A DNA stretch of 40,756 nt from a virus. This document shows positions 1 to 40,756 of this stretch, one piece after another. A model generated the notes under the pieces. That model ran no database searches. It worked only from the letters and a program-made list of their open reading frames with translations, and had not been told where the DNA came from. The stretch lies in the IMG/VR virus record IMGVR_UViG_3300029868_000025; one strand, given 5' to 3'. The translations under genes and the position numbers were made by a program. Numbering within the stretch: position 1 is the stretch's first letter; the number at the start of each line of letters is the position of its first letter.

Positions 1-93
1 AAGCCAAACCAAGATAGAACTTAGTCACAATTAAACTGACCTCGCCGTCAGTCGCCTTAATGTCTATGCCTACAAAGTGCGCAATACCGAACC
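1..93. repeat. Terminal direct repeat, copy 1 (identical to 40664..40756)
   Basis: Base-for-base identity read directly: aagccaaaccaagatagaac...gcaataccgaacc at both ends. Confidence 0.95.
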
Positions 94-166
94 CTATACC
101 CGTAATCACCAAGACATAACAAAGCATGGAAATAAAAGCCCAAAATATTGATTTTGAAATACTCAT
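1..166 (-). CDS. Small membrane protein, N-terminal 55 codons (gene crosses the contig junction; rest at 40581..40663)
   Basis: ATG at 166..164 preceded by GGAGAAAG. Reading through the junction gives 82 aa, MSISKSIFWAFISMLCYVLVITGIGFGIAHF...KACREFND, with stop at 40583..40581. Confidence 0.6.
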   Translation of the reverse strand, partial: MSISKSIFWAFISMLCYVLVITGIGFGIAHFVGIDIKATDGEVSLIVTKFYLGLA

Positions 167-182
167 CTAACTTTCTCCTATT

Positions 183-203
183 CGACAGCAAAGCGTCTTA
201 TTT
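183..203 (-). repeat. Intercistronic repeat A, copy 1 (minus strand AAATAAGACGCTTTGCTGTCG)
   Basis: Identical 21-mer at 40229..40249. Both copies contain the TAA stop of the upstream gene and precede the next RBS. Confidence 0.9.
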
Positions 204-404
204 GTTGTACTCAACTGGATGAGGTCTAAATTTGGCGGGAGAGATACCAGTAGCAGCCCTCCAACCCTTCATGAAATTGTTGTAGTCGCGTAGACGTTGC
301 TTGCTCTCCTTTGTCTCCATTAGCCCTCGAAATAAGGTTTCTTTGAACGTCCTATTTGGCGGTCCTGGCGGTAGCTTCATATAGTTATTCCCCGACATTT
401 TCAC
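198..404 (-). CDS. Hypothetical early protein (68 aa)
   Basis: ORF in the leftward operon. Its start overlaps the stop of the upstream gene (401..404). Confidence 0.6.
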   Translation of the reverse strand: MKMSGNNYMKLPPGPPNRTFKETLFRGLMETKESKQRLRDYNNFMKGWRAATGISPAKFRPHPVEYNK

Positions 405-616
405 GTGTTAGCTATCTGTTCTTGTGTTGCATGCCTATAATCTCTGGCAAACAACCATTCCGTTTTCTTACTATCCAGCTGTACATGATCGTCTTTGTAG
501 AAACCGCTCGTGGAAACAACGGTTCTAACTCTGCTCGATATACCGTCAATTTCCACCACTTTCGAGCCTTCTATAAAACCGTGCATATCGGTATGATGCC
601 TTTCGCCAAAATTCAT
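401..616 (-). CDS. Hypothetical early protein (71 aa)
   Basis: ORF with ATGA start/stop overlap with the 54-aa ORF upstream. Confidence 0.6.
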   Translation of the reverse strand: MNFGERHHTDMHGFIEGSKVVEIDGISSRVRTVVSTSGFYKDDHVQLDSKKTEWLFARDYRHATQEQIANT

Positions 617-777
617 AAAACCCGCCTCATTGGTTGAAAATCGTTAATATTATGGTCACAGCCTCTAGGGCAATTAATCACCACTCTGATTAAATCAATC
701 TCAAGTTGTGACATGATATACCCGCATTTCGGGCAGCACCTATGCGTTACTGCTGGCTCAATTTTGATAACAGTCAT
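613..777 (-). CDS. Small zinc-ribbon-like protein (54 aa, below the ORF-track cutoff)
   Basis: Hand translation MTVIKIEPAVTHRCCPKCGYIMSQLEIDLIRVVINCPRGCDHNINDFQPMRRVL. It has CxxC...CxxxC motifs, the GGGGG RBS of repeat B, and ATGA coupling to the next gene. Confidence 0.55.
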   Translation of the reverse strand: MTVIKIEPAVTHRCCPKCGYIMSQLEIDLIRVVINCPRGCDHNINDFQPMRRVL

Positions 778-795
778 AACTCAAACCCCCGACAG
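775..795 (-). repeat. Intercistronic repeat B, copy 1 (minus strand CTGTCGGGGGTTTGAGTTATG)
   Basis: Identical 21-mer at 1170..1190. It contains the RBS and start codon of two different genes. Confidence 0.9.
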
Positions 796-798
796 AAC

Positions 799-954
799 TT
801 AAAGTTGACTGCCTTTTCTGTTACAGAGCCGCCAATAACCAATCCCATCCCAAAACCCATCTCCCCACTCGACATAGGAATAATTTTCCCCTTTCGCGTT
901 CCCGTAACGCTTACGGGGGTAGCATCCTATCCTTACCATTCTCACCAAATTCAT
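799..954 (-). CDS. Hypothetical small protein (51 aa)
   Basis: Hand translation MNLVRMVRIGCYPRKRYGNAKGENYSYVEWGDGFWDGIGYWRLCNRKGSQL. GGGAGAAAGAG RBS lies upstream of ATG 954. Confidence 0.45.
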   Translation of the reverse strand: MNLVRMVRIGCYPRKRYGNAKGENYSYVEWGDGFWDGIGYWRLCNRKGSQL

Positions 955-971
955 ATCTCTTTCTCCCAAAT

Positions 972-1172
972 TTATTCTGCTATAGGTTCGTACTGATCTT
1001 CATCATCAATCCAGTGCTCAGTCCCAAACCCTGATTTAATAGGAACCCATCGCTCTCTGCCTAATCCGCTCATACTCCTGGCGAAAACATTCCCGTAATA
1101 CACTTTTATGAAGTGCGGGTTAAAAACATCGTTACCGTTGTGCTTGTGGGTAGCGCCTTTAGGTGTAGCCAT
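972..1172 (-). CDS. Hypothetical early protein (66 aa)
   Basis: ORF; its start is embedded in repeat B copy 2. Confidence 0.6.
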   Translation of the reverse strand: MATPKGATHKHNGNDVFNPHFIKVYYGNVFARSMSGLGRERWVPIKSGFGTEHWIDDEDQYEPIAE

Positions 1173-1190
1173 AACTCAAACCCCCGACAG
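1170..1190 (-). repeat. Intercistronic repeat B, copy 2
   Basis: Identical to 775..795. Confidence 0.9.
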
Positions 1191-1199
1191 CAATTAGTG

Positions 1200-1535
1200 T
1201 TAATGCGCAGCTTCTTCATATGCGTCTACCATTTCACATGCATCTTCGTAGACCATAGAGTAGGATGGAACGAAACCTTCTTTGCACTCGTAAACGTTTT
1301 CTTCCCCTATTTCAGCGGCTTTAAGGGTTAGGTATCCGGCGCATTCTTTATTGATTTCCATGCTAACTGCTTCGCCATCATCGTCGTGCTTTGTCGTTTT
1401 ATGACATGGAAATGTGTTGTACTTATTTTGAGCACCATACGCCAATTCTCCCGCTCTTTGTGGATGAAGATAAGGTTTAACGTCATTGCGAAACGGGCAA
1501 TGTTGGCACGGCTTTTTGATAAATGAATCGCCCAT
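1200..1535 (-). CDS. Cysteine/histidine-rich hypothetical protein (111 aa from internal ATG)
   Basis: ORF 1200..1592. ATG 1535 has a GAGGGA RBS. Motifs PCQHCPFRNDV and FPCH suggest metal binding. Confidence 0.65.
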   Translation of the reverse strand: MGDSFIKKPCQHCPFRNDVKPYLHPQRAGELAYGAQNKYNTFPCHKTTKHDDDGEAVSMEINKECAGYLTLKAAEIGEENVYECKEGFVPSYSMVYEDACEMVDAYEEAAH

Positions 1536-1606
1536 AATTAACTTTCCCTCAATATTCTTTGCTGGTAACGCTATAACTAACGCCACCAACAAATAACACT
1601 TTTAAA

Positions 1607-1654
1607 ATCAGCCCCGCCTAGCTTGACCTTTTGGGAAGGAGTAACGGGGCTGAT
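1607..1654 (-). terminator. Long hairpin, weak terminator candidate
   Basis: 10-bp stem ATCAGCCCCG/CGGGGCTGAT with a 28-nt loop, followed on the minus strand by TTTAAAAG. Confidence 0.3.
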
Positions 1655-1689
1655 TGTTTACTTTTGTTTATCGCTTGGTTCGTGAATTG

Positions 1690-1983
1690 CTAGCTTCGTA
1701 GGCCAGGGTCTTCTATATGGAACGCAGCGCTTAATGATACGGTGCTAATTTTACTTGTCGCTTTACTGCCTGAACTGACGGCTACGTCACCAGAGCCCGC
1801 GCCAATATCAACACGAAATACACTTTTCACCTCCATTTCGCAAGAAGCGCATACACCGTTAATATCAACCAAATCTACCAAATTAAAACTTTCAACTTGG
1901 TAGGAATGTACCTGGTCAGGCGGTGAAGCCATCGCAGTAAAAGAGAACACAAGTAGCGATATTGCTAAAAGAATGCTCTTCAT
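1690..1983 (-). CDS. Small secreted protein (97 aa, signal peptide)
   Basis: N-terminus MKSILLAISLLVFSFTAMA/SPP is a typical Sec signal with an AxA site. AAGGAGG RBS. Bracketed by hairpins. Confidence 0.65.
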   Translation of the reverse strand: MKSILLAISLLVFSFTAMASPPDQVHSYQVESFNLVDLVDINGVCASCEMEVKSVFRVDIGAGSGDVAVSSGSKATSKISTVSLSAAFHIEDPGLRS

Positions 1984-2020
1984 ATTTACCTCCTTTGGTT
2001 ATCGAAACCTTATGGTTTCA

Positions 2021-2045
2021 CCCAAAAACCCCCAATTAAGGGGGT
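2021..2045 (-). terminator. Rho-independent terminator (minus strand)
   Basis: ACCCCC-ttaatt-GGGGGT followed by TTTTT on the minus strand, downstream of the exonuclease gene. Confidence 0.65.
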
Positions 2046-2061
2046 GTTACTTCTAGATCAA

Positions 2062-2133
2062 TTCGCCCCAATCCCTCGCTAGTTGCGGTAGGGCCGCGTG
2101 TATTTTCCCTATAAGGAATGAGGGAGGGGCGAA
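2062..2133. repeat. 72-nt imperfect inverted repeat / structured element
   Basis: TTCGCCCCAATCCCTC (2062..2077) pairs with GAGGGAGGGGCGAA (2120..2133). An inner GCGG-taggg-CCGC hairpin is present. Confidence 0.4.
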
Positions 2134-2137
2134 ACTT

Positions 2138-2881
2138 TTAAGCCGCCTCTACAAAGTTAAAGCGGTTGTAAACGTCGCGAGTTTCAGCAACATCTAATTT
2201 GTTGTAGTTCAATACTTTTTGATATTCGCCAGCTTCGACAAAATCCCAAACCTTTGAGCCGTCAATATCGTCAGGCTTGCCAGGTATACCCAATGCATTG
2301 CACATTGAGTCAAGGCTTGCCCTTCCATTAAAGCCTTCCCATGCTTGCTGAAGGTCATAATAGTGTTGTTCGTGGCGTCCGTAATGCGGCAAGGGGAAGG
2401 GTGGTCTTACACCCAAAATAACAGCGCGCTTAAATAGAAATTTAAGGTCAAAGCCTGCAATGTAGTTGCCAATGAAAAACGGTTTTGAAGCGCCCAAGCT
2501 TTCGATTTGATCAAATACGCTATATAGAAACTCGGCCTCATCTTCACCAGGCGCTCTATACTCGCCTAATACATCACCGTTATTAGCAGCCCAAGCAATA
2601 GAGAATAATTCCCCTTTCGCGCCGTCAAATGATGTTTTTTTCCAGTTGTTAATGCCTTCATCAGCTGCAATTTTATCGGCAAAGCGCCCAGCCCACTTGA
2701 TAAGCATTTCATCTTTGCTTATAGGCTTTGCTTCTGCCGCGCTTAACTCTAAATCATCAGCAGCTTGACCCTTAGACATTCCACTAGGGGCCTTGAAATT
2801 GTCGATAGAATCCTGGATAAATTTAGCTTTAACGTCAGGGTCTTGCGAGGGGATGGTTTCTATATCAAGGAAAACATTCAT
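2138..2881 (-). CDS. DEDD-type 3'-5' exonuclease (PolB-exonuclease-like)
   Basis: Motifs FLDIETIP (ExoI), GFDLKFL (ExoII) and YNKLDVAETRDVY (ExoIII). Start overlaps the stop of the upstream gene. Confidence 0.8.
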   Translation of the reverse strand: MNVFLDIETIPSQDPDVKAKFIQDSIDNFKAPSGMSKGQAADDLELSAAEAKPISKDEMLIKWAGRFADKIAADEGINNWKKTSFDGAKGELFSIAWAANNGDVLGEYRAPGEDEAEFLYSVFDQIESLGASKPFFIGNYIAGFDLKFLFKRAVILGVRPPFPLPHYGRHEQHYYDLQQAWEGFNGRASLDSMCNALGIPGKPDDIDGSKVWDFVEAGEYQKVLNYNKLDVAETRDVYNRFNFVEAA

Positions 2882-3477
2882 TAATAAGCGCTTCCGTCTT
2901 GTGACATTTGAGAATATGAATCCATGTCATTCATTCCGCCGCCACTACCCGCGCCATTGCCGCCCTTGTTGCGCTCATCTTTAACGGTAAGAGTGTCGGC
3001 AAGCTTGTTGGCTGCGGTTGCTGGCTGACCATTAAGAGCTTCTTTCAATGTGACTCCAGTGGAAGCGCTAAATGGTAATTTGATATCAAACTTGTAACCG
3101 TCTGAGTTATCGGCCTTCGAGTACAAAACCTTCTGCAATACAAAGCCGATTTGCTGGCCTTCGAATTCTGGAATGATAAGCATATCTTTACCATCCTCAT
3201 CAAAGGCGGCTTTAGTTGTTATTCCTGGCAACTTCAGCAATCCCATAATCGCGCTAATAATTCCATTGCCCGACAGTTGGGTGCCGTCTGGCTTTTCGTA
3301 CCACACTTTCATGTAGCGAGCTTCGCCAACCTCGCTCTTTAAATTAAACTCAATACCCTTTGTTCCGGTCTTGGCGACAACTTGCTTAGCCAGCATCATT
3401 CCAGTGTAAGCGCCGCATTCAGTGATACCCATAGAACCTGCTTTTTCACCCGCTTTTTGATCGTATTGCAATAACAT
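2881..3477 (-). CDS. Putative ssDNA-binding protein partnering the Sak4-like ATPase
   Basis: Lies between the Sak4-like and exonuclease genes. Gly-rich linker (GGNGAGSGGG) and short C-terminal tail. Family assignment is tentative. Confidence 0.5.
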   Translation of the reverse strand: MLLQYDQKAGEKAGSMGITECGAYTGMMLAKQVVAKTGTKGIEFNLKSEVGEARYMKVWYEKPDGTQLSGNGIISAIMGLLKLPGITTKAAFDEDGKDMLIIPEFEGQQIGFVLQKVLYSKADNSDGYKFDIKLPFSASTGVTLKEALNGQPATAANKLADTLTVKDERNKGGNGAGSGGGMNDMDSYSQMSQDGSAY

Positions 3478-3479
3478 GC

Positions 3480-4127
3480 TTATTCCTCGTAGTAGCTATT
3501 AATGGTGGTAATTACTTGGTTTAAATCATTCTCTATTAACTCATTCTCAAACATGCCTAGAGGTGCTTTAGCTGGCGTTTGTCCGTTAGTAGCGGTTTCG
3601 AAGTAGTGTTTCTTATCTCGCGTTACGCACATCAACACGCTAGTAAATAAACCCTCTACCACGACTTTCTCATCTAGCATCTTGCCAGTGGTCTTGATGC
3701 TTACCTGGCCTTCTGCGTTAGTTTGCGTGTGAGCCATAAATACAACTGTAATGTCGTCGGGTAACGTCTTAGCGAAGTCAATCAACCCCAAGAAGCTCAA
3801 CGCCATTTCTGTGAATTTCTTGTATCCGGTCACATCTACTCGGCTGAACTCATCACGCATCATTAAATAATTACTGTCGTCAACTACGATTACTTTCTTG
3901 CCTGCGTCAGCGGCGTCAGCCATTACTCGCTTAATCATTTCGTATTTGTTGCTGCAAAATATCGAGCCGGTTTGATCTTCGCTAGTAAACGACTTCCAGC
4001 CTTTGGGCTTGAAAGGTAAATCTTTCTTTTCGACTTGTATTAGTAGCGTTGTTACAGGGTTTAAGTTGCGTAGGCTGGTTGTTTTGCCTGAACCCGAGTT
4101 GCCTAGTATCAATACGCACCTGCTCAT
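3480..4127 (-). CDS. Sak4-like RecA-fold ATPase (AAA_24-type recombination protein)
   Basis: Walker A LILGNSGSGKTT and Walker B VIVVDD. Size and context are typical of phage Sak4. Confidence 0.8.
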   Translation of the reverse strand: MSRCVLILGNSGSGKTTSLRNLNPVTTLLIQVEKKDLPFKPKGWKSFTSEDQTGSIFCSNKYEMIKRVMADAADAGKKVIVVDDSNYLMMRDEFSRVDVTGYKKFTEMALSFLGLIDFAKTLPDDITVVFMAHTQTNAEGQVSIKTTGKMLDEKVVVEGLFTSVLMCVTRDKKHYFETATNGQTPAKAPLGMFENELIENDLNQVITTINSYYEE

Positions 4128-4324
4128 CGGTAATAGCCTTCGTGTGTTGCAATATAAGGCGAAGTTTCAATTTCTTCGCCTGTAACGTTCTCGCCTCGAT
4201 ACTCTTCAAGACTGCTATTTCGCGCTTGTGTTCTAGTAGCGTCATCCGTATCAACCCCCATGAGCGCTATACTGAAAACTAGCGCGATTAAAAATAGACT
4301 TGCTTCTGAAAAGTTACGCATCAT
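4124..4324 (-). CDS. Small protein with hydrophobic N-terminus (66 aa)
   Basis: ORF coupled at both ends by start/stop overlaps. Contains the segment ASLFLIALVFSIALMGV. Confidence 0.5.
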   Translation of the reverse strand: MMRNFSEASLFLIALVFSIALMGVDTDDATRTQARNSSLEEYRGENVTGEEIETSPYIATHEGYYR

Positions 4325-4722
4325 TAGCCGGCTCTCCTTAAATCGTCATCTAACGCGACTTTGTTTGTATCCAGCCAAGAGTGCATCAATTCCAATATCT
4401 CACTCTCAGCGGTAACACGTAGAGCCTTGTCGATATACTCGCGAACCTTGTATTGGTCGGCGTCTTTCTTGGTTGCTATCCATCGATTAACCAACGCTAT
4501 ACAGGTATCAGTCATTACTATTTCGCTGTAATGCTCGTTGAGTAATTCGGTTAGCGTGCCGTCATCGTTCGTTAAATCCATCAGCCAAGCATCAATCAAG
4601 CTGTCACCGTCGTTTACTGGTAGGTGATCTATGCAACCAGGCGGATTGATTGGATTAATCAACCGGCTAAAGCGCTCGCATAAGTCTGGATAATTCGCTA
4701 TATCGAGTGATAGGTCAGTCAT
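4324..4722 (-). CDS. Acidic hypothetical protein, first gene of the leftward early operon (132 aa)
   Basis: ORF directly downstream of the PL-like promoter. Very D/E-rich. Confidence 0.65.
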   Translation of the reverse strand: MTDLSLDIANYPDLCERFSRLINPINPPGCIDHLPVNDGDSLIDAWLMDLTNDDGTLTELLNEHYSEIVMTDTCIALVNRWIATKKDADQYKVREYIDKALRVTAESEILELMHSWLDTNKVALDDDLRRAG

Positions 4723-4734
4723 ACTTGCGCCCTA

Positions 4735-4783
4735 GTTATGTTTTGATAACCAGAAATATAGCACAAGTTGTTATTGTAACAAC
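4735..4783 (-). promoter_or_regulatory. Putative PL-like promoter with two inverted-repeat operators
   Basis: Minus strand TTGTTA (4782..4777), 16 nt, TATATT (4760..4755). Palindromes are GTTGTTA-ttg-TAACAAC (4767..4783) and GTTAT-gttttg-ATAAC (4735..4750). Confidence 0.5.
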
Positions 4784-4842
4784 AAGAAAAGTTATATTTT
4801 TTGAGAGAAATACAAAAAAATGTAATTTAATTTAGCATCCCG

Positions 4843-5466
4843 CTAATTTCGACGGTCTTTTTCTCGCCGGTCAGGGTCATATGTGAGGTATAGGGCGCTG
4901 ACTCTCAGGTCACCGCCGATAGCCTCAAGCAGAGAGAAGAGGGTGCCAGGGGTGAAATTATCAACCTTGTTCTGGTCTATCCATAGCGCAACCTCTGTGC
5001 GGATGTTTAGTTTCCTAGCTGCCGTACCAGGTAGCACGTAGTTTTTCTTTATGTGGGCGCGGATGAAATCGAGCGCAGCTTGCTTAACCTTTTTTTCGAT
5101 ATTGGACACGGCAGGCCGATTAGACGTATTGGTTGTCATAAACCAAGCGAGATCAGAGAGAAGGCGGTACGCCTCCGGTGACGCATCGCCCATATTTTCT
5201 GCGGTAGCGTGCGCGAGCGGGTTGGCGCTCATTTCTACAAGTTCGCTACCTCGATAGAAAACTAGGTAATCAAGGGAATACTGGTCATTCTCGGCCAATA
5301 CTCTAGCTGCGTTGTAGTTTATATCGTCATCGTGAAACCATTGGGATATGCGCCTTGTAGAGACGCCGAAATACTCGGCAAGCTGATACTTCCGCTCAAA
5401 ACCTTTTTTTTCCATTAAATCTAGCAAGAGTTCCTTTCCGCTGACCTTATCAGACAGAAATCGCAT
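4843..5466 (-). CDS. Two-HTH-domain transcriptional regulator (207 aa)
   Basis: N-terminal HTH KYQLAEYFGVSTRRISQWF. C-terminal XRE-type HTH LPGTAARKLNIRTEVALWIDQNKVDNFTPGTLFSLLEAIGGDL. Confidence 0.7.
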   Translation of the reverse strand: MRFLSDKVSGKELLLDLMEKKGFERKYQLAEYFGVSTRRISQWFHDDDINYNAARVLAENDQYSLDYLVFYRGSELVEMSANPLAHATAENMGDASPEAYRLLSDLAWFMTTNTSNRPAVSNIEKKVKQAALDFIRAHIKKNYVLPGTAARKLNIRTEVALWIDQNKVDNFTPGTLFSLLEAIGGDLRVSALYLTYDPDRREKDRRN

Positions 5467-5589
5467 AAGAAAATCACAAAAAATTAAGAAATATTAAAAA
5501 AACATCATAAGAACAGTATTAATTATGAACGATTTGAAAAGATTTTCCTAAAAAACAGAAGAAGATATTCGTATATCGCTATAACTACC

Positions 5590-5613
5590 AAAAAAACGGA
5601 AGGTAGCCTTCCG
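5590..5613 (-). terminator. Rho-independent terminator (minus strand)
   Basis: CGGAAGG-cta-CCTTCCG followed by TTTTTTT on the minus strand. Confidence 0.5.
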
Positions 5614-5687
5614 AACTCACTATTGCACCGCTCTTTATTGGTGCTAACCTTGACTATTCGCAAGGAACGGATGAGGGCGATTGAAAA

Positions 5688-6158
5688 ATGAAGCAGTATT
5701 TTAAGCATGAAAAAGAGCTACAGAGCGGTGCGCCGTTTATTATTGATCAGCCGTACGACGACTTTAACGGCCTGGTAAAGGGTAGGGATCTGACAACCGG
5801 TGAGCGCTTCAGGTTGTCACCAAAGCTTTTTGTGGATAGGTATAGAGATACCTTTAACGCCCTTTTGGGCATGGATGACTTCTCAGCTACGGCCATAAAA
5901 AAAGACCACATTGCTTTTTGTTCTTCGAGGCATGGCGACGAGGAGAGCATGAAGCTTGTTGGCCACGATTGGCGGCAGTATGTCCCAAATGCTCACGGGG
6001 TATTGGTTGCAGCAAGCGCGCATGATATCGCTGATTCTGGTGGGGTTGCTAAATGCAGTATATCGGCGGAAAGCATGGTTGGCGGTAAAATCACTATATC
6101 AATGATAACCATGCCCATAGGCGGCTTTAACCTTGCAGTAGCGAGAATTATCACATAG
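5688..6158 (+). CDS. Hypothetical protein in the immunity region (156 aa)
   Basis: ORF with an upstream GAGGG RBS. No recognisable motifs. Confidence 0.6.
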   Translation: MKQYFKHEKELQSGAPFIIDQPYDDFNGLVKGRDLTTGERFRLSPKLFVDRYRDTFNALLGMDDFSATAIKKDHIAFCSSRHGDEESMKLVGHDWRQYVPNAHGVLVAASAHDIADSGGVAKCSISAESMVGGKITISMITMPIGGFNLAVARIIT

Positions 6159-6186
6159 AAAGCAAAGGATAACGGAAAGTAGTAAA

Positions 6187-6324
6187 ATGGAAGATAGTAA
6201 AGAAGTTATATCAAAAGATTGGAATGGCAATGGCCTGGAGTTTTATATTGAGTGCGGCGGTAGAGTTATCAAAAGGACGCATCCAGAAAAACAACAAGCA
6301 AAAGAATTAGAAAAAATAAGTTAA
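6187..6324 (+). CDS. Hypothetical small protein (45 aa)
   Basis: Hand translation MEDSKEVISKDWNGNGLEFYIECGGRVIKRTHPEKQQAKELEKIS. GGAAAG RBS. Confidence 0.4.
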   Translation: MEDSKEVISKDWNGNGLEFYIECGGRVIKRTHPEKQQAKELEKIS

Positions 6325-6340
6325 AATTTGGCTGGAAAAA

Positions 6341-6364
6341 ACCGGTGAACCGGTGAACCGGTGA
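6341..6364. repeat. Three perfect tandem 8-bp repeats (ACCGGTGA)x3, putative operator
   Basis: Read directly. The array overlaps the -35 position of a GATAAT (6386..6391) promoter candidate for the RHH gene. Confidence 0.9.
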
Positions 6365-6424
6365 AAATGTTAACGTGTTAATTTAGATAATATTATCGCT
6401 CCTTATCTTGCATTAGGGGGAGTG

Positions 6425-6631
6425 ATGAGCAGCAGCAGAGATTACAAGACGGTGAACGTGTCAACGGAAACATTGCAGCTCCTTCAGGACATCAGCGCGG
6501 TAACGGGCGAGCCTATGAAGGAGATAACGGAAGCGGCAATAAAGAGCTATCTTAGGGCCAGCCCAAGTTTGCGCAAAAAGGTTGCAGTCTATAGGGAGGT
6601 GATGGGGAGAATCGAAGGGAGCAAGGAATAA
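6425..6631 (+). CDS. Ribbon-helix-helix (Arc/CopG/MetJ-like) DNA-binding protein
   Basis: KTVNVSTETLQLLQDISAVTGEPMKEITEAAIKSYL fits a beta-strand/helix/helix pattern. AGGGGGAG RBS. Confidence 0.7.
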   Translation: MSSSRDYKTVNVSTETLQLLQDISAVTGEPMKEITEAAIKSYLRASPSLRKKVAVYREVMGRIEGSKE

Positions 6632-7333
6632 CTAAAAGTTATCTCTTTCTCGCATGGATCGCTTTAGTGCGCCAACTATCTCGCCAGGTCGGTTAGAATT
6701 GATTGAGACCTTGGTAAACATTGGGTTAAGCGGTATTAACTCGTAATCGTCGCTGTCTTCCATCGGCTTAAATAAGCCGATGACGGCATTTTTCTTGCCT
6801 TCCACTCTGACTATAACCGGTCTGCCTGGCTCTATCTCTTCGGGTGCAGACACAAACAATAGGATATCTCCCTTTTGCCACGAATCCAAATCCGCGCGCG
6901 CCCGTTCGTCACTGCCTTTCATTGCGTCATCAATTAGAATAACTCCGAACGAATCAGGGCCAAGAGGGGATGTTAGGGCGCGCGGGGTATTAGGGTTGCC
7001 GCCAAGCAGCTTTAGTTGTTCAACTGGATTTGCCGCTTGCTCCATACTTAAAACAATAGGGCCAAGAGGTAGGTTGTTGTTATTGAACAGCTCAGCGGTA
7101 TAGGTTGGCGTGTCTTCCCTTATGCCTTCGCGGCCATGCGCCAACCAATCCATAGTGACGCCCAGAGCTAAAGCTAATTCTTTTAGCTTCTTGCTGGTGT
7201 CGTTTCTGCCTGACTCTAACTGCTGGATAGTGACCTGGGAGGTGCCAGCTATCTCGGCTAATTCTTTTTGAGTTAGCTTTAGCGCCTTTCTGGCCGCCTT
7301 CAGCCTGTCTTTAAGTTCGTCATGTTCATTCAT
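6632..7333 (-). CDS. cI: CI-like repressor (XRE HTH plus S24 LexA-like C-terminal domain with Ser replaced by Ala)
   Basis: HTH LTQKELAEIAGTSQVTIQQLESG. The C-terminal domain aligns with lambda CI: DDAM vs GNSM, GLFKPM vs FKKL, LIPLNPMF vs LQPLNPQY. Confidence 0.9.
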   Translation of the reverse strand: MNEHDELKDRLKAARKALKLTQKELAEIAGTSQVTIQQLESGRNDTSKKLKELALALGVTMDWLAHGREGIREDTPTYTAELFNNNNLPLGPIVLSMEQAANPVEQLKLLGGNPNTPRALTSPLGPDSFGVILIDDAMKGSDERARADLDSWQKGDILLFVSAPEEIEPGRPVIVRVEGKKNAVIGLFKPMEDSDDYELIPLNPMFTKVSINSNRPGEIVGALKRSMRERDNF

Positions 7334-7445
7334 ATTATTAACATTATAGCTAAAGCTATGTTATTTCAAATAACAATTCCTTGCGTCCTAAACTTGTTAT
7401 GCTATATTCATCTCAGTATATAACATTTCTTTGTATGGCGCATCT
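7334..7445. promoter_or_regulatory. Divergent PRM/PR-like switch region with operators
   Basis: Rightward TTGTTA (7394..7399), 17 nt, TATATA (7417..7422). Leftward TATAAT (7348..7343) lies 9 nt from the cI ATG with no RBS. Palindrome TGTTAT-ttcaa-ATAACA is at 7359..7375, with extra half-sites at 7339, 7395 and 7420. Confidence 0.6.
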
Positions 7446-7667
7446 ATGACCCCACACACAGCACTATTAGAAGCAATACGAATATTTGGTACACAACAGC
7501 TACTTGCTCAAAAAGTAGGCTGTAAACAATCAACTATTTCTGGATGCGTAAAACGTAAAACAGGCGCGTCCCCTCGCTTCGCTTACTGGATTAGCGAAGC
7601 TGTTGATTTCCAGGTTACACCGCACCAGTTGTGCCCGAGTGCTTTTCCTAAAAACTTTACCGCGTAG
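7446..7667 (+). CDS. cro: Cro/YdaS-like HTH regulator
   Basis: ALLEAIRIFGTQQLLAQKVGCKQSTISGCV HTH. Divergent from cI. ATG 7446 was chosen over TTG 7431. Confidence 0.75.
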   Translation: MTPHTALLEAIRIFGTQQLLAQKVGCKQSTISGCVKRKTGASPRFAYWISEAVDFQVTPHQLCPSAFPKNFTA

Positions 7668-7676
7668 GGCTTTCTT

Positions 7677-8162
7677 ATGAATGTAAGTAATCATGCAAAC
7701 AGTATCGAGCATAAAGTCACATCTGAAAATAGTAGCATCTTACCAAATGTACTTTTAGCTAATGATTCGAGTAAAGAAGTTGTACATCTCACCAAAGCAG
7801 AAAGCCTGATACTTGAGCTTATTGCTCATTTTGGCTTTTCAGTACCAGAAGCAGCGGCGAGTTTACACAGAGCTATATCAACTGTCACGAAGCAGTCGAA
7901 TTCATTACAAAGGAAGTTAGGGGCTAAAAACATCGCTCATGCAATTTCACGCGCTTACCAGTTAAAAATTCTCGATCCATCCAAACCAGCAAGTGACGAA
8001 ACAATAAAGCGTATCGGCTCAAGTGTAATGATCGTTGTTGTTCTTATGACGCTTACATTCTTTCAAGACGCACGAGTTAGACCAGGAAAGCGGCAGCGCT
8101 CACAGGTGTCTATGCGCGTCAGGGCTAGAAACGAGCTGCTACCTACCGATTGGATTACATAG
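7677..8162 (+). CDS. LuxR/GerE-type HTH protein with C-terminal transmembrane segment
   Basis: LTKAESLILELIAHFGFSVPEAAASLHRAISTVTKQSNSLQRKLGAKN matches the GerE HTH. IGSSVMIVVVLMTLTFF is followed by an Arg-rich tail. Confidence 0.75.
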   Translation: MNVSNHANSIEHKVTSENSSILPNVLLANDSSKEVVHLTKAESLILELIAHFGFSVPEAAASLHRAISTVTKQSNSLQRKLGAKNIAHAISRAYQLKILDPSKPASDETIKRIGSSVMIVVVLMTLTFFQDARVRPGKRQRSQVSMRVRARNELLPTDWIT

Positions 8163-8333
8163 ATGAGAACCGCAGAATCATTCTTTGCTGAAGCGCTAGT
8201 TAACCTTTGGCCTGCATTGGCTTCACTGGTCAATAGTGCGCTGGCGGTAGTCTACTTGGTGTTTGTGTTGGTTTTCGCGATGCCGGTATTGGCAGTGAGG
8301 AAGGTTAGGAAATTATGGGAGAGTGCAAAGTGA
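8163..8333 (+). CDS. Small membrane protein (56 aa)
   Basis: Hand translation MRTAESFFAEALVNLWPALASLVNSALAVVYLVFVLVFAMPVLAVRKVRKLWESAK. ATG directly follows the upstream stop. Confidence 0.5.
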   Translation: MRTAESFFAEALVNLWPALASLVNSALAVVYLVFVLVFAMPVLAVRKVRKLWESAK

Positions 8334-8425
8334 GTGCAGATTTCAAATTGAACATGAAGTGCAAAACGAGCGAAGAGGCGAATACTTTATTAAAAAGCCT
8401 CAGCGCTCATTTATCAGATGAAAGT

Positions 8426-8629
8426 CTACCCGAACATGTCGGTGAGTTCTTTAAGCGATTTCTCGACCTTCCTGATTTCGTTCATAAACTGATCAGCTTT
8501 GATGTCGATAGTGACACCACAGCCGCACTTGATTTCACTGTTTTTCTTAATCCAACCGATTGTCTTCGGGTGTTTGTTATTGCACTTGGGGCAGGGTATT
8601 TCGAGCTTTTCAGAGTCGAGTATATCCAT
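8426..8629 (-). CDS. Zinc-ribbon protein (67 aa), opposite in orientation to the rightward operon
   Basis: AAGGAGAA RBS 8 nt before ATG 8629. Motifs CPKC...CGCG. Competes with plus-strand ORF 8315..8635. Confidence 0.5.
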   Translation of the reverse strand: MDILDSEKLEIPCPKCNNKHPKTIGWIKKNSEIKCGCGVTIDIKADQFMNEIRKVEKSLKELTDMFG

Positions 8630-8705
8630 GAGTAATTCTCCTTGTGAGTGTTTATTTTTGATCTTGCAACCAAAGGTTAACACTCCCCGGGGAATTTTTG
8701 ACAAT

Positions 8706-8743
8706 AAAAAACCCGCTTAATGTCCTGCAAGACGGCGGGTTTT
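8706..8743 (+). terminator. Hairpin terminator between the cro operon and the replication genes
   Basis: AACCCGC...GCGGGTT stem flanked by an A-run (8706..8711) and a T-run (8740..8743). Confidence 0.5.
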
Positions 8744-8765
8744 CTACCAACAAGGTAAAAAGAGT

Positions 8766-9680
8766 ATGAGCGAACAATTAGAAAAAAGCAATGTTGTGCA
8801 GTTGAGGCCAGATCAACGCATAGATAAAGAGGGGTGTAGGCGGGTGAAAGCGGATACGGATAACGGTTATACGCGCTTTGCGCATGAGCTGCTAGAGGCG
8901 AAATATAGCGCCATGCTACCAGGCAGGGCGGGGGATGTGTTCTCTTGCATTATTCGTAAAACCTATGGATACCACAAGAAAACAGACTGGTTATCACCTC
9001 GCCAGGTTGCCGAGAATATGGGGTTAGTTTGGCCAGAAATGCCAGCAGATGAACAAACCGTAATGTTAAAAAACATTAGAAATGTCATTAAAAGTTTAGC
9101 TGATTTAAACATGCTAGTTAAAGAAGGCAAGGAAATTGGCCCCAATCCGGTTATATCTGAATGGCTTCCAACACCTCAAAAAATGAAGCGAATTGAGCAG
9201 CGTGATCAACATTTAATCGCCCTTAAAAATAAGTCAAATGACTTAAATAAAACACCCAAAAGACTTAAAAAAATAACCCATTTGACTTATATAAATAACC
9301 CCACAAAAGATATTAAAGATATTAAAGAAACAAAAGATATTGCCAAAGGGCAAATATCGGACAAGTCCGATGCGATTGTGAAAATTCCAAATTGCCCAAT
9401 CGAGGACATTGTAAATATTTACCATGAAGAACTTCCTGAGCTTCCTGGCGTGAAATTATTAAACCCTGACCGAAAGAAAAAATTAGCAGCTCGATGGAAA
9501 CAGGACGCTAAATTTCAAACGGTCGAATTCTGGCGGGAATATTTCCGGTATGTAAAAACATCAGATTTCTTAATGGGTCAAAAAGGCGGATTCTCAGCCT
9601 CGTTCGATTGGTTAATTAACTCGGCAAACTTCGTGAAGGTGATCGAAGGGAATTACGACAACCGAGGCGATCAGTCATGA
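8766..9680 (+). CDS. Replication initiator, lambda O-like N-terminal domain plus conserved phage C-terminal domain
   Basis: YTRFAHELLEAKYSAMLPGRAGDVFSCIIRKTYGYHKK is O-like. The C-terminus WKQDAKFQTVEFWREYFRYVKTSDFLMGQ is seen in phage replication proteins. ATGA coupling to dnaB. Confidence 0.85.
   Translation: MSEQLEKSNVVQLRPDQRIDKEGCRRVKADTDNGYTRFAHELLEAKYSAMLPGRAGDVFSCIIRKTYGYHKKTDWLSPRQVAENMGLVWPEMPADEQTVMLKNIRNVIKSLADLNMLVKEGKEIGPNPVISEWLPTPQKMKRIEQRDQHLIALKNKSNDLNKTPKRLKKITHLTYINNPTKDIKDIKETKDIAKGQISDKSDAIVKIPNCPIEDIVNIYHEELPELPGVKLLNPDRKKKLAARWKQDAKFQTVEFWREYFRYVKTSDFLMGQKGGFSASFDWLINSANFVKVIEGNYDNRGDQS
9240..9341 (+). repeat. Putative origin: three 18-19-bp iterons at 22-bp period plus three AAAGATATT repeats inside the O-like gene
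   Basis: GACTTAAATAAAACACCC (9240), GACTTAAAAAAATAACCC (9262) and GACTTATATAAATAACCCC (9284). AAAGATATT occurs at 9306, 9315 and 9333. AT-rich interdomain linker. Confidence 0.55.
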
Positions 9681-11020
9681 AATTATATAACAACGACTCA
9701 GAAGCGGCTGTGATCGGCGCGCTTTGCCTTGACGGCTCGTGTTTGCTTGAGGTGATCGACCAAATCAAACCCGAATCGTTTTACATTGGCCAGTATCGAG
9801 AAATATTCTCGGCAGCGGTTGAGCTTGATGAGCTGGGTATCGAGGTTGATATTATTTCACTGGGCGATTATCTCGACAAGCGAACGCAGAATATCAACTG
9901 GCTTGCCTCGCTTGCTGACATGGCTAAAAATTGCCCTGGTACGCGAAACATAAAAACCTATGCGGCGAACGTTCAAGAATATTTCGAGCTACGCAGATTA
10001 CTCGAAGCTGGAAAAGCGGTCTTAGATATCTGCGCTAATCCCGATCTGACGCTAGAGAATAAGCTCAGCGCTGCGCAAGACGAAATCCTGAGCCTTGACA
10101 AGGGGGGCGCTACAAACGGCCCTGTAATCGCAAAGGAGGCGCTTAGAGAGTGGGTCGATCATATCGAGAAATGCGGCGAAGCTGATGGAGAAATAACCGG
10201 CGACTCTTGCGGATTACCAGCAATCGACGAAAGAACAAAGGGCTTCCATCCTGGCGAATTAATAATTATTGCGGCACGTCCAGCAATGGGTAAAACAAAC
10301 TTTGCTTTGAACATGGTAGCCCCGTATCTCAGACGCCAGCAAACGGTTTTAATGTTCTCGCTTGAGATGACCAAACGAGAATTATACAGCCGGTTATTTC
10401 CCATTATGACAGGTGCGGATTATGCACATACTTTGTCAGCAAAATTCACCGAAGAAGAGCGGGAAAAGTTCAACTCATTTATCTCAATGATGCATGATCA
10501 GAAGTTCTTTGTTGACGAAGATTCAGCAGCAAGTATTTCTGATATTCGGGCGCGATCTAGGAAGGTAAAACAACGGTACGGATTGGATTTAATTGTTGTT
10601 GATTATATCGGTCTGGTTGAGGCTTCTGGCTACTCTGAAACTGAGAAAGTATCTAATGTTTCCAAAGGGTTAAAGCGACTCGCTAAGTCTATGGATTGCC
10701 CCGTTATAGCACTCTCGCAGTTAAGCCGAAAGTGTGAAGAGCGCAACGACAAGCGGCCTATTCTTTCAGACCTAAGACAGTCCGGTTCAATCGAGCAAGA
10801 CGCCGATATTGTCGCCTTTATTTACCGTGACGAAGTGTACAATCCCGACAGTATGGACAAGGGAATTGCTGAGTTCATTATCAGGAAATTAAGGCATGGG
10901 GAAATAGGCACAATTCCACTAGGAACAGAGTTTGATAAGTGCCGATTTACACCGACGTTTAGACAGCCAAATCCACACACCGAGCAAGAGAAATCATCGA
11001 GAGGTATGCGTCTTGGATAA
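9677..11020 (+). CDS. dnaB: Replicative DNA helicase DnaB
   Basis: ARPAMGKT Walker A, LIVVDYIGL, ALSQLSR and LRQSGSIEQDADIV motifs. Confidence 0.95.
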   Translation: MKLYNNDSEAAVIGALCLDGSCLLEVIDQIKPESFYIGQYREIFSAAVELDELGIEVDIISLGDYLDKRTQNINWLASLADMAKNCPGTRNIKTYAANVQEYFELRRLLEAGKAVLDICANPDLTLENKLSAAQDEILSLDKGGATNGPVIAKEALREWVDHIEKCGEADGEITGDSCGLPAIDERTKGFHPGELIIIAARPAMGKTNFALNMVAPYLRRQQTVLMFSLEMTKRELYSRLFPIMTGADYAHTLSAKFTEEEREKFNSFISMMHDQKFFVDEDSAASISDIRARSRKVKQRYGLDLIVVDYIGLVEASGYSETEKVSNVSKGLKRLAKSMDCPVIALSQLSRKCEERNDKRPILSDLRQSGSIEQDADIVAFIYRDEVYNPDSMDKGIAEFIIRKLRHGEIGTIPLGTEFDKCRFTPTFRQPNPHTEQEKSSRGMRLG

Positions 11021-11180
11021 TCAGCAAATAGGCAAAGCTTCACTAGCCAAAGCATACGAATCAATTGAAGCCGGCAAGGGTGCGAGCGGCCAAATAATGG
11101 TGCGAAAGCAAAGCACGCGAAATTGGTCGAAACGAACGCGAATTATTTTAGTCCAGACAGTCAGAGAGGTTAGAGCATGA
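11013..11180 (+). CDS. Possible small protein (55 aa, TTG start)
   Basis: GAGAGG RBS 8 nt before TTG 11013. The stop forms an ATGA overlap with the next gene. Confidence 0.3.
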   Translation: MDNQQIGKASLAKAYESIEAGKGASGQIMVRKQSTRNWSKRTRIILVQTVREVRA

Positions 11181-11392
11181 GTCATAACAGCGAAACAGAA
11201 ACGCAAGCCAAGAAAATAGCTGAGCATTTGAAAGGCGGCAAAGGGTTAACGCCATTACAAGCGCTTGACCTCTTTGGCTGCTTTAGATTGAGCGCCAGAA
11301 TCGGAGAGCTAAAGGAAATAGGTATGAAAATTACATCCTCGCGAGTTAAGCGCGGCAAGAAAAGCGTCTGTGAATATACGTTGATTGCATAA
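11177..11392 (+). CDS. Small winged-helix/HTH protein (71 aa)
   Basis: LTPLQALDLFGCFRLSARIGELKEIGMKI pattern, typical of phage HTH_39-like proteins. Confidence 0.65.
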   Translation: MSHNSETETQAKKIAEHLKGGKGLTPLQALDLFGCFRLSARIGELKEIGMKITSSRVKRGKKSVCEYTLIA

Positions 11393-11532
11393 TGACGACT
11401 ATCGAACTGTTCGCCCTCATCCTAATAGCGTCAGTAGCAATGATGGTGCTAGGCGCTGGCATCTGTTACTCGGCCATATGGTATATGAATAGGGTTGATT
11501 GCGAGTTTATGGAGGGATTGGAAATTGACTAA
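11392..11532 (+). CDS. Small membrane protein (46 aa)
   Basis: Hand translation MTTIELFALILIASVAMMVLGAGICYSAIWYMNRVDCEFMEGLEID. TAATG overlap with the upstream gene. Confidence 0.45.
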   Translation: MTTIELFALILIASVAMMVLGAGICYSAIWYMNRVDCEFMEGLEID

Positions 11533-12052
11533 AGCAGCCTATGGTCGAGTGGCCAATATCAAAAAAGTACCTTCTCGCAGTGTTGCGGTGATAATGATTG
11601 AGGTGCCGGTTGAGAGTTATGTTGAGGCCGTTACGTCATTCGATGAAAAGGACGTATTAATCACTATTGCGCCCAAAGACTTAAACGGCGGTTATGGGGT
11701 TGTTGTTAGTGAGCCGGTGAGCGTAAAGCTTGATATTGGTAGCGATGATTGCGTGTCAGGCGCAACCGTTGCCAAGATGATCGAAGCGGCTAATCCTGAA
11801 ATGCTTGTCACTACGCAGAAGCCACGCGGCCTAAAGCTCTCCAATGTTGCCGCTATGTGGTGCAAGGATGAGCATTTTCAAAATTGGTTATCGTTGAAGC
11901 TGCTAACTCCTATTGACGAAAAGATGGCGACTAATTATGTCAGGAATTCCTGTCTTATAGAATCCCGCTCTGAGCTGGATAGCAACAAGCAAGCGGCGGC
12001 GTATTTTATCGAGCACATTCGCGATCCATACCAAAAAGCAATGCAAAGTTAA
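11525..12052 (+). CDS. Hypothetical nin-region protein (175 aa, TTG start)
   Basis: ORF 11495..12052. GGAGGG RBS 8 nt upstream of TTG 11525. Confidence 0.6.
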   Translation: MTKAAYGRVANIKKVPSRSVAVIMIEVPVESYVEAVTSFDEKDVLITIAPKDLNGGYGVVVSEPVSVKLDIGSDDCVSGATVAKMIEAANPEMLVTTQKPRGLKLSNVAAMWCKDEHFQNWLSLKLLTPIDEKMATNYVRNSCLIESRSELDSNKQAAAYFIEHIRDPYQKAMQS

Positions 12053-12104
12053 AATTAACCATCCTACACCTAGACGAATACCTACAAACCATCGGAGAAG
12101 CCGC

Positions 12105-12341
12105 ATGATCGCACAGCTAAAAACAATTGAAGAGTCAATAAAGACGGAGCAACTCAAGCTCGATCAATTGCTGGAAAAGAAAGGGGAGTATTACCTGTAT
12201 GTGTCGGCCTATTCAACGGTTAAAGAGGCGAACAAAGCAACGGCTGAAGCGGCAAAGGATGTGAGGTCTACGCTATTAACGCTTAAAGGTTTGCGAGCTG
12301 ACATCCTTGAAATGAAAGAGATGGTAAAGGAGGCGGCTTAA
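12105..12341 (+). CDS. Hypothetical coiled-coil protein (78 aa)
   Basis: ORF with a GGAGAAG RBS. Confidence 0.6.
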   Translation: MIAQLKTIEESIKTEQLKLDQLLEKKGEYYLYVSAYSTVKEANKATAEAAKDVRSTLLTLKGLRADILEMKEMVKEAA

Positions 12342-12748
12342 TGAAAACGATTGAATTAGCTGAGGCGGTAGCAGTCGAGACTAAAAATGCTCCCTGCAAT
12401 GGATGCGCTAAACAGGCCGAATGCGCAACGGGCAAAATGTGCGGTGATTTTGTGGTTTTCTTTAAAACCGGAAAGAAGATTGAAGCCCAAAGAGAGGCAT
12501 ATAAATCTCTTTATAATAGAACGTTTGATAGGGCCAAAATCAGGCCGTCTATCAAGCTGCTCGTTTGCGAGGTTGCAGAGAAATACAAAGGAAAATCAGA
12601 AGGTGAGCTGATTGAAATAGCAAACGCAATGCTTGAGTTCTTGCGAACCAGCGGCAAATCAGATGCTTGCGAACAAACCAGAGAGAACCAGTATAGGGAG
12701 CTGGTTAGATTGGTTGGGCTTAGCGTTTCGGTTGTGGAGGCCGCTTAG
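12341..12748 (+). CDS. Hypothetical protein with N-terminal Cys cluster (135 aa)
   Basis: ORF with start/stop overlap with its neighbours. Motif CNGCAKQAECATGKMC. Confidence 0.65.
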   Translation: MKTIELAEAVAVETKNAPCNGCAKQAECATGKMCGDFVVFFKTGKKIEAQREAYKSLYNRTFDRAKIRPSIKLLVCEVAEKYKGKSEGELIEIANAMLEFLRTSGKSDACEQTRENQYRELVRLVGLSVSVVEAA

Positions 12749-13320
12749 TGATTGCCAAGCGCAAGCCTAAGAAGTGCCGAATCTGTCCAGAGAAGTTTGT
12801 GCCGTGCCGTATGGGTCAATTCGCTTGCTCGGTTAAGTGCGCTATTGAGTGGAGCAATCGACAGTCAGAGAAGAAAAAGAAAGCCCAGCATCGAGCGGAT
12901 AAAGAGCGGATTAAAACAAGGGGCGCGTGGCTTAACGACTGTAAAAACGCTTGTAATGCTTACGTCAGAGAGCGCGACCATGATCAACCTTGCATTAGTT
13001 GCGACAAGCCGCCCAGCCCTCAAATATACGGCGGTCAATGGGACGCGGGGCATTATCGCTCGGTTGGTTCGGCGCCTCATATTAGGTTTGTTCTGAACAA
13101 CATCCATAAGCAGTGCGTTTATTGCAACAGAGATTTAGACGGCAATATTGTTGCTTATCGCCCCCGGTTAATCGAGCGCATAGGGTTGGCAACGGTTGAG
13201 GCAATCGAAGCGGATCAAGCCCCTAGAAAATACTCAATCGAAGAAATCAGAGCAATGACGGCGAATTTCAGAAAGCTAACGCGAGAATTAAAGAAAAGGC
13301 GTGAATATGATACAGCGTAA
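12748..13320 (+). CDS. ninG: NinG/Rap-family recombination endonuclease
   Basis: CRICPEKF...FACSVKC zinc motif, DAGHYRSVGSAPHIRF, NIHKQCVYCN, GN..AYRP. Confidence 0.85.
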   Translation: MIAKRKPKKCRICPEKFVPCRMGQFACSVKCAIEWSNRQSEKKKKAQHRADKERIKTRGAWLNDCKNACNAYVRERDHDQPCISCDKPPSPQIYGGQWDAGHYRSVGSAPHIRFVLNNIHKQCVYCNRDLDGNIVAYRPRLIERIGLATVEAIEADQAPRKYSIEEIRAMTANFRKLTRELKKRREYDTA

Positions 13321-13636
13321 TCAGCATTTTTTGCGGATATTGATCGATAGGGCTGGCGGCTCTTTGCTATTGGGCGTTAAAGAAATGGAAGACGCCAAGC
13401 GCGAAAAGGGCGCGATTAGTGTTGAGCGGTTGAGTAGCGGCGTGTTTCGTCTTGGTGTACTGACTGCTGACGGCACCACGATTGAGAAAGCGAGCTCTAT
13501 TGATGCTCAGATACAAGCGGAAATGAATAAAATTGATTGGCCAGAAGAGGGGCGCATTGATGCAATAGGGCAAAACGGAAACGATGGCGAGCATTATGGC
13601 GCCAAAACTGAAACGCAAATTGATTGGGTGAAATGA
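13307..13636 (+). CDS. Hypothetical protein (110 aa)
   Basis: ORF; ATG 13307 (GTG 13301 also possible). IDAIGQNGNDGEHY motif. Confidence 0.6.
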   Translation: MIQRNQHFLRILIDRAGGSLLLGVKEMEDAKREKGAISVERLSSGVFRLGVLTADGTTIEKASSIDAQIQAEMNKIDWPEEGRIDAIGQNGNDGEHYGAKTETQIDWVK

Positions 13637-13752
13637 TGAATAGTAATGCTGTTGGAATTGCTGCGATTGTTGTGGCTGGCGTATTGGGCGTATTTTTTGG
13701 TGGCGATCCAGATTTGATGGATGCAATAACTCACTGGCTAAAGAGCAAATAG
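13633..13752 (+). CDS. Small membrane protein (39 aa)
   Basis: Hand translation MMNSNAVGIAAIVVAGVLGVFFGGDPDLMDAITHWLKSK. ATGA overlap with the upstream stop. Confidence 0.45.
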   Translation: MMNSNAVGIAAIVVAGVLGVFFGGDPDLMDAITHWLKSK

Positions 13753-13754
13753 CC

Positions 13755-13928
13755 ATGCTAACCGAACGCGACCAGCTACGCCAAAAATTAGAAGAGGATA
13801 CGGCTAAATTTTTGGCGTGTGGTGGCGTGGTTGATCAGCGATTGATAACGGATTGGAAAGAAAAAGTAGAATTAAGCATTAGTGAAAGGCAAATCATAAA
13901 CGGCAAATACTACGCGCATGGGGTGTAA
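13755..13928 (+). CDS. Hypothetical small protein (57 aa)
   Basis: Hand translation MLTERDQLRQKLEEDTAKFLACGGVVDQRLITDWKEKVELSISERQIINGKYYAHGV. Confidence 0.45.
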   Translation: MLTERDQLRQKLEEDTAKFLACGGVVDQRLITDWKEKVELSISERQIINGKYYAHGV

Positions 13929-13931
13929 TCA

Positions 13932-14627
13932 GTGAATCTATCAGGACACGCACGAGAAGCATTAGAACGAGCCTATACATATGGGCATACATCGTTTGAA
14001 TCAGAAGCGTACACCAAAGGCGACAATGATATTGTTAGTGCTAGTAAGCGAGGCAGGATAATCCGCAACGCTGATGGCTCAATAGTCGTGCCTGATTTCG
14101 CCATGTGTACAGCATCCGAGACACGCAGAAGCCGAAGCGGCACCACCAACACAATCTGCACAGCCATCGAGGTAGGCAACCTATTAGCCGCGGCGGAATC
14201 AAAAAAACCGGCGTTGCACGTTGTATGGCTTAGGGCTGCTTATCACCCAATGGACAATAGCGGGGCGCGTGAAGCGTTTAAAGCGATCTTATTTGATGAG
14301 TGGAAGAATAAGCGAGCCAAGACACCTAGTAGAAAATTAGCCGGTCAAGTGGCGTCAATGCTAGATGATGCGTTTGATTGGGTTGGTTACTTTCTCCGGA
14401 CTGATAGCGAACTGTTCACGCCTAAAGACTTGTGCGCGAAAATGGCGGGTAATCCATATTATGGGCGCCTATGGAATGAATGCCCTAAAGCAATGAATTA
14501 TCAACGCGACATTAAGCCCGAATTGTTAGCGATGTTAAATATTTGCGCCGATATTGATAGAAAAGCGTTGCAGCCTGTATGGGATGTTTTGAGTAAATTG
14601 AAAGGTAATTTAAAAGAGTGCGCATAA
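13932..14627 (+). CDS. Hypothetical protein in the late-regulator (Q-like) position (231 aa, GTG start)
   Basis: Last gene before the late promoter/terminator pair and lysis genes. The function call is positional only. Confidence 0.55.
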   Translation: MNLSGHAREALERAYTYGHTSFESEAYTKGDNDIVSASKRGRIIRNADGSIVVPDFAMCTASETRRSRSGTTNTICTAIEVGNLLAAAESKKPALHVVWLRAAYHPMDNSGAREAFKAILFDEWKNKRAKTPSRKLAGQVASMLDDAFDWVGYFLRTDSELFTPKDLCAKMAGNPYYGRLWNECPKAMNYQRDIKPELLAMLNICADIDRKALQPVWDVLSKLKGNLKECA

Positions 14628-14631
14628 GGTG

Positions 14632-14671
14632 TTGACAAAATGACTCCCAAAAGGCATCATTTTGATATGTT
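14632..14671 (+). promoter_or_regulatory. Putative late promoter (PR'-like)
   Basis: TTGACA 14632..14637, 18-nt spacer, ATCATT 14656..14661, then the -10-like TGATATGTT at 14663..14671. Confidence 0.45.
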
Positions 14672-14704
14672 GGGATTTCTGCCTAACATCCAAAGTTTTT
14701 AAAG

Positions 14705-14743
14705 AAAGCCCCTTCATTGCGCACAGCTAAAGGGGCTTTTTTT
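14705..14743 (+). terminator. Strong rho-independent terminator (tR'-like)
   Basis: AAAGCCCCTT-loop-AAGGGGCTTT followed by a T-run, ~60 nt upstream of the endolysin gene. Confidence 0.85.
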
Positions 14744-14802
14744 ATGCCTTAATTTTCCCTCTCGATATAAATAACCAATAGCCAAGCTAAGGGTGCTTTT
14801 GT

Positions 14803-15177
14803 ATGCGCGAATACTTTACAGAATCAGAATTAGCCTGTCCTTGTTGCGGAATCAATAAAGTTAAACCGAGTTTTAGACGCCGATTAAATCAGTTGCGTCA
14901 TGCATTAGGTTTTCCATTGATACCGTCTAGCGCTTTTCGATGTAGACAGCATAACGAAGATGTTGGCGGAGGCGTTGATAGCGCCCATTTAGCGGGTAGA
15001 GGGATTGATTTTCCGATAGCAAGAGGGCGAGCTTTTAGAATGGTAGAAGAGGCCCAGAAGCTAGGCTTTACGGGTATCGGATTAAGGCAGAAAGGCGACA
15101 CAGACGAGCGGTTTATTCATCTTGACGATTTGTTGAATGAGCCACACCGACCACGACCCACTATTTGGACGTACTAA
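14803..15177 (+). CDS. Endolysin, peptidase M15 family (D-Ala-D-Ala carboxypeptidase-like fold)
   Basis: SAFRCRQHN, VDSAHLAGRGIDF and FIHLD zinc-ligand motifs (H, D, H). Confidence 0.85.
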   Translation: MREYFTESELACPCCGINKVKPSFRRRLNQLRHALGFPLIPSSAFRCRQHNEDVGGGVDSAHLAGRGIDFPIARGRAFRMVEEAQKLGFTGIGLRQKGDTDERFIHLDDLLNEPHRPRPTIWTY

Positions 15178-15178
15178 C

Positions 15179-15403
15179 ATGAATCCTTTATTAGCATTAG
15201 TAGGCCCAATAATTACCGGCTTAATGTCACTAAAAAGCGACCCTAAAGCCTTTGTTAAAGAAGTCAAAGAAACCCCAAAATCTACCATTACAGGCTTAGC
15301 CGGTATAGGTGCAACGATAGTATTAGCGCAAACACAAGAGGAAGCGATTCTAGCCATTATTGTCGGCTTATTGTCGCTTGCTTCGATCCTCTATAAAAAA
15401 TAA
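15179..15403 (+). CDS. Holin-like membrane protein (74 aa)
   Basis: MNPLLALVGPIITGLMSL and AILAIIVGLLSLASILYKK hydrophobic segments. Immediately follows the endolysin gene. Confidence 0.6.
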   Translation: MNPLLALVGPIITGLMSLKSDPKAFVKEVKETPKSTITGLAGIGATIVLAQTQEEAILAIIVGLLSLASILYKK

Positions 15404-15538
15404 ATGATTTTCGTTTGGCGCGCATTGTTCGCCATTTTAACGCTATCAATGGTTTGTTTCTCTGTGCCGGTGGCGCTTAATGTCTATTTGATATTTAAAG
15501 TAAGTAAATATTTATCAGAGGCCGAGCATGACAATTAA
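15404..15538 (+). CDS. Small membrane protein (44 aa)
   Basis: Hand translation MIFVWRALFAILTLSMVCFSVPVALNVYLIFKVSKYLSEAEHDN. ATG directly follows the upstream stop. Confidence 0.4.
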   Translation: MIFVWRALFAILTLSMVCFSVPVALNVYLIFKVSKYLSEAEHDN

Positions 15539-15785
15539 TCAGGATGATTTAGATAAATTTGCAGCGGCAATAGTTGGGCAAATTAACGCAAAAGCAGAGA
15601 AAGACGATAGCAGCCACAACGATGATCATAGTTTCATAGCCCTATTGCGCGAACGAGAAGAGCGTAAAAAGGCTATTTATGACAAAGTTTTTCAATCTGC
15701 AATCGGTTTATTTGTTATTGGCGGATTAAGCGCGATTGGTAAGTTAGTACTATTTTGGATAGAGAGCGTTGCAGGCGGTAAGTAA
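15528..15785 (+). CDS. Lysis-cassette protein with C-terminal TM segment (85 aa)
   Basis: ORF; SAIGLFVIGGLSAIGKLVLFWI hydrophobic segment. Confidence 0.55.
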   Translation: MTINQDDLDKFAAAIVGQINAKAEKDDSSHNDDHSFIALLREREERKKAIYDKVFQSAIGLFVIGGLSAIGKLVLFWIESVAGGK

Positions 15786-16063
15786 TGGTTCAAGCGGTAA
15801 AAAACATGATTTCCTTAGTTTGGCGCTACTTATTCGAGATTCTTATTTGGATAGATCAAGGCGCTAATGTAATTTTTTACCCATTGCTTAATATCGTATT
15901 TCACCCTGCTAAATTTGGCAGTGCTGATGAAACGCTATCAAGCGTGTTTGGCAAGTATAGCGATCAATGTATCTGGTGTTATCGAGTGTGCATTGTGCTT
16001 GATTTTGTTTTGGGTAAAAAGCACTGCAAAAAATCAATTGAAGAAGACGAGAGTGGGTTATAG
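15785..16063 (+). CDS. Hypothetical protein (92 aa)
   Basis: ORF with ATGA-type coupling. Motifs IDQGANV...SADETLSS...HCKKSIEEDE. Confidence 0.55.
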   Translation: MVQAVKNMISLVWRYLFEILIWIDQGANVIFYPLLNIVFHPAKFGSADETLSSVFGKYSDQCIWCYRVCIVLDFVLGKKHCKKSIEEDESGL

Positions 16064-16915
16064 ATGAGTGTCGGCGATAGAATTTATGAAACCACAAGCA
16101 CGACCGGCACGGGCGACCTAACGCTAGATGGCGCGGTTACAGATTTTAACCCATTTAGCGATCAGTTCCAGATAGACCAGACGGCACATTATTACATTCG
16201 AAGTGACGCTGGCTGGGAAAAAGGTATCGGGCATTTATCCGACGCGACAACTTTTGTCCGCGACTTTGTTTTTAGTAATTCGTTAGGAACAGCGGTTAAA
16301 ATTAGCCTTACCGGAACGAGTAACGTTTTTAATGAGGGCTCTGTTTCCGCTCCTTACGGCGGTGATTACTTCGAGCGCATGGAGACAAATAACCTTTTCC
16401 GTAGTGCTCATGTAACGTCTTGCATTTTGGGTGAAAAAACCGTGGAGGCGGATAAAGCTTATTTTATGCCTTACTTGCATGCATACGAGGGGAAGTCTGA
16501 CGCTTTAGCTTGTATCGTTAAAACTGTGGCGGGCACCTCATCCAACTATATCCATCTTGCTTTGTATGACCGAAACAAAGAGGGTATGCCTGGGAAAAGG
16601 CTATTGAGTGTTACTGACTTAGACCCGTCAACTCAAGGAATACAGCTCGGTACTTTTTCCCCGCAAAATATCCCTCTGGGGTGGTATTGGGTAGCGTTTT
16701 TGTCTGACGTTGCGGTAAAGCTTATTTGCAAATCGTATGTGAATACTTTGGATGACGGCTTAGGACTTGATGAGCTGTATGGCACGCAAGATAATGAACT
16801 ATTGATACCATTCTACAGCTCTAAAACTGAACTCCCCGACCCTGCGACACTAGCCTGGCTTGACGGTAAAAAAACAAACGCTCCAGATGTTTACATACGA
16901 GGCATAAAATCATGA
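16064..16915 (+). CDS. Tail-fibre-like protein (283 aa)
   Basis: N-terminal TSTTGTGDLTLDGAV motif is common in phage fibre proteins. It is followed by an assembly-factor-like gene. Confidence 0.6.
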   Translation: MSVGDRIYETTSTTGTGDLTLDGAVTDFNPFSDQFQIDQTAHYYIRSDAGWEKGIGHLSDATTFVRDFVFSNSLGTAVKISLTGTSNVFNEGSVSAPYGGDYFERMETNNLFRSAHVTSCILGEKTVEADKAYFMPYLHAYEGKSDALACIVKTVAGTSSNYIHLALYDRNKEGMPGKRLLSVTDLDPSTQGIQLGTFSPQNIPLGWYWVAFLSDVAVKLICKSYVNTLDDGLGLDELYGTQDNELLIPFYSSKTELPDPATLAWLDGKKTNAPDVYIRGIKS

Positions 16916-17433
16916 TAAACCATCAGCCTCATAAAAAGTATCTATCAGCAGCGTTAGAGGGTGCCGGCTACGGCGCGTACAGCGAGAACCGAAACGTTAT
17001 CTTTCGCCGTAAGGACGGTGTAGCTTTAACCTCCGCCGACGAACTGGCAATCGAAACGCTACTAAACGACTATGACTACGTAGCTGTATTGCGTGCAGAA
17101 GCTAAAGCCCGTCACGTAGAGCAATCACAAGCGTATGTGCAAGCTATAGAAGACCAATACCCTGAGTTTGAAAAGCGAACCTGGCCAGATCAAAAAATAG
17201 ATGTTCTCGCCTTTCGTGCCAATCCTAATGCATCAACGCCAACGCTAGACGACATAGCGGCCTATAGAGGCGTAGAGAGGTTGGTAATCATAGAGGCAGC
17301 AGACGCTAAGGTTTCTTCAATGCACGCTATAGCCACAAAGCTTTCTGGTCATCGCCAAAAGCTAGAAGATGAAATTGACGCGAGCACAGAAGAGGCGTTT
17401 TTAGAGACTGTGGAATTCACCCCGCCGGAGTAA
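16912..17433 (+). CDS. DUF4376-like protein (tail-fibre assembly/accessory type)
   Basis: EKRTWPDQKIDVLAFRAN...TPTLDDIAAYRG...KLSGHRQKLEDEIDAS pattern. Family recalled from memory. Confidence 0.55.
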   Translation: MINHQPHKKYLSAALEGAGYGAYSENRNVIFRRKDGVALTSADELAIETLLNDYDYVAVLRAEAKARHVEQSQAYVQAIEDQYPEFEKRTWPDQKIDVLAFRANPNASTPTLDDIAAYRGVERLVIIEAADAKVSSMHAIATKLSGHRQKLEDEIDASTEEAFLETVEFTPPE

Positions 17434-17439
17434 TTTTGA

Positions 17440-18543
17440 ATGGGAGGTTTTAACCCAAAAGGTTATACGGCTAGAGGTGATATAAGCGCCCCTTGGGATG
17501 CTCCGAGTGGTGGCGGTACTACAGAGTTAGTAATAGCCAATTCAGCGCATAGCCTAAGCTCAGATAACCTTGCATTAACACAGTCGCACACAATAGCGAT
17601 TAACAGCGCAGCACACGCACTAACTAGCGACTCATTAACACTAACGCAGAATTACACGCTAAGCGTACAAGATGCAAGTCACGCGCTTACAAGTGACCTG
17701 GCAGCCTTACTACAAAATCATGTAATAACGGCCAACAATTCACAGCATGCCCATTTAGCTGATTCTGTAACGTTAACGCAAAACCACGTTTTAACGGTTG
17801 CCAATTCAGCGCACAGCACAATAAGCGATAACGTAACGCTTTCGGTTGCTGGATCGCTTGCAATACAAGGCGCAACGCACAGCCTAAGCTCTGATAATTT
17901 AGCATTAGCTCAATTCGTTACACTGGCAATTGATAGCGCAGCGCATGGACATAGCGCCGATAACCTAGCATTAGCTCAGTTTTCAACGTTATCGATTAAC
18001 GATGTAGCGCATAGTCTATCAAGTGACAATTTAGCGTTATCTCAGCACTCAGAATTAAGCATAAGCTCAAGCACTCACAATCACAGTGCAGAGAATGTAG
18101 TTTTAGCTGTCGCCGGTACGTTACCGATACACAGTGCAGCACATAGCGTTAGTTCGGATAATTTAACGTTAGAGCAGAAACACAATATAAGCGTTAATGA
18201 CGCTACGCATAGCCACACAGCAACCAATGTCAGTTTATCGGTTGATGTAGAGCTAAGCATTAATTCATGCTCTCACGCTCACACGGCGACAACACCGACA
18301 TTATCACAGTATTACACGCTAGCTATTCAAGACGCAGCAAGCGCACTTAGTAGCGATAATTTAGCGTTAACTCAATTACACCTAATCGAAGTATTCGACG
18401 CTCAGCATTCACTAGGTAGTAGTTCGCCTTTCTTGTATGAAGGTGAATTAGAGGTGAGCGCGCCATTTAATAGAGTGATGGCGATTGAGGCAGAGCGCAG
18501 AGTTTTAACGATTGAATCAGAAAATAGAATCTTAACTTTCTAA
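17440..18543 (+). CDS. Repeat-containing fibre-like protein (367 aa)
   Basis: 14 tandem 22-aa repeats with consensus L.I..AAHSLSSDNLAL.Q... Confidence 0.7.
   Translation: MGGFNPKGYTARGDISAPWDAPSGGGTTELVIANSAHSLSSDNLALTQSHTIAINSAAHALTSDSLTLTQNYTLSVQDASHALTSDLAALLQNHVITANNSQHAHLADSVTLTQNHVLTVANSAHSTISDNVTLSVAGSLAIQGATHSLSSDNLALAQFVTLAIDSAAHGHSADNLALAQFSTLSINDVAHSLSSDNLALSQHSELSISSSTHNHSAENVVLAVAGTLPIHSAAHSVSSDNLTLEQKHNISVNDATHSHTATNVSLSVDVELSINSCSHAHTATTPTLSQYYTLAIQDAASALSSDNLALTQLHLIEVFDAQHSLGSSSPFLYEGELEVSAPFNRVMAIEAERRVLTIESENRILTF
17527..18450 (+). repeat. 14 x 66-bp in-frame tandem coding repeats
   Basis: Repeat units parsed from the translation (aa 30-337). An invariant His sits at repeat position 8 in 13 of 14 units. 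Confidence 0.9.
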
Positions 18544-18553
18544 GGAAATAGCA

Positions 18554-18916
18554 ATGAGTAAAGTCTCTCCCAACATTATGCTAGATGGCGCGCTTGCTAT
18601 CGTGGCAGGCGGTAATATTCAGTATGCCTGTAGTTCAGAGCCAGCAGATAGAGCGGCGGCAATTGCGGCGGCTTTGGCTGATGTGGCCATGGTAGGCGGT
18701 AATTTTGTAATAGCTGATGGTGATACTTCGGGGCGCAAATTAACTGTTGCAGAAAAGACCGGCGTAACTGTTGATGCTGACGGTACAGCTAATCACATTG
18801 CCGTTTGTGATGGTACAGACCTTTTGTATGTCACGACCTGTACTAGCCAAGCGTTAACGAGCGGTAATACCATGACATTCCCAAGCTGGAAAATTGAGTT
18901 GGCTGACCCGTCTTAA
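18554..18916 (+). CDS. Hypothetical structural-module protein (120 aa)
   Basis: ORF with an AAGGAAA RBS. Confidence 0.6.
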   Translation: MSKVSPNIMLDGALAIVAGGNIQYACSSEPADRAAAIAAALADVAMVGGNFVIADGDTSGRKLTVAEKTGVTVDADGTANHIAVCDGTDLLYVTTCTSQALTSGNTMTFPSWKIELADPS

Positions 18917-18917
18917 T

Positions 18918-19262
18918 ATGACTACACCTATCCTCGTAATAGGCGACACGTTTAAGCGTGCTGCTACCCTGAAGTCTGGTGATCCTAGTGGCGCTTATGA
19001 TGTTAGCGCGGCTAGTGCTATCTATGCTGCAATCGTTAGCGCAGATCACACCGAGCGTTTGTGTTCGCCTGTTGCGCTAAGTGATAGCGATGACGGCTCA
19101 AGTTGGGCGGCTGGGGTTATTGTTATTAGCATCCCCAAGGCCACTACCGCAGAGATTACCAGCCCGATACTATTAACGGCAAAGATAGAGATTCAGGTAA
19201 CAATAGCGGGGGAGGATTATACGTGGTTCGGTGCGGTTAAGTTGGTGCCCGGGCATATCTGA
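18918..19262 (+). CDS. Hypothetical structural-module protein (114 aa)
   Basis: ATG 18918 lies 1 nt after the upstream stop. The ORF track extends to 18894. Confidence 0.6.
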   Translation: MTTPILVIGDTFKRAATLKSGDPSGAYDVSAASAIYAAIVSADHTERLCSPVALSDSDDGSSWAAGVIVISIPKATTAEITSPILLTAKIEIQVTIAGEDYTWFGAVKLVPGHI

Positions 19263-19993
19263 TGGAATTCTTTCCTATTCAGCATGATATCGATGAGCTG
19301 GCCAAAGACCTCACCAATCTAGAAAAAAACCAGATACCTTTCGCAACAGCTTTGGCACTAACAAGAACAGCGCAGGCCGTACAGAAAGAAGAAGTAGAAG
19401 AAATCAAAAAGGTGTTTGATCGCCCCACACGATTCACCAAGAACGCTGTATACGTCAAGCCAGCAAGAAAGGATAGGTTGCAAGCTAAGGTATGGCTGAT
19501 TGATTGGGCGGTTAAGACGAAGAACCCAGCAGACAAATACTTGGCCCCTCAGATTGAAGGCGGCGAGCGTAGGCAGAAAGGCTTTGAGGTGTTGATGCAA
19601 GCACGCGGCCTATTACCTCGGGGATATCAAGCCATACCAGGTAAGCGAGCGCGCATAGATAGATACGGCAACATGAGCAAGGGTCAAATCAATCAGATTC
19701 TTTCCTTCTCAAACGCTCAGCGTGATCGATACCAAAACACTAAGGTAGGCAAGCGAGGCACTAAGGCGCGATTCATACAGCTCGATGCTAAAGACGGTAA
19801 GCCAGGCGGTATATGGGCGGTTAATAGAGGTAATGGCGGCATCTTTCCGGTAATGATCTTTGTTAAGCGTACCCGATACAAGAAGCGTTACGACTTCCAC
19901 GGCGTGGCTAAGAAGGAGTTCGAGGGTCAATGGGAATATCAATTAGACCAAGCATTCAAGAAGGCATTAGCAACACAGAAGCGCCGCAAGTAG
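19262..19993 (+). CDS. Hypothetical basic protein (243 aa)
   Basis: ORF with TGATG coupling; Lys/Arg-rich. Confidence 0.6.
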   Translation: MEFFPIQHDIDELAKDLTNLEKNQIPFATALALTRTAQAVQKEEVEEIKKVFDRPTRFTKNAVYVKPARKDRLQAKVWLIDWAVKTKNPADKYLAPQIEGGERRQKGFEVLMQARGLLPRGYQAIPGKRARIDRYGNMSKGQINQILSFSNAQRDRYQNTKVGKRGTKARFIQLDAKDGKPGGIWAVNRGNGGIFPVMIFVKRTRYKKRYDFHGVAKKEFEGQWEYQLDQAFKKALATQKRRK

Positions 19994-20099
19994 TGAGGGA
20001 TTGATCATTTATACATCTAATCAGCATAAATTGTACAGTTTGTGGTCATTATGTCGGGTTTCTGTACGTATAGTGCTCAGATTGATCATAAAAGGTACT

Positions 20100-20190
20100 C
20101 CGGCGGCTACAGCCCAATAAGGGTAATTCGAACCTCGTGCTTTCTTTATATACGACCCAAGTCAAAACCCGTTTCCGGTTCCTCTTCTCG
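20100..20190 (+). other. Putative cos region (cosN-like GC core and cosB R-like element)
   Basis: CCGGCGGCTACAG (20100..20112) resembles lambda cosN GGGCGGCGACCT. CGTTTCCGGTTCCTCTTCTCG (20170..20190) resembles lambda cosB R3 CGTTTCCGTTCTTCTTCG. Lies directly upstream of the Nu1-like terS. Confidence 0.45.
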
Positions 20191-20201
20191 GTAAAAGCAA
20201 A

Positions 20202-20717
20202 ATGGCAAAACAAAAAGAAATTGCCAGTCACCTAGATATCTCAGATAGGCAAGTTAGGAATCTTCTCTCTAGCTCAGTGTTACCAGGGTCTAAAGGTGCT
20301 GGCGGGTTAGACGTTGACGCATGCCGAATGGCTTACATTAGCTACTTACGCAACCAGGCAAAGCATGGCTCCAGTAATGCGGAAGCGCCCCCAGGCTCAA
20401 TCGACCTGGAAGACGAGCGCGCAGGATTGGTAAAAGCTCAGCGAATCTCCCAAGAATTAAAAAACGACATCCTTGAAGGCCGGAGCATTCCGGTAGAAAT
20501 CGCACAAGAAGTTCTAGCAAAAATATTAATCCAAGTCAGCGGAATATTAACCGCGCTCCCCTTGAATCTAAAGCGCAAACACCCCGAGCTAGATAAGCGG
20601 GTGATCGATTCTATTCAATCGGAAATGATCAAACACCAAAACGAGGCCGCGAAGCTTGATGAGTATATAGATCAAGCCATAGATGATGTTATCGAGCAAT
20701 CAGAGGGTAAAATTTAA
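20202..20717 (+). CDS. Terminase small subunit (Nu1-like)
   Basis: N-terminal HTH KEIASHLDISDRQVRNLL. Precedes and overlaps the gpA-like terL. Confidence 0.8.
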   Translation: MAKQKEIASHLDISDRQVRNLLSSSVLPGSKGAGGLDVDACRMAYISYLRNQAKHGSSNAEAPPGSIDLEDERAGLVKAQRISQELKNDILEGRSIPVEIAQEVLAKILIQVSGILTALPLNLKRKHPELDKRVIDSIQSEMIKHQNEAAKLDEYIDQAIDDVIEQSEGKI

Positions 20718-22599
20718 AGCGGCAATTAAGAAGGGGGTCGGCGTCCTCTTTGCGCCCCCGCCAATGACAGCAGTAGAACACGCTGACGCCAATTTTTATA
20801 TGTCGGCAGAATCCTCTTACATTGAGGGCAAGTGGAAAACGGTTCCTTATCAAATCGCAATACTAAACGCGATGGGCAACGACGAGATTGACGAGGTTAA
20901 CTGGGTCAAGTCGGCTAGGGTCGGCTATACAAAGCTCCTTGCTTGCGCGATTGGCTACTTCATTGAGCATAAGAAAAGAAACGTTATCGCATGGCAACCT
21001 GATGATGGTGCGCGGGATGCGTTCTCTAAAAAGCATATTGACCCAATGCTAAGAGATGTTGGGATATTGCGCTCAATGTTCCCCTGGTTAGATAAGAAGC
21101 ATAAAAACAACGTCATCGAGTGCAAGACATTTGCTAATCACAGGGTTTTACATTTGCTCGGCGGCAAGGCTGCTAAGAACTATCGAGAGCGATCCGTTGA
21201 TGTAGCGATATACGATGAGCTTTCTAAGTTTGATTCTGATATTGAGAAAGAGGGCTCAGCCACCTTCTTAGGCGACAAGCGCCTTGAGGGTTCGGTGTTT
21301 AGAAAATCGATACGCGGTAGCACGCCAGGTATTCGCGGCGTTTGCCAGATAGAGGACGCAGCGGCGGAAGCGTCACAAAGCTTTGAACGATACATTCCTT
21401 GTCCACACTGCGGAGAGCCGCAGGTATTAAAGTTTGGCGGCAAAGATTTAGAGTATGGCTTGTCATGGAATGACGAAGTTAACGACGACGAAAAGCCGGA
21501 AACAGTGCATTACATTTGCCCCCATAATGGATGCGTATTTTATTATGCAGACTACGTGGAAGCGGATAGCAAAGGATTCTACAAAAGCAAAAAAGGCATG
21601 GTTACCTATGACGGCCTCACCTTTTACGATGAGAGCGGAGCAATAACACTAACGCCTATATCAGTTACCTTTAACAACTGGGCGATACATTCACACTTTA
21701 GCCCCTGGAGCCGAATAGTTAAGGATTGGCTCAAGGCGAAGCGATCAAAAGAAAAGCTTAAATCATTTGTTAACACTACCCTCGGCGAAACGTGGGAAGA
21801 AGACGAAGGCGAAAAATTAGAAGACGCAGCACTCTACGCAAGACGCGAACACTACCAAGCCGAAGTGCCTATTGATAATTGCGTATTAACCGCAGCAGTA
21901 GACACCCAGGATGACCGCTTTGAGATAGAGGTGGTCGCTTGGACTGCTGGCGAAGAATCTTACCGAATCAGTTACGAGCGTTTATACGGCGACCTATCCC
22001 GCTCCGAGATATGGACACTATTAGCCAAGCGGCTCAAGCGACAATTTAAAACACCGAGCGGCCTATTAATTGATATACGGCTTTGCTTTATAGACTCCGG
22101 TGGACACTACACCGATGAGGTTTATGAATTCAGCAAGAAGCACGGCGTTAGAAGGTTTGTACCTATCAAGGGTCACTCACAAGCCGGTAAGCCAATAGCA
22201 GACTTTCCAAGAAAGCGAACTGCTAAGAAAGTCTATTTAACAATGATCGGTACGGATACCGCCAAAGAATTAATTACTTCTCGATTACAGATATTAGAAC
22301 CAGGCGAGGGATATTGCCATTACCCGGTATCGGATGAATTCGACGAAACCTATTTCAAACATCTAACCAACGAAAAAAGAATCAAGAAAGTCGTCAAGGG
22401 TAAGCGCGTGGTTGTTTGGGATGCTGGCGGAAGACGAAACGAGCCGTTCGACACCTCAGTTTATAACACTGGAGCCGTTCGAGTATTGCAGCAACATTTT
22501 GGTGTTGACCTGGAAGACCTGCAATACGAAGCCCCGCACGAAGACGAAAACGAAACAAGCGACGAGCCCCAACGCAGAACATCATCTTACTGGAATTAA
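20683..22599 (+). CDS. Terminase large subunit (lambda gpA family)
   Basis: Extended similarity to lambda gpA recalled from memory: TAVEHADANFYM, VKSARVGYTK, GGKAAKNYRERSVDVAIYDEL, FLGDKRLEGSV, CPHCGEPQ, FVNTTLGETWEE. Confidence 0.95.
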   Translation: MMLSSNQRVKFKAAIKKGVGVLFAPPPMTAVEHADANFYMSAESSYIEGKWKTVPYQIAILNAMGNDEIDEVNWVKSARVGYTKLLACAIGYFIEHKKRNVIAWQPDDGARDAFSKKHIDPMLRDVGILRSMFPWLDKKHKNNVIECKTFANHRVLHLLGGKAAKNYRERSVDVAIYDELSKFDSDIEKEGSATFLGDKRLEGSVFRKSIRGSTPGIRGVCQIEDAAAEASQSFERYIPCPHCGEPQVLKFGGKDLEYGLSWNDEVNDDEKPETVHYICPHNGCVFYYADYVEADSKGFYKSKKGMVTYDGLTFYDESGAITLTPISVTFNNWAIHSHFSPWSRIVKDWLKAKRSKEKLKSFVNTTLGETWEEDEGEKLEDAALYARREHYQAEVPIDNCVLTAAVDTQDDRFEIEVVAWTAGEESYRISYERLYGDLSRSEIWTLLAKRLKRQFKTPSGLLIDIRLCFIDSGGHYTDEVYEFSKKHGVRRFVPIKGHSQAGKPIADFPRKRTAKKVYLTMIGTDTAKELITSRLQILEPGEGYCHYPVSDEFDETYFKHLTNEKRIKKVVKGKRVVVWDAGGRRNEPFDTSVYNTGAVRVLQQHFGVDLEDLQYEAPHEDENETSDEPQRRTSSYWN

Positions 22600-22604
22600 A
22601 ATTA

Positions 22605-22805
22605 ATGGCCGCTACCAAAGTCAAACTACAGCAACTTGAAGACGCCTATTATGAGGGCGTGACTTCGGTAAAAGTTGACGGGCGCGAAATAACATACCGC
22701 AGCCTGAGAGATATGGAGCGCATTATAAACCGTATGAAAAAAGAGCTTGAAGGCTCAAACGGTGCCATTGTAGCAACGCCAACTTTCGATAGGGGCTACC
22801 AATGA
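22605..22805 (+). CDS. gpW-like head-tail joining protein
   Basis: 66 aa between terL and portal. VKVDGREITYRSLRDMERII resembles lambda W. Confidence 0.75.
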   Translation: MAATKVKLQQLEDAYYEGVTSVKVDGREITYRSLRDMERIINRMKKELEGSNGAIVATPTFDRGYQ

Positions 22806-24277
22806 GTCGCAACATGTTCGATAAGCTTGTTGGCTACTTCTCGCCAACTAGAGCGCTTGCACGAGATCAGGCCCGCTACAGATCGGATATGCTAACAGCT
22901 AAAGACGGTTACGACGCTGCCGGAAAGGGTCGGCGCAATACTTGGGTTAGAGGCTCGGATTCTAGCGTGAATGTTGAAACAAGAGGCTCGCTTGTTGCCT
23001 TGCGTGGTCGCTCGCGTGAAATGGTGCGCAACAACCCATACGCAGCCAGAGCCATCGAGGCGAGGGTATCGAATGCAATTGGTGCCGGAATAGTTCCAGC
23101 GGCTAAGTGTGACAACCAAAAGCGCCAAGATAACGCTAATAAGCTAATGCGGGAATGGTTAAAGACTTGCGACGTTGATGGCGTGCATAACCTCTACGGC
23201 CTTCAAGCGCTAGCAATGGCGGCAGTATCCGAGAGTGGCGAAGCTGTTGTTATTAAGCAGACCGTCAATGATAGAAGTCTAGCAGTACCATTAAAAATCA
23301 AGCTCGTTGAAGGTGATCACATTGACCACACTAAAGACGGCGGCTTGACCGACGGCAGTAACGTAATACAAGGCGTTCAATTTTCTTCCGGTGGCGCTAA
23401 GTCTGGATTATGGCTTTACAAGAACCACCCAGGCGAAAGAGGTGCAACAACCTTAACCTCAAAGCTAACGCCAATTGATCAAGTTGCCCATATATTCGAA
23501 GCAAAGCGCCCAGGGCAAGTAAGAGGTATTCCCGCCGGCGCTTCCGCCTTTATGAAAATGAAGGGGCTCGATGATTTTCAAGACGCAAGAATTGAACAGC
23601 AAAAAATTTCAGCGTGTTTAGTTGGGATTATTACGGATAGCGAAAACCCCAATTCTAGAGGCGATGTTTTGCCGGATAGGCTGGAGCCTGGCATGTTTCC
23701 TCAGATTAGCGGAGGTAAGGATGTAAAATTTAATTCCCCTCCTTCCGTTTCTGGTCATGCCGAATTTGTCTCTACTGAGCTGCACGCGGTTGCAATGTCT
23801 TACGGTATCACATACGAAGCGCTTACGGGCGACCTTGGTGGCGTTAACTTCTCAAGCGGCAAAATGGGCTGGATAGAGTTCTCAAGAAATATACAGCGCT
23901 GGCGGTGGAACATGATTATCCCCCAGCTTTGCCACAAGGTAGGCGATTGGTTTATTGAGGCGGCAACTTTAGCGGGTCACGATATGAAAGGCGTCACTTT
24001 TGAATGGACGCCGCCCCGTAGAGAAATGATTGACGCCAACAAAGAAATACCAGCGCAATTAAAAGCGATCAGGGGAGGATTGAAGTCATGGTCTGAGACT
24101 GTTCGAGAAAACGGTTACCAGCCCGAGGCGCTTATTAAGGAGATGGTCGAGGATAATAAACGCTTCGATGATAATGGAATAATTTTAGATTCCGACTCAA
24201 GAAAAACGACTTCTGCCGGAAACCTTCAGATTGAAGATAATTACGAGGATGACGAAAATGAAAACAAGCCGGAATAG
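22802..24277 (+). CDS. Portal protein (lambda gpB family)
   Basis: RSREMVRNNPYAARAIE resembles lambda B ADDLVRNNGYAANAIQ. Size and position fit. Confidence 0.9.
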   Translation: MSRNMFDKLVGYFSPTRALARDQARYRSDMLTAKDGYDAAGKGRRNTWVRGSDSSVNVETRGSLVALRGRSREMVRNNPYAARAIEARVSNAIGAGIVPAAKCDNQKRQDNANKLMREWLKTCDVDGVHNLYGLQALAMAAVSESGEAVVIKQTVNDRSLAVPLKIKLVEGDHIDHTKDGGLTDGSNVIQGVQFSSGGAKSGLWLYKNHPGERGATTLTSKLTPIDQVAHIFEAKRPGQVRGIPAGASAFMKMKGLDDFQDARIEQQKISACLVGIITDSENPNSRGDVLPDRLEPGMFPQISGGKDVKFNSPPSVSGHAEFVSTELHAVAMSYGITYEALTGDLGGVNFSSGKMGWIEFSRNIQRWRWNMIIPQLCHKVGDWFIEAATLAGHDMKGVTFEWTPPRREMIDANKEIPAQLKAIRGGLKSWSETVRENGYQPEALIKEMVEDNKRFDDNGIILDSDSRKTTSAGNLQIEDNYEDDENENKPE

Positions 24278-26273
24278 CGTAGGCACAACCACAAGCCGAA
24301 ACAGCATTAGTGGCAGCGGTGAGCTTCTTCTCTACGGTGAGATTGGCGAGTATTGGGATGATTTAGACGCTGAATCCGTTGTTAGACAGCTTGAATATCT
24401 CAATAAAGATGAGCTAGCCGTTCGCATACACTCAGGCGGCGGATTGATTCTAGAAGGTTTGGCAATTTATAACGCGCTAAAGCGATCAGCGGCAAACATA
24501 ACGGTTTATATCGACGGCCTAGCAGCTTCGATGGCGTCCGTTGTGGCAATGGTAGGCGATAAGGTGATCATGCCTTCTAACGCCTGGCTAATGATTCACA
24601 AGCCGTGGAATTACGTAGGCGGCAACGCTGACGAAATGCGAAAGATGGCCGACAACTTAGACGGCTTTGAAGATAGCCTAGTTTTAATCTACAAAGCCAA
24701 GTGCAACCTATCCGAAGATGAAATCAAAGATATGTTGAGAAATGAAACCTGGATCAGCGCAAAGGATGCGTTAGAGATGGGTTTCATTGATGAGATTTCC
24801 GACGCAATAGAAGCTGCGGCCTCAATCGATCTAAATCAATTTAGCAACGTTCCCGATGATATGCGTAAAAGCTTGTCATCAACACCAAAAGCGGCCCAGC
24901 CCGTTAATTTAAACCCAAAGGAAATACCCACTATGACACCTGAAGAAATAGCAGCGGCTGAAGCAAAAGCAATGGCCGCACAAGCAAAATCAGATGAAGC
25001 AGCAAAGGCGCTAGCTACTGAGGCAGTAGCCAAAGAGCGACAACGAGCGGCTTCCATTCGTGAAATTGGCGGCCAAGCAAAGTTAGACGCCGATGCTGTA
25101 AATAACATGATCGATCGCGGCATTTCAATCGATGCGGCTCGCGGTGAAGCACTGGAAGCTGTAGCAAAGCGAGACGCTGCATTTGTGCCTAGCTCTCACA
25201 TTCGCGTAGAGACTGACACCACAGCAATCAAGGCAAGCATGACTAATGCTATCTTGAATCGCGCGGCCCCTTCAAAGAATAAGCTCGACGAAGGCGGCGC
25301 AGACTTCCGAGGCGCTTCGCTTCTCGATATGGCCAAGGCAATGATTGAGTGCGGCGGCGGTAGTATTCGAGGTATGTCACCGAATGAAGTTGCAGCAAAG
25401 GCAATGCATTCAACTAGCGACTTTCCAGCGATCCTGGCTGATGTTGCTAACAAGTCTCTATCTCAAGGCTACGAGGCAGCGCCAAAGACGTTTATGCCTT
25501 TCTGTCGCCAAACTTCAGCCTCGGACTTCAAAGCCGTTAACCGCGCCAAGCTAGGCGAAGCGCCAGAGCTTGAAAAAGTGAACGAAAAGGGCGAATTCAA
25601 GTACGGCACCATGGGAGAAGCGAACGAAGCTTATCAGCTAGAAACGTTCGGTAAAATCATGTCCTTAACCCGTCAAACGCTCATCAATGATGATCTTGAT
25701 GCGTTCACACGTATTCCTCAAGCTTTCGGCGCTTCTGCTGCTGAGCTTGAAAATACAACCGTTTGGGGATTGATTACCGGCACTAAGGTTATGTCTGATG
25801 CCAAGGTGTTATTCCATACAGGGCATAAAAACTTAGGTACAGCGGGCGCTCTTAGCGAAACCACACTAAGCGAAGCGCGTAAGAAGTTACGCAGACAAAC
25901 AGGAATCAACTCTACTCGCCCGCTTAACTTGATGGCTGAGTTTTTGATTGTTCCGGCGTCACTAGAAACAGTAGCGCAAAAGCTACTTACTGCAATTGTT
26001 GCTAACGCTTCTAACGACGTTAACCCATTCGCCAACACTTTCACAATCATTGTCGAGCCTCGCCTTGATGATGATAGTGAGACTTCTTGGTATTTGGCCT
26101 CATCTCCTAACCGTATCGATACCATCGAGTATGCATACTTGACCGGCGAAGAGGGCGTTTATATCGAAACCGAGCAAGGCTTTGATGTAGATGGAATCAA
26201 GATTAAGGCGCGCTTAGACTTTGGTGCTGGCGTTATTGATTGGCGCGGCTTGTTCAAGAACGCTGGCCAGTAA
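24258..26273 (+). CDS. Prohead protease (ClpP/S14-like) / major capsid protein fusion
   Basis: N-terminal IHSGGG...GLAASMASVV...MIHKPW ClpP motifs, an Ala/Lys-rich linker, and a C-terminal ~400-aa capsid-like region. ATG 24258 follows a GAGGA RBS. Confidence 0.85.
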   Translation: MKTSRNSVGTTTSRNSISGSGELLLYGEIGEYWDDLDAESVVRQLEYLNKDELAVRIHSGGGLILEGLAIYNALKRSAANITVYIDGLAASMASVVAMVGDKVIMPSNAWLMIHKPWNYVGGNADEMRKMADNLDGFEDSLVLIYKAKCNLSEDEIKDMLRNETWISAKDALEMGFIDEISDAIEAAASIDLNQFSNVPDDMRKSLSSTPKAAQPVNLNPKEIPTMTPEEIAAAEAKAMAAQAKSDEAAKALATEAVAKERQRAASIREIGGQAKLDADAVNNMIDRGISIDAARGEALEAVAKRDAAFVPSSHIRVETDTTAIKASMTNAILNRAAPSKNKLDEGGADFRGASLLDMAKAMIECGGGSIRGMSPNEVAAKAMHSTSDFPAILADVANKSLSQGYEAAPKTFMPFCRQTSASDFKAVNRAKLGEAPELEKVNEKGEFKYGTMGEANEAYQLETFGKIMSLTRQTLINDDLDAFTRIPQAFGASAAELENTTVWGLITGTKVMSDAKVLFHTGHKNLGTAGALSETTLSEARKKLRRQTGINSTRPLNLMAEFLIVPASLETVAQKLLTAIVANASNDVNPFANTFTIIVEPRLDDDSETSWYLASSPNRIDTIEYAYLTGEEGVYIETEQGFDVDGIKIKARLDFGAGVIDWRGLFKNAGQ

Positions 26274-26293
26274 TCAAAACCAAGTAAATCACT

Positions 26294-26315
26294 AAGGGGC
26301 TTCGGCCCCTTTTTT
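26294..26315 (+). terminator. Rho-independent terminator after the capsid gene
   Basis: AAGGGGC-ttcg-GCCCCTT followed by TTTT. Confidence 0.8.
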
Positions 26316-26341
26316 GTGGAAAAAATACGGGAAATTAAAAG

Positions 26342-26671
26342 ATGAAAAATTTTGTACAGGCAGGAAACACTTTAACCCTTGCAGCTCCTTACGATGTTGC
26401 CAGCGGCGAAGGTGCATTAGTTGGCGCTACTTTTGGCGTTGCAGGAACCACTATTGCAAACGGTGTTGATGGCGAGTTTGACGTTTGCGGCGTGTTTGAT
26501 CTCGCCAAGAAGTCAGCAGATACCCCAGGCCAAGGCGTTAAGGCATATTGGGATAATACCAATAAAGAAGTTACCACCACCTCTACAGCAAACACTTTGA
26601 TCGGTGTGTTCACTAAGGCGGTAGCTGGCGGCGTTGTAACTGCTAACGTCCGGTTAAACGGCTCGTTCTAG
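26342..26671 (+). CDS. DUF2190-like head decoration protein
   Basis: 109 aa Gly/Ala/Val-rich beta protein directly after the capsid gene. The FVQAGNTLTL...G.VG start is typical of the family. Confidence 0.7.
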   Translation: MKNFVQAGNTLTLAAPYDVASGEGALVGATFGVAGTTIANGVDGEFDVCGVFDLAKKSADTPGQGVKAYWDNTNKEVTTTSTANTLIGVFTKAVAGGVVTANVRLNGSF

Positions 26672-26728
26672 TATCTGAATATCAGGCCGCAAGGACGCGG
26701 CTTTACCCCTATTTAAAAGGTTTTGTTT

Positions 26729-27019
26729 ATGTCGAGCATATTCGAAAGGATGTCAGCGCGAGCAATTAGGATAATTGGCGATTCAACCGTTGTTACTGAA
26801 AGCGGTGATATTTTTACAGGTATTTTTAAAAACGAGTATATCGAAACGCTAGATATAGCCGGAACCTTTCCAGTGCTTACTTGCGACACTTCTAATGTCT
26901 CTGAATTAAAGCGGGATGACCTGCTAGAGATAGACGGCAAGACCTACAAATTTATTCAGGGCGAGCCAAGCGACGCGGGCGCTTCTCGCGTGCTACTAAA
27001 GGCCGCTTCCGATGCATAG
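26729..27019 (+). CDS. Head-tail connector/adaptor protein (putative)
   Basis: Position and size. ATG 26729 was chosen over TTG 26723. Confidence 0.55.
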   Translation: MSSIFERMSARAIRIIGDSTVVTESGDIFTGIFKNEYIETLDIAGTFPVLTCDTSNVSELKRDDLLEIDGKTYKFIQGEPSDAGASRVLLKAASDA

Positions 27020-27443
27020 AGCCGAAACAATACTAGACGCCATCCTATCGCTATTAACCGGGCTAACTACTACCGGGGAAAAAGTAGAGCGCGGCAGAGT
27101 TTACAAAATCGCTGCTTGGCCTTCGCTATCAATAGAAATGGGAAGCGATCAGGCAAGCGACGAAGGGCGGAGCGTAGCATTTCAAACAAGGTCGCTTGAG
27201 GTTGGCGTTACCAGCTACGCAAAAGCCGACGAAGACACAGAAACAGCGTTAAACACTATTCGCGCTGAAGTTTACGCGGCAATGATGGCAGATCACACTC
27301 TAGGACTAGATTTTGTTCTTGATGTGATATTTTCTGGTGATTCGCCCCCTCAGTTGTCAGGTGACAGCGAGCAACCAGCAGCAGCACAAACAATGAATTA
27401 CTCAATTTCTTACCGGCATTCTTTAATCAGTGCGGAGTCCTAA
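27012..27443 (+). CDS. Head-tail/tail completion protein (putative)
   Basis: Position between connector and tail tube genes; overlaps the upstream gene. Confidence 0.55.
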   Translation: MHRAETILDAILSLLTGLTTTGEKVERGRVYKIAAWPSLSIEMGSDQASDEGRSVAFQTRSLEVGVTSYAKADEDTETALNTIRAEVYAAMMADHTLGLDFVLDVIFSGDSPPQLSGDSEQPAAAQTMNYSISYRHSLISAES

Positions 27444-27539
27444 AAATGGCAGATCAAACGCCAGTAATCGCAAAAGAACGAAAACGAAAAACTTTAACCG
27501 TAAAAAAAGGCGGCTCAACTACCGTGGGGATAGAAAAGA

Positions 27540-28466
27540 ATGCTAGTAAATAGAGAAGTTATTTTAGCCAAAATTGAAAGCACGTATAACACAGATAGCT
27601 CTCCGTCAGCGTCAACAGATGCGACGTTGGTTGAGTCTCCATCCTGGTCAAACGAAGCGGCTAAGATGATAGAGCGCGCAAACGTAAAATCAAGTATTGG
27701 CAAGGATCAAAGTATTTTTGCAGGCTCGCTTAAATCTGTTTCTTTCGATATGGAAATGAAGGGCAGCGGCACGGCTGGCACGCCTCCTGAAATGGCTGTC
27801 TATTTGCGCGGCTGCGGCTTAGGCGAAACTGTCGTAGCGTCTACCAGCGTTACTTATACGCCAGTTTCAACAGGGCAAGAGTCAATCACCATCTGGTATT
27901 ACTCGGACGGCTTGCTACACAAGCTAACAGGTTGTCGCGGTAACGTTTCGTTTAACCTTGAGGCTGGCGGCGCGGGTAAGGCTAGCTTTACCTTTACTGG
28001 TCACAATGCCGGTGTTACTGACGCTTCACTAGTCAGCCCAACTTACGACGCAGCAGTACCAGCCCCGGTTATCAATGTACCGTTTTCAATCGGCGGCTAT
28101 TCTGCGGTTATCAATTCTCTAAGCTTTGATTTGAGTAACGGCTTGGCGACTCCTTCCGATATGTCCTCTAGTGACGGTTTTGGCGAAGTAATCATAACCG
28201 CTCGCGACGTTGCCGGCTCCTTTGATCCTGAGCAAGTTCTAAAAGCCACAAAGGACTATATAAACGAATGGGAATCAGGAACAACAATGGCGCTTAGTGC
28301 CGGCGTTATCGGTTCGATTGCTGGCAACCGCTATTCGGTGTCAATGCCTGCCGTTTATTACCGCGAAGTATCACCAGGTGATCGCGACGGTTTGCGCACA
28401 TTAGAAGTAAGTTACGGCGCGGCTGAATCAAGCGGCGATGACGAAGTATCACTAGCATTCACATAA
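27540..28466 (+). CDS. Major tail (tube) protein
   Basis: 308 aa directly upstream of the chaperone pair and tape measure. Confidence 0.7.
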   Translation: MLVNREVILAKIESTYNTDSSPSASTDATLVESPSWSNEAAKMIERANVKSSIGKDQSIFAGSLKSVSFDMEMKGSGTAGTPPEMAVYLRGCGLGETVVASTSVTYTPVSTGQESITIWYYSDGLLHKLTGCRGNVSFNLEAGGAGKASFTFTGHNAGVTDASLVSPTYDAAVPAPVINVPFSIGGYSAVINSLSFDLSNGLATPSDMSSSDGFGEVIITARDVAGSFDPEQVLKATKDYINEWESGTTMALSAGVIGSIAGNRYSVSMPAVYYREVSPGDRDGLRTLEVSYGAAESSGDDEVSLAFT

Positions 28467-28475
28467 GGAAAAACA

Positions 28476-28811
28476 ATGTCGATTATTGCTCTCTCAGGGC
28501 TGGCCCCTGAATGGTTTACACCAACACAGCCAGACTCAGAAAATCAAACGCGGTTTGAGGTCAAGCCGCTAAATGGTCTCGATTATTTAGAGGTTCAATC
28601 GAAATCAGAAAACGGAAGAATAACCGGCAAGGGAATTAAACTTGCGCTAAGCCTTGGTCTTATTGGGTGGGAAAACTTCAATAAGCCTGGCGGTGAAGCT
28701 GTAGAGTTTAACCAAGAAAGCTTAAAGCTAATACCAGCGGAAACAATCCAAGACCTTGTTACTAAAATTCTCGATCTATCCAGATTTACGGAAAGCGAAA
28801 GAAAAAACTAA
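28476..28811 (+). CDS. Tail assembly chaperone (gpG-like)
   Basis: 111 aa between tube and tape measure; ends in a slippery A_AAA_AAC. Confidence 0.7.
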   Translation: MSIIALSGLAPEWFTPTQPDSENQTRFEVKPLNGLDYLEVQSKSENGRITGKGIKLALSLGLIGWENFNKPGGEAVEFNQESLKLIPAETIQDLVTKILDLSRFTESERKN

Positions 28812-29113
28812 TTATTGCAATCGAAGTAGGAAACAACCCAAGAGACTTCGATTGCAAAAATTGCGCGCACAGACACTGCGATAAAGATAGAGAAATACCC
28901 GGCTCACGCGGCCAAGCCCCTTATCCTAAGTGGGCAATAGATGTAGGTCGCGGCGAGGTGCTAGAAACAAATGTTTGCCCCCTCCCTATGGTCTCCGACC
29001 TATCAAGAACGCTATTAACTCTAAATAAACACTATGAGAAAGGGCACTTTCCTTTTTCGGGTGGATTGCTAGAGCAGCCGCACAAATACCTAGACGCTAT
29101 GGAGTTGTTTTAG
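28476..29113 (+). CDS. Tail assembly chaperone frameshift product (gpGT-like, -1 slip at 28802..28808)
   Basis: The -1 frame is open without stops from 28808 to TAG 29111..29113, has no start codon of its own, and abuts the tape measure ATG at 29114. Confidence 0.6.
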
Positions 29114-31072
29114 ATGGGAAAGTCTTATGCCGTTACAATCGGCGCAAAGAACAATACAAGCAAAGCCTTTAAAGAAATAAAGGGCGATTTGCGCGGCGTG
29201 AATGTATCGCTTACTGGTGTTACTAGCAAGATGCGTGATTTTAGTGGCGTTGGTGTGGCTGCATTGGGTGCGGTTGGTGTTGCGGCGGCAGCTGGTCTGG
29301 GCGTGATTATAACGCAAGCGGCTGACGCGGCGAGCGAGATAAAAAACCTATCAGTATTAGCAGGGGCGGCCCCTGAGCAGTTCCAAAAGATGGCTTTCGG
29401 TGCCAGGTTCTTGGGGATTGAGCAAGACAAGTTATCCGATATCTTAAAGGACACAAACGACAAGCTCGGCGACTTTTTCGAAACTGGCGGCGGCGCTGCC
29501 AAAGACTTCTTTGATAATATCGCCCCTAAAGTTGGCGTTACTGCTGAGCAGTTCAAGAACCTATCAGGCCCCGACGCGCTACAGCTTTATTACACGAGCT
29601 TAGAAAAGGCGAACCTATCTCAAGCGCAGATGACGTTCTACATGGAAGCCATCGCAAACGATGCAACGTTGTTGGCTCCTTTGTTGAGGGATGGCGGCGT
29701 TGCAATGCGAGAGCAGGCCAAAGAGGCTGAGCGCTTAGGTTTGGTTTTGTCTGAGGTAGAGCTAGGCGTTTTAGCTGATGCTGACGTTAAGATAAAGAGC
29801 GCTACGGCTGGTCTAGGTGCTTTCATTAATCACTTGGCCGCTGACTTTGCGCCTTTAATTAGCGTTGTGTCAGATGAGTTTTTAGACGCTGCAAAAGAGG
29901 CTGGTGGCTTCGGCGAAATATCCACGAAAGTTTTCAACGTCATTATTAAAGGCGCTGGATTTGCTGCTGATGTTGTTCGAGGCTTGCAGGCTGTATTTTT
30001 AATTGTTCAGGGTGTAGTTGCACGAACGGTTGAGGTAATTGTTGGCACTTTTGCGATGGTAGAAAATGGCTATAGAGAATTGGCCAACTTAATACCTGGC
30101 GTAGAAGTAAAAACAACAGGATTTTTATCTAACGTACAAGAGTCACTTACCAGCGTTCGCGTTGATATACAAAATCAACTTGCAGAGCTGGCAGCAGCTC
30201 CAATGCCAAGCGAAGGGCTCGTGGTTTGGGCGGAAGAAGCGACAGCTAAAGTGCAGGCCGCAGTTGCTGAAGCGAAAGCCGCAATAGTCTCTGATGAAAA
30301 GGTTGGCGTTGAATTCGACCCGACAAGCGACCCAGAATCAGTAAATACGCTTGCCCGAATCAATTATATATCTGAGCTTAAAAAGTTCGGTGTTGCTAGC
30401 GACTTAGAAAGCGAAGAATTAGCGTTTCTTCAAAAAATGGAATTGCTAAATACTAATTTTTCCGCTGTTGAGCTTCCTGAAATTCAGCGCAGAGATGCAA
30501 TTAAATTTAAGTTAGCAGAGAAGCATGAAAAGAATTTAACTCGAATTAAAAACAAGGGATTAACCGAGCGCCAAAAATTCGAGAAGAAAACAGGGCTACA
30601 GCAGACTAAACAGGTCTTTGGGGAAATGGCCAACGTTACTGCTGGCGTTGCCTCTCATAATAAAGGGCTGTTTGAGATTAACAAAGTAGCAGGCATAGCC
30701 AATGCAGTAATTAACACCTATACCGGCGTATCTCAATCATTAGCGGCTTACCCTATGCCCATAGCGGCAGTAATGGCAGCAACACACTTGGCAGCAGGTT
30801 TGGCACAGGTTAGTGCTATTCGTTCGCAATCATTCGGAAGCGGCGGCGGTGGTGGCGGCACGGTTGCAGTCGGCACGGTTCCGGTTACAACGGCCCCGTC
30901 CAATATCGCATTAAGCCCAACTGGCTCCGATGATTTGGAAAGCAAAGAAACAGCCAAAGTTGTCAATATCACACTAAACATAGACGACGACGGCGTTTTT
31001 TCCGGTACATATATCAGGAATCTAATGGAAAGGATAGGCGAAGAAACCGAAGCCTTTAATGTGAGTTATTAA
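29114..31072 (+). CDS. Tape measure protein
   Basis: 652 aa, Ala/Gly-rich and helical, with a GSGGGGGG tract. Canonical position. Confidence 0.85.
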   Translation: MGKSYAVTIGAKNNTSKAFKEIKGDLRGVNVSLTGVTSKMRDFSGVGVAALGAVGVAAAAGLGVIITQAADAASEIKNLSVLAGAAPEQFQKMAFGARFLGIEQDKLSDILKDTNDKLGDFFETGGGAAKDFFDNIAPKVGVTAEQFKNLSGPDALQLYYTSLEKANLSQAQMTFYMEAIANDATLLAPLLRDGGVAMREQAKEAERLGLVLSEVELGVLADADVKIKSATAGLGAFINHLAADFAPLISVVSDEFLDAAKEAGGFGEISTKVFNVIIKGAGFAADVVRGLQAVFLIVQGVVARTVEVIVGTFAMVENGYRELANLIPGVEVKTTGFLSNVQESLTSVRVDIQNQLAELAAAPMPSEGLVVWAEEATAKVQAAVAEAKAAIVSDEKVGVEFDPTSDPESVNTLARINYISELKKFGVASDLESEELAFLQKMELLNTNFSAVELPEIQRRDAIKFKLAEKHEKNLTRIKNKGLTERQKFEKKTGLQQTKQVFGEMANVTAGVASHNKGLFEINKVAGIANAVINTYTGVSQSLAAYPMPIAAVMAATHLAAGLAQVSAIRSQSFGSGGGGGGTVAVGTVPVTTAPSNIALSPTGSDDLESKETAKVVNITLNIDDDGVFSGTYIRNLMERIGEETEAFNVSY

Positions 31073-31073
31073 T

Positions 31074-31793
31074 ATGGCTTTCATAGCTTATAAAAATGAG
31101 TTGCGCCAAAAGTCATCAACAGGCTGGACGCAATTCAACAAAGCTGTAGACGGCAAAGGAACCACGTATGCAACGCTGGGCACTAATGCAATATTTACAT
31201 ATGACTTTCTGCAAGAGACAACGTTAAATACCATTTGCTTTTATAATCACGATATATATTCAGCAGGACGCTTTGTGCGCCTTTATTCAAAGTCAACGCC
31301 AGGTGGGTCGGTATCTGAAATAACGAATTTTTACCCAAGCGAGGACGGAACATACGTAAGAAGATTTGCTGAAATTCAATCATATGGAATATGGCTTGCA
31401 TTTTTTGGCAACCCAGAAGATGTGCATTTTACAGATGTGTTTTTAGGGAAGTCTTTGGAGTTAGAGCAAGGCATGCCAAAAGGCTTTATACCACCCGACC
31501 AATACGATCAGGATGTTTTAAGCGCAGGCATTTTAGGGAGCGCTCCGGTTGATGGCGTTAACATCATTCGCAAGCCCAAGCGCTGCAAAATACCATTAAA
31601 GAATTATACGAGCGCTTGGTTTTCTGATAACTGGGCCGATTTAATAGCAGGGCTAAAGCAATACCCCGCTTATTTTTCATGGGATGACAGCGAAAAGCCT
31701 ATGTATTGTTGGTTGGCCAAAAAAGCCCCTCTACCAGTTTACACAGCTAACACCAGGCAAAGCGCCACTTTAGATGTAGAAGGGTTTGTCTAA
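31074..31793 (+). CDS. Distal tail protein, paralog 1
   Basis: Follows the tape measure. Shares motifs with the next gene: GMPKGFIPPDQ, CKIPLKNY..SWF, YPAYFSW. Confidence 0.6.
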   Translation: MAFIAYKNELRQKSSTGWTQFNKAVDGKGTTYATLGTNAIFTYDFLQETTLNTICFYNHDIYSAGRFVRLYSKSTPGGSVSEITNFYPSEDGTYVRRFAEIQSYGIWLAFFGNPEDVHFTDVFLGKSLELEQGMPKGFIPPDQYDQDVLSAGILGSAPVDGVNIIRKPKRCKIPLKNYTSAWFSDNWADLIAGLKQYPAYFSWDDSEKPMYCWLAKKAPLPVYTANTRQSATLDVEGFV

Positions 31794-32518
31794 TGGCTTT
31801 ATTCGCTTATGATAATCTATTGAGAGCAGCAACAATAGACAGCGAGGTTTCTGAAAATAGCTTTTCATATTCCGTTGATGGGGCGGGCTTTAGTTTTGCT
31901 GGCGTTTTGGCTGATGGCTATGCGGTGTTTGATCTTGATAGCGCAAAAGCAATTGATACCATATGTTTACAGGGTCACAACTTCGCTACGGTTGGCGCGT
32001 CAATTAAAATTGAAGTATCTAGCGATAACTCCACATATATAGACAAAGGAACGTTTACACCTTTATCTAATGGCGTTGTGCTTTATTCAATAACCAGCAC
32101 TACTTATCGATATGTAAAAATCACAATATTAAACCATACCGGCACAGCCTATATAAACAATCTATTTGTCGGTGAGGCGCTGCAATTGCCTGGCGGGATG
32201 CAAAAAGGGTTTGTGCCACCAGATCAGTGCGACAGTGACACAGTAAAGGCTAATCTAACGGCTAACGGTCTTCTAGTTGGGCTTGATGTCACAGAGAACC
32301 CAATAGTTTGCAAAATACCTTTGATCAACTTTGATCGCTCGTGGTTCAAGTCGAATTGGCTTGGTTTTGTCGAGTCTGTGAAACTATACCCGGCTTACTT
32401 TTTGTGGGAAGCGGGCGCGCAACCTATTTATTTTAAATTCAACAAAAAGCCGCCAGTGCCAAAATTTACTACACACCTACATGAAAGTGTGACAATTTCC
32501 ATAGAGGGGGTTATCTAG
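31793..32518 (+). CDS. Distal tail protein, paralog 2
   Basis: GMQKGFVPPDQ, CKIPLINF..SWF, YPAYFLW. ATG overlaps the upstream stop. Confidence 0.6.
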   Translation: MALFAYDNLLRAATIDSEVSENSFSYSVDGAGFSFAGVLADGYAVFDLDSAKAIDTICLQGHNFATVGASIKIEVSSDNSTYIDKGTFTPLSNGVVLYSITSTTYRYVKITILNHTGTAYINNLFVGEALQLPGGMQKGFVPPDQCDSDTVKANLTANGLLVGLDVTENPIVCKIPLINFDRSWFKSNWLGFVESVKLYPAYFLWEAGAQPIYFKFNKKPPVPKFTTHLHESVTISIEGVI

Positions 32519-34125
32519 TGTCATATGCAACGCAAAGAGACAAGCTAACCCGCACACCAAAGATTATTGTAAAACTTGAGCTAGATAATTCTATATCTGA
32601 TTCTGGCGAAGAGTGGCATTGTTTTGGTGCTACCCCGATTGGTCAATTCTTTTACCCGCACGAGGCGAAAGGCGGCTACTCAGTAACGCCGACAAGGATG
32701 GCAATTGCTTCTGGTTTGGGTTTTCGTGGCCATGTTAAATTAAAGTTTAAAGACTTCTCTATAGGTAGCGCCGGATCATACTTTCCCAAGCTGGTTGCAG
32801 CAAATGAGTATTATCTTGATAGGAAGATAAAAATATATACAGGTTTTTATAACAAGGGTGATACTTTCGACATTGCCGACTTCAAAGAGCATTTGTATTT
32901 TATAAAGAAAATCGAAGGCCCAGACGCAAGAGGTAATGTAACAATAACGGCAGCTGACCCGCTAACATTATTGGACGATGACCAAGCCCAAGCGCCAGCA
33001 CCAAGCGACGGCGTGCTTGCAGGGGCGCTAACTGATTCCGCGACAGGCACGCTAGATATAACCGATAACACAGGGTTTAGCGCTTCTGGCGGCGTTGCCA
33101 ATCTCGACGGCGAGCTTGTGCGGTATTCCGGTATATCAGGCGGCACTTCTATTGTAACAACTGAGCGCGGCGCGTTTGGATCGGAAGCAAAAGCGCACGA
33201 CAGCGGCGACAGCGTTCACAATTCTTATTATGTCGAGAGTGCAAACGTTGTTGATGTTATCCGCTCCCTAATTGAAGATTATTCGCCAATCGACCACGCA
33301 AGCTATATTCCTGATGCAGATTGGAACACTCAGCGTGACGATTTCCTTGTCGGTGAGTTAGTTACTGGCGTTATATCCGAGCCATCGAATGTAAAGGAAA
33401 TCATAGAGAGCCTATGTGAGCAGGCTTATTGCTCGGTGTGGTGGGATGACGTGGCGCAGGAAATAAAGCTAAAAGCAATTGGCCCAACGCCAACGCCAAA
33501 CGTAACGCTAAATAAAACAGAACATATTTTAGAGGACGGCGAAAAGCAGAAGCGCGACCCCACCAAGGCAATCACTGAAGTGTGGATATATTACGGGCGT
33601 AGAGATCATTCGAAAGGTAAAGCCGACCCCAGTAACTACGAATACAGACACATAGCCGTAGACGCAGACGCGACGACAGGACACGGAAAGCCCAAAGTTA
33701 AAAAGATTTACGCTAGTTTCATTCCGGGGTCGGGCGCATCTAGTGCCAGTAAATTAGGCAGCAGAATCTTAGCGCAGAATAAAACAGGCGAGCACAAATA
33801 TGAAATGCAGCTTGATGTTAAAGACGCAGATACAGCGGTAGGTGATACCGCGACGATTGAGACGAATTTAATCCAAGACACAAACGGCGCGCCATTGCCT
33901 TCTGATTTTATGATTGTAGAAAAGCAGCCAATTACGCCAACAAAATACAAATATACCGGCATTAAAACAGGCTGGCTAGTAGGCGCTAAGTATGGGCTGG
34001 TTGCGCCTAATTCGATGGCTGATTACACATCCGCAAGTCAGGCCGACCGGCTTAAGTATGCATTTGTTGCTGACACCTCATCCGAAGAGATGAGTAATGG
34101 CGACGTCCCAAGCTTAATTATATGA
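32518..34125 (+). CDS. Tail tip / host-specificity-like protein (535 aa, GTG start)
   Basis: Position in the tail module. The GELVRYSGISGG...TERGAFGSEAKAHDSGDSV motif resembles that of phage tail tip proteins. Confidence 0.6.
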   Translation: MSYATQRDKLTRTPKIIVKLELDNSISDSGEEWHCFGATPIGQFFYPHEAKGGYSVTPTRMAIASGLGFRGHVKLKFKDFSIGSAGSYFPKLVAANEYYLDRKIKIYTGFYNKGDTFDIADFKEHLYFIKKIEGPDARGNVTITAADPLTLLDDDQAQAPAPSDGVLAGALTDSATGTLDITDNTGFSASGGVANLDGELVRYSGISGGTSIVTTERGAFGSEAKAHDSGDSVHNSYYVESANVVDVIRSLIEDYSPIDHASYIPDADWNTQRDDFLVGELVTGVISEPSNVKEIIESLCEQAYCSVWWDDVAQEIKLKAIGPTPTPNVTLNKTEHILEDGEKQKRDPTKAITEVWIYYGRRDHSKGKADPSNYEYRHIAVDADATTGHGKPKVKKIYASFIPGSGASSASKLGSRILAQNKTGEHKYEMQLDVKDADTAVGDTATIETNLIQDTNGAPLPSDFMIVEKQPITPTKYKYTGIKTGWLVGAKYGLVAPNSMADYTSASQADRLKYAFVADTSSEEMSNGDVPSLII

Positions 34126-34132
34126 GGTATTT

Positions 34133-35083
34133 ATGACAGGTTATACAGGCATAACAACGGCCCAGATAGATACTGATAGCCCAATTGTAGAGGCGACATT
34201 AACAGCTTTGCGGGATGATCCTCTTGCAATGTTCGAAGGGGCGGCGGGTGCGCCTAGGTTGCAGACTGCGGCTATGGATAGTGCAATTGTAACGCTCGAT
34301 AAGATGGCGGCTAATTCCGTTGATCAATCACAGGTAGTGGCGGGAGCTATTCACCAGGCAGAATTAAGCACTTCAACCGGCTCTGTTTCTGTAGCGTTGG
34401 GGGCGGCTCAGGATTTGATTTTACCTGGCGGGTCATATGGGTTTTTTCCGCAAGCGGAGGCGGTGGGCAGCACTGGTGGCTTTATTTTCGCAATGAGAAT
34501 GCTAGAAAGCTCCCCGTTACTGGCGGCAGATGGCCAAGTGACAGCCATTCAATTAGAGCAAGTGTCCGGTCACGCCTCAATAACACTCCACGCTCACCAA
34601 CGATATATAAACTCATCACCACCCTATAACCTAGGAGATGGTGATATACCGCTGTTTCACTTCGGCTTGCTGCGCGATGGCGTTATTGTTGCAACGTATA
34701 CGGCAGACGTTCCGCCATGGGGATACAATGGTCCTACCAGCGTTAGAGCTGACGCAACCAACAGGCAGGGAAAGAAATTCAGGCGCAAGCGCACAATAGA
34801 CAAAAGGCGCGGCAAAGTGGTTACCGAAATGGAAGAAATAACCCACACAATCAAAAACGCCGACATGGGGTTAATTCCCCACCCATTCCTAAGCAAAAAG
34901 GAAGGCGACGAAGTAATTCTATTAAATCCACCAGAAACCAGCGATCTTCTTGATATGCACGAGGCAGGCGAATCGATAGCGCAGTTATTCAAGGATGATT
35001 ATTTGAGGCTAGATAATGCTGACTTAGCCAGGGCAACACCGAGCGGCGTTAAGGCATGTCGATATAGATGGAAGAGTACTTAA
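34133..35083 (+). CDS. Tail-associated protein (316 aa)
   Basis: Last gene of the tail module. N-terminal ITTAQIDTDSPIVEATLTALRDDPLAMFEG motif is common in fibre-like proteins. Confidence 0.55.
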   Translation: MTGYTGITTAQIDTDSPIVEATLTALRDDPLAMFEGAAGAPRLQTAAMDSAIVTLDKMAANSVDQSQVVAGAIHQAELSTSTGSVSVALGAAQDLILPGGSYGFFPQAEAVGSTGGFIFAMRMLESSPLLAADGQVTAIQLEQVSGHASITLHAHQRYINSSPPYNLGDGDIPLFHFGLLRDGVIVATYTADVPPWGYNGPTSVRADATNRQGKKFRRKRTIDKRRGKVVTEMEEITHTIKNADMGLIPHPFLSKKEGDEVILLNPPETSDLLDMHEAGESIAQLFKDDYLRLDNADLARATPSGVKACRYRWKST

Positions 35084-35535
35084 CCTTTGCACCAGTTTTT
35101 ACGCTTCCCCCCGTGGTATGGCCTAGCCTGGCCTTTTTCGATCAAGTAAGCGGCTAGATTGTGCCCGTCAACGTAGACATCGGCTAGCAGTCTAAAATAC
35201 TTCCCTCGCTTAATATTCCTTAGCTCCAGTTCCTTTGTTTGCCTCAATGCGCCAACTGTAAATTGTTTAGCCTTTTGTGCCATTCGTCGTTCGCGACTTT
35301 TGGCGTCTGCGGTCTTGCACTTGCTTTTCATCTCCGGCGCATCAATCCCGTTTATCCTTACGCTAATTCGCTCACCAGCAACGGCAGGCCAGCCAGGAAC
35401 TGTTATGGTGAACGTGTCTGCGTCATAGATGCTTGTCACGGCACTAGATGGTAATTTAAGGTTACCGTATGATTTGGCCGCGAAAGACTGTGAGCAGGCA
35501 AGGAGGGCGCATAAGGTTAGGGTTAATCTAATCAT
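35080..35535 (-). CDS. Secreted or lipoprotein thermonuclease (staphylococcal nuclease/SNase family)
   Basis: Signal MIRLTLTLCALLAC. Motifs YDADTF, RINGIDAPE and GKYFRLLADVY correspond to SNase Ca/catalytic motifs. Confidence 0.85.
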   Translation of the reverse strand: MIRLTLTLCALLACSQSFAAKSYGNLKLPSSAVTSIYDADTFTITVPGWPAVAGERISVRINGIDAPEMKSKCKTADAKSRERRMAQKAKQFTVGALRQTKELELRNIKRGKYFRLLADVYVDGHNLAAYLIEKGQARPYHGGKRKNWCKG

Positions 35536-35939
35536 TGGGCTGGCTCAGCGCTTTCTATCGACTTCTTGACTGACATAGGGTTATCTATCGACTTAAATAA
35601 CATTCCGCTAATGCCTGTGCCCGTCACCTCGACGTCTCCATAACCCAGCATCCTACCCAATATACCTTGCTTAATCTCCACGGTTTCAACTGATGTTAAT
35701 TTAACCTCTTCAGTTTTTCGTGAAATTATCCCTGTTTTATAAATAACGCGCTTATTAGTTACGCCTTGCTCTATCGCTTTAAGAGACAAGTAGGCATAGA
35801 CGGCAAATATTAAAGTTATTCCCAAGGTGAGAGGGGCCAAGATTATACAAAGCACCATGACTATATAGGCCGTCCAATGGTGTTTGAATTTCTCGTATAT
35901 TATCTCGCCCTTAGAAAGCGACTCTTCAATGTAGGCCAT
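35532..35939 (-). CDS. Membrane protein with bacterial PH domain (bPH_2/YdbS-like)
   Basis: Two TM helices followed by VTNKRVIYKTG...VEIKQGILGRMLGYGDVEV...IDNP. ATGA coupling to the nuclease gene. Confidence 0.75.
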   Translation of the reverse strand: MAYIEESLSKGEIIYEKFKHHWTAYIVMVLCIILAPLTLGITLIFAVYAYLSLKAIEQGVTNKRVIYKTGIISRKTEEVKLTSVETVEIKQGILGRMLGYGDVEVTGTGISGMLFKSIDNPMSVKKSIESAEPAQ

Positions 35940-36031
35940 CGTTTATTATCCTTAATCTGATTGTGGAATGTGGATATTAGGCTAAGGACAAAATAGAGTC
36001 AATTTTGCTTACTATGGATGGGGGCTGGTCA

Positions 36032-36544
36032 CTACTCGCAGTCTTTTGCCACCTTCGTGCAAATCCCCTCACCTAGTATCATTATCCGCTCAATTATACT
36101 GTCCAAATTAGTGTATAAATCAATCAGCGTTTTTTCGCTGTGCTTGTCGTGATCTCCGTTGCTTACACCTTCTATATCCTCAATCGCAGCGTTCAACAGT
36201 CCGTAGAATTCAACAATCTCGCCTGCTAGGCCATACTCCAGTACACCAAGTTTTTGTATGTTTGCGTCGTATGCTTTCGAGTAAGACCGCCTTACATGGG
36301 CGCTAAAGGATGCGGTGGAACTATCTCGCTTAAGGTTTGCTATGTGCGACTGTATGTGTTGCTGGTATTGCCTCTTTTTTATCAGCTTGCAGACCATGCC
36401 GATTTCACCGGAAATTACGACGGCAATACTTCTGGCTTCAAGAGTTTTTTTGCGATTGTCCAGTATATAGGTTGCCCCAACTGAGCTACAAAAAGCGATA
36501 AGTCCGCCCACGATAGTTCCTAATAGTGCCGACATTTTCCACAT
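36032..36544 (-). CDS. Membrane-anchored hypothetical protein (170 aa)
   Basis: N-terminal TM ALLGTIVGGLIAFCSSVGATYIL followed by a helical soluble domain. First gene of the cassette next to attP. Confidence 0.6.
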   Translation of the reverse strand: MWKMSALLGTIVGGLIAFCSSVGATYILDNRKKTLEARSIAVVISGEIGMVCKLIKKRQYQQHIQSHIANLKRDSSTASFSAHVRRSYSKAYDANIQKLGVLEYGLAGEIVEFYGLLNAAIEDIEGVSNGDHDKHSEKTLIDLYTNLDSIIERIMILGEGICTKVAKDCE

Positions 36545-36643
36545 CCTTTGTTAATTGATTGGCGGTCATTTTCGCCCGAAACGCACATTAACTCAAATAC
36601 CCCTAGATTCCTTTTTAATCAACGAGTTGCATTCACGAGTACT

Positions 36644-36693
36644 TTACAATGGGGTTGTAGGGGTCGAAGGTTCAAATCCTTTCGCCCCGACCA
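36644..36693 (+). other. attP core: 3' 50 nt of a tRNA-Pro gene (anticodon arm to CCA), not a complete tRNA
   Basis: TTACA-ATGGGGT-TGTAG anticodon arm (GGG, G37), GGGTC, GAAGG-TTCAAAT-CCTTT T-arm, CGCCCCG-A-CCA. No matching 5' acceptor or D-arm upstream. Confidence 0.75.
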
Positions 36694-36698
36694 ATTGA

Positions 36699-36714
36699 CG
36701 CGGGTTGCAGTGTT
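36699..36714 (+). repeat. Direct repeat CGCGGGTTGCAGTGTT (copy 1; candidate Int arm-type site)
   Basis: Recurs with a 1-nt deletion at 36851..36865. Confidence 0.7.
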
Positions 36715-36724
36715 AAGGGATACT

Positions 36725-36749
36725 AACCGCACACAAACCGCACACAAAC
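36725..36749 (+). repeat. Tandem 11-bp repeat (AACCGCACACA)x2 plus AAC
   Basis: Read directly; one helical turn period, within the attP arm. Confidence 0.85.
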
Positions 36750-36808
36750 TAAGATTTTAAAGAATTATGTCTTGTTTTGGTACGTAGCAATACTTAAACG
36801 GCGTAATG

Positions 36809-36832
36809 AAAAAAAAGGGGCTGAAGAGCCCC
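36809..36832 (-). terminator. Rho-independent terminator, minus strand only
   Basis: GGGGCT-cttc-AGCCCC followed by TTTTTTTT on the minus strand. Confidence 0.7.
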
Positions 36833-36850
36833 TTCCCCCATTGAGTTTTC

Positions 36851-36865
36851 CGCGGGTTGCGTGTT
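36851..36865 (+). repeat. Direct repeat CGCGGGTTGCGTGTT (copy 2)
   Basis: Matches 36699..36714 apart from a one-base indel. Confidence 0.7.
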
Positions 36866-36948
36866 CAATGTATTGTTGATGGAGATGGCGCTTATAATTT
36901 ATGTAGCGTCACAATTGGTTTTCGCTATTCGGAAACAGGACTTGGGAT

Positions 36949-37830
36949 TTGACTACAACGATATTTAGGAAGCGGCACAAAAAGCCTGCAGTAATGGCCT
37001 CTGACACCCGGGTAAGCTACCTGAACAGCAACGGAAAGATAGCAAAATGGGACGATGTCGATGAGTTCTTGAAGTGCGTTGATATTGGCGGGGTTTTGTA
37101 CGGATTTGCTGGAACCAATATAATATTCGCTGAATTTTTGAAAGAGTATGATCTAATAATTAATAGATCTGATTTTTGGCTTGATTCACTTGTTGAATTT
37201 GCTAAACATATTGGGGTTCAGTTTTACATTATGCGATATGACGGGAGTTTGCAGTTGTTTGCATATTCTCGCGCTGATCCAGGAAGCGATCAGCCAGAGA
37301 TCAAGAGGACATCCAGAGATCAAGCTGTTAACAGTAAGACTTTTGCTATTGGGTCTGGCCGATTCTCCAAAATGTATAAGGAGAATAAGGGCAAGGGAGG
37401 GGCGCAGCTGCCAATTCGCAGGATAGTTGGTGCCAATCTCAAAGCGATAGCACGTTGTAACCTTAAAGATGTGGTAAAAAAAGCTAAAAATGCTACTCTG
37501 AATGATAAGGAATCCGAAAAAATAGCTTTTGCGTGCTACGAGGAGGGTGGGGATTTACCCACTGGTGGCAAGATTAATATGACTACTAAACAGAGTGATA
37601 TTCAAATGGAAAGAGAGCTTGTGGGTGAGCAGGTTAAACTCCTGGAGGGGTTGGAAGATGCAGCCTCATCGAATGATTTACGTTGCGCTAGCCCGTTTGA
37701 CGCCGCTGAAGAGGCCGCGCGCCTTAACAGTATGGGGCAAGTAGTATGCAGTGATTATACTCCAGAGCAAACGGACGAGTTTATTGCGCTACAACAGAAG
37801 TTAGCGAAGTCAGTTGGTCGGTATTTCTAA
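36949..37830 (+). CDS. HslV/proteasome-beta-like Ntn threonine peptidase with ~80-aa C-terminal extension
   Basis: TTG start with an AGGA RBS 8 nt upstream gives M-TTTIF. Motifs AVMASDTRVS, YGFAGT, FAIGSG and GGDLPTGGKINM parallel HslV TTIV, IAGDGQAT, GFAGG, AIGSGG and the proteasome D..SGG. Confidence 0.7.
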   Translation: MTTTIFRKRHKKPAVMASDTRVSYLNSNGKIAKWDDVDEFLKCVDIGGVLYGFAGTNIIFAEFLKEYDLIINRSDFWLDSLVEFAKHIGVQFYIMRYDGSLQLFAYSRADPGSDQPEIKRTSRDQAVNSKTFAIGSGRFSKMYKENKGKGGAQLPIRRIVGANLKAIARCNLKDVVKKAKNATLNDKESEKIAFACYEEGGDLPTGGKINMTTKQSDIQMERELVGEQVKLLEGLEDAASSNDLRCASPFDAAEEAARLNSMGQVVCSDYTPEQTDEFIALQQKLAKSVGRYF

Positions 37831-37842
37831 TGCTGTTAGGTA

Positions 37843-37882
37843 AATACAGCCCCTAGCTAGACAGTAGTCTAAAGGCTGTATT
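37843..37882. terminator. Hairpin between convergent peptidase and int genes
   Basis: AATACAGCC...GGCTGTATT stem with an inner AGAC-agta-GTCT stem. Confidence 0.4.
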
Positions 37883-37892
37883 CATGATTTTA

Positions 37893-39080
37893 TCAAAAAC
37901 TCCCCCCAAGCACTTTCTCCGATATCGTCATATCAATATCAGTCCATTGTATTTCATGCCCTGCCTGGTAATGCTCCGTCATTTCAGCATCGGTGTGCGC
38001 CATTAATTCCTGCACTCGCCCAATATCATAACCAGCCTTTCCATAAAGGTGGCTACCCAGTGCGCGTATCTCGTGGAAGGTCGGTTTTTGGCGTTTCTCT
38101 AATCCAGAAAATAGGCCGGTAGCGTCTCTGGCCTCAACAAAGGCATCAGAAAATATGCGGGGCAATACTTGGCAATGGTGGGTCTTTTTACCCATTACCC
38201 TTTTTTGCGGCAGCCGGTTGATGACGTAAGGGCAGCGGTAATGCTTCAATGATAGCTCTCGCGCTCTCGCTATGAGTTCGCGTAACATTGGGTTATCGCT
38301 CAAATCCCATCGCAGGTTGGCCCCTTCGCCATTTTCGGCCTTTTCGTGGCTTTTAGAAATACCCTTACATAATTGATCGTTGACTATGTGCCGGTCAAAT
38401 TTAAGGTAAACAATATCGCCTCTCCGCATGGTGGTAAGTAGGCTGATCCCCATTCCTATCTGTAAGTAATCTAAACCGAGCTCGCCAGCTTTCTCGTAAA
38501 TTTTCCAAAAGCTCTCTTTGTCGAGTCGCTGTCTTTCCTTTTTAGGTAGTGGCTTCATTAGTACGCGAGGGCGATCATCGGCAGTGGTGAATGGGTTGCC
38601 TTTAAGTAGAGGCACAACATCCTTAGACATTAGCCAGTTAAAAAATTTATTGAATTCAGAGCGTCTTGAGCGCTGAGCGTATCCGGTTAAGTGGTCCCAC
38701 CAATTTTGTATAGAGATAAGGTCTAGGTGGCTAATTGGGGTGGTGGTAAATTCGGTGGCAAACTGCCGCAAATAGCCTCCGCGAGTCTTCCATGATTCCT
38801 TAGCTTGTAGCGATGGGTCGAGCTTTTCTCTATAAGCCTCGTAATCAAGAGCGTATTTAATCACCGAATCTCTTCGTGGGGGAGGGGCTTTCATCATCCC
38901 CTTTTCTTTATTGGTGGCGTTCGCAACCTCCACGGCATCCTCTAGGGTTGCGTGAAAAATCTTCTCTGTGCCGTCTCGCCTCTTGTAGCGCCAATAATTT
39001 ATTCGCCCTTTGGGGTCTTTATATAGGTTGTCAGGCAATAGAATGCCGTCCACAAACCTAGGCTTCTTAGGTCGTGCCAT
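37893..39080 (-). CDS. int: Tyrosine integrase (lambda Int-like)
   Basis: FHEIRALGSHLYGKAGY...VQELMAHTDAEMTEHYQAGH parallels lambda THELRSLSARLY...LLGHKSDTMASQYR. Confidence 0.95.
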   Translation of the reverse strand: MARPKKPRFVDGILLPDNLYKDPKGRINYWRYKRRDGTEKIFHATLEDAVEVANATNKEKGMMKAPPPRRDSVIKYALDYEAYREKLDPSLQAKESWKTRGGYLRQFATEFTTTPISHLDLISIQNWWDHLTGYAQRSRRSEFNKFFNWLMSKDVVPLLKGNPFTTADDRPRVLMKPLPKKERQRLDKESFWKIYEKAGELGLDYLQIGMGISLLTTMRRGDIVYLKFDRHIVNDQLCKGISKSHEKAENGEGANLRWDLSDNPMLRELIARARELSLKHYRCPYVINRLPQKRVMGKKTHHCQVLPRIFSDAFVEARDATGLFSGLEKRQKPTFHEIRALGSHLYGKAGYDIGRVQELMAHTDAEMTEHYQAGHEIQWTDIDMTISEKVLGGSF

Positions 39081-39119
39081 GATAAGTAATCCTTGTTTTT
39101 GTACGTAGCGCGAGCGAAT

Positions 39120-39341
39120 CTAACTTAAAAGATCAAAGGGTGTCAATTTTCCCTTGGCTGGGGCGTTGTGCTTTGTGCCACATATGGCGAATCTATCAGC
39201 ATCAACAAAACACTTGGGGCCTATAATGCAGCCAGGGAGAGTTTCATCATCAACCCAGGTTTCAACCTCTTTTAGCGTCGGCCTGCTACCTTCTTCAAAG
39301 GTTTCTTTTATCCATTTTCTAGCTAACACTAAGTGAGCCAT
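39120..39341 (-). CDS. xis: Excisionase (lambda Xis-like)
   Basis: 73 aa immediately upstream of int. RPTLKEVETWVDDETLPGCIIGPKCFVD resembles the Xis winged-helix region. Confidence 0.7.
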   Translation of the reverse strand: MAHLVLARKWIKETFEEGSRPTLKEVETWVDDETLPGCIIGPKCFVDADRFAICGTKHNAPAKGKLTPFDLLS

Positions 39342-39345
39342 AATC

Positions 39346-39714
39346 CTAAGCCTCTATCTTTTTTATAATCGTAACAATAATATCTATTTGCTTCGGTGTT
39401 AATTTTTGATGTTCGCCTGCCTTTAATCGATCTCTAACAAACCCTTTTTCAAAGTCGTTAAGCAGGTCTTGAAAGTCGCCAACTATTCCCAAGACCTCCC
39501 ATTGCTCGGCGGTGATCTTTGTTTTTTTTGCTGGCGGCGTGGTGGCAATCTCTATGCCCTGCACATAATTCCAATAAGCCTCGGCACTGGCTTTGCTTTC
39601 GTTAACAGCTTTCGTTATTGCTGACGGGTCGCCAAGGTTATCAAGGCTTTTGCTTTGTTGGCCAAGCCGAGCTGCAATAAAGGCGGTTTTAAATTCTGTT
39701 TCGTTAAGCTTCAC
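39346..39714 (-). CDS. Hypothetical early protein (122 aa, GTG start)
   Basis: ORF; GTGA overlap with the upstream small ORF. Confidence 0.6.
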   Translation of the reverse strand: MKLNETEFKTAFIAARLGQQSKSLDNLGDPSAITKAVNESKASAEAYWNYVQGIEIATTPPAKKTKITAEQWEVLGIVGDFQDLLNDFEKGFVRDRLKAGEHQKLTPKQIDIIVTIIKKIEA

Positions 39715-39854
39715 GCCGCCACCTCCAGCAATTCATTAAGCCGATCCGCTTCCGCCTCAGTTTTAACAACCTCGCCACAATAGATAATCTGATCCGTTAG
39801 ATTGAGCTTTTTGAATAGCTCGCGTGGTATTTGTTCGCCTGGTTTAATTTTCAT
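39711..39854 (-). CDS. Hypothetical small protein (47 aa)
   Basis: Hand translation MKIKPGEQIPRELFKKLNLTDQIIYCGEVVKTEAEADRLNELLEVAA. ATGA and GTGA overlaps at the two ends. Confidence 0.45.
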   Translation of the reverse strand: MKIKPGEQIPRELFKKLNLTDQIIYCGEVVKTEAEADRLNELLEVAA

Positions 39855-40195
39855 TTTTCATTGCCTGTATAGTGCTTAACTATCTTTGCGTAGATGTCTT
39901 TTATTGTTGGCCAGGTAACGGGGATTTCTTGCGCATAGCTGCCTTCATTGTCGCACTCATCGCACCCGTCGCCGTGGCACTCTGAGCAGTCATAGGTGAC
40001 AGTCTCATTGAACTCACCTAGCAACAGATATTTTGCGCCATTCTCGGCAGTTAACTCCAGGGGTAGTTGATTTGCTTGGGCCTTCTCTAGTCGCGCAATC
40101 GTTTTTCGGTAATACTCGATACAATTGTGCCCGCCGTGCTGTCCGTACCACCAGGTGTGACCGCATTCGCATGTAAATGATTTTGGGTTATTCAT
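39851..40195 (-). CDS. Cys/His-rich early protein, possibly with an Ead/Ea22-like C-terminal region
   Basis: CECGH...HNC and CSECHGDGCDEC clusters. LTAENGAKYLLLGEF...IPVTWPTIKDIY recalls Ead/Ea22 proteins (tentative). Confidence 0.55.
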   Translation of the reverse strand: MNNPKSFTCECGHTWWYGQHGGHNCIEYYRKTIARLEKAQANQLPLELTAENGAKYLLLGEFNETVTYDCSECHGDGCDECDNEGSYAQEIPVTWPTIKDIYAKIVKHYTGNEK

Positions 40196-40228
40196 CGTTT
40201 TTACCCCCTATTATTTAAAACGCTATTC

Positions 40229-40249
40229 CGACAGCAAAGCGTCTTATTT
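40229..40249 (-). repeat. Intercistronic repeat A, copy 2
   Basis: Identical to 183..203. Confidence 0.9.
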
Positions 40250-40549
40250 CTTTAAATCTGCCTCGAATGCATCGAGAACATCAACGCAAAGGAGCTGGAT
40301 TTCATTTTCACCACCAGGAAATTTACCCTCATGGTGGTCGATTAGATGCGCGCCAAAATACGCCACTGTGTCTACCGCCTTAACCATCTGAAATAACGGC
40401 GTTAGCCCCTTCTTTTGGACGTAAGAAGATTCTACGTTTCCGCTTTTGTCACTTATAGAGCCCCATCCATTTTTCACTTTTATCATGGGGCAAGTTCGTG
40501 CCGTTTCTGATTGGCACATCCACCATTCGCCTACTTTTGGTTCATTCAT
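40244..40549 (-). CDS. Hypothetical early protein (101 aa)
   Basis: ORF with a GGAGAAAG RBS. Confidence 0.6.
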   Translation of the reverse strand: MNEPKVGEWWMCQSETARTCPMIKVKNGWGSISDKSGNVESSYVQKKGLTPLFQMVKAVDTVAYFGAHLIDHHEGKFPGGENEIQLLCVDVLDAFEADLKK

Positions 40550-40580
40550 TTAACTTTCTCCTTTACGACATATCTTATAT

Positions 40581-40756
40581 TTAGTCGTTAAATTCACGAC
40601 ACGCTTTGAACATGTGCTCAAATAAATCCAAGCAAGAGAAGGCACCATAAAACACACCAGCAAAAGCCAAACCAAGATAGAACTTAGTCACAATTAAACT
40701 GACCTCGCCGTCAGTCGCCTTAATGTCTATGCCTACAAAGTGCGCAATACCGAACC
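40581..40756 (-). CDS. Small membrane protein, C-terminal part (same gene as 1..166, which crosses the junction)
   Basis: Stop TAA at 40583..40581. The frame is continuous into the terminal repeat. Confidence 0.6.
   Translation of the reverse strand, partial: FGIAHFVGIDIKATDGEVSLIVTKFYLGLAFAGVFYGAFSCLDLFEHMFKACREFND
40664..40756. repeat. Terminal direct repeat, copy 2
   Basis: Identical to 1..93. Confidence 0.95.

Follow-up and report, generated by a model that had tools for sequence, protein, structure and literature searches.

Mobile genetic elements can encode periplasmic DNases that block natural transformation (PMC12378983; PMC7693049). The DNases known to act in this manner belong to the Dns/endonuclease I family rather than to the staphylococcal nuclease (SNase) family, and two of them, IdeA and SxnA, are Dns homologues with 51% identity and 64% similarity (PMC7693049). 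Bacterial PH domains (PHb) are predicted to be intracellular and ring-forming (PMC2817789), and YdbS/YdbT-like PH proteins are required to export leaderless bacteriocins, as exemplified by DdE/DdF for enterocin DD14 (PMC8657885).

Here, we analyse a stretch of 40,756 nucleotides (IMG/VR virus record IMGVR_UViG_3300029868_000025), hereafter the window, in which an apparently exported SNase, a bPH-domain membrane protein, and a further membrane protein are encoded side by side. The phage is temperate, its host is probably a marine gammaproteobacterium, and its genome encodes an integrase together with a tRNA-type attP.

Organisation of the locus

An earlier note on this DNA had described three minus-strand genes between the last tail gene (34133-35083, plus strand) and attP, and these are present as follows, together with the other features of the locus.

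35080..35535, minus strand: SNase gene, 151 aa (ORF calling, Pfam, PHROG, and alignments)
35532..35939, minus strand: bPH gene (bPH_2 / PHROG 3707 'membrane-flanked domain'), 135 aa
36032..36544, minus strand: 'p170' gene, 170 aa counted from the first ATG
35532..35535, minus strand: ATGA overlap of the bPH stop codon TGA and the SNase start codon ATG
35974..36002, minus strand: sigma-70-like promoter match TTGACT-17-TAATAT (consensus match only)
36659..36693, plus strand: candidate attP core, a copy of a tRNA-Pro 3' end (T-arm and acceptor 3' strand)
36809..36835, minus strand: intrinsic terminator, in which a U run follows the hairpin AAGGGGCU-CUUC-AGCCCCUU
35080..35083, no strand assigned: convergent stop-codon overlap of the last tail gene and the SNase gene

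The candidate attP core is 94% identical to the final 35 nt of a tRNA-Pro(GGG) gene. The terminator hairpin separates attP from a 293-aa ORF and lies on the int side of attP, outside the cassette; this ORF has no sequence match in the PDB. At the other end, no intergenic terminator was found between the convergent SNase and last tail genes, and the cassette genes run head-on into the late operon. ARAGORN detected no complete tRNA or tmRNA in the window, positions 35000-38000 gave no Rfam match at E<=1, and megablast of positions 34000-38000 against GenBank phages returned no match.

The promoter-like site falls within the 92-nt gap between the p170 and bPH genes and is a candidate promoter for a bPH-SNase bicistron, and no sigma-70-like site reaching the scan threshold was found upstream of p170. 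The slot probably comprises two transcription units, namely p170 by itself and the bPH-SNase bicistron. The ATGA overlap pointed out in the earlier note can be read directly in the sequence and, with no good Shine-Dalgarno sequence before the SNase start, is consistent with translational coupling of the two genes.

The three encoded proteins

The SNase protein matches Pfam PF00565 (7.2e-10, 39.7 bits against a cut-off of 21) and phrog_452 'endonuclease' (5.4e-15). In alignments to S. aureus nuclease PDB chains, the motifs YDADT, RINGIDAPE, and FRLLADVY fall on Ca/catalytic positions, and D40, D65, E68, R60, and R115 align to S. aureus D21, D40, E43, R35, and R87, respectively, with A66 also lying on a Ca-ligand position. 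In the S. aureus enzyme, the Ca2+ ligands are D21, D40, and the T41 backbone, and the catalytic residues are R35, E43, and R87. The Ca/catalytic residues of the phage protein are D38, D40, T41, R60, D65, E68, and R115. The five mapped residues D40, D65, R60, E68, and R115 are invariant among 37 relatives and A66 is nearly so, in line with the earlier description of these motifs as intact. The protein is predicted to be a Ca2+-dependent, non-specific nuclease acting on both DNA and RNA.

The earlier note had left the choice between a signal peptide and a lipobox at the N-terminus of the nuclease. The former is supported: heuristic inspection places a signal peptide at approximately residues 1-19 (cleavage between SFA and AK), and all 37 relatives carry a hydrophobic N-terminal signal sequence. 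The latter is not, since a lipobox-like cysteine occurs in only 2 of the 37, and an ordinary signal-peptidase I site (ALA before the cut, A after it) is present in the closest relative. Because the cysteine of LLAC is not conserved, the lipoprotein assignment was rejected; lipidation appears improbable and processing by SPase I likelier. In addition, Cys73 and Cys149 are invariant among the 37 relatives, which suggests that a disulfide forms between them in an exported or periplasmic enzyme. From these features, we infer both the export route and the disulfide.

This SNase type is common in the chromosomes and prophages of marine Gammaproteobacteria. The family was found at 79 IMG/VR loci, and in 51 of 74 viral loci no more than 7.8 kb separates the gene from a contig end. 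A conserved neighbouring gene was sought and ruled out: after clustering, 99 of 126 neighbours are singletons, and the upstream genes are mutually unrelated, with a hydrophobic segment in only 12 of 50. Overlaps of 1-4 nt often join the SNase gene to such unrelated upstream genes. In Thalassotalea, a chromosomal homologue is flanked by ssb and a DedA-type gene, and DsbA is encoded nearby.

The bPH protein matches Pfam bPH_2 (PF03703; 3.7e-13, 50 bits against a cut-off of 22) and phrog_3707 (4e-31), and the HMM searches thus bear out the domain assignments proposed earlier for both this protein and the nuclease, each scoring above its cut-off. Its AF2 model consists of an N-terminal beta-strand, the short helices 22-33 and 41-55 as a membrane hairpin, a PH beta-sandwich, and a C-terminal helix, and the best Foldseek matches in the PDB are the bacterial PH domains 3dcx and 3hsa (probability 1.00), in agreement with the proposed architecture of two membrane helices and a PH domain. 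Lys and Arg are biased towards the region past the hydrophobic block (4.6, against 1.9 ahead of it), and the PH domain is predicted to be cytoplasmic. Judging from bacterial PH domains of known structure, the protein probably forms oligomeric rings beneath the membrane.

This stand-alone bPH type is widespread: its subfamily is found in at least 547 species-representative genomes, and its conservation is unusually high, with 55-70% identity across MAGs of Gamma-, Beta-, and Deltaproteobacteria, Elusimicrobia, Bacteroidota, and Gemmatimonadetes. In viral contigs, a single-sequence search found nothing and an alignment-based search found only 4 loci. Among the neighbouring genes, 86 of 115 are singletons and many resemble housekeeping genes.

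For p170, a start at M4 (position 36535) is likelier than the first ATG because a properly spaced AAGGA Shine-Dalgarno sequence precedes it and the recorded gene call is also 167 aa. The AF2 model (pLDDT 94.8) shows one long helix at the N-terminus together with a helical bundle, which agrees with the earlier description of a 170-aa protein with one N-terminal TM helix and a helical domain, apart from the likelier start. The protein is not an orphan: a word-indexed search returned only p170 itself, but an exhaustive HMMER search found ~365 detectable distant relatives. Lys and Arg are more abundant past the TM segment in all 50 relatives compared (mean 4.1, against 0.3 ahead of it), and p170 is predicted to be an N-out/C-in single-pass anchor with a cytoplasmic helical bundle. 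Contrary to the earlier view that all three products act at or beyond the inner membrane, the soluble domains of bPH and p170 are predicted to be cytoplasmic.

The p170 family has the conserved motifs R-x-Y, N-x-x-x-x-G-x-L, and L-E-D and is not represented in Pfam, NCBIfam, PHROGs, or PADLOC. Foldseek against the PDB and BFVD gave nothing under E = 0.001, only generic helical bundles, and a PDB profile search returned only designed coiled coils. Defence scans of 50 relatives gave only isolated weak hits. The readable genomic contexts, few in number, are mobile elements and defence-type islands; relatives lie within a conjugative Trb operon and beside defence genes.

Co-occurrence and competing explanations

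The genomic distribution of the three families was compared with HMMs that are family-specific, and would fail to detect highly divergent analogues of bPH or SNase; with these, no bPH-family or p170-family ORF was found within +-8 kb of any of the 79 SNase-family loci in IMG/VR, and no SNase-family or p170-family ORF within the same distance of any of 85 bPH-family loci. For p170, a 50-sequence alignment proved too divergent for locus searches and a 14-sequence alignment was used instead; it identified 12 metagenome loci, none with either partner, and no locus in viral contigs.

Sister phages whose tail genes are 50-66% identical and in the same order differ in the equivalent slot: some (L009/L091) carry bPH alone, and others (L002/L003) carry SNase alone with other upstream genes. 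Which genes are present thus varies from one related phage to another, at an unchanging position outside the essential modules, as is characteristic of a moron/accessory slot, and the juxtaposition of bPH and SNase is specific to this phage lineage. The cassette is dispensable for virion production, as the earlier note had held.

The explanation that we favour, and regard as probable although well short of secure, is that this is a variable 'moron' slot holding three independently acquired genes, in which the nuclease alone destroys extracellular or periplasmic DNA from the prophage. The SNase would be exported by Sec, disulfide-bonded, and cleaved by SPase I, and would then be soluble in the periplasm or released. 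The mature enzyme would non-specifically degrade free DNA and RNA, and, when expressed from the prophage, could destroy extracellular or periplasmic DNA ahead of its uptake. Such destruction may reduce natural transformation and thereby make it less likely that recombination replaces the prophage; the nuclease might also, or instead, feed the cell and thin eDNA matrices. Expression in lysogens and the biological role are what we infer here. The comparison with the transformation-blocking DNases concerns localisation and activity class only, because those enzymes are of the Dns/endonuclease I family. The other possibility raised in the earlier note, a lysogenic-conversion trait acting on extracellular DNA, is plausible for the nuclease alone.

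A different use of the same enzyme, which we consider unlikely but the most credible of the alternatives, is in the lytic cycle: freed at lysis, the nuclease would cut host or biofilm DNA, lower viscosity, free virions from eDNA, and recycle nucleotides. A non-specific and exported enzyme, as predicted here, would suit this role; moreover, a 50%-identical homologue lies amid early/replication genes in Sulfurimonas phage SNW-1, and more distant SNase-like genes are carried by large Rhizobium phage genomes (154-208 kb). However, in the present phage the SNase gene and the late operon lie on opposite strands and converge at overlapping stop codons; the gene sits in the accessory slot next to att, where a possible separate promoter precedes bPH. 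The frequent location of its family near the ends of prophage-type contigs also argues against a lytic function.

It is less probable still that bPH and SNase form a two-gene module, in which bPH would serve, for example, as an export helper, a membrane tether, or an immunity protein or regulator of the nuclease. The ATGA overlap and the weak Shine-Dalgarno sequence imply coupled translation, and the need for the YdbS/YdbT-like DdE/DdF in enterocin DD14 externalisation (PMC8657885) offers a precedent for an export helper. Nevertheless, the nuclease has its own signal peptide, it occurs without bPH in all 79 other viral loci and in chromosomes, and bPH occurs without SNase in all 85 loci as well as in 282 phage records, mostly of virulent Ackermannviridae. 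Furthermore, the overlap is not specific to bPH because many unrelated upstream genes overlap SNase similarly, and a YdbT-like partner is missing from the locus, neither flanking gene giving a bPH hit, with no conserved partner in the 85 bPH loci. The coupling could even so represent a real pairing that is too young or rare to leave a co-occurrence signal.

The contexts of p170 also invite a more speculative proposal, to which we give little credence: its members might represent a previously unrecognised class of exclusion or defence factors, anchored in the membrane and acting on their own, that is common to prophage ends, conjugative T4SS operons, and defence islands, with p170 possibly cooperating here with the exported nuclease ('exclude and destroy'). 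These contexts make the family an inexpensive candidate for screening for defence or exclusion.

Exclusion by T4 Imm, followed by breakdown by host endonuclease I, is a two-step scheme comparable to the main proposal of the earlier note, namely that the three products form one envelope superinfection-exclusion system in which the membrane proteins block or divert phage DNA and the nuclease degrades it in the periplasm. Although the genes are adjacent, co-oriented, and located at the prophage end, with the overlap joining two of them, a nuclease that appears to be exported, and p170 relatives in a Trb operon and beside defence genes, this reading fails because the partners do not co-occur at any of the 79, 85, and 12 loci compared outside this phage, an outcome that the earlier note itself had listed as refuting, and it is made very improbable by the sister phages with single members in the equivalent slot, the lack of any PADLOC match for the three proteins (or for the 293-aa neighbour) and of any Sie category in PHROGs for the cassette proteins, the predicted cytoplasmic location of the bPH and p170 soluble domains, and the gap and promoter-like site that part p170 from bPH. 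Since the three-gene system does not hold up, the locus adds nothing new to phage-defence catalogues.

Comparison with known systems

In phage lambda, the b region is an accessory region between the tail genes and attP. The cassette described here occupies an equivalent position and is likewise dispensable, variable between related phages, and opposite to the late operon, with a candidate promoter of its own, whereas its gene content is unrelated to that of the lambda b region.

The nuclease shares with the thermonuclease family (PF00565, COG1525 'YncB', and PHROG 452) the Ca2+ ligands, the catalytic Arg/Glu/Arg, an export signal at the N-terminus, and the small size of a single-domain protein. 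However, it is alignable to S. aureus Nuc only at ~20-25% (phmmer E ~0.01), and its NCBIfam scores for EcnA and NucI are far under the equivalog cut-offs; a literature search on EcnA, which NCBIfam names a calcium-activated nuclease, turned up no relevant paper. It is part of a separate subfamily, found in marine Gammaproteobacteria and marked by an invariant Cys pair, and in this phage lineage it also has a 6-residue insertion following Cys73. This subfamily of apparently exported, disulfide-bearing thermonucleases is a recurrent prophage cargo in marine Gammaproteobacteria.

With YdbS-type/PHROG 3707 proteins such as phiSboM-AG3 gp028, the bPH protein has in common two membrane helices followed by one PH domain, a length of ~135 aa, and a presence in phage genomes, but it is only ~37% identical to the Ackermannviridae proteins. 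The ydbS-ydbT genes of B. subtilis and ddE-ddF are paired, unlike bPH, which is here without a YdbT-like partner (PMC8657885).

The nearest functional parallels are IdeA (ICE VchInd5) and SxnA (SXT), both of Vibrio ICEs, and Dns (Campylobacter CJIE1), which are likewise exported non-specific nucleases carried as cargo of integrated elements (PMC12378983; PMC7693049). Like them, the SNase, on an integrated element whose probable host is an aquatic gammaproteobacterium, would meet incoming DNA in the periplasm. The protein is not a Dns homologue and has a different nuclease fold, because a Pfam scan of the window protein gave the SNase model only. If it lowers transformation or processes eDNA, the conflict between nucleases of mobile genetic elements and competence would gain a second fold and extend to marine phages.

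Layout of the att-proximal slot

By its ORF map, the window looks like a complete lambda-like temperate phage genome, in which the minus-strand early genes run on from the right end into the left end, and the taxonomy of the homologues suggests a marine gammaproteobacterium-like host. Three accessory genes, encoding a staphylococcal-nuclease-family protein (SNase), a bPH_2 protein (bPH) and a 170-aa protein (p170), lie between the last tail gene and the integrase gene, with the coordinates and strand previously described for them. Beyond them follow a tRNA-like fragment, a 293-aa ORF, and the tyrosine integrase gene, in this order.

Features of the slot and its flanks
34133-35083, plus strand: last tail gene, preceded by the gene of a 535-aa PHROG 11439 'tail fiber' protein (E = 2e-75)
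35080-35535, minus strand: SNase ORF, 151 aa
35532-35939, minus strand: bPH ORF, 135 aa
36032-36544, minus strand: p170 ORF, 170 aa
36659-36693: candidate attP core
36809-36835, minus strand: intrinsic terminator, with a 9-bp GC-rich stem, a CUUC loop and a U run by folding
36949-37830, plus strand: 293-aa ORF
37893-39080: tyrosine integrase gene, by profile matches

The ATGA stop/start overlap of the bPH and SNase genes, on which the earlier note based their translational coupling, can be read directly from the sequence at 35532-35535. The stop codons of the SNase gene and the convergent last tail gene also overlap (35080-35083), and no terminator lies between these two genes, so late transcription would cross the whole cassette in the antisense direction. 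The 92-nt gap between p170 and bPH holds a TTGACT-17-TAATAT match in a consensus scan, suggesting that the slot is divided at this point into two transcription units. For p170, the spacing of an AAGGA Shine-Dalgarno sequence and the recorded gene call (167 aa) agree on M4 at 36535, which we favour as the probable start.

No complete tRNA was found by ARAGORN, and Rfam at E ≤ 1 returned nothing. Nucleotides 36659-36693 and the 3'-terminal 35 nt of a tRNA-Pro(GGG) gene in a bacterial locus (L154) share 94% identity, which is the usual signature of the attP core of a tRNA-gene-targeting integrase. In the integrated prophage the cassette would be located at the attR end, with its transcription pointing inward. 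The terminator, missed by the consensus scan and confirmed by folding, lies between attP and the 293-aa ORF, on the int side of attP opposite the cassette, where it would end minus-strand transcription coming from the int side before this reaches the reconstituted tRNA. The 293-aa ORF itself, which separates the attP core from the integrase gene and is on the strand opposite to int, has no match in Pfam, PHROGs, NCBIfam, PADLOC or PDB sequences and is 99.7% conserved in L004, another copy of the same phage.

Co-occurrence and neighbours of the three genes

The earlier note had proposed that the three genes form one envelope superinfection-exclusion system, for which a lack of co-occurrence outside this phage was set beforehand as the first refuting outcome, and this proposal does not survive the comparison. 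With family HMMs (subfamily-specific; very remote analogues would escape), a partner was present within ±8 kb of the SNase family in 0 of 79 IMG/VR viral contigs, of the bPH family in 0 of 85 loci (80 genome, 4 viral, and 1 sister phage), and of the p170 family in 0 of 12 metagenome loci. The three genes occur together only in metagenomic copies of the same phage (L001, L004 and L005; 99-100% identity).

Related phages fill the slot differently. The tail proteins of L009/L091 are 50-63% identical to those of the window and in the same order, and their post-tail slot, convergent to the tail genes, contains bPH (69% identity) and then unrelated small ORFs, with no nuclease and no p170. L002 carries homologues of the tail fibre and of a 316-aa protein (59-63% identity); upstream of its nuclease (69%) are a RadC-family (JAB) gene and an unrelated gene of 117-141 aa. 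In L003, the homologue of the 316-aa protein is 66% identical and the nuclease (64%) is preceded by a 279-aa membrane protein. The neighbours are also diverse at large: 99 of 126 clustered proteins encoded near SNase genes are singletons, as are 86 of 115 near bPH genes, several of which are housekeeping-like by sequence. At many other loci the SNase start shares 1-4 nt with the stop of an upstream gene, and these upstream genes are of quite different kinds, among them HTH regulators, an RHH-like protein and various membrane proteins. Only 12 of 50 close upstream ORFs contain a hydrophobic segment; the ATGA overlap is not specific to the bPH-SNase pair.

Collectively, these comparisons lead us to regard the slot as a mosaic whose accessory genes move independently of one another, with none of the defining features of a multi-gene defence system. 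In T4, DNA excluded by Imm is reportedly broken down by the periplasmic endonuclease I; no such link was found among the three genes, and T4 is only a conceptual precedent for the single-system model.

Some further arrangements were observed in the sister phages. In L009-L011 (5153-7520), an N6_N4 DNA methyltransferase gene and a McrBC-family gene lie immediately upstream of bPH, and the stretch examined of this bPH-only phage contains no integrase. The C-terminal part of the 117-141-aa protein of L002 (49-868) resembles by eye a 135-aa protein encoded further upstream in L003 (2228-2635), which could point to a small conserved partner pair.

The probably exported nuclease

The SNase ORF matches Pfam SNase (39.7 bits, cut-off 21) and phrog_452 'endonuclease', with weak, sub-threshold matches to the NCBIfam EcnA and NucI equivalogs. 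Its Ca and catalytic motifs, described earlier as intact-looking, hold up in alignments: YDADT, RINGIDAPE and YFRLLADVY align with IDGDT (D19/D21/T22), RLLLVDTPE (R35...D40...E43) and YGRGLAYIY (Y85/R87) of S. aureus nuclease chains, and the Ca and catalytic residues, whose roles we take to be those established in the SNase literature, are invariant in an alignment of 37 relatives. A search of a 5.8-billion-protein collection gave 243 relatives, most of about 140-150 aa and 50-60% identity, and those named are from marine Gammaproteobacteria (Vibrio, Grimontia, Enterovibrio, Psychromonas, Ferrimonas and Thalassotalea). C73 and C149 are likewise invariant in the 37 and probably form a disulfide; directly behind Cys73, the present lineage (window 35080-35535, the homologous protein P0002, and L003 3767-4117) has a 6-residue insertion (KTADAK or KNKAAK) that is missing in the other 35 aligned members.

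Of the two export signals suggested earlier, the signal peptide is retained, as all 37 relatives have a hydrophobic N-terminal signal sequence, and the lipobox (LLAC) is not. A lipobox-like Cys occurs only in the window protein and one other relative, and the signal of the closest relative ends in a plain ALA|A site, which disfavours a lipoprotein. With the signal-peptidase site, like the disulfide, judged from conservation, we infer heuristically a soluble enzyme exported by Sec and SPase I.

On the chromosome of Thalassotalea sp. HSM 43 (L185 7284-9871), a homologue directly follows ssb and overlaps a downstream DedA/VTT-family membrane-protein gene by 4 nt, with a DsbA-family gene next on the opposite strand. 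This chromosomal homologue suggests that the phage gene was plausibly captured from a host. In viral contigs, the nuclease gene lies within 7.8 kb of a contig end in 51 of 74 cases and within 1 kb in 16, counts that are only suggestive of a tendency toward contig ends.

A mechanism can be proposed only for this gene among the three. The enzyme would be exported from the cytoplasm and would then cut DNA and RNA non-specifically, in a Ca2+-dependent manner, in the periplasm or outside the cell; most likely it is a stand-alone exported DNase acting on free DNA, in a transformation block or for eDNA or nutrient use. Inhibition of natural transformation is the best-documented role of exported DNases borne on mobile genetic elements (MGEs): IdeA (ICE VchInd5) and SxnA (SXT) in V. 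cholerae degrade incoming DNA, as does Dns from the Campylobacter prophage CJIE1 (PMC12378983; PMC7693049). Since IdeA and SxnA are Dns homologues, the likeness of the window nuclease to them is functional and not one of homology. The main rival, that the enzyme serves the lytic cycle and not the lysogen, draws on a 50%-identical copy among the early genes of Sulfurimonas phage SNW-1.

The bPH and p170 families and comparison with known systems

The bPH ORF matches Pfam bPH_2 (50 bits, cut-off 22) and PHROG 3707 'membrane-flanked domain' of the moron category (4e-31). In its AF2 model (pLDDT 81), a short N-terminal strand is followed by two short helices at 22-33 and 41-55, a beta-sandwich and a C-terminal helix; 3dcx and 3hsa, both structures of bacterial PH domains, are its top PDB matches. 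The two TM helices and PH domain proposed earlier are thus supported by the model and the bPH_2 match, but the PH domain is predicted to face the cytoplasm and not to lie at or beyond the membrane: basic residues number 4.6 after the hydrophobic block versus 1.9 before it, and membrane-anchored PHb domains were predicted by Xu et al. to be intracellular, with a ring-forming tendency (PMC2817789).

The protein search gave 757 matches. The subfamily occupies at least 547 loci in species-representative genomes at 55-70% identity (Gamma-, Beta- and Deltaproteobacteria, Elusimicrobia, Bacteroidota, Gemmatimonadetes and Vicinamibacterales MAGs), which is strikingly conserved and widespread, and unusual, for a protein without assigned function. 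Distant homologues (about 37% identity) occur in 282 GenBank phage records, mostly virulent Ackermannviridae, where the gene lies amid early nucleotide-metabolism genes. For the most part, the neighbourhoods of bPH-family loci L103-L182 are unrelated, and many have a housekeeping look; a recurrent pair of flanking genes is seen in several Halopseudomonas/Pseudomonas genomes. The literature's sole experimental handle is the YdbS/YdbT-like pair DdE/DdF, needed to externalise a leaderless bacteriocin (PMC8657885). That bPH is an export helper or immunity protein of the nuclease carries low weight, because no YdbT-like partner accompanies bPH and a signal peptide is already present on the nuclease.

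A word-indexed search with p170 found only itself; exhaustive HMMER found 365 relatives (E ≤ 1e-3) of 160-190 aa, aligning end to end at 25-30% identity and conserving G13, G46, R58, Y60, Y88, N95, G100, L102, Y114 and E122-D123. AF2 on the family alignment (pLDDT 94.8) gave a confident model in which a helical bundle comes after one long N-terminal helix. Lys and Arg are more frequent after the TM segment than before it in all 50 members compared (mean 4.1 versus 0.3), indicating an N-out/C-in family with a predicted cytoplasmic bundle. Among 50 members, Pfam revealed no common family and PADLOC only isolated weak matches; the PDB profile search returned only designed coiled coils, and no Foldseek match in PDB or BFVD fell below E = 0.001.

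Readable p170 contexts are few but consistently accessory. Homologues lie between trbE/virB4 and a TrbJ-like gene (TIGR02780, 8.5e-16) in a conjugative Trb-type T4SS operon (L096-L099), at the outer end of a Caballeronia prophage, converging on its tail and lysis genes (L100), in a cyanobacterial islet with XisH/XisI and Uma2 genes alongside (L101/L102), and near a weak HEPN match (L188). Two defence-type islands add a homologue downstream of an NsnA/GmrSD_N-like gene (PADLOC 2.7e-47) near a TIR-NB-ARC-TPR protein (L191, 955-7542) and one flanked by TIR-like and NERD-domain proteins (L194, 6772-9754). The homologue in L096 (182 aa, 7001-7549) is an unusual extra in a conserved Trb operon. Such guilt by association, over about seven contexts, justifies a screen and not a claim of function.

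What novelty is left concerns the uncharacterised p170 family and the possibility that nucleases of the SNase fold are a second type of weapon with which MGEs counter DNA uptake. In other respects each gene is of a known kind: the SNase is a thermonuclease-family enzyme, bPH is a moron of the bPH_2 'membrane-flanked domain' type that PHROGs already lists, and p170 comes from a family that is sizeable though without a name. As an arrangement, this is a typical att-proximal moron slot, for which the lambda b region serves as the textbook example.

Follow-up and report, generated by a model that had tools for sequence, protein, structure and literature searches.

What might a solitary proteasome-like enzyme do for a temperate marine phage that carries its gene between attachment site and integrase? 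The gene (36949..37830, plus strand) lies in a window of 40,756 nt, the whole stretch of DNA analysed here, and encodes a stand-alone protein of 293 amino acids predicted to be a proteasome-like Ntn Thr1 hydrolase, with a TTG start and a TAA stop at 37828-37830. An earlier reading of the product as a proteasome-like threonine peptidase is supported by the analyses presented below. In the open reading frame listing, the translated product of 36949..37830 starts MTTTIFRKRHKKPAVMASDTRVS, beginning MTTTIFRK. Direct reading of the sequence bore out the open reading frame and the TTG at 36949 with AGGA 8 nt 5' of it (36937..36940, plus strand), a Shine-Dalgarno-like element that is not kept across the family. 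As had also been stated, an in-frame TAG (36904-36906) closes the frame, and no other start codon lies between this TAG and position 36949.

The family defines the N-terminus. Over 15 family loci, the start codon is TTG in 12, GTG in two and ATG in one; it is followed by ACN ACN ACN in all 15, and the frame is closed just upstream in most. Thr2-Thr3-Thr4 (36952..36960, plus strand) are invariant in all members whose true start is included, the third codon positions varying while the residues stay constant, and every correctly called family protein has an MTTT N-terminus. Given that MTTT is universal and that most loci have an in-frame stop within a few codons 5' of it, ATG 36994 cannot be the start; the 15 codons upstream of it are conserved at the protein level. 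The claim that a threonine follows the initiator methionine holds across the family, in which (f)Met-Thr-Thr-Thr is universal and there is no propeptide. Removal of the methionine by methionine aminopeptidase would expose Thr2 as the N-terminal nucleophile.

The gene is a one-gene cassette that appears to bring its own expression signals, the promoter being no more than a -10-like hexamer. This TATAAT, claimed at 36893..36898 (plus strand), is indeed present 50 nt 5' of the start, and a promoter scan found no -35 element paired with it. The sequence TGTATAAT occurs 35-50 nt 5' of the start in four related loci. A GC-rich hairpin followed by U8 is found on the minus strand at 36812..36833 (-17.3 kcal/mol), and an A-run precedes it on the plus strand. 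A second hairpin (37843..37883) separates the convergent stops of the gene and int, with a predicted energy of -22.9 kcal/mol (z -5.2) on the minus strand and -17.8 kcal/mol on the plus strand. The promoter and the weak TTG start would be expected to give low constitutive synthesis in the lysogen.

We identified 26 cluster representatives homologous to the protein among 1.8 billion proteins. Conservation of the N-terminus and the catalytic residues in these representatives indicates that the open reading frame is no chance product. The named carriers are all aquatic Gammaproteobacteria or their phages, and two family members bear the JGI label 'HslVU peptidase subunit'. Searches of GenBank phages and PLSDB plasmids with blastn and tblastn returned nothing, and tblastn of HslV against phage records gave only genuine host HslV fragments. 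A match to P0031, a 1263-aa repeat protein (E 9e-4), was judged spurious, its repeats resembling the C-terminal helices.

The protein was not recognised by Pfam, PHROGs, PADLOC, NCBIfam or PDB sequences, either as a single sequence or as a family profile. The expected match to the Pfam Proteasome profile did not materialise: at E <= 10, neither the protein nor 19 family members matched any Pfam entry, PF00227 included. The family profile had no proteasome match among PDB sequences, and weak kinase and phenol-hydroxylase matches in the same database (E 0.28-1.5) were dismissed as chance. Structure prediction and Foldseek, in turn, agreed with the proposed proteasome-like fold. An AF2 monomer model built on 34 family sequences reached a pLDDT of 95.7 and a pTM of 0.92; an earlier run on six sequences gave a pLDDT of 41, and only the 34-sequence alignment yielded a usable model. 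The order of elements in the model is S1-S4, H1, H2, S5-S8, H3, H4 and S9-S10, an alpha-beta-beta-alpha sandwich, with H1 (57-65) and H2 (67-88) placed after the GFAG strand and before strand 92-97. Against the PDB, the best 50 of 56 Foldseek matches at E <= 1e-3 are all to 20S proteasome subunits (nearly all of beta type), Anbu or HslV, with E-values from 1.5e-5 up to 7.7e-4. Structural matches in BFVD are phage proteins, one of them named 'proteasome subunit beta'.

Profile comparison points the same way. Aligned by hhalign, the family and HslV are colinear from residue 1 (probability 84-90%, P 7.7e-6 to 1.4e-6), as against a best P of 0.011 in 30 column shuffles and 0.14 for a reversed profile. 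An alignment of HslV was needed for this result, the comparison with a single HslV sequence being weak (P 0.0097), and the HslV profile is shallow, as the homologue search gave only sequences at least 86% identical. By query, the Foldseek TM-scores are 0.30-0.35, and by target 0.36-0.48; these modest values, together with the lack of a match in any HMM library, suggest a distant member of the superfamily. The proteasome beta/HslV fold is shown by the predicted structure and the profile alignment, and the product is a predicted threonine hydrolase of the N-terminal-nucleophile class.

All five motifs quoted in the initial annotation were found, with key residues that vary little or not at all over 34 family sequences, the alignment from which our conservation figures derive. 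Asp19-Thr20-Arg21 (37003..37011, plus strand) would provide the equivalents of beta-subunit Asp17 and Arg19; D19 and R21 each show conservation of at least 97%, and hhalign places D19 opposite HslV Asp17. The oxyanion-hole Gly47 motif, Gly52-Phe-Ala-Gly55 (37102..37113, plus strand), is invariant and aligns with GFAG of HslV. In the Ser129 motif, Ile134-Gly-Ser136-Gly137 (37348..37359, plus strand), which aligns with AIGSG of HslV, I134, G135 and G137 are invariant and S136 is at least 97% conserved. The Asp166/Ser169/Gly170 motif is Gly200-Gly-Asp202-Leu-Pro-Thr205-Gly-Gly207 (37546..37569, plus strand), with G200, D202, T205, G206 and G207 invariant; it aligns with HslV AGD..YT once an insertion is deleted.

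The equivalent of Lys33 is probably Lys42 (37072..37074, plus strand). This residue is invariant in the 34 sequences and, in the AF2 model, stands immediately before strand 43-46, the hairpin partner of the GFAG strand 49-56. Conservation and predicted topology are the grounds for this assignment, because hhalign pairs HslV Lys33 with the non-conserved Lys33 of the query, in a register that is off by one hairpin. Among the proposed equivalents of Thr1, Asp17, Lys33, Ser129 and Asp166, the hhalign alignment thus confirms Asp17, GFAG, GSG and D..T-GG, and does not recover Lys33. The N-terminal threonine and the GSG and TGG motifs, whose loss in homologues would have spoken against the peptidase reading, are kept across the family. 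The catalytic set is complete and invariant, and activity is predicted from it.

Two elements are added to this core. The first is a basic helical insertion between H3 and H4, residues 147-185 (37387..37503, plus strand; pI 11.2), with conserved P155, I159 and N163 and modelled helices at 153-169 and 173-181. It has no HslV counterpart, and when residues 150-184 are deleted the hhalign alignment to HslV continues into H4. The second is an acidic helical C-terminal extension, residues 213-293 (37585..37827, plus strand), with a pI of 4.4 versus 9.4 for the core. Helices 218-241, 252-261 and 276-290 are modelled in it at high pLDDT; Q228, E255 and G263 are invariant and L259 nearly so. The model, pI and alignment thus bear out the description of an acidic, helical tail of about 80 residues without counterpart in HslV, and show it to be conserved; its 81 residues matched nothing in any library tried. 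The basic insertion and the acidic tail are probably specificity or regulation modules.

The position of the insertion is relevant to a different kind of chemistry. The H3-H4 region is where rings stack, and insertions there would disfavour double rings (PMC8665760). The model, a compact monomer of very high confidence, has the extra elements packed against the core. These features would suit an enzyme other than a protease, either a transpeptidase or ligase with sequence specificity or an amidase whose substrate is not protein, using Thr1 as connectase and other Ntn hydrolases do. There is precedent for ligase activity in the fold: connectase, a monomeric proteasome homologue, is reported to show that the fold is able to evolve it (PMC7980362). 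We nevertheless consider such an activity quite improbable here. Connectase is archaeal, lacks H1 and H2 and carries a two-helix insertion between S3 and S4, whereas the present bacterial and phage protein retains both helices and is interrupted by its insertion between H3 and H4. Connectase is absent from the Foldseek matches listed, and no conserved adjoining gene is available to act as substrate.

Among known proteins, HslV (ClpQ; HslVU, MEROPS T1B) resembles the family in its Met-Thr-Thr start without propeptide, in its colinear profile alignment over Thr1, Asp17, GFAG, AIGSG and GD..T, and in the presence of HslV structures 3ty6 and 6kr1 among the Foldseek matches of the model; the start codon of E. 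coli hslV is also non-ATG (GTG). Unlike HslV, a housekeeping protein of 176 aa to which it is about 20% identical, the 293-aa protein is phage-borne, carries the basic H3-H4 insertion and the acidic C-terminal domain, has no adjoining hslU and matches neither PF00227 nor NCBIfam. The (A/S)D(S/T)RV(S/T) and GD..TGG motifs of the family look more akin to 20S beta than to HslV. With Anbu, 20S beta also gives the best structural matches; its mature chain likewise starts Thr-Thr-Thr, and its Asp17-x-Arg19 and Asp166-x-x-Ser/Thr169-Gly-Gly correspond to D19-T-R21 and D202-L-P-T205-G-G. Unlike 20S beta and Anbu, the phage protein has no propeptide, no alpha-subunit partner and no Pfam Proteasome match, and it has the extra insertion and C-terminal domain and is encoded by a mobile single gene.

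The statement that no phage defence, anti-defence or conversion function had been described for a proteasome-like peptidase stands in the literature searched, in which we found none for proteasome-like or HslV-like proteins. A phage-borne proteasome fold is not unprecedented, because Fuchs, Alva and Lupas catalogued proteasome homologues associated with phages in 2021; their survey was bioinformatic, assigned no function and found no genomic context hinting at one (PMC8665760). In that catalogue, PPH is phage-borne and only about 140 aa long, RPC is a proteobacterial group with a C-terminal extension matching no known structure, and RPC and DPH are not listed from phages (PMC8665760). The present protein resembles PPH and RPC in being Group I, beta-like, propeptide-free and proteobacterial, without an AAA+ partner. 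It shares with RPC and DPH the restriction to Proteobacteria, and with RPC an extra C-terminal domain that resembles nothing known. Helix H2 is missing from PPH and RPC according to their description (PMC8665760), whereas both H1 and H2 are present in our model. The representatives of RPC (WP_140207863), DPH (WP_074989469.1) and GPH (WP_152342571.1) are not among the family accessions listed, and the groups were compared by description only.

In the phage itself, the gene neighbours a probable attP core: the last 45 nt, at the 3' end, of a tRNA-Pro(GGG) gene (36649..36693, plus strand), which match positions 33-77 of E. coli proL up to and including the 3' CCA. A tRNA-Pro fragment had been proposed at 36644..36693; the match to proL covers 36649-36693, co-oriented with the gene and 255 bp before it. 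ARAGORN found no complete tRNA in the 40,756-nt window. On the other side lies a tyrosine integrase (37893..39080, minus strand; Pfam Phage_integrase 1e-08), convergent with the gene. The order tail genes, tRNA-Pro site, gene and int is uninterrupted in three independent assemblies.

The capsid protease is, as had been noted, a separate ClpP-type domain, which forms a fusion with the major capsid protein (24231-26273). This fusion, and the presence of the gene in filamentous phages, rule out a prohead protease. The reported lack of an HslU or other AAA+ partner was borne out by a Pfam scan of 20 larger phage open reading frames, including all of at least 316 aa, in which the sole ring ATPase was a DnaB-type replicative helicase; no AAA+ unfoldase lies beside the gene in any related locus examined. 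The enzyme may act as a specific peptidase that needs no unfoldase of its own, and not as a bulk degradation chamber, given that the H3-H4 insertion lies where beta rings stack.

Alternatively, it may borrow an unfoldase from the host. A protease serving the phage in host takeover or counter-defence could dock on HslU or another housekeeping AAA+ protein and so redirect ATP-dependent proteolysis, or could itself degrade a host defence or regulatory protein at infection or induction. Its propeptide-free, HslV-like start, its colinear similarity to HslV and the lack of an AAA+ partner of its own would fit, as orphans may use housekeeping factors (PMC8665760). In a Mu-like phage, the gene follows GemA in the interval from mor/GemA to the late genes; this position between early and late genes suggests lytic-cycle expression, which counts against expression in the lysogen, and accessory regions gather anti-defence genes too. 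We regard a takeover role as unlikely, given that the insertion and the 80-residue C-terminal domain alter surfaces that HslV uses in ring stacking, that identity to HslV is very low, and that a promoter-like element and weak start near att/int fit lysogen expression better. The adjoining genes in related loci, moreover, are defence systems and not known anti-defence genes.

Those loci show that four further kinds of temperate phage carry the same gene as cargo. Lambda-like, P2-like, Mu-like and filamentous phages all have it in cargo slots. Similarity between the window and an Aliamphritea locus is confined to the gene, and the neighbours differ in every lineage, which rules out a conserved partner gene. 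A patatin neighbour in Pseudoalteromonas reflects shared chromosomal synteny in two related loci, had no PADLOC match and was rejected as a partner. The gene has therefore moved singly between unrelated temperate phages, without a partner gene. It adjoins integrases in several loci; elsewhere it adjoins HicAB and a PDC-S35 TIR protein from a candidate system. A P2-like prophage has the order gpD, gene, GajA/GajB (Gabija), and in a P2 remnant the gene lies between gpA and portal, an interval described as a defence hotspot (PMC9122126). The suggestion that the gene sits in a moron slot is strengthened by these integrase-proximal, accessory and defence-hotspot positions. A 2026 preprint on P2/P4 hotspots makes no mention of proteasome or HslV.

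In the filamentous phages, the gene sits in the post-zot slot. CTXphi carries its toxin genes ctxAB in this slot, and hosts of the family include Vibrio cholerae, V. vulnificus, Aeromonas and Plesiomonas. Both points would be expected of a lysogenic-conversion factor acting on a eukaryotic host or on bacterial physiology (virulence, biofilm or stress proteolysis), apart from conflict between phages. We find this very improbable, as the protein has no signal peptide and none could be added, Thr1 having to follow Met directly. The protein is accordingly expected to be cytoplasmic. Many carriers, furthermore, are free-living marine bacteria (Pseudoalteromonas, Catenovulum and Aliamphritea), and known defence genes recur as neighbours.

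The best explanation, which we favour tentatively and at somewhat less than an even chance, is that the gene encodes a self-contained Ntn threonine hydrolase protecting the lysogen and its prophage against competing phages. Upon superinfection, the enzyme would cleave a phage or host protein, by analogy with Lit of prophage e14, a zinc metalloprotease that cleaves EF-Tu and the product of a single-protease exclusion gene. The likeness to Lit is one of role only, and would lie in one gene on a prophage, equipped with expression signals of its own and placed as cargo near att/int; Lit has an unrelated fold, and exclusion in the present family is putative. A bolder reading, with a slightly lower probability, is that the peptidase alone would constitute an anti-phage system (superinfection exclusion or abortive infection), spreading as a one-gene cassette among temperate phages of lambda-like, P2-like, Mu-like and filamentous type in aquatic Gammaproteobacteria; it would be the first defence based on an Ntn/proteasome enzyme. 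Against a defence role, no PADLOC defence model recognises the protein, and no known or candidate defence protein in PADLOC-DB 2.0 matched it at E <= 1. Temperate phages also use their cargo slots for genes of anti-defence, virulence and regulation, which weighs against protection as the best explanation. Judged from sequence and context, the gene may plausibly act by itself as a new factor in defence or in manipulation of the host, and it is a good subject for experiment.

Outside HslV, the 20S proteasome and connectase, we know of no orphan proteasome homologue of bacteria or phages with a known function. The present family has a context: it sits in accessory regions and at defence hotspots in five kinds of temperate element, repeatedly with known defence systems as neighbours, and this makes the question of orphan-proteasome function directly approachable with one 0.9-kb gene. 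If the enzyme protects against phages, threonine-protease chemistry would join the defence repertoire in the form of a small, partner-free proteasome-like enzyme whose basic insertion and acidic tail could be dissected as elements of specificity. If it instead serves the phage, it would represent a new means of manipulating host proteolysis.

The gene at 36949-37830 (+) encodes a 293-aa protein beginning MTTTIFRK, which is very probably a proteasome-like N-terminal nucleophile (Ntn) hydrolase; this assignment is far firmer than any biological role proposed below. Neither the single protein nor the family profiles were recognized in Pfam, PHROGs, PADLOC, NCBIfam or PDB sequences. An exhaustive HMMER search of 1.84 billion clusters at 50% identity recovered 26 family representatives and no link to any larger group, and the family forms 25 clusters at 90% identity in a 5.8-billion set. 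The named carriers are all aquatic gammaproteobacteria (Aliamphritea, Pseudoalteromonas, Catenovulum, Shewanella, Vibrio, Aliivibrio, Plesiomonas and Aeromonas), and two members are annotated ‘HslVU peptidase subunit’ by JGI's own pipeline.

The HslV/proteasome-like identity first proposed is borne out by structure prediction and profile alignment. An AlphaFold2 model built on 34 family sequences (pLDDT 95.7, pTM 0.92; with 6 sequences only, pLDDT 41) has the element order of a proteasome beta subunit, with four N-terminal strands, helices 57-65 and 67-88, four strands, helices and a last strand, to which two elements are added: helices 153-181, inserted between H3 and H4, and a tail of three helices (213-293). 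Foldseek comparison of this model with the PDB gave 56 matches at E ≤ 1e-3 (best 1.5e-5), the best 50 of which are all 20S proteasome subunits (nearly all beta type), Anbu or HslV. Normalised by target, the TM-scores are a modest 0.36-0.48, as expected of a distant member with ~120 extra residues. Matches among viral predicted structures were phage proteins, one named ‘proteasome subunit beta’. The family profile aligned colinearly with an HslV alignment from residue 1 (hhalign; local, probability 84%, P 7.7e-6; global, 87%, P 4.6e-7), compared with P 0.011 for the best of 30 column-shuffled HslV profiles and 0.14 for the reversed profile. Removal of the H3-H4 insertion extended the alignment through H4 into GD..TGG (probability 90%, P 1.4e-6).

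Residues invariant or at least 97% conserved in the family are T2, T3, T4, F6, D19, R21, K42, Y51-G-F-A-G55 and N57 in the N-terminal part, I134-G-S-G137, P155, I159 and N163 in the middle, and C196, G200, D202, T205-G-G207, Q228, E255, L259 and G263 in the rest. hhalign places D19 opposite HslV Asp17, GFAG opposite GFAG, IGSG opposite AIGSG and GD..T opposite AGD..YT, in agreement with most of the catalytic set originally suggested. The exception is Lys33 of HslV, which is set opposite a non-conserved Lys33 of the query and not opposite K42, the invariant lysine. K42 immediately precedes strand 43-46, which hairpins into the GFAG strand, and Lys33 of proteasome subunits occupies the position just before the strand hairpinning into the GFAG-type strand; from this position we infer that K42 is the Lys33 equivalent. 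The motifs A(S/A)D(S/T)RV(S/T) and GD-x-x-T-G-G are nearer to those of 20S beta subunits than to those of HslV, in agreement with the beta subunits topping the Foldseek list. The protein may be an active threonine hydrolase with a specific target; that it is a connectase-like ligase or a non-protein amidase is quite improbable.

The translation signals are present as initially described: AGGA lies 8 nt 5' of TTG 36949, the frame is closed by an in-frame TAG at 36904 with no further start codon up to 36949, and a TATAAT hexamer lies upstream at 36893-36898, with which a consensus promoter scan paired no -35 element. Three Thr codons come immediately after the start codon in each of 15 distinct loci, varying at their third positions while the residues remain constant, and in most of these loci an upstream stop closes the frame 3-51 nt before the start, without an alternative start. 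The same MTTT start is seen in other cluster members or in the DNA itself where cluster representatives were called from an internal Met. An alternative start at ATG 36994, which would remove the Thr N-terminus, is excluded by this conservation and by the upstream frame closure. The start is TTG in 12 of the 15 loci (36949 here; L001, L002, L010, L011, L013-L015, L017, L021, L023 and L027 among related loci), GTG in two and ATG in one. This weak initiator is strikingly conserved; E. coli hslV, with GTG, likewise has a non-ATG start. Because the start is mostly TTG, gene callers often begin the protein at an internal Met, losing the catalytic Thr, which explains why several of the family's database entries are truncated. 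Methionine aminopeptidase would expose Thr2 as the N-terminal residue.

The protein combines a proteasome fold and a complete, invariant Thr1 catalytic apparatus, without propeptide or partner, with two conserved accessory elements. The insertion between H3 and H4 (residues 147-185) has a strongly basic composition (pI 11.2, 10 K/R vs 1 D/E), and the conserved C-terminal extension (213-293) is acidic (pI 4.4) and helical in the model. Insertions between H3 and H4 fall at the stacking site of beta rings and could prevent double-ring assembly (PMC8665760). The 22 new proteasome homologues described by Fuchs, Alva and Lupas (2021) include PPH (~140 aa, in Caudovirales and their hosts), its relative RPC (79 sequences, Proteobacteria only, with a C-terminal extension) and DPH (37 sequences, few Proteobacteria), for none of which an AAA+ partner, informative genomic context or function was found (PMC8665760). 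The present family resembles RPC, by its published description, in taxonomic range and C-terminal extension, but keeps helix H2, which PPH and RPC are described as lacking. The published representative accessions of those clusters are absent among the family accessions found; compared by description only, the family may be part of RPC or DPH, or a further cluster.

The phage is lambda-like: it encodes a CI-type repressor, a replication protein O and a DnaB helicase, together with a gpA-type terminase, lambda-family portal and ClpP-protease/major-capsid fusion. This last is a single 680-aa ORF (24231-26273, +), in which a ClpP-type protease domain occupies residues 40-190 and a major capsid protein domain residues 385-677; the initial annotation had likewise described the capsid protease as a separate ClpP-type domain. 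Between a cargo block (35080-36544, −) and the integrase (37893-39080, −; Pfam Phage_integrase), the family gene is the only one on the plus strand. That three-gene block, between the tail-fibre genes and attP, resembles a second cargo (moron) module. Its genes code for a protein of the staphylococcal nuclease type whose N-terminus is signal-like (35080-35535, −), for a protein with a bacterial PH domain, bPH_2 (35532-35939, −), and for a 170-aa protein that is hydrophobic at its N-terminus (36032-36544, −). A 3' fragment of tRNA-Pro(GGG), CCA end included (36649-36693, +), matches the 3' 45 nt of the E. coli tRNA; it runs in the same direction as the gene and its end lies 255 bp upstream of it, as previously estimated, and ARAGORN found no complete tRNA in the window. 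Because three independent metagenome assemblies keep the order tail genes, tRNA-Pro site, family gene and int unbroken, the window represents a temperate phage in its unintegrated (attP) form.

Candidate integrase arm-type binding sites lie immediately to the right of the tRNA-Pro core: a perfect direct repeat of 10 nt, CGCGGGTTGC (36699-36708 and 36851-36860), with a spacing of 152 nt between its copies, and the motif ACnAACCGCAC as a tandem pair (36722-36743). Between attP and the family gene, the minus strand carries a GC-rich hairpin and then a run of eight U (36812-36833, -17.3 kcal/mol), which might halt antisense transcripts or read-through from int ahead of attP, or might affect read-through from tRNA-Pro in the lysogen; no minus-strand gene ends there, and int has its own hairpin at 37843-37883.

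The family gene moves as a one-gene cassette. DNA similarity between the window and an Aliamphritea prophage is limited to the gene itself, which lies between attP and int in the former and between a DUF2971 protein and HicAB at the prophage end in the latter. Elsewhere it directly follows a P4-type integrase (L016), lies 1.4 kb away from the integrase in a Vibrio alginolyticus element, or follows GemA in a Mu-like phage (L017). In three filamentous phages (L014, L015, L025) it sits after zot and before a divergent regulator, the slot where CTXphi carries ctxAB; a conversion factor with no tie to phage conflict is, of the roles considered, the least probable. In L014 a 327-aa ORF (6726-7709) partially matching C-5 cytosine DNA methylase lies between zot and the family gene as a second cargo.

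Several settings adjoin defence genes, so that the survey of homologues proposed in the initial annotation found recurrent int-adjacent and defence-island neighbourhoods. In a Plesiomonas P2-like prophage (L021) the gene immediately follows gpD and precedes a 330-aa protein without a match, GajA/GajB forming a complete Gabija system (PADLOC E 1e-268 and 1e-230), an HNH protein with a match to the candidate system PDC-M36A, and a SLATT_5 protein. At the end of this Plesiomonas shigelloides prophage these genes (9464-16870) make up a densely packed defence island. On a Vibrionaceae chromosome the gene adjoins a PDC-S35 TIR protein, and in an Aeromonas veronii P2 remnant it lies between gpA and an ogr/portal fragment, in the gpA-gpQ defence hotspot as defined in PMC9122126. 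The Pseudoalteromonas setting, where a patatin gene adjoins and the upstream neighbour is an integrase in one case and a filamentous phage in another, is ambiguous because the family gene and patatin share synteny. The presence of TGTATAAT 35-50 nt upstream of the start in four loci supports a cassette bringing its own promoter.

No neighbour is conserved across lineages in the loci surveyed, and no AAA+ unfoldase was found among the neighbours there or, as first claimed, among 20 larger ORFs scanned in the window, including all of at least 316 aa. The hydrolase would act without a dedicated unfoldase; a takeover or counter-defence function serving the phage, possibly via host HslU, is unlikely. 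The gene behaves as cargo in temperate phages, often beside defence systems, and we tentatively rank first a role in protection against competing phages through proteolysis, with the protein produced at a low level in the lysogen.

The observation made in the initial annotation is confirmed and its interpretation supported, with two corrections. No proteasome-like or HslV-like protein tied to phage defence was found in the literature searched, as that annotation had suggested, but orphan proteasome homologues carried by mobile elements are an already known kind of protein, phage-associated examples having been catalogued (PMC8665760). The other correction is that the motifs of the family are nearer to those of 20S beta subunits than to those of HslV. 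New here are a structure predicted with confidence, a TTG-Thr3 start that stays fixed, and the recurrence of the gene in cargo and defence hotspots of phages. The family is a cheap and clean candidate for testing, and could give an orphan proteasome homologue its first function and perhaps reveal a new chemistry of defence.
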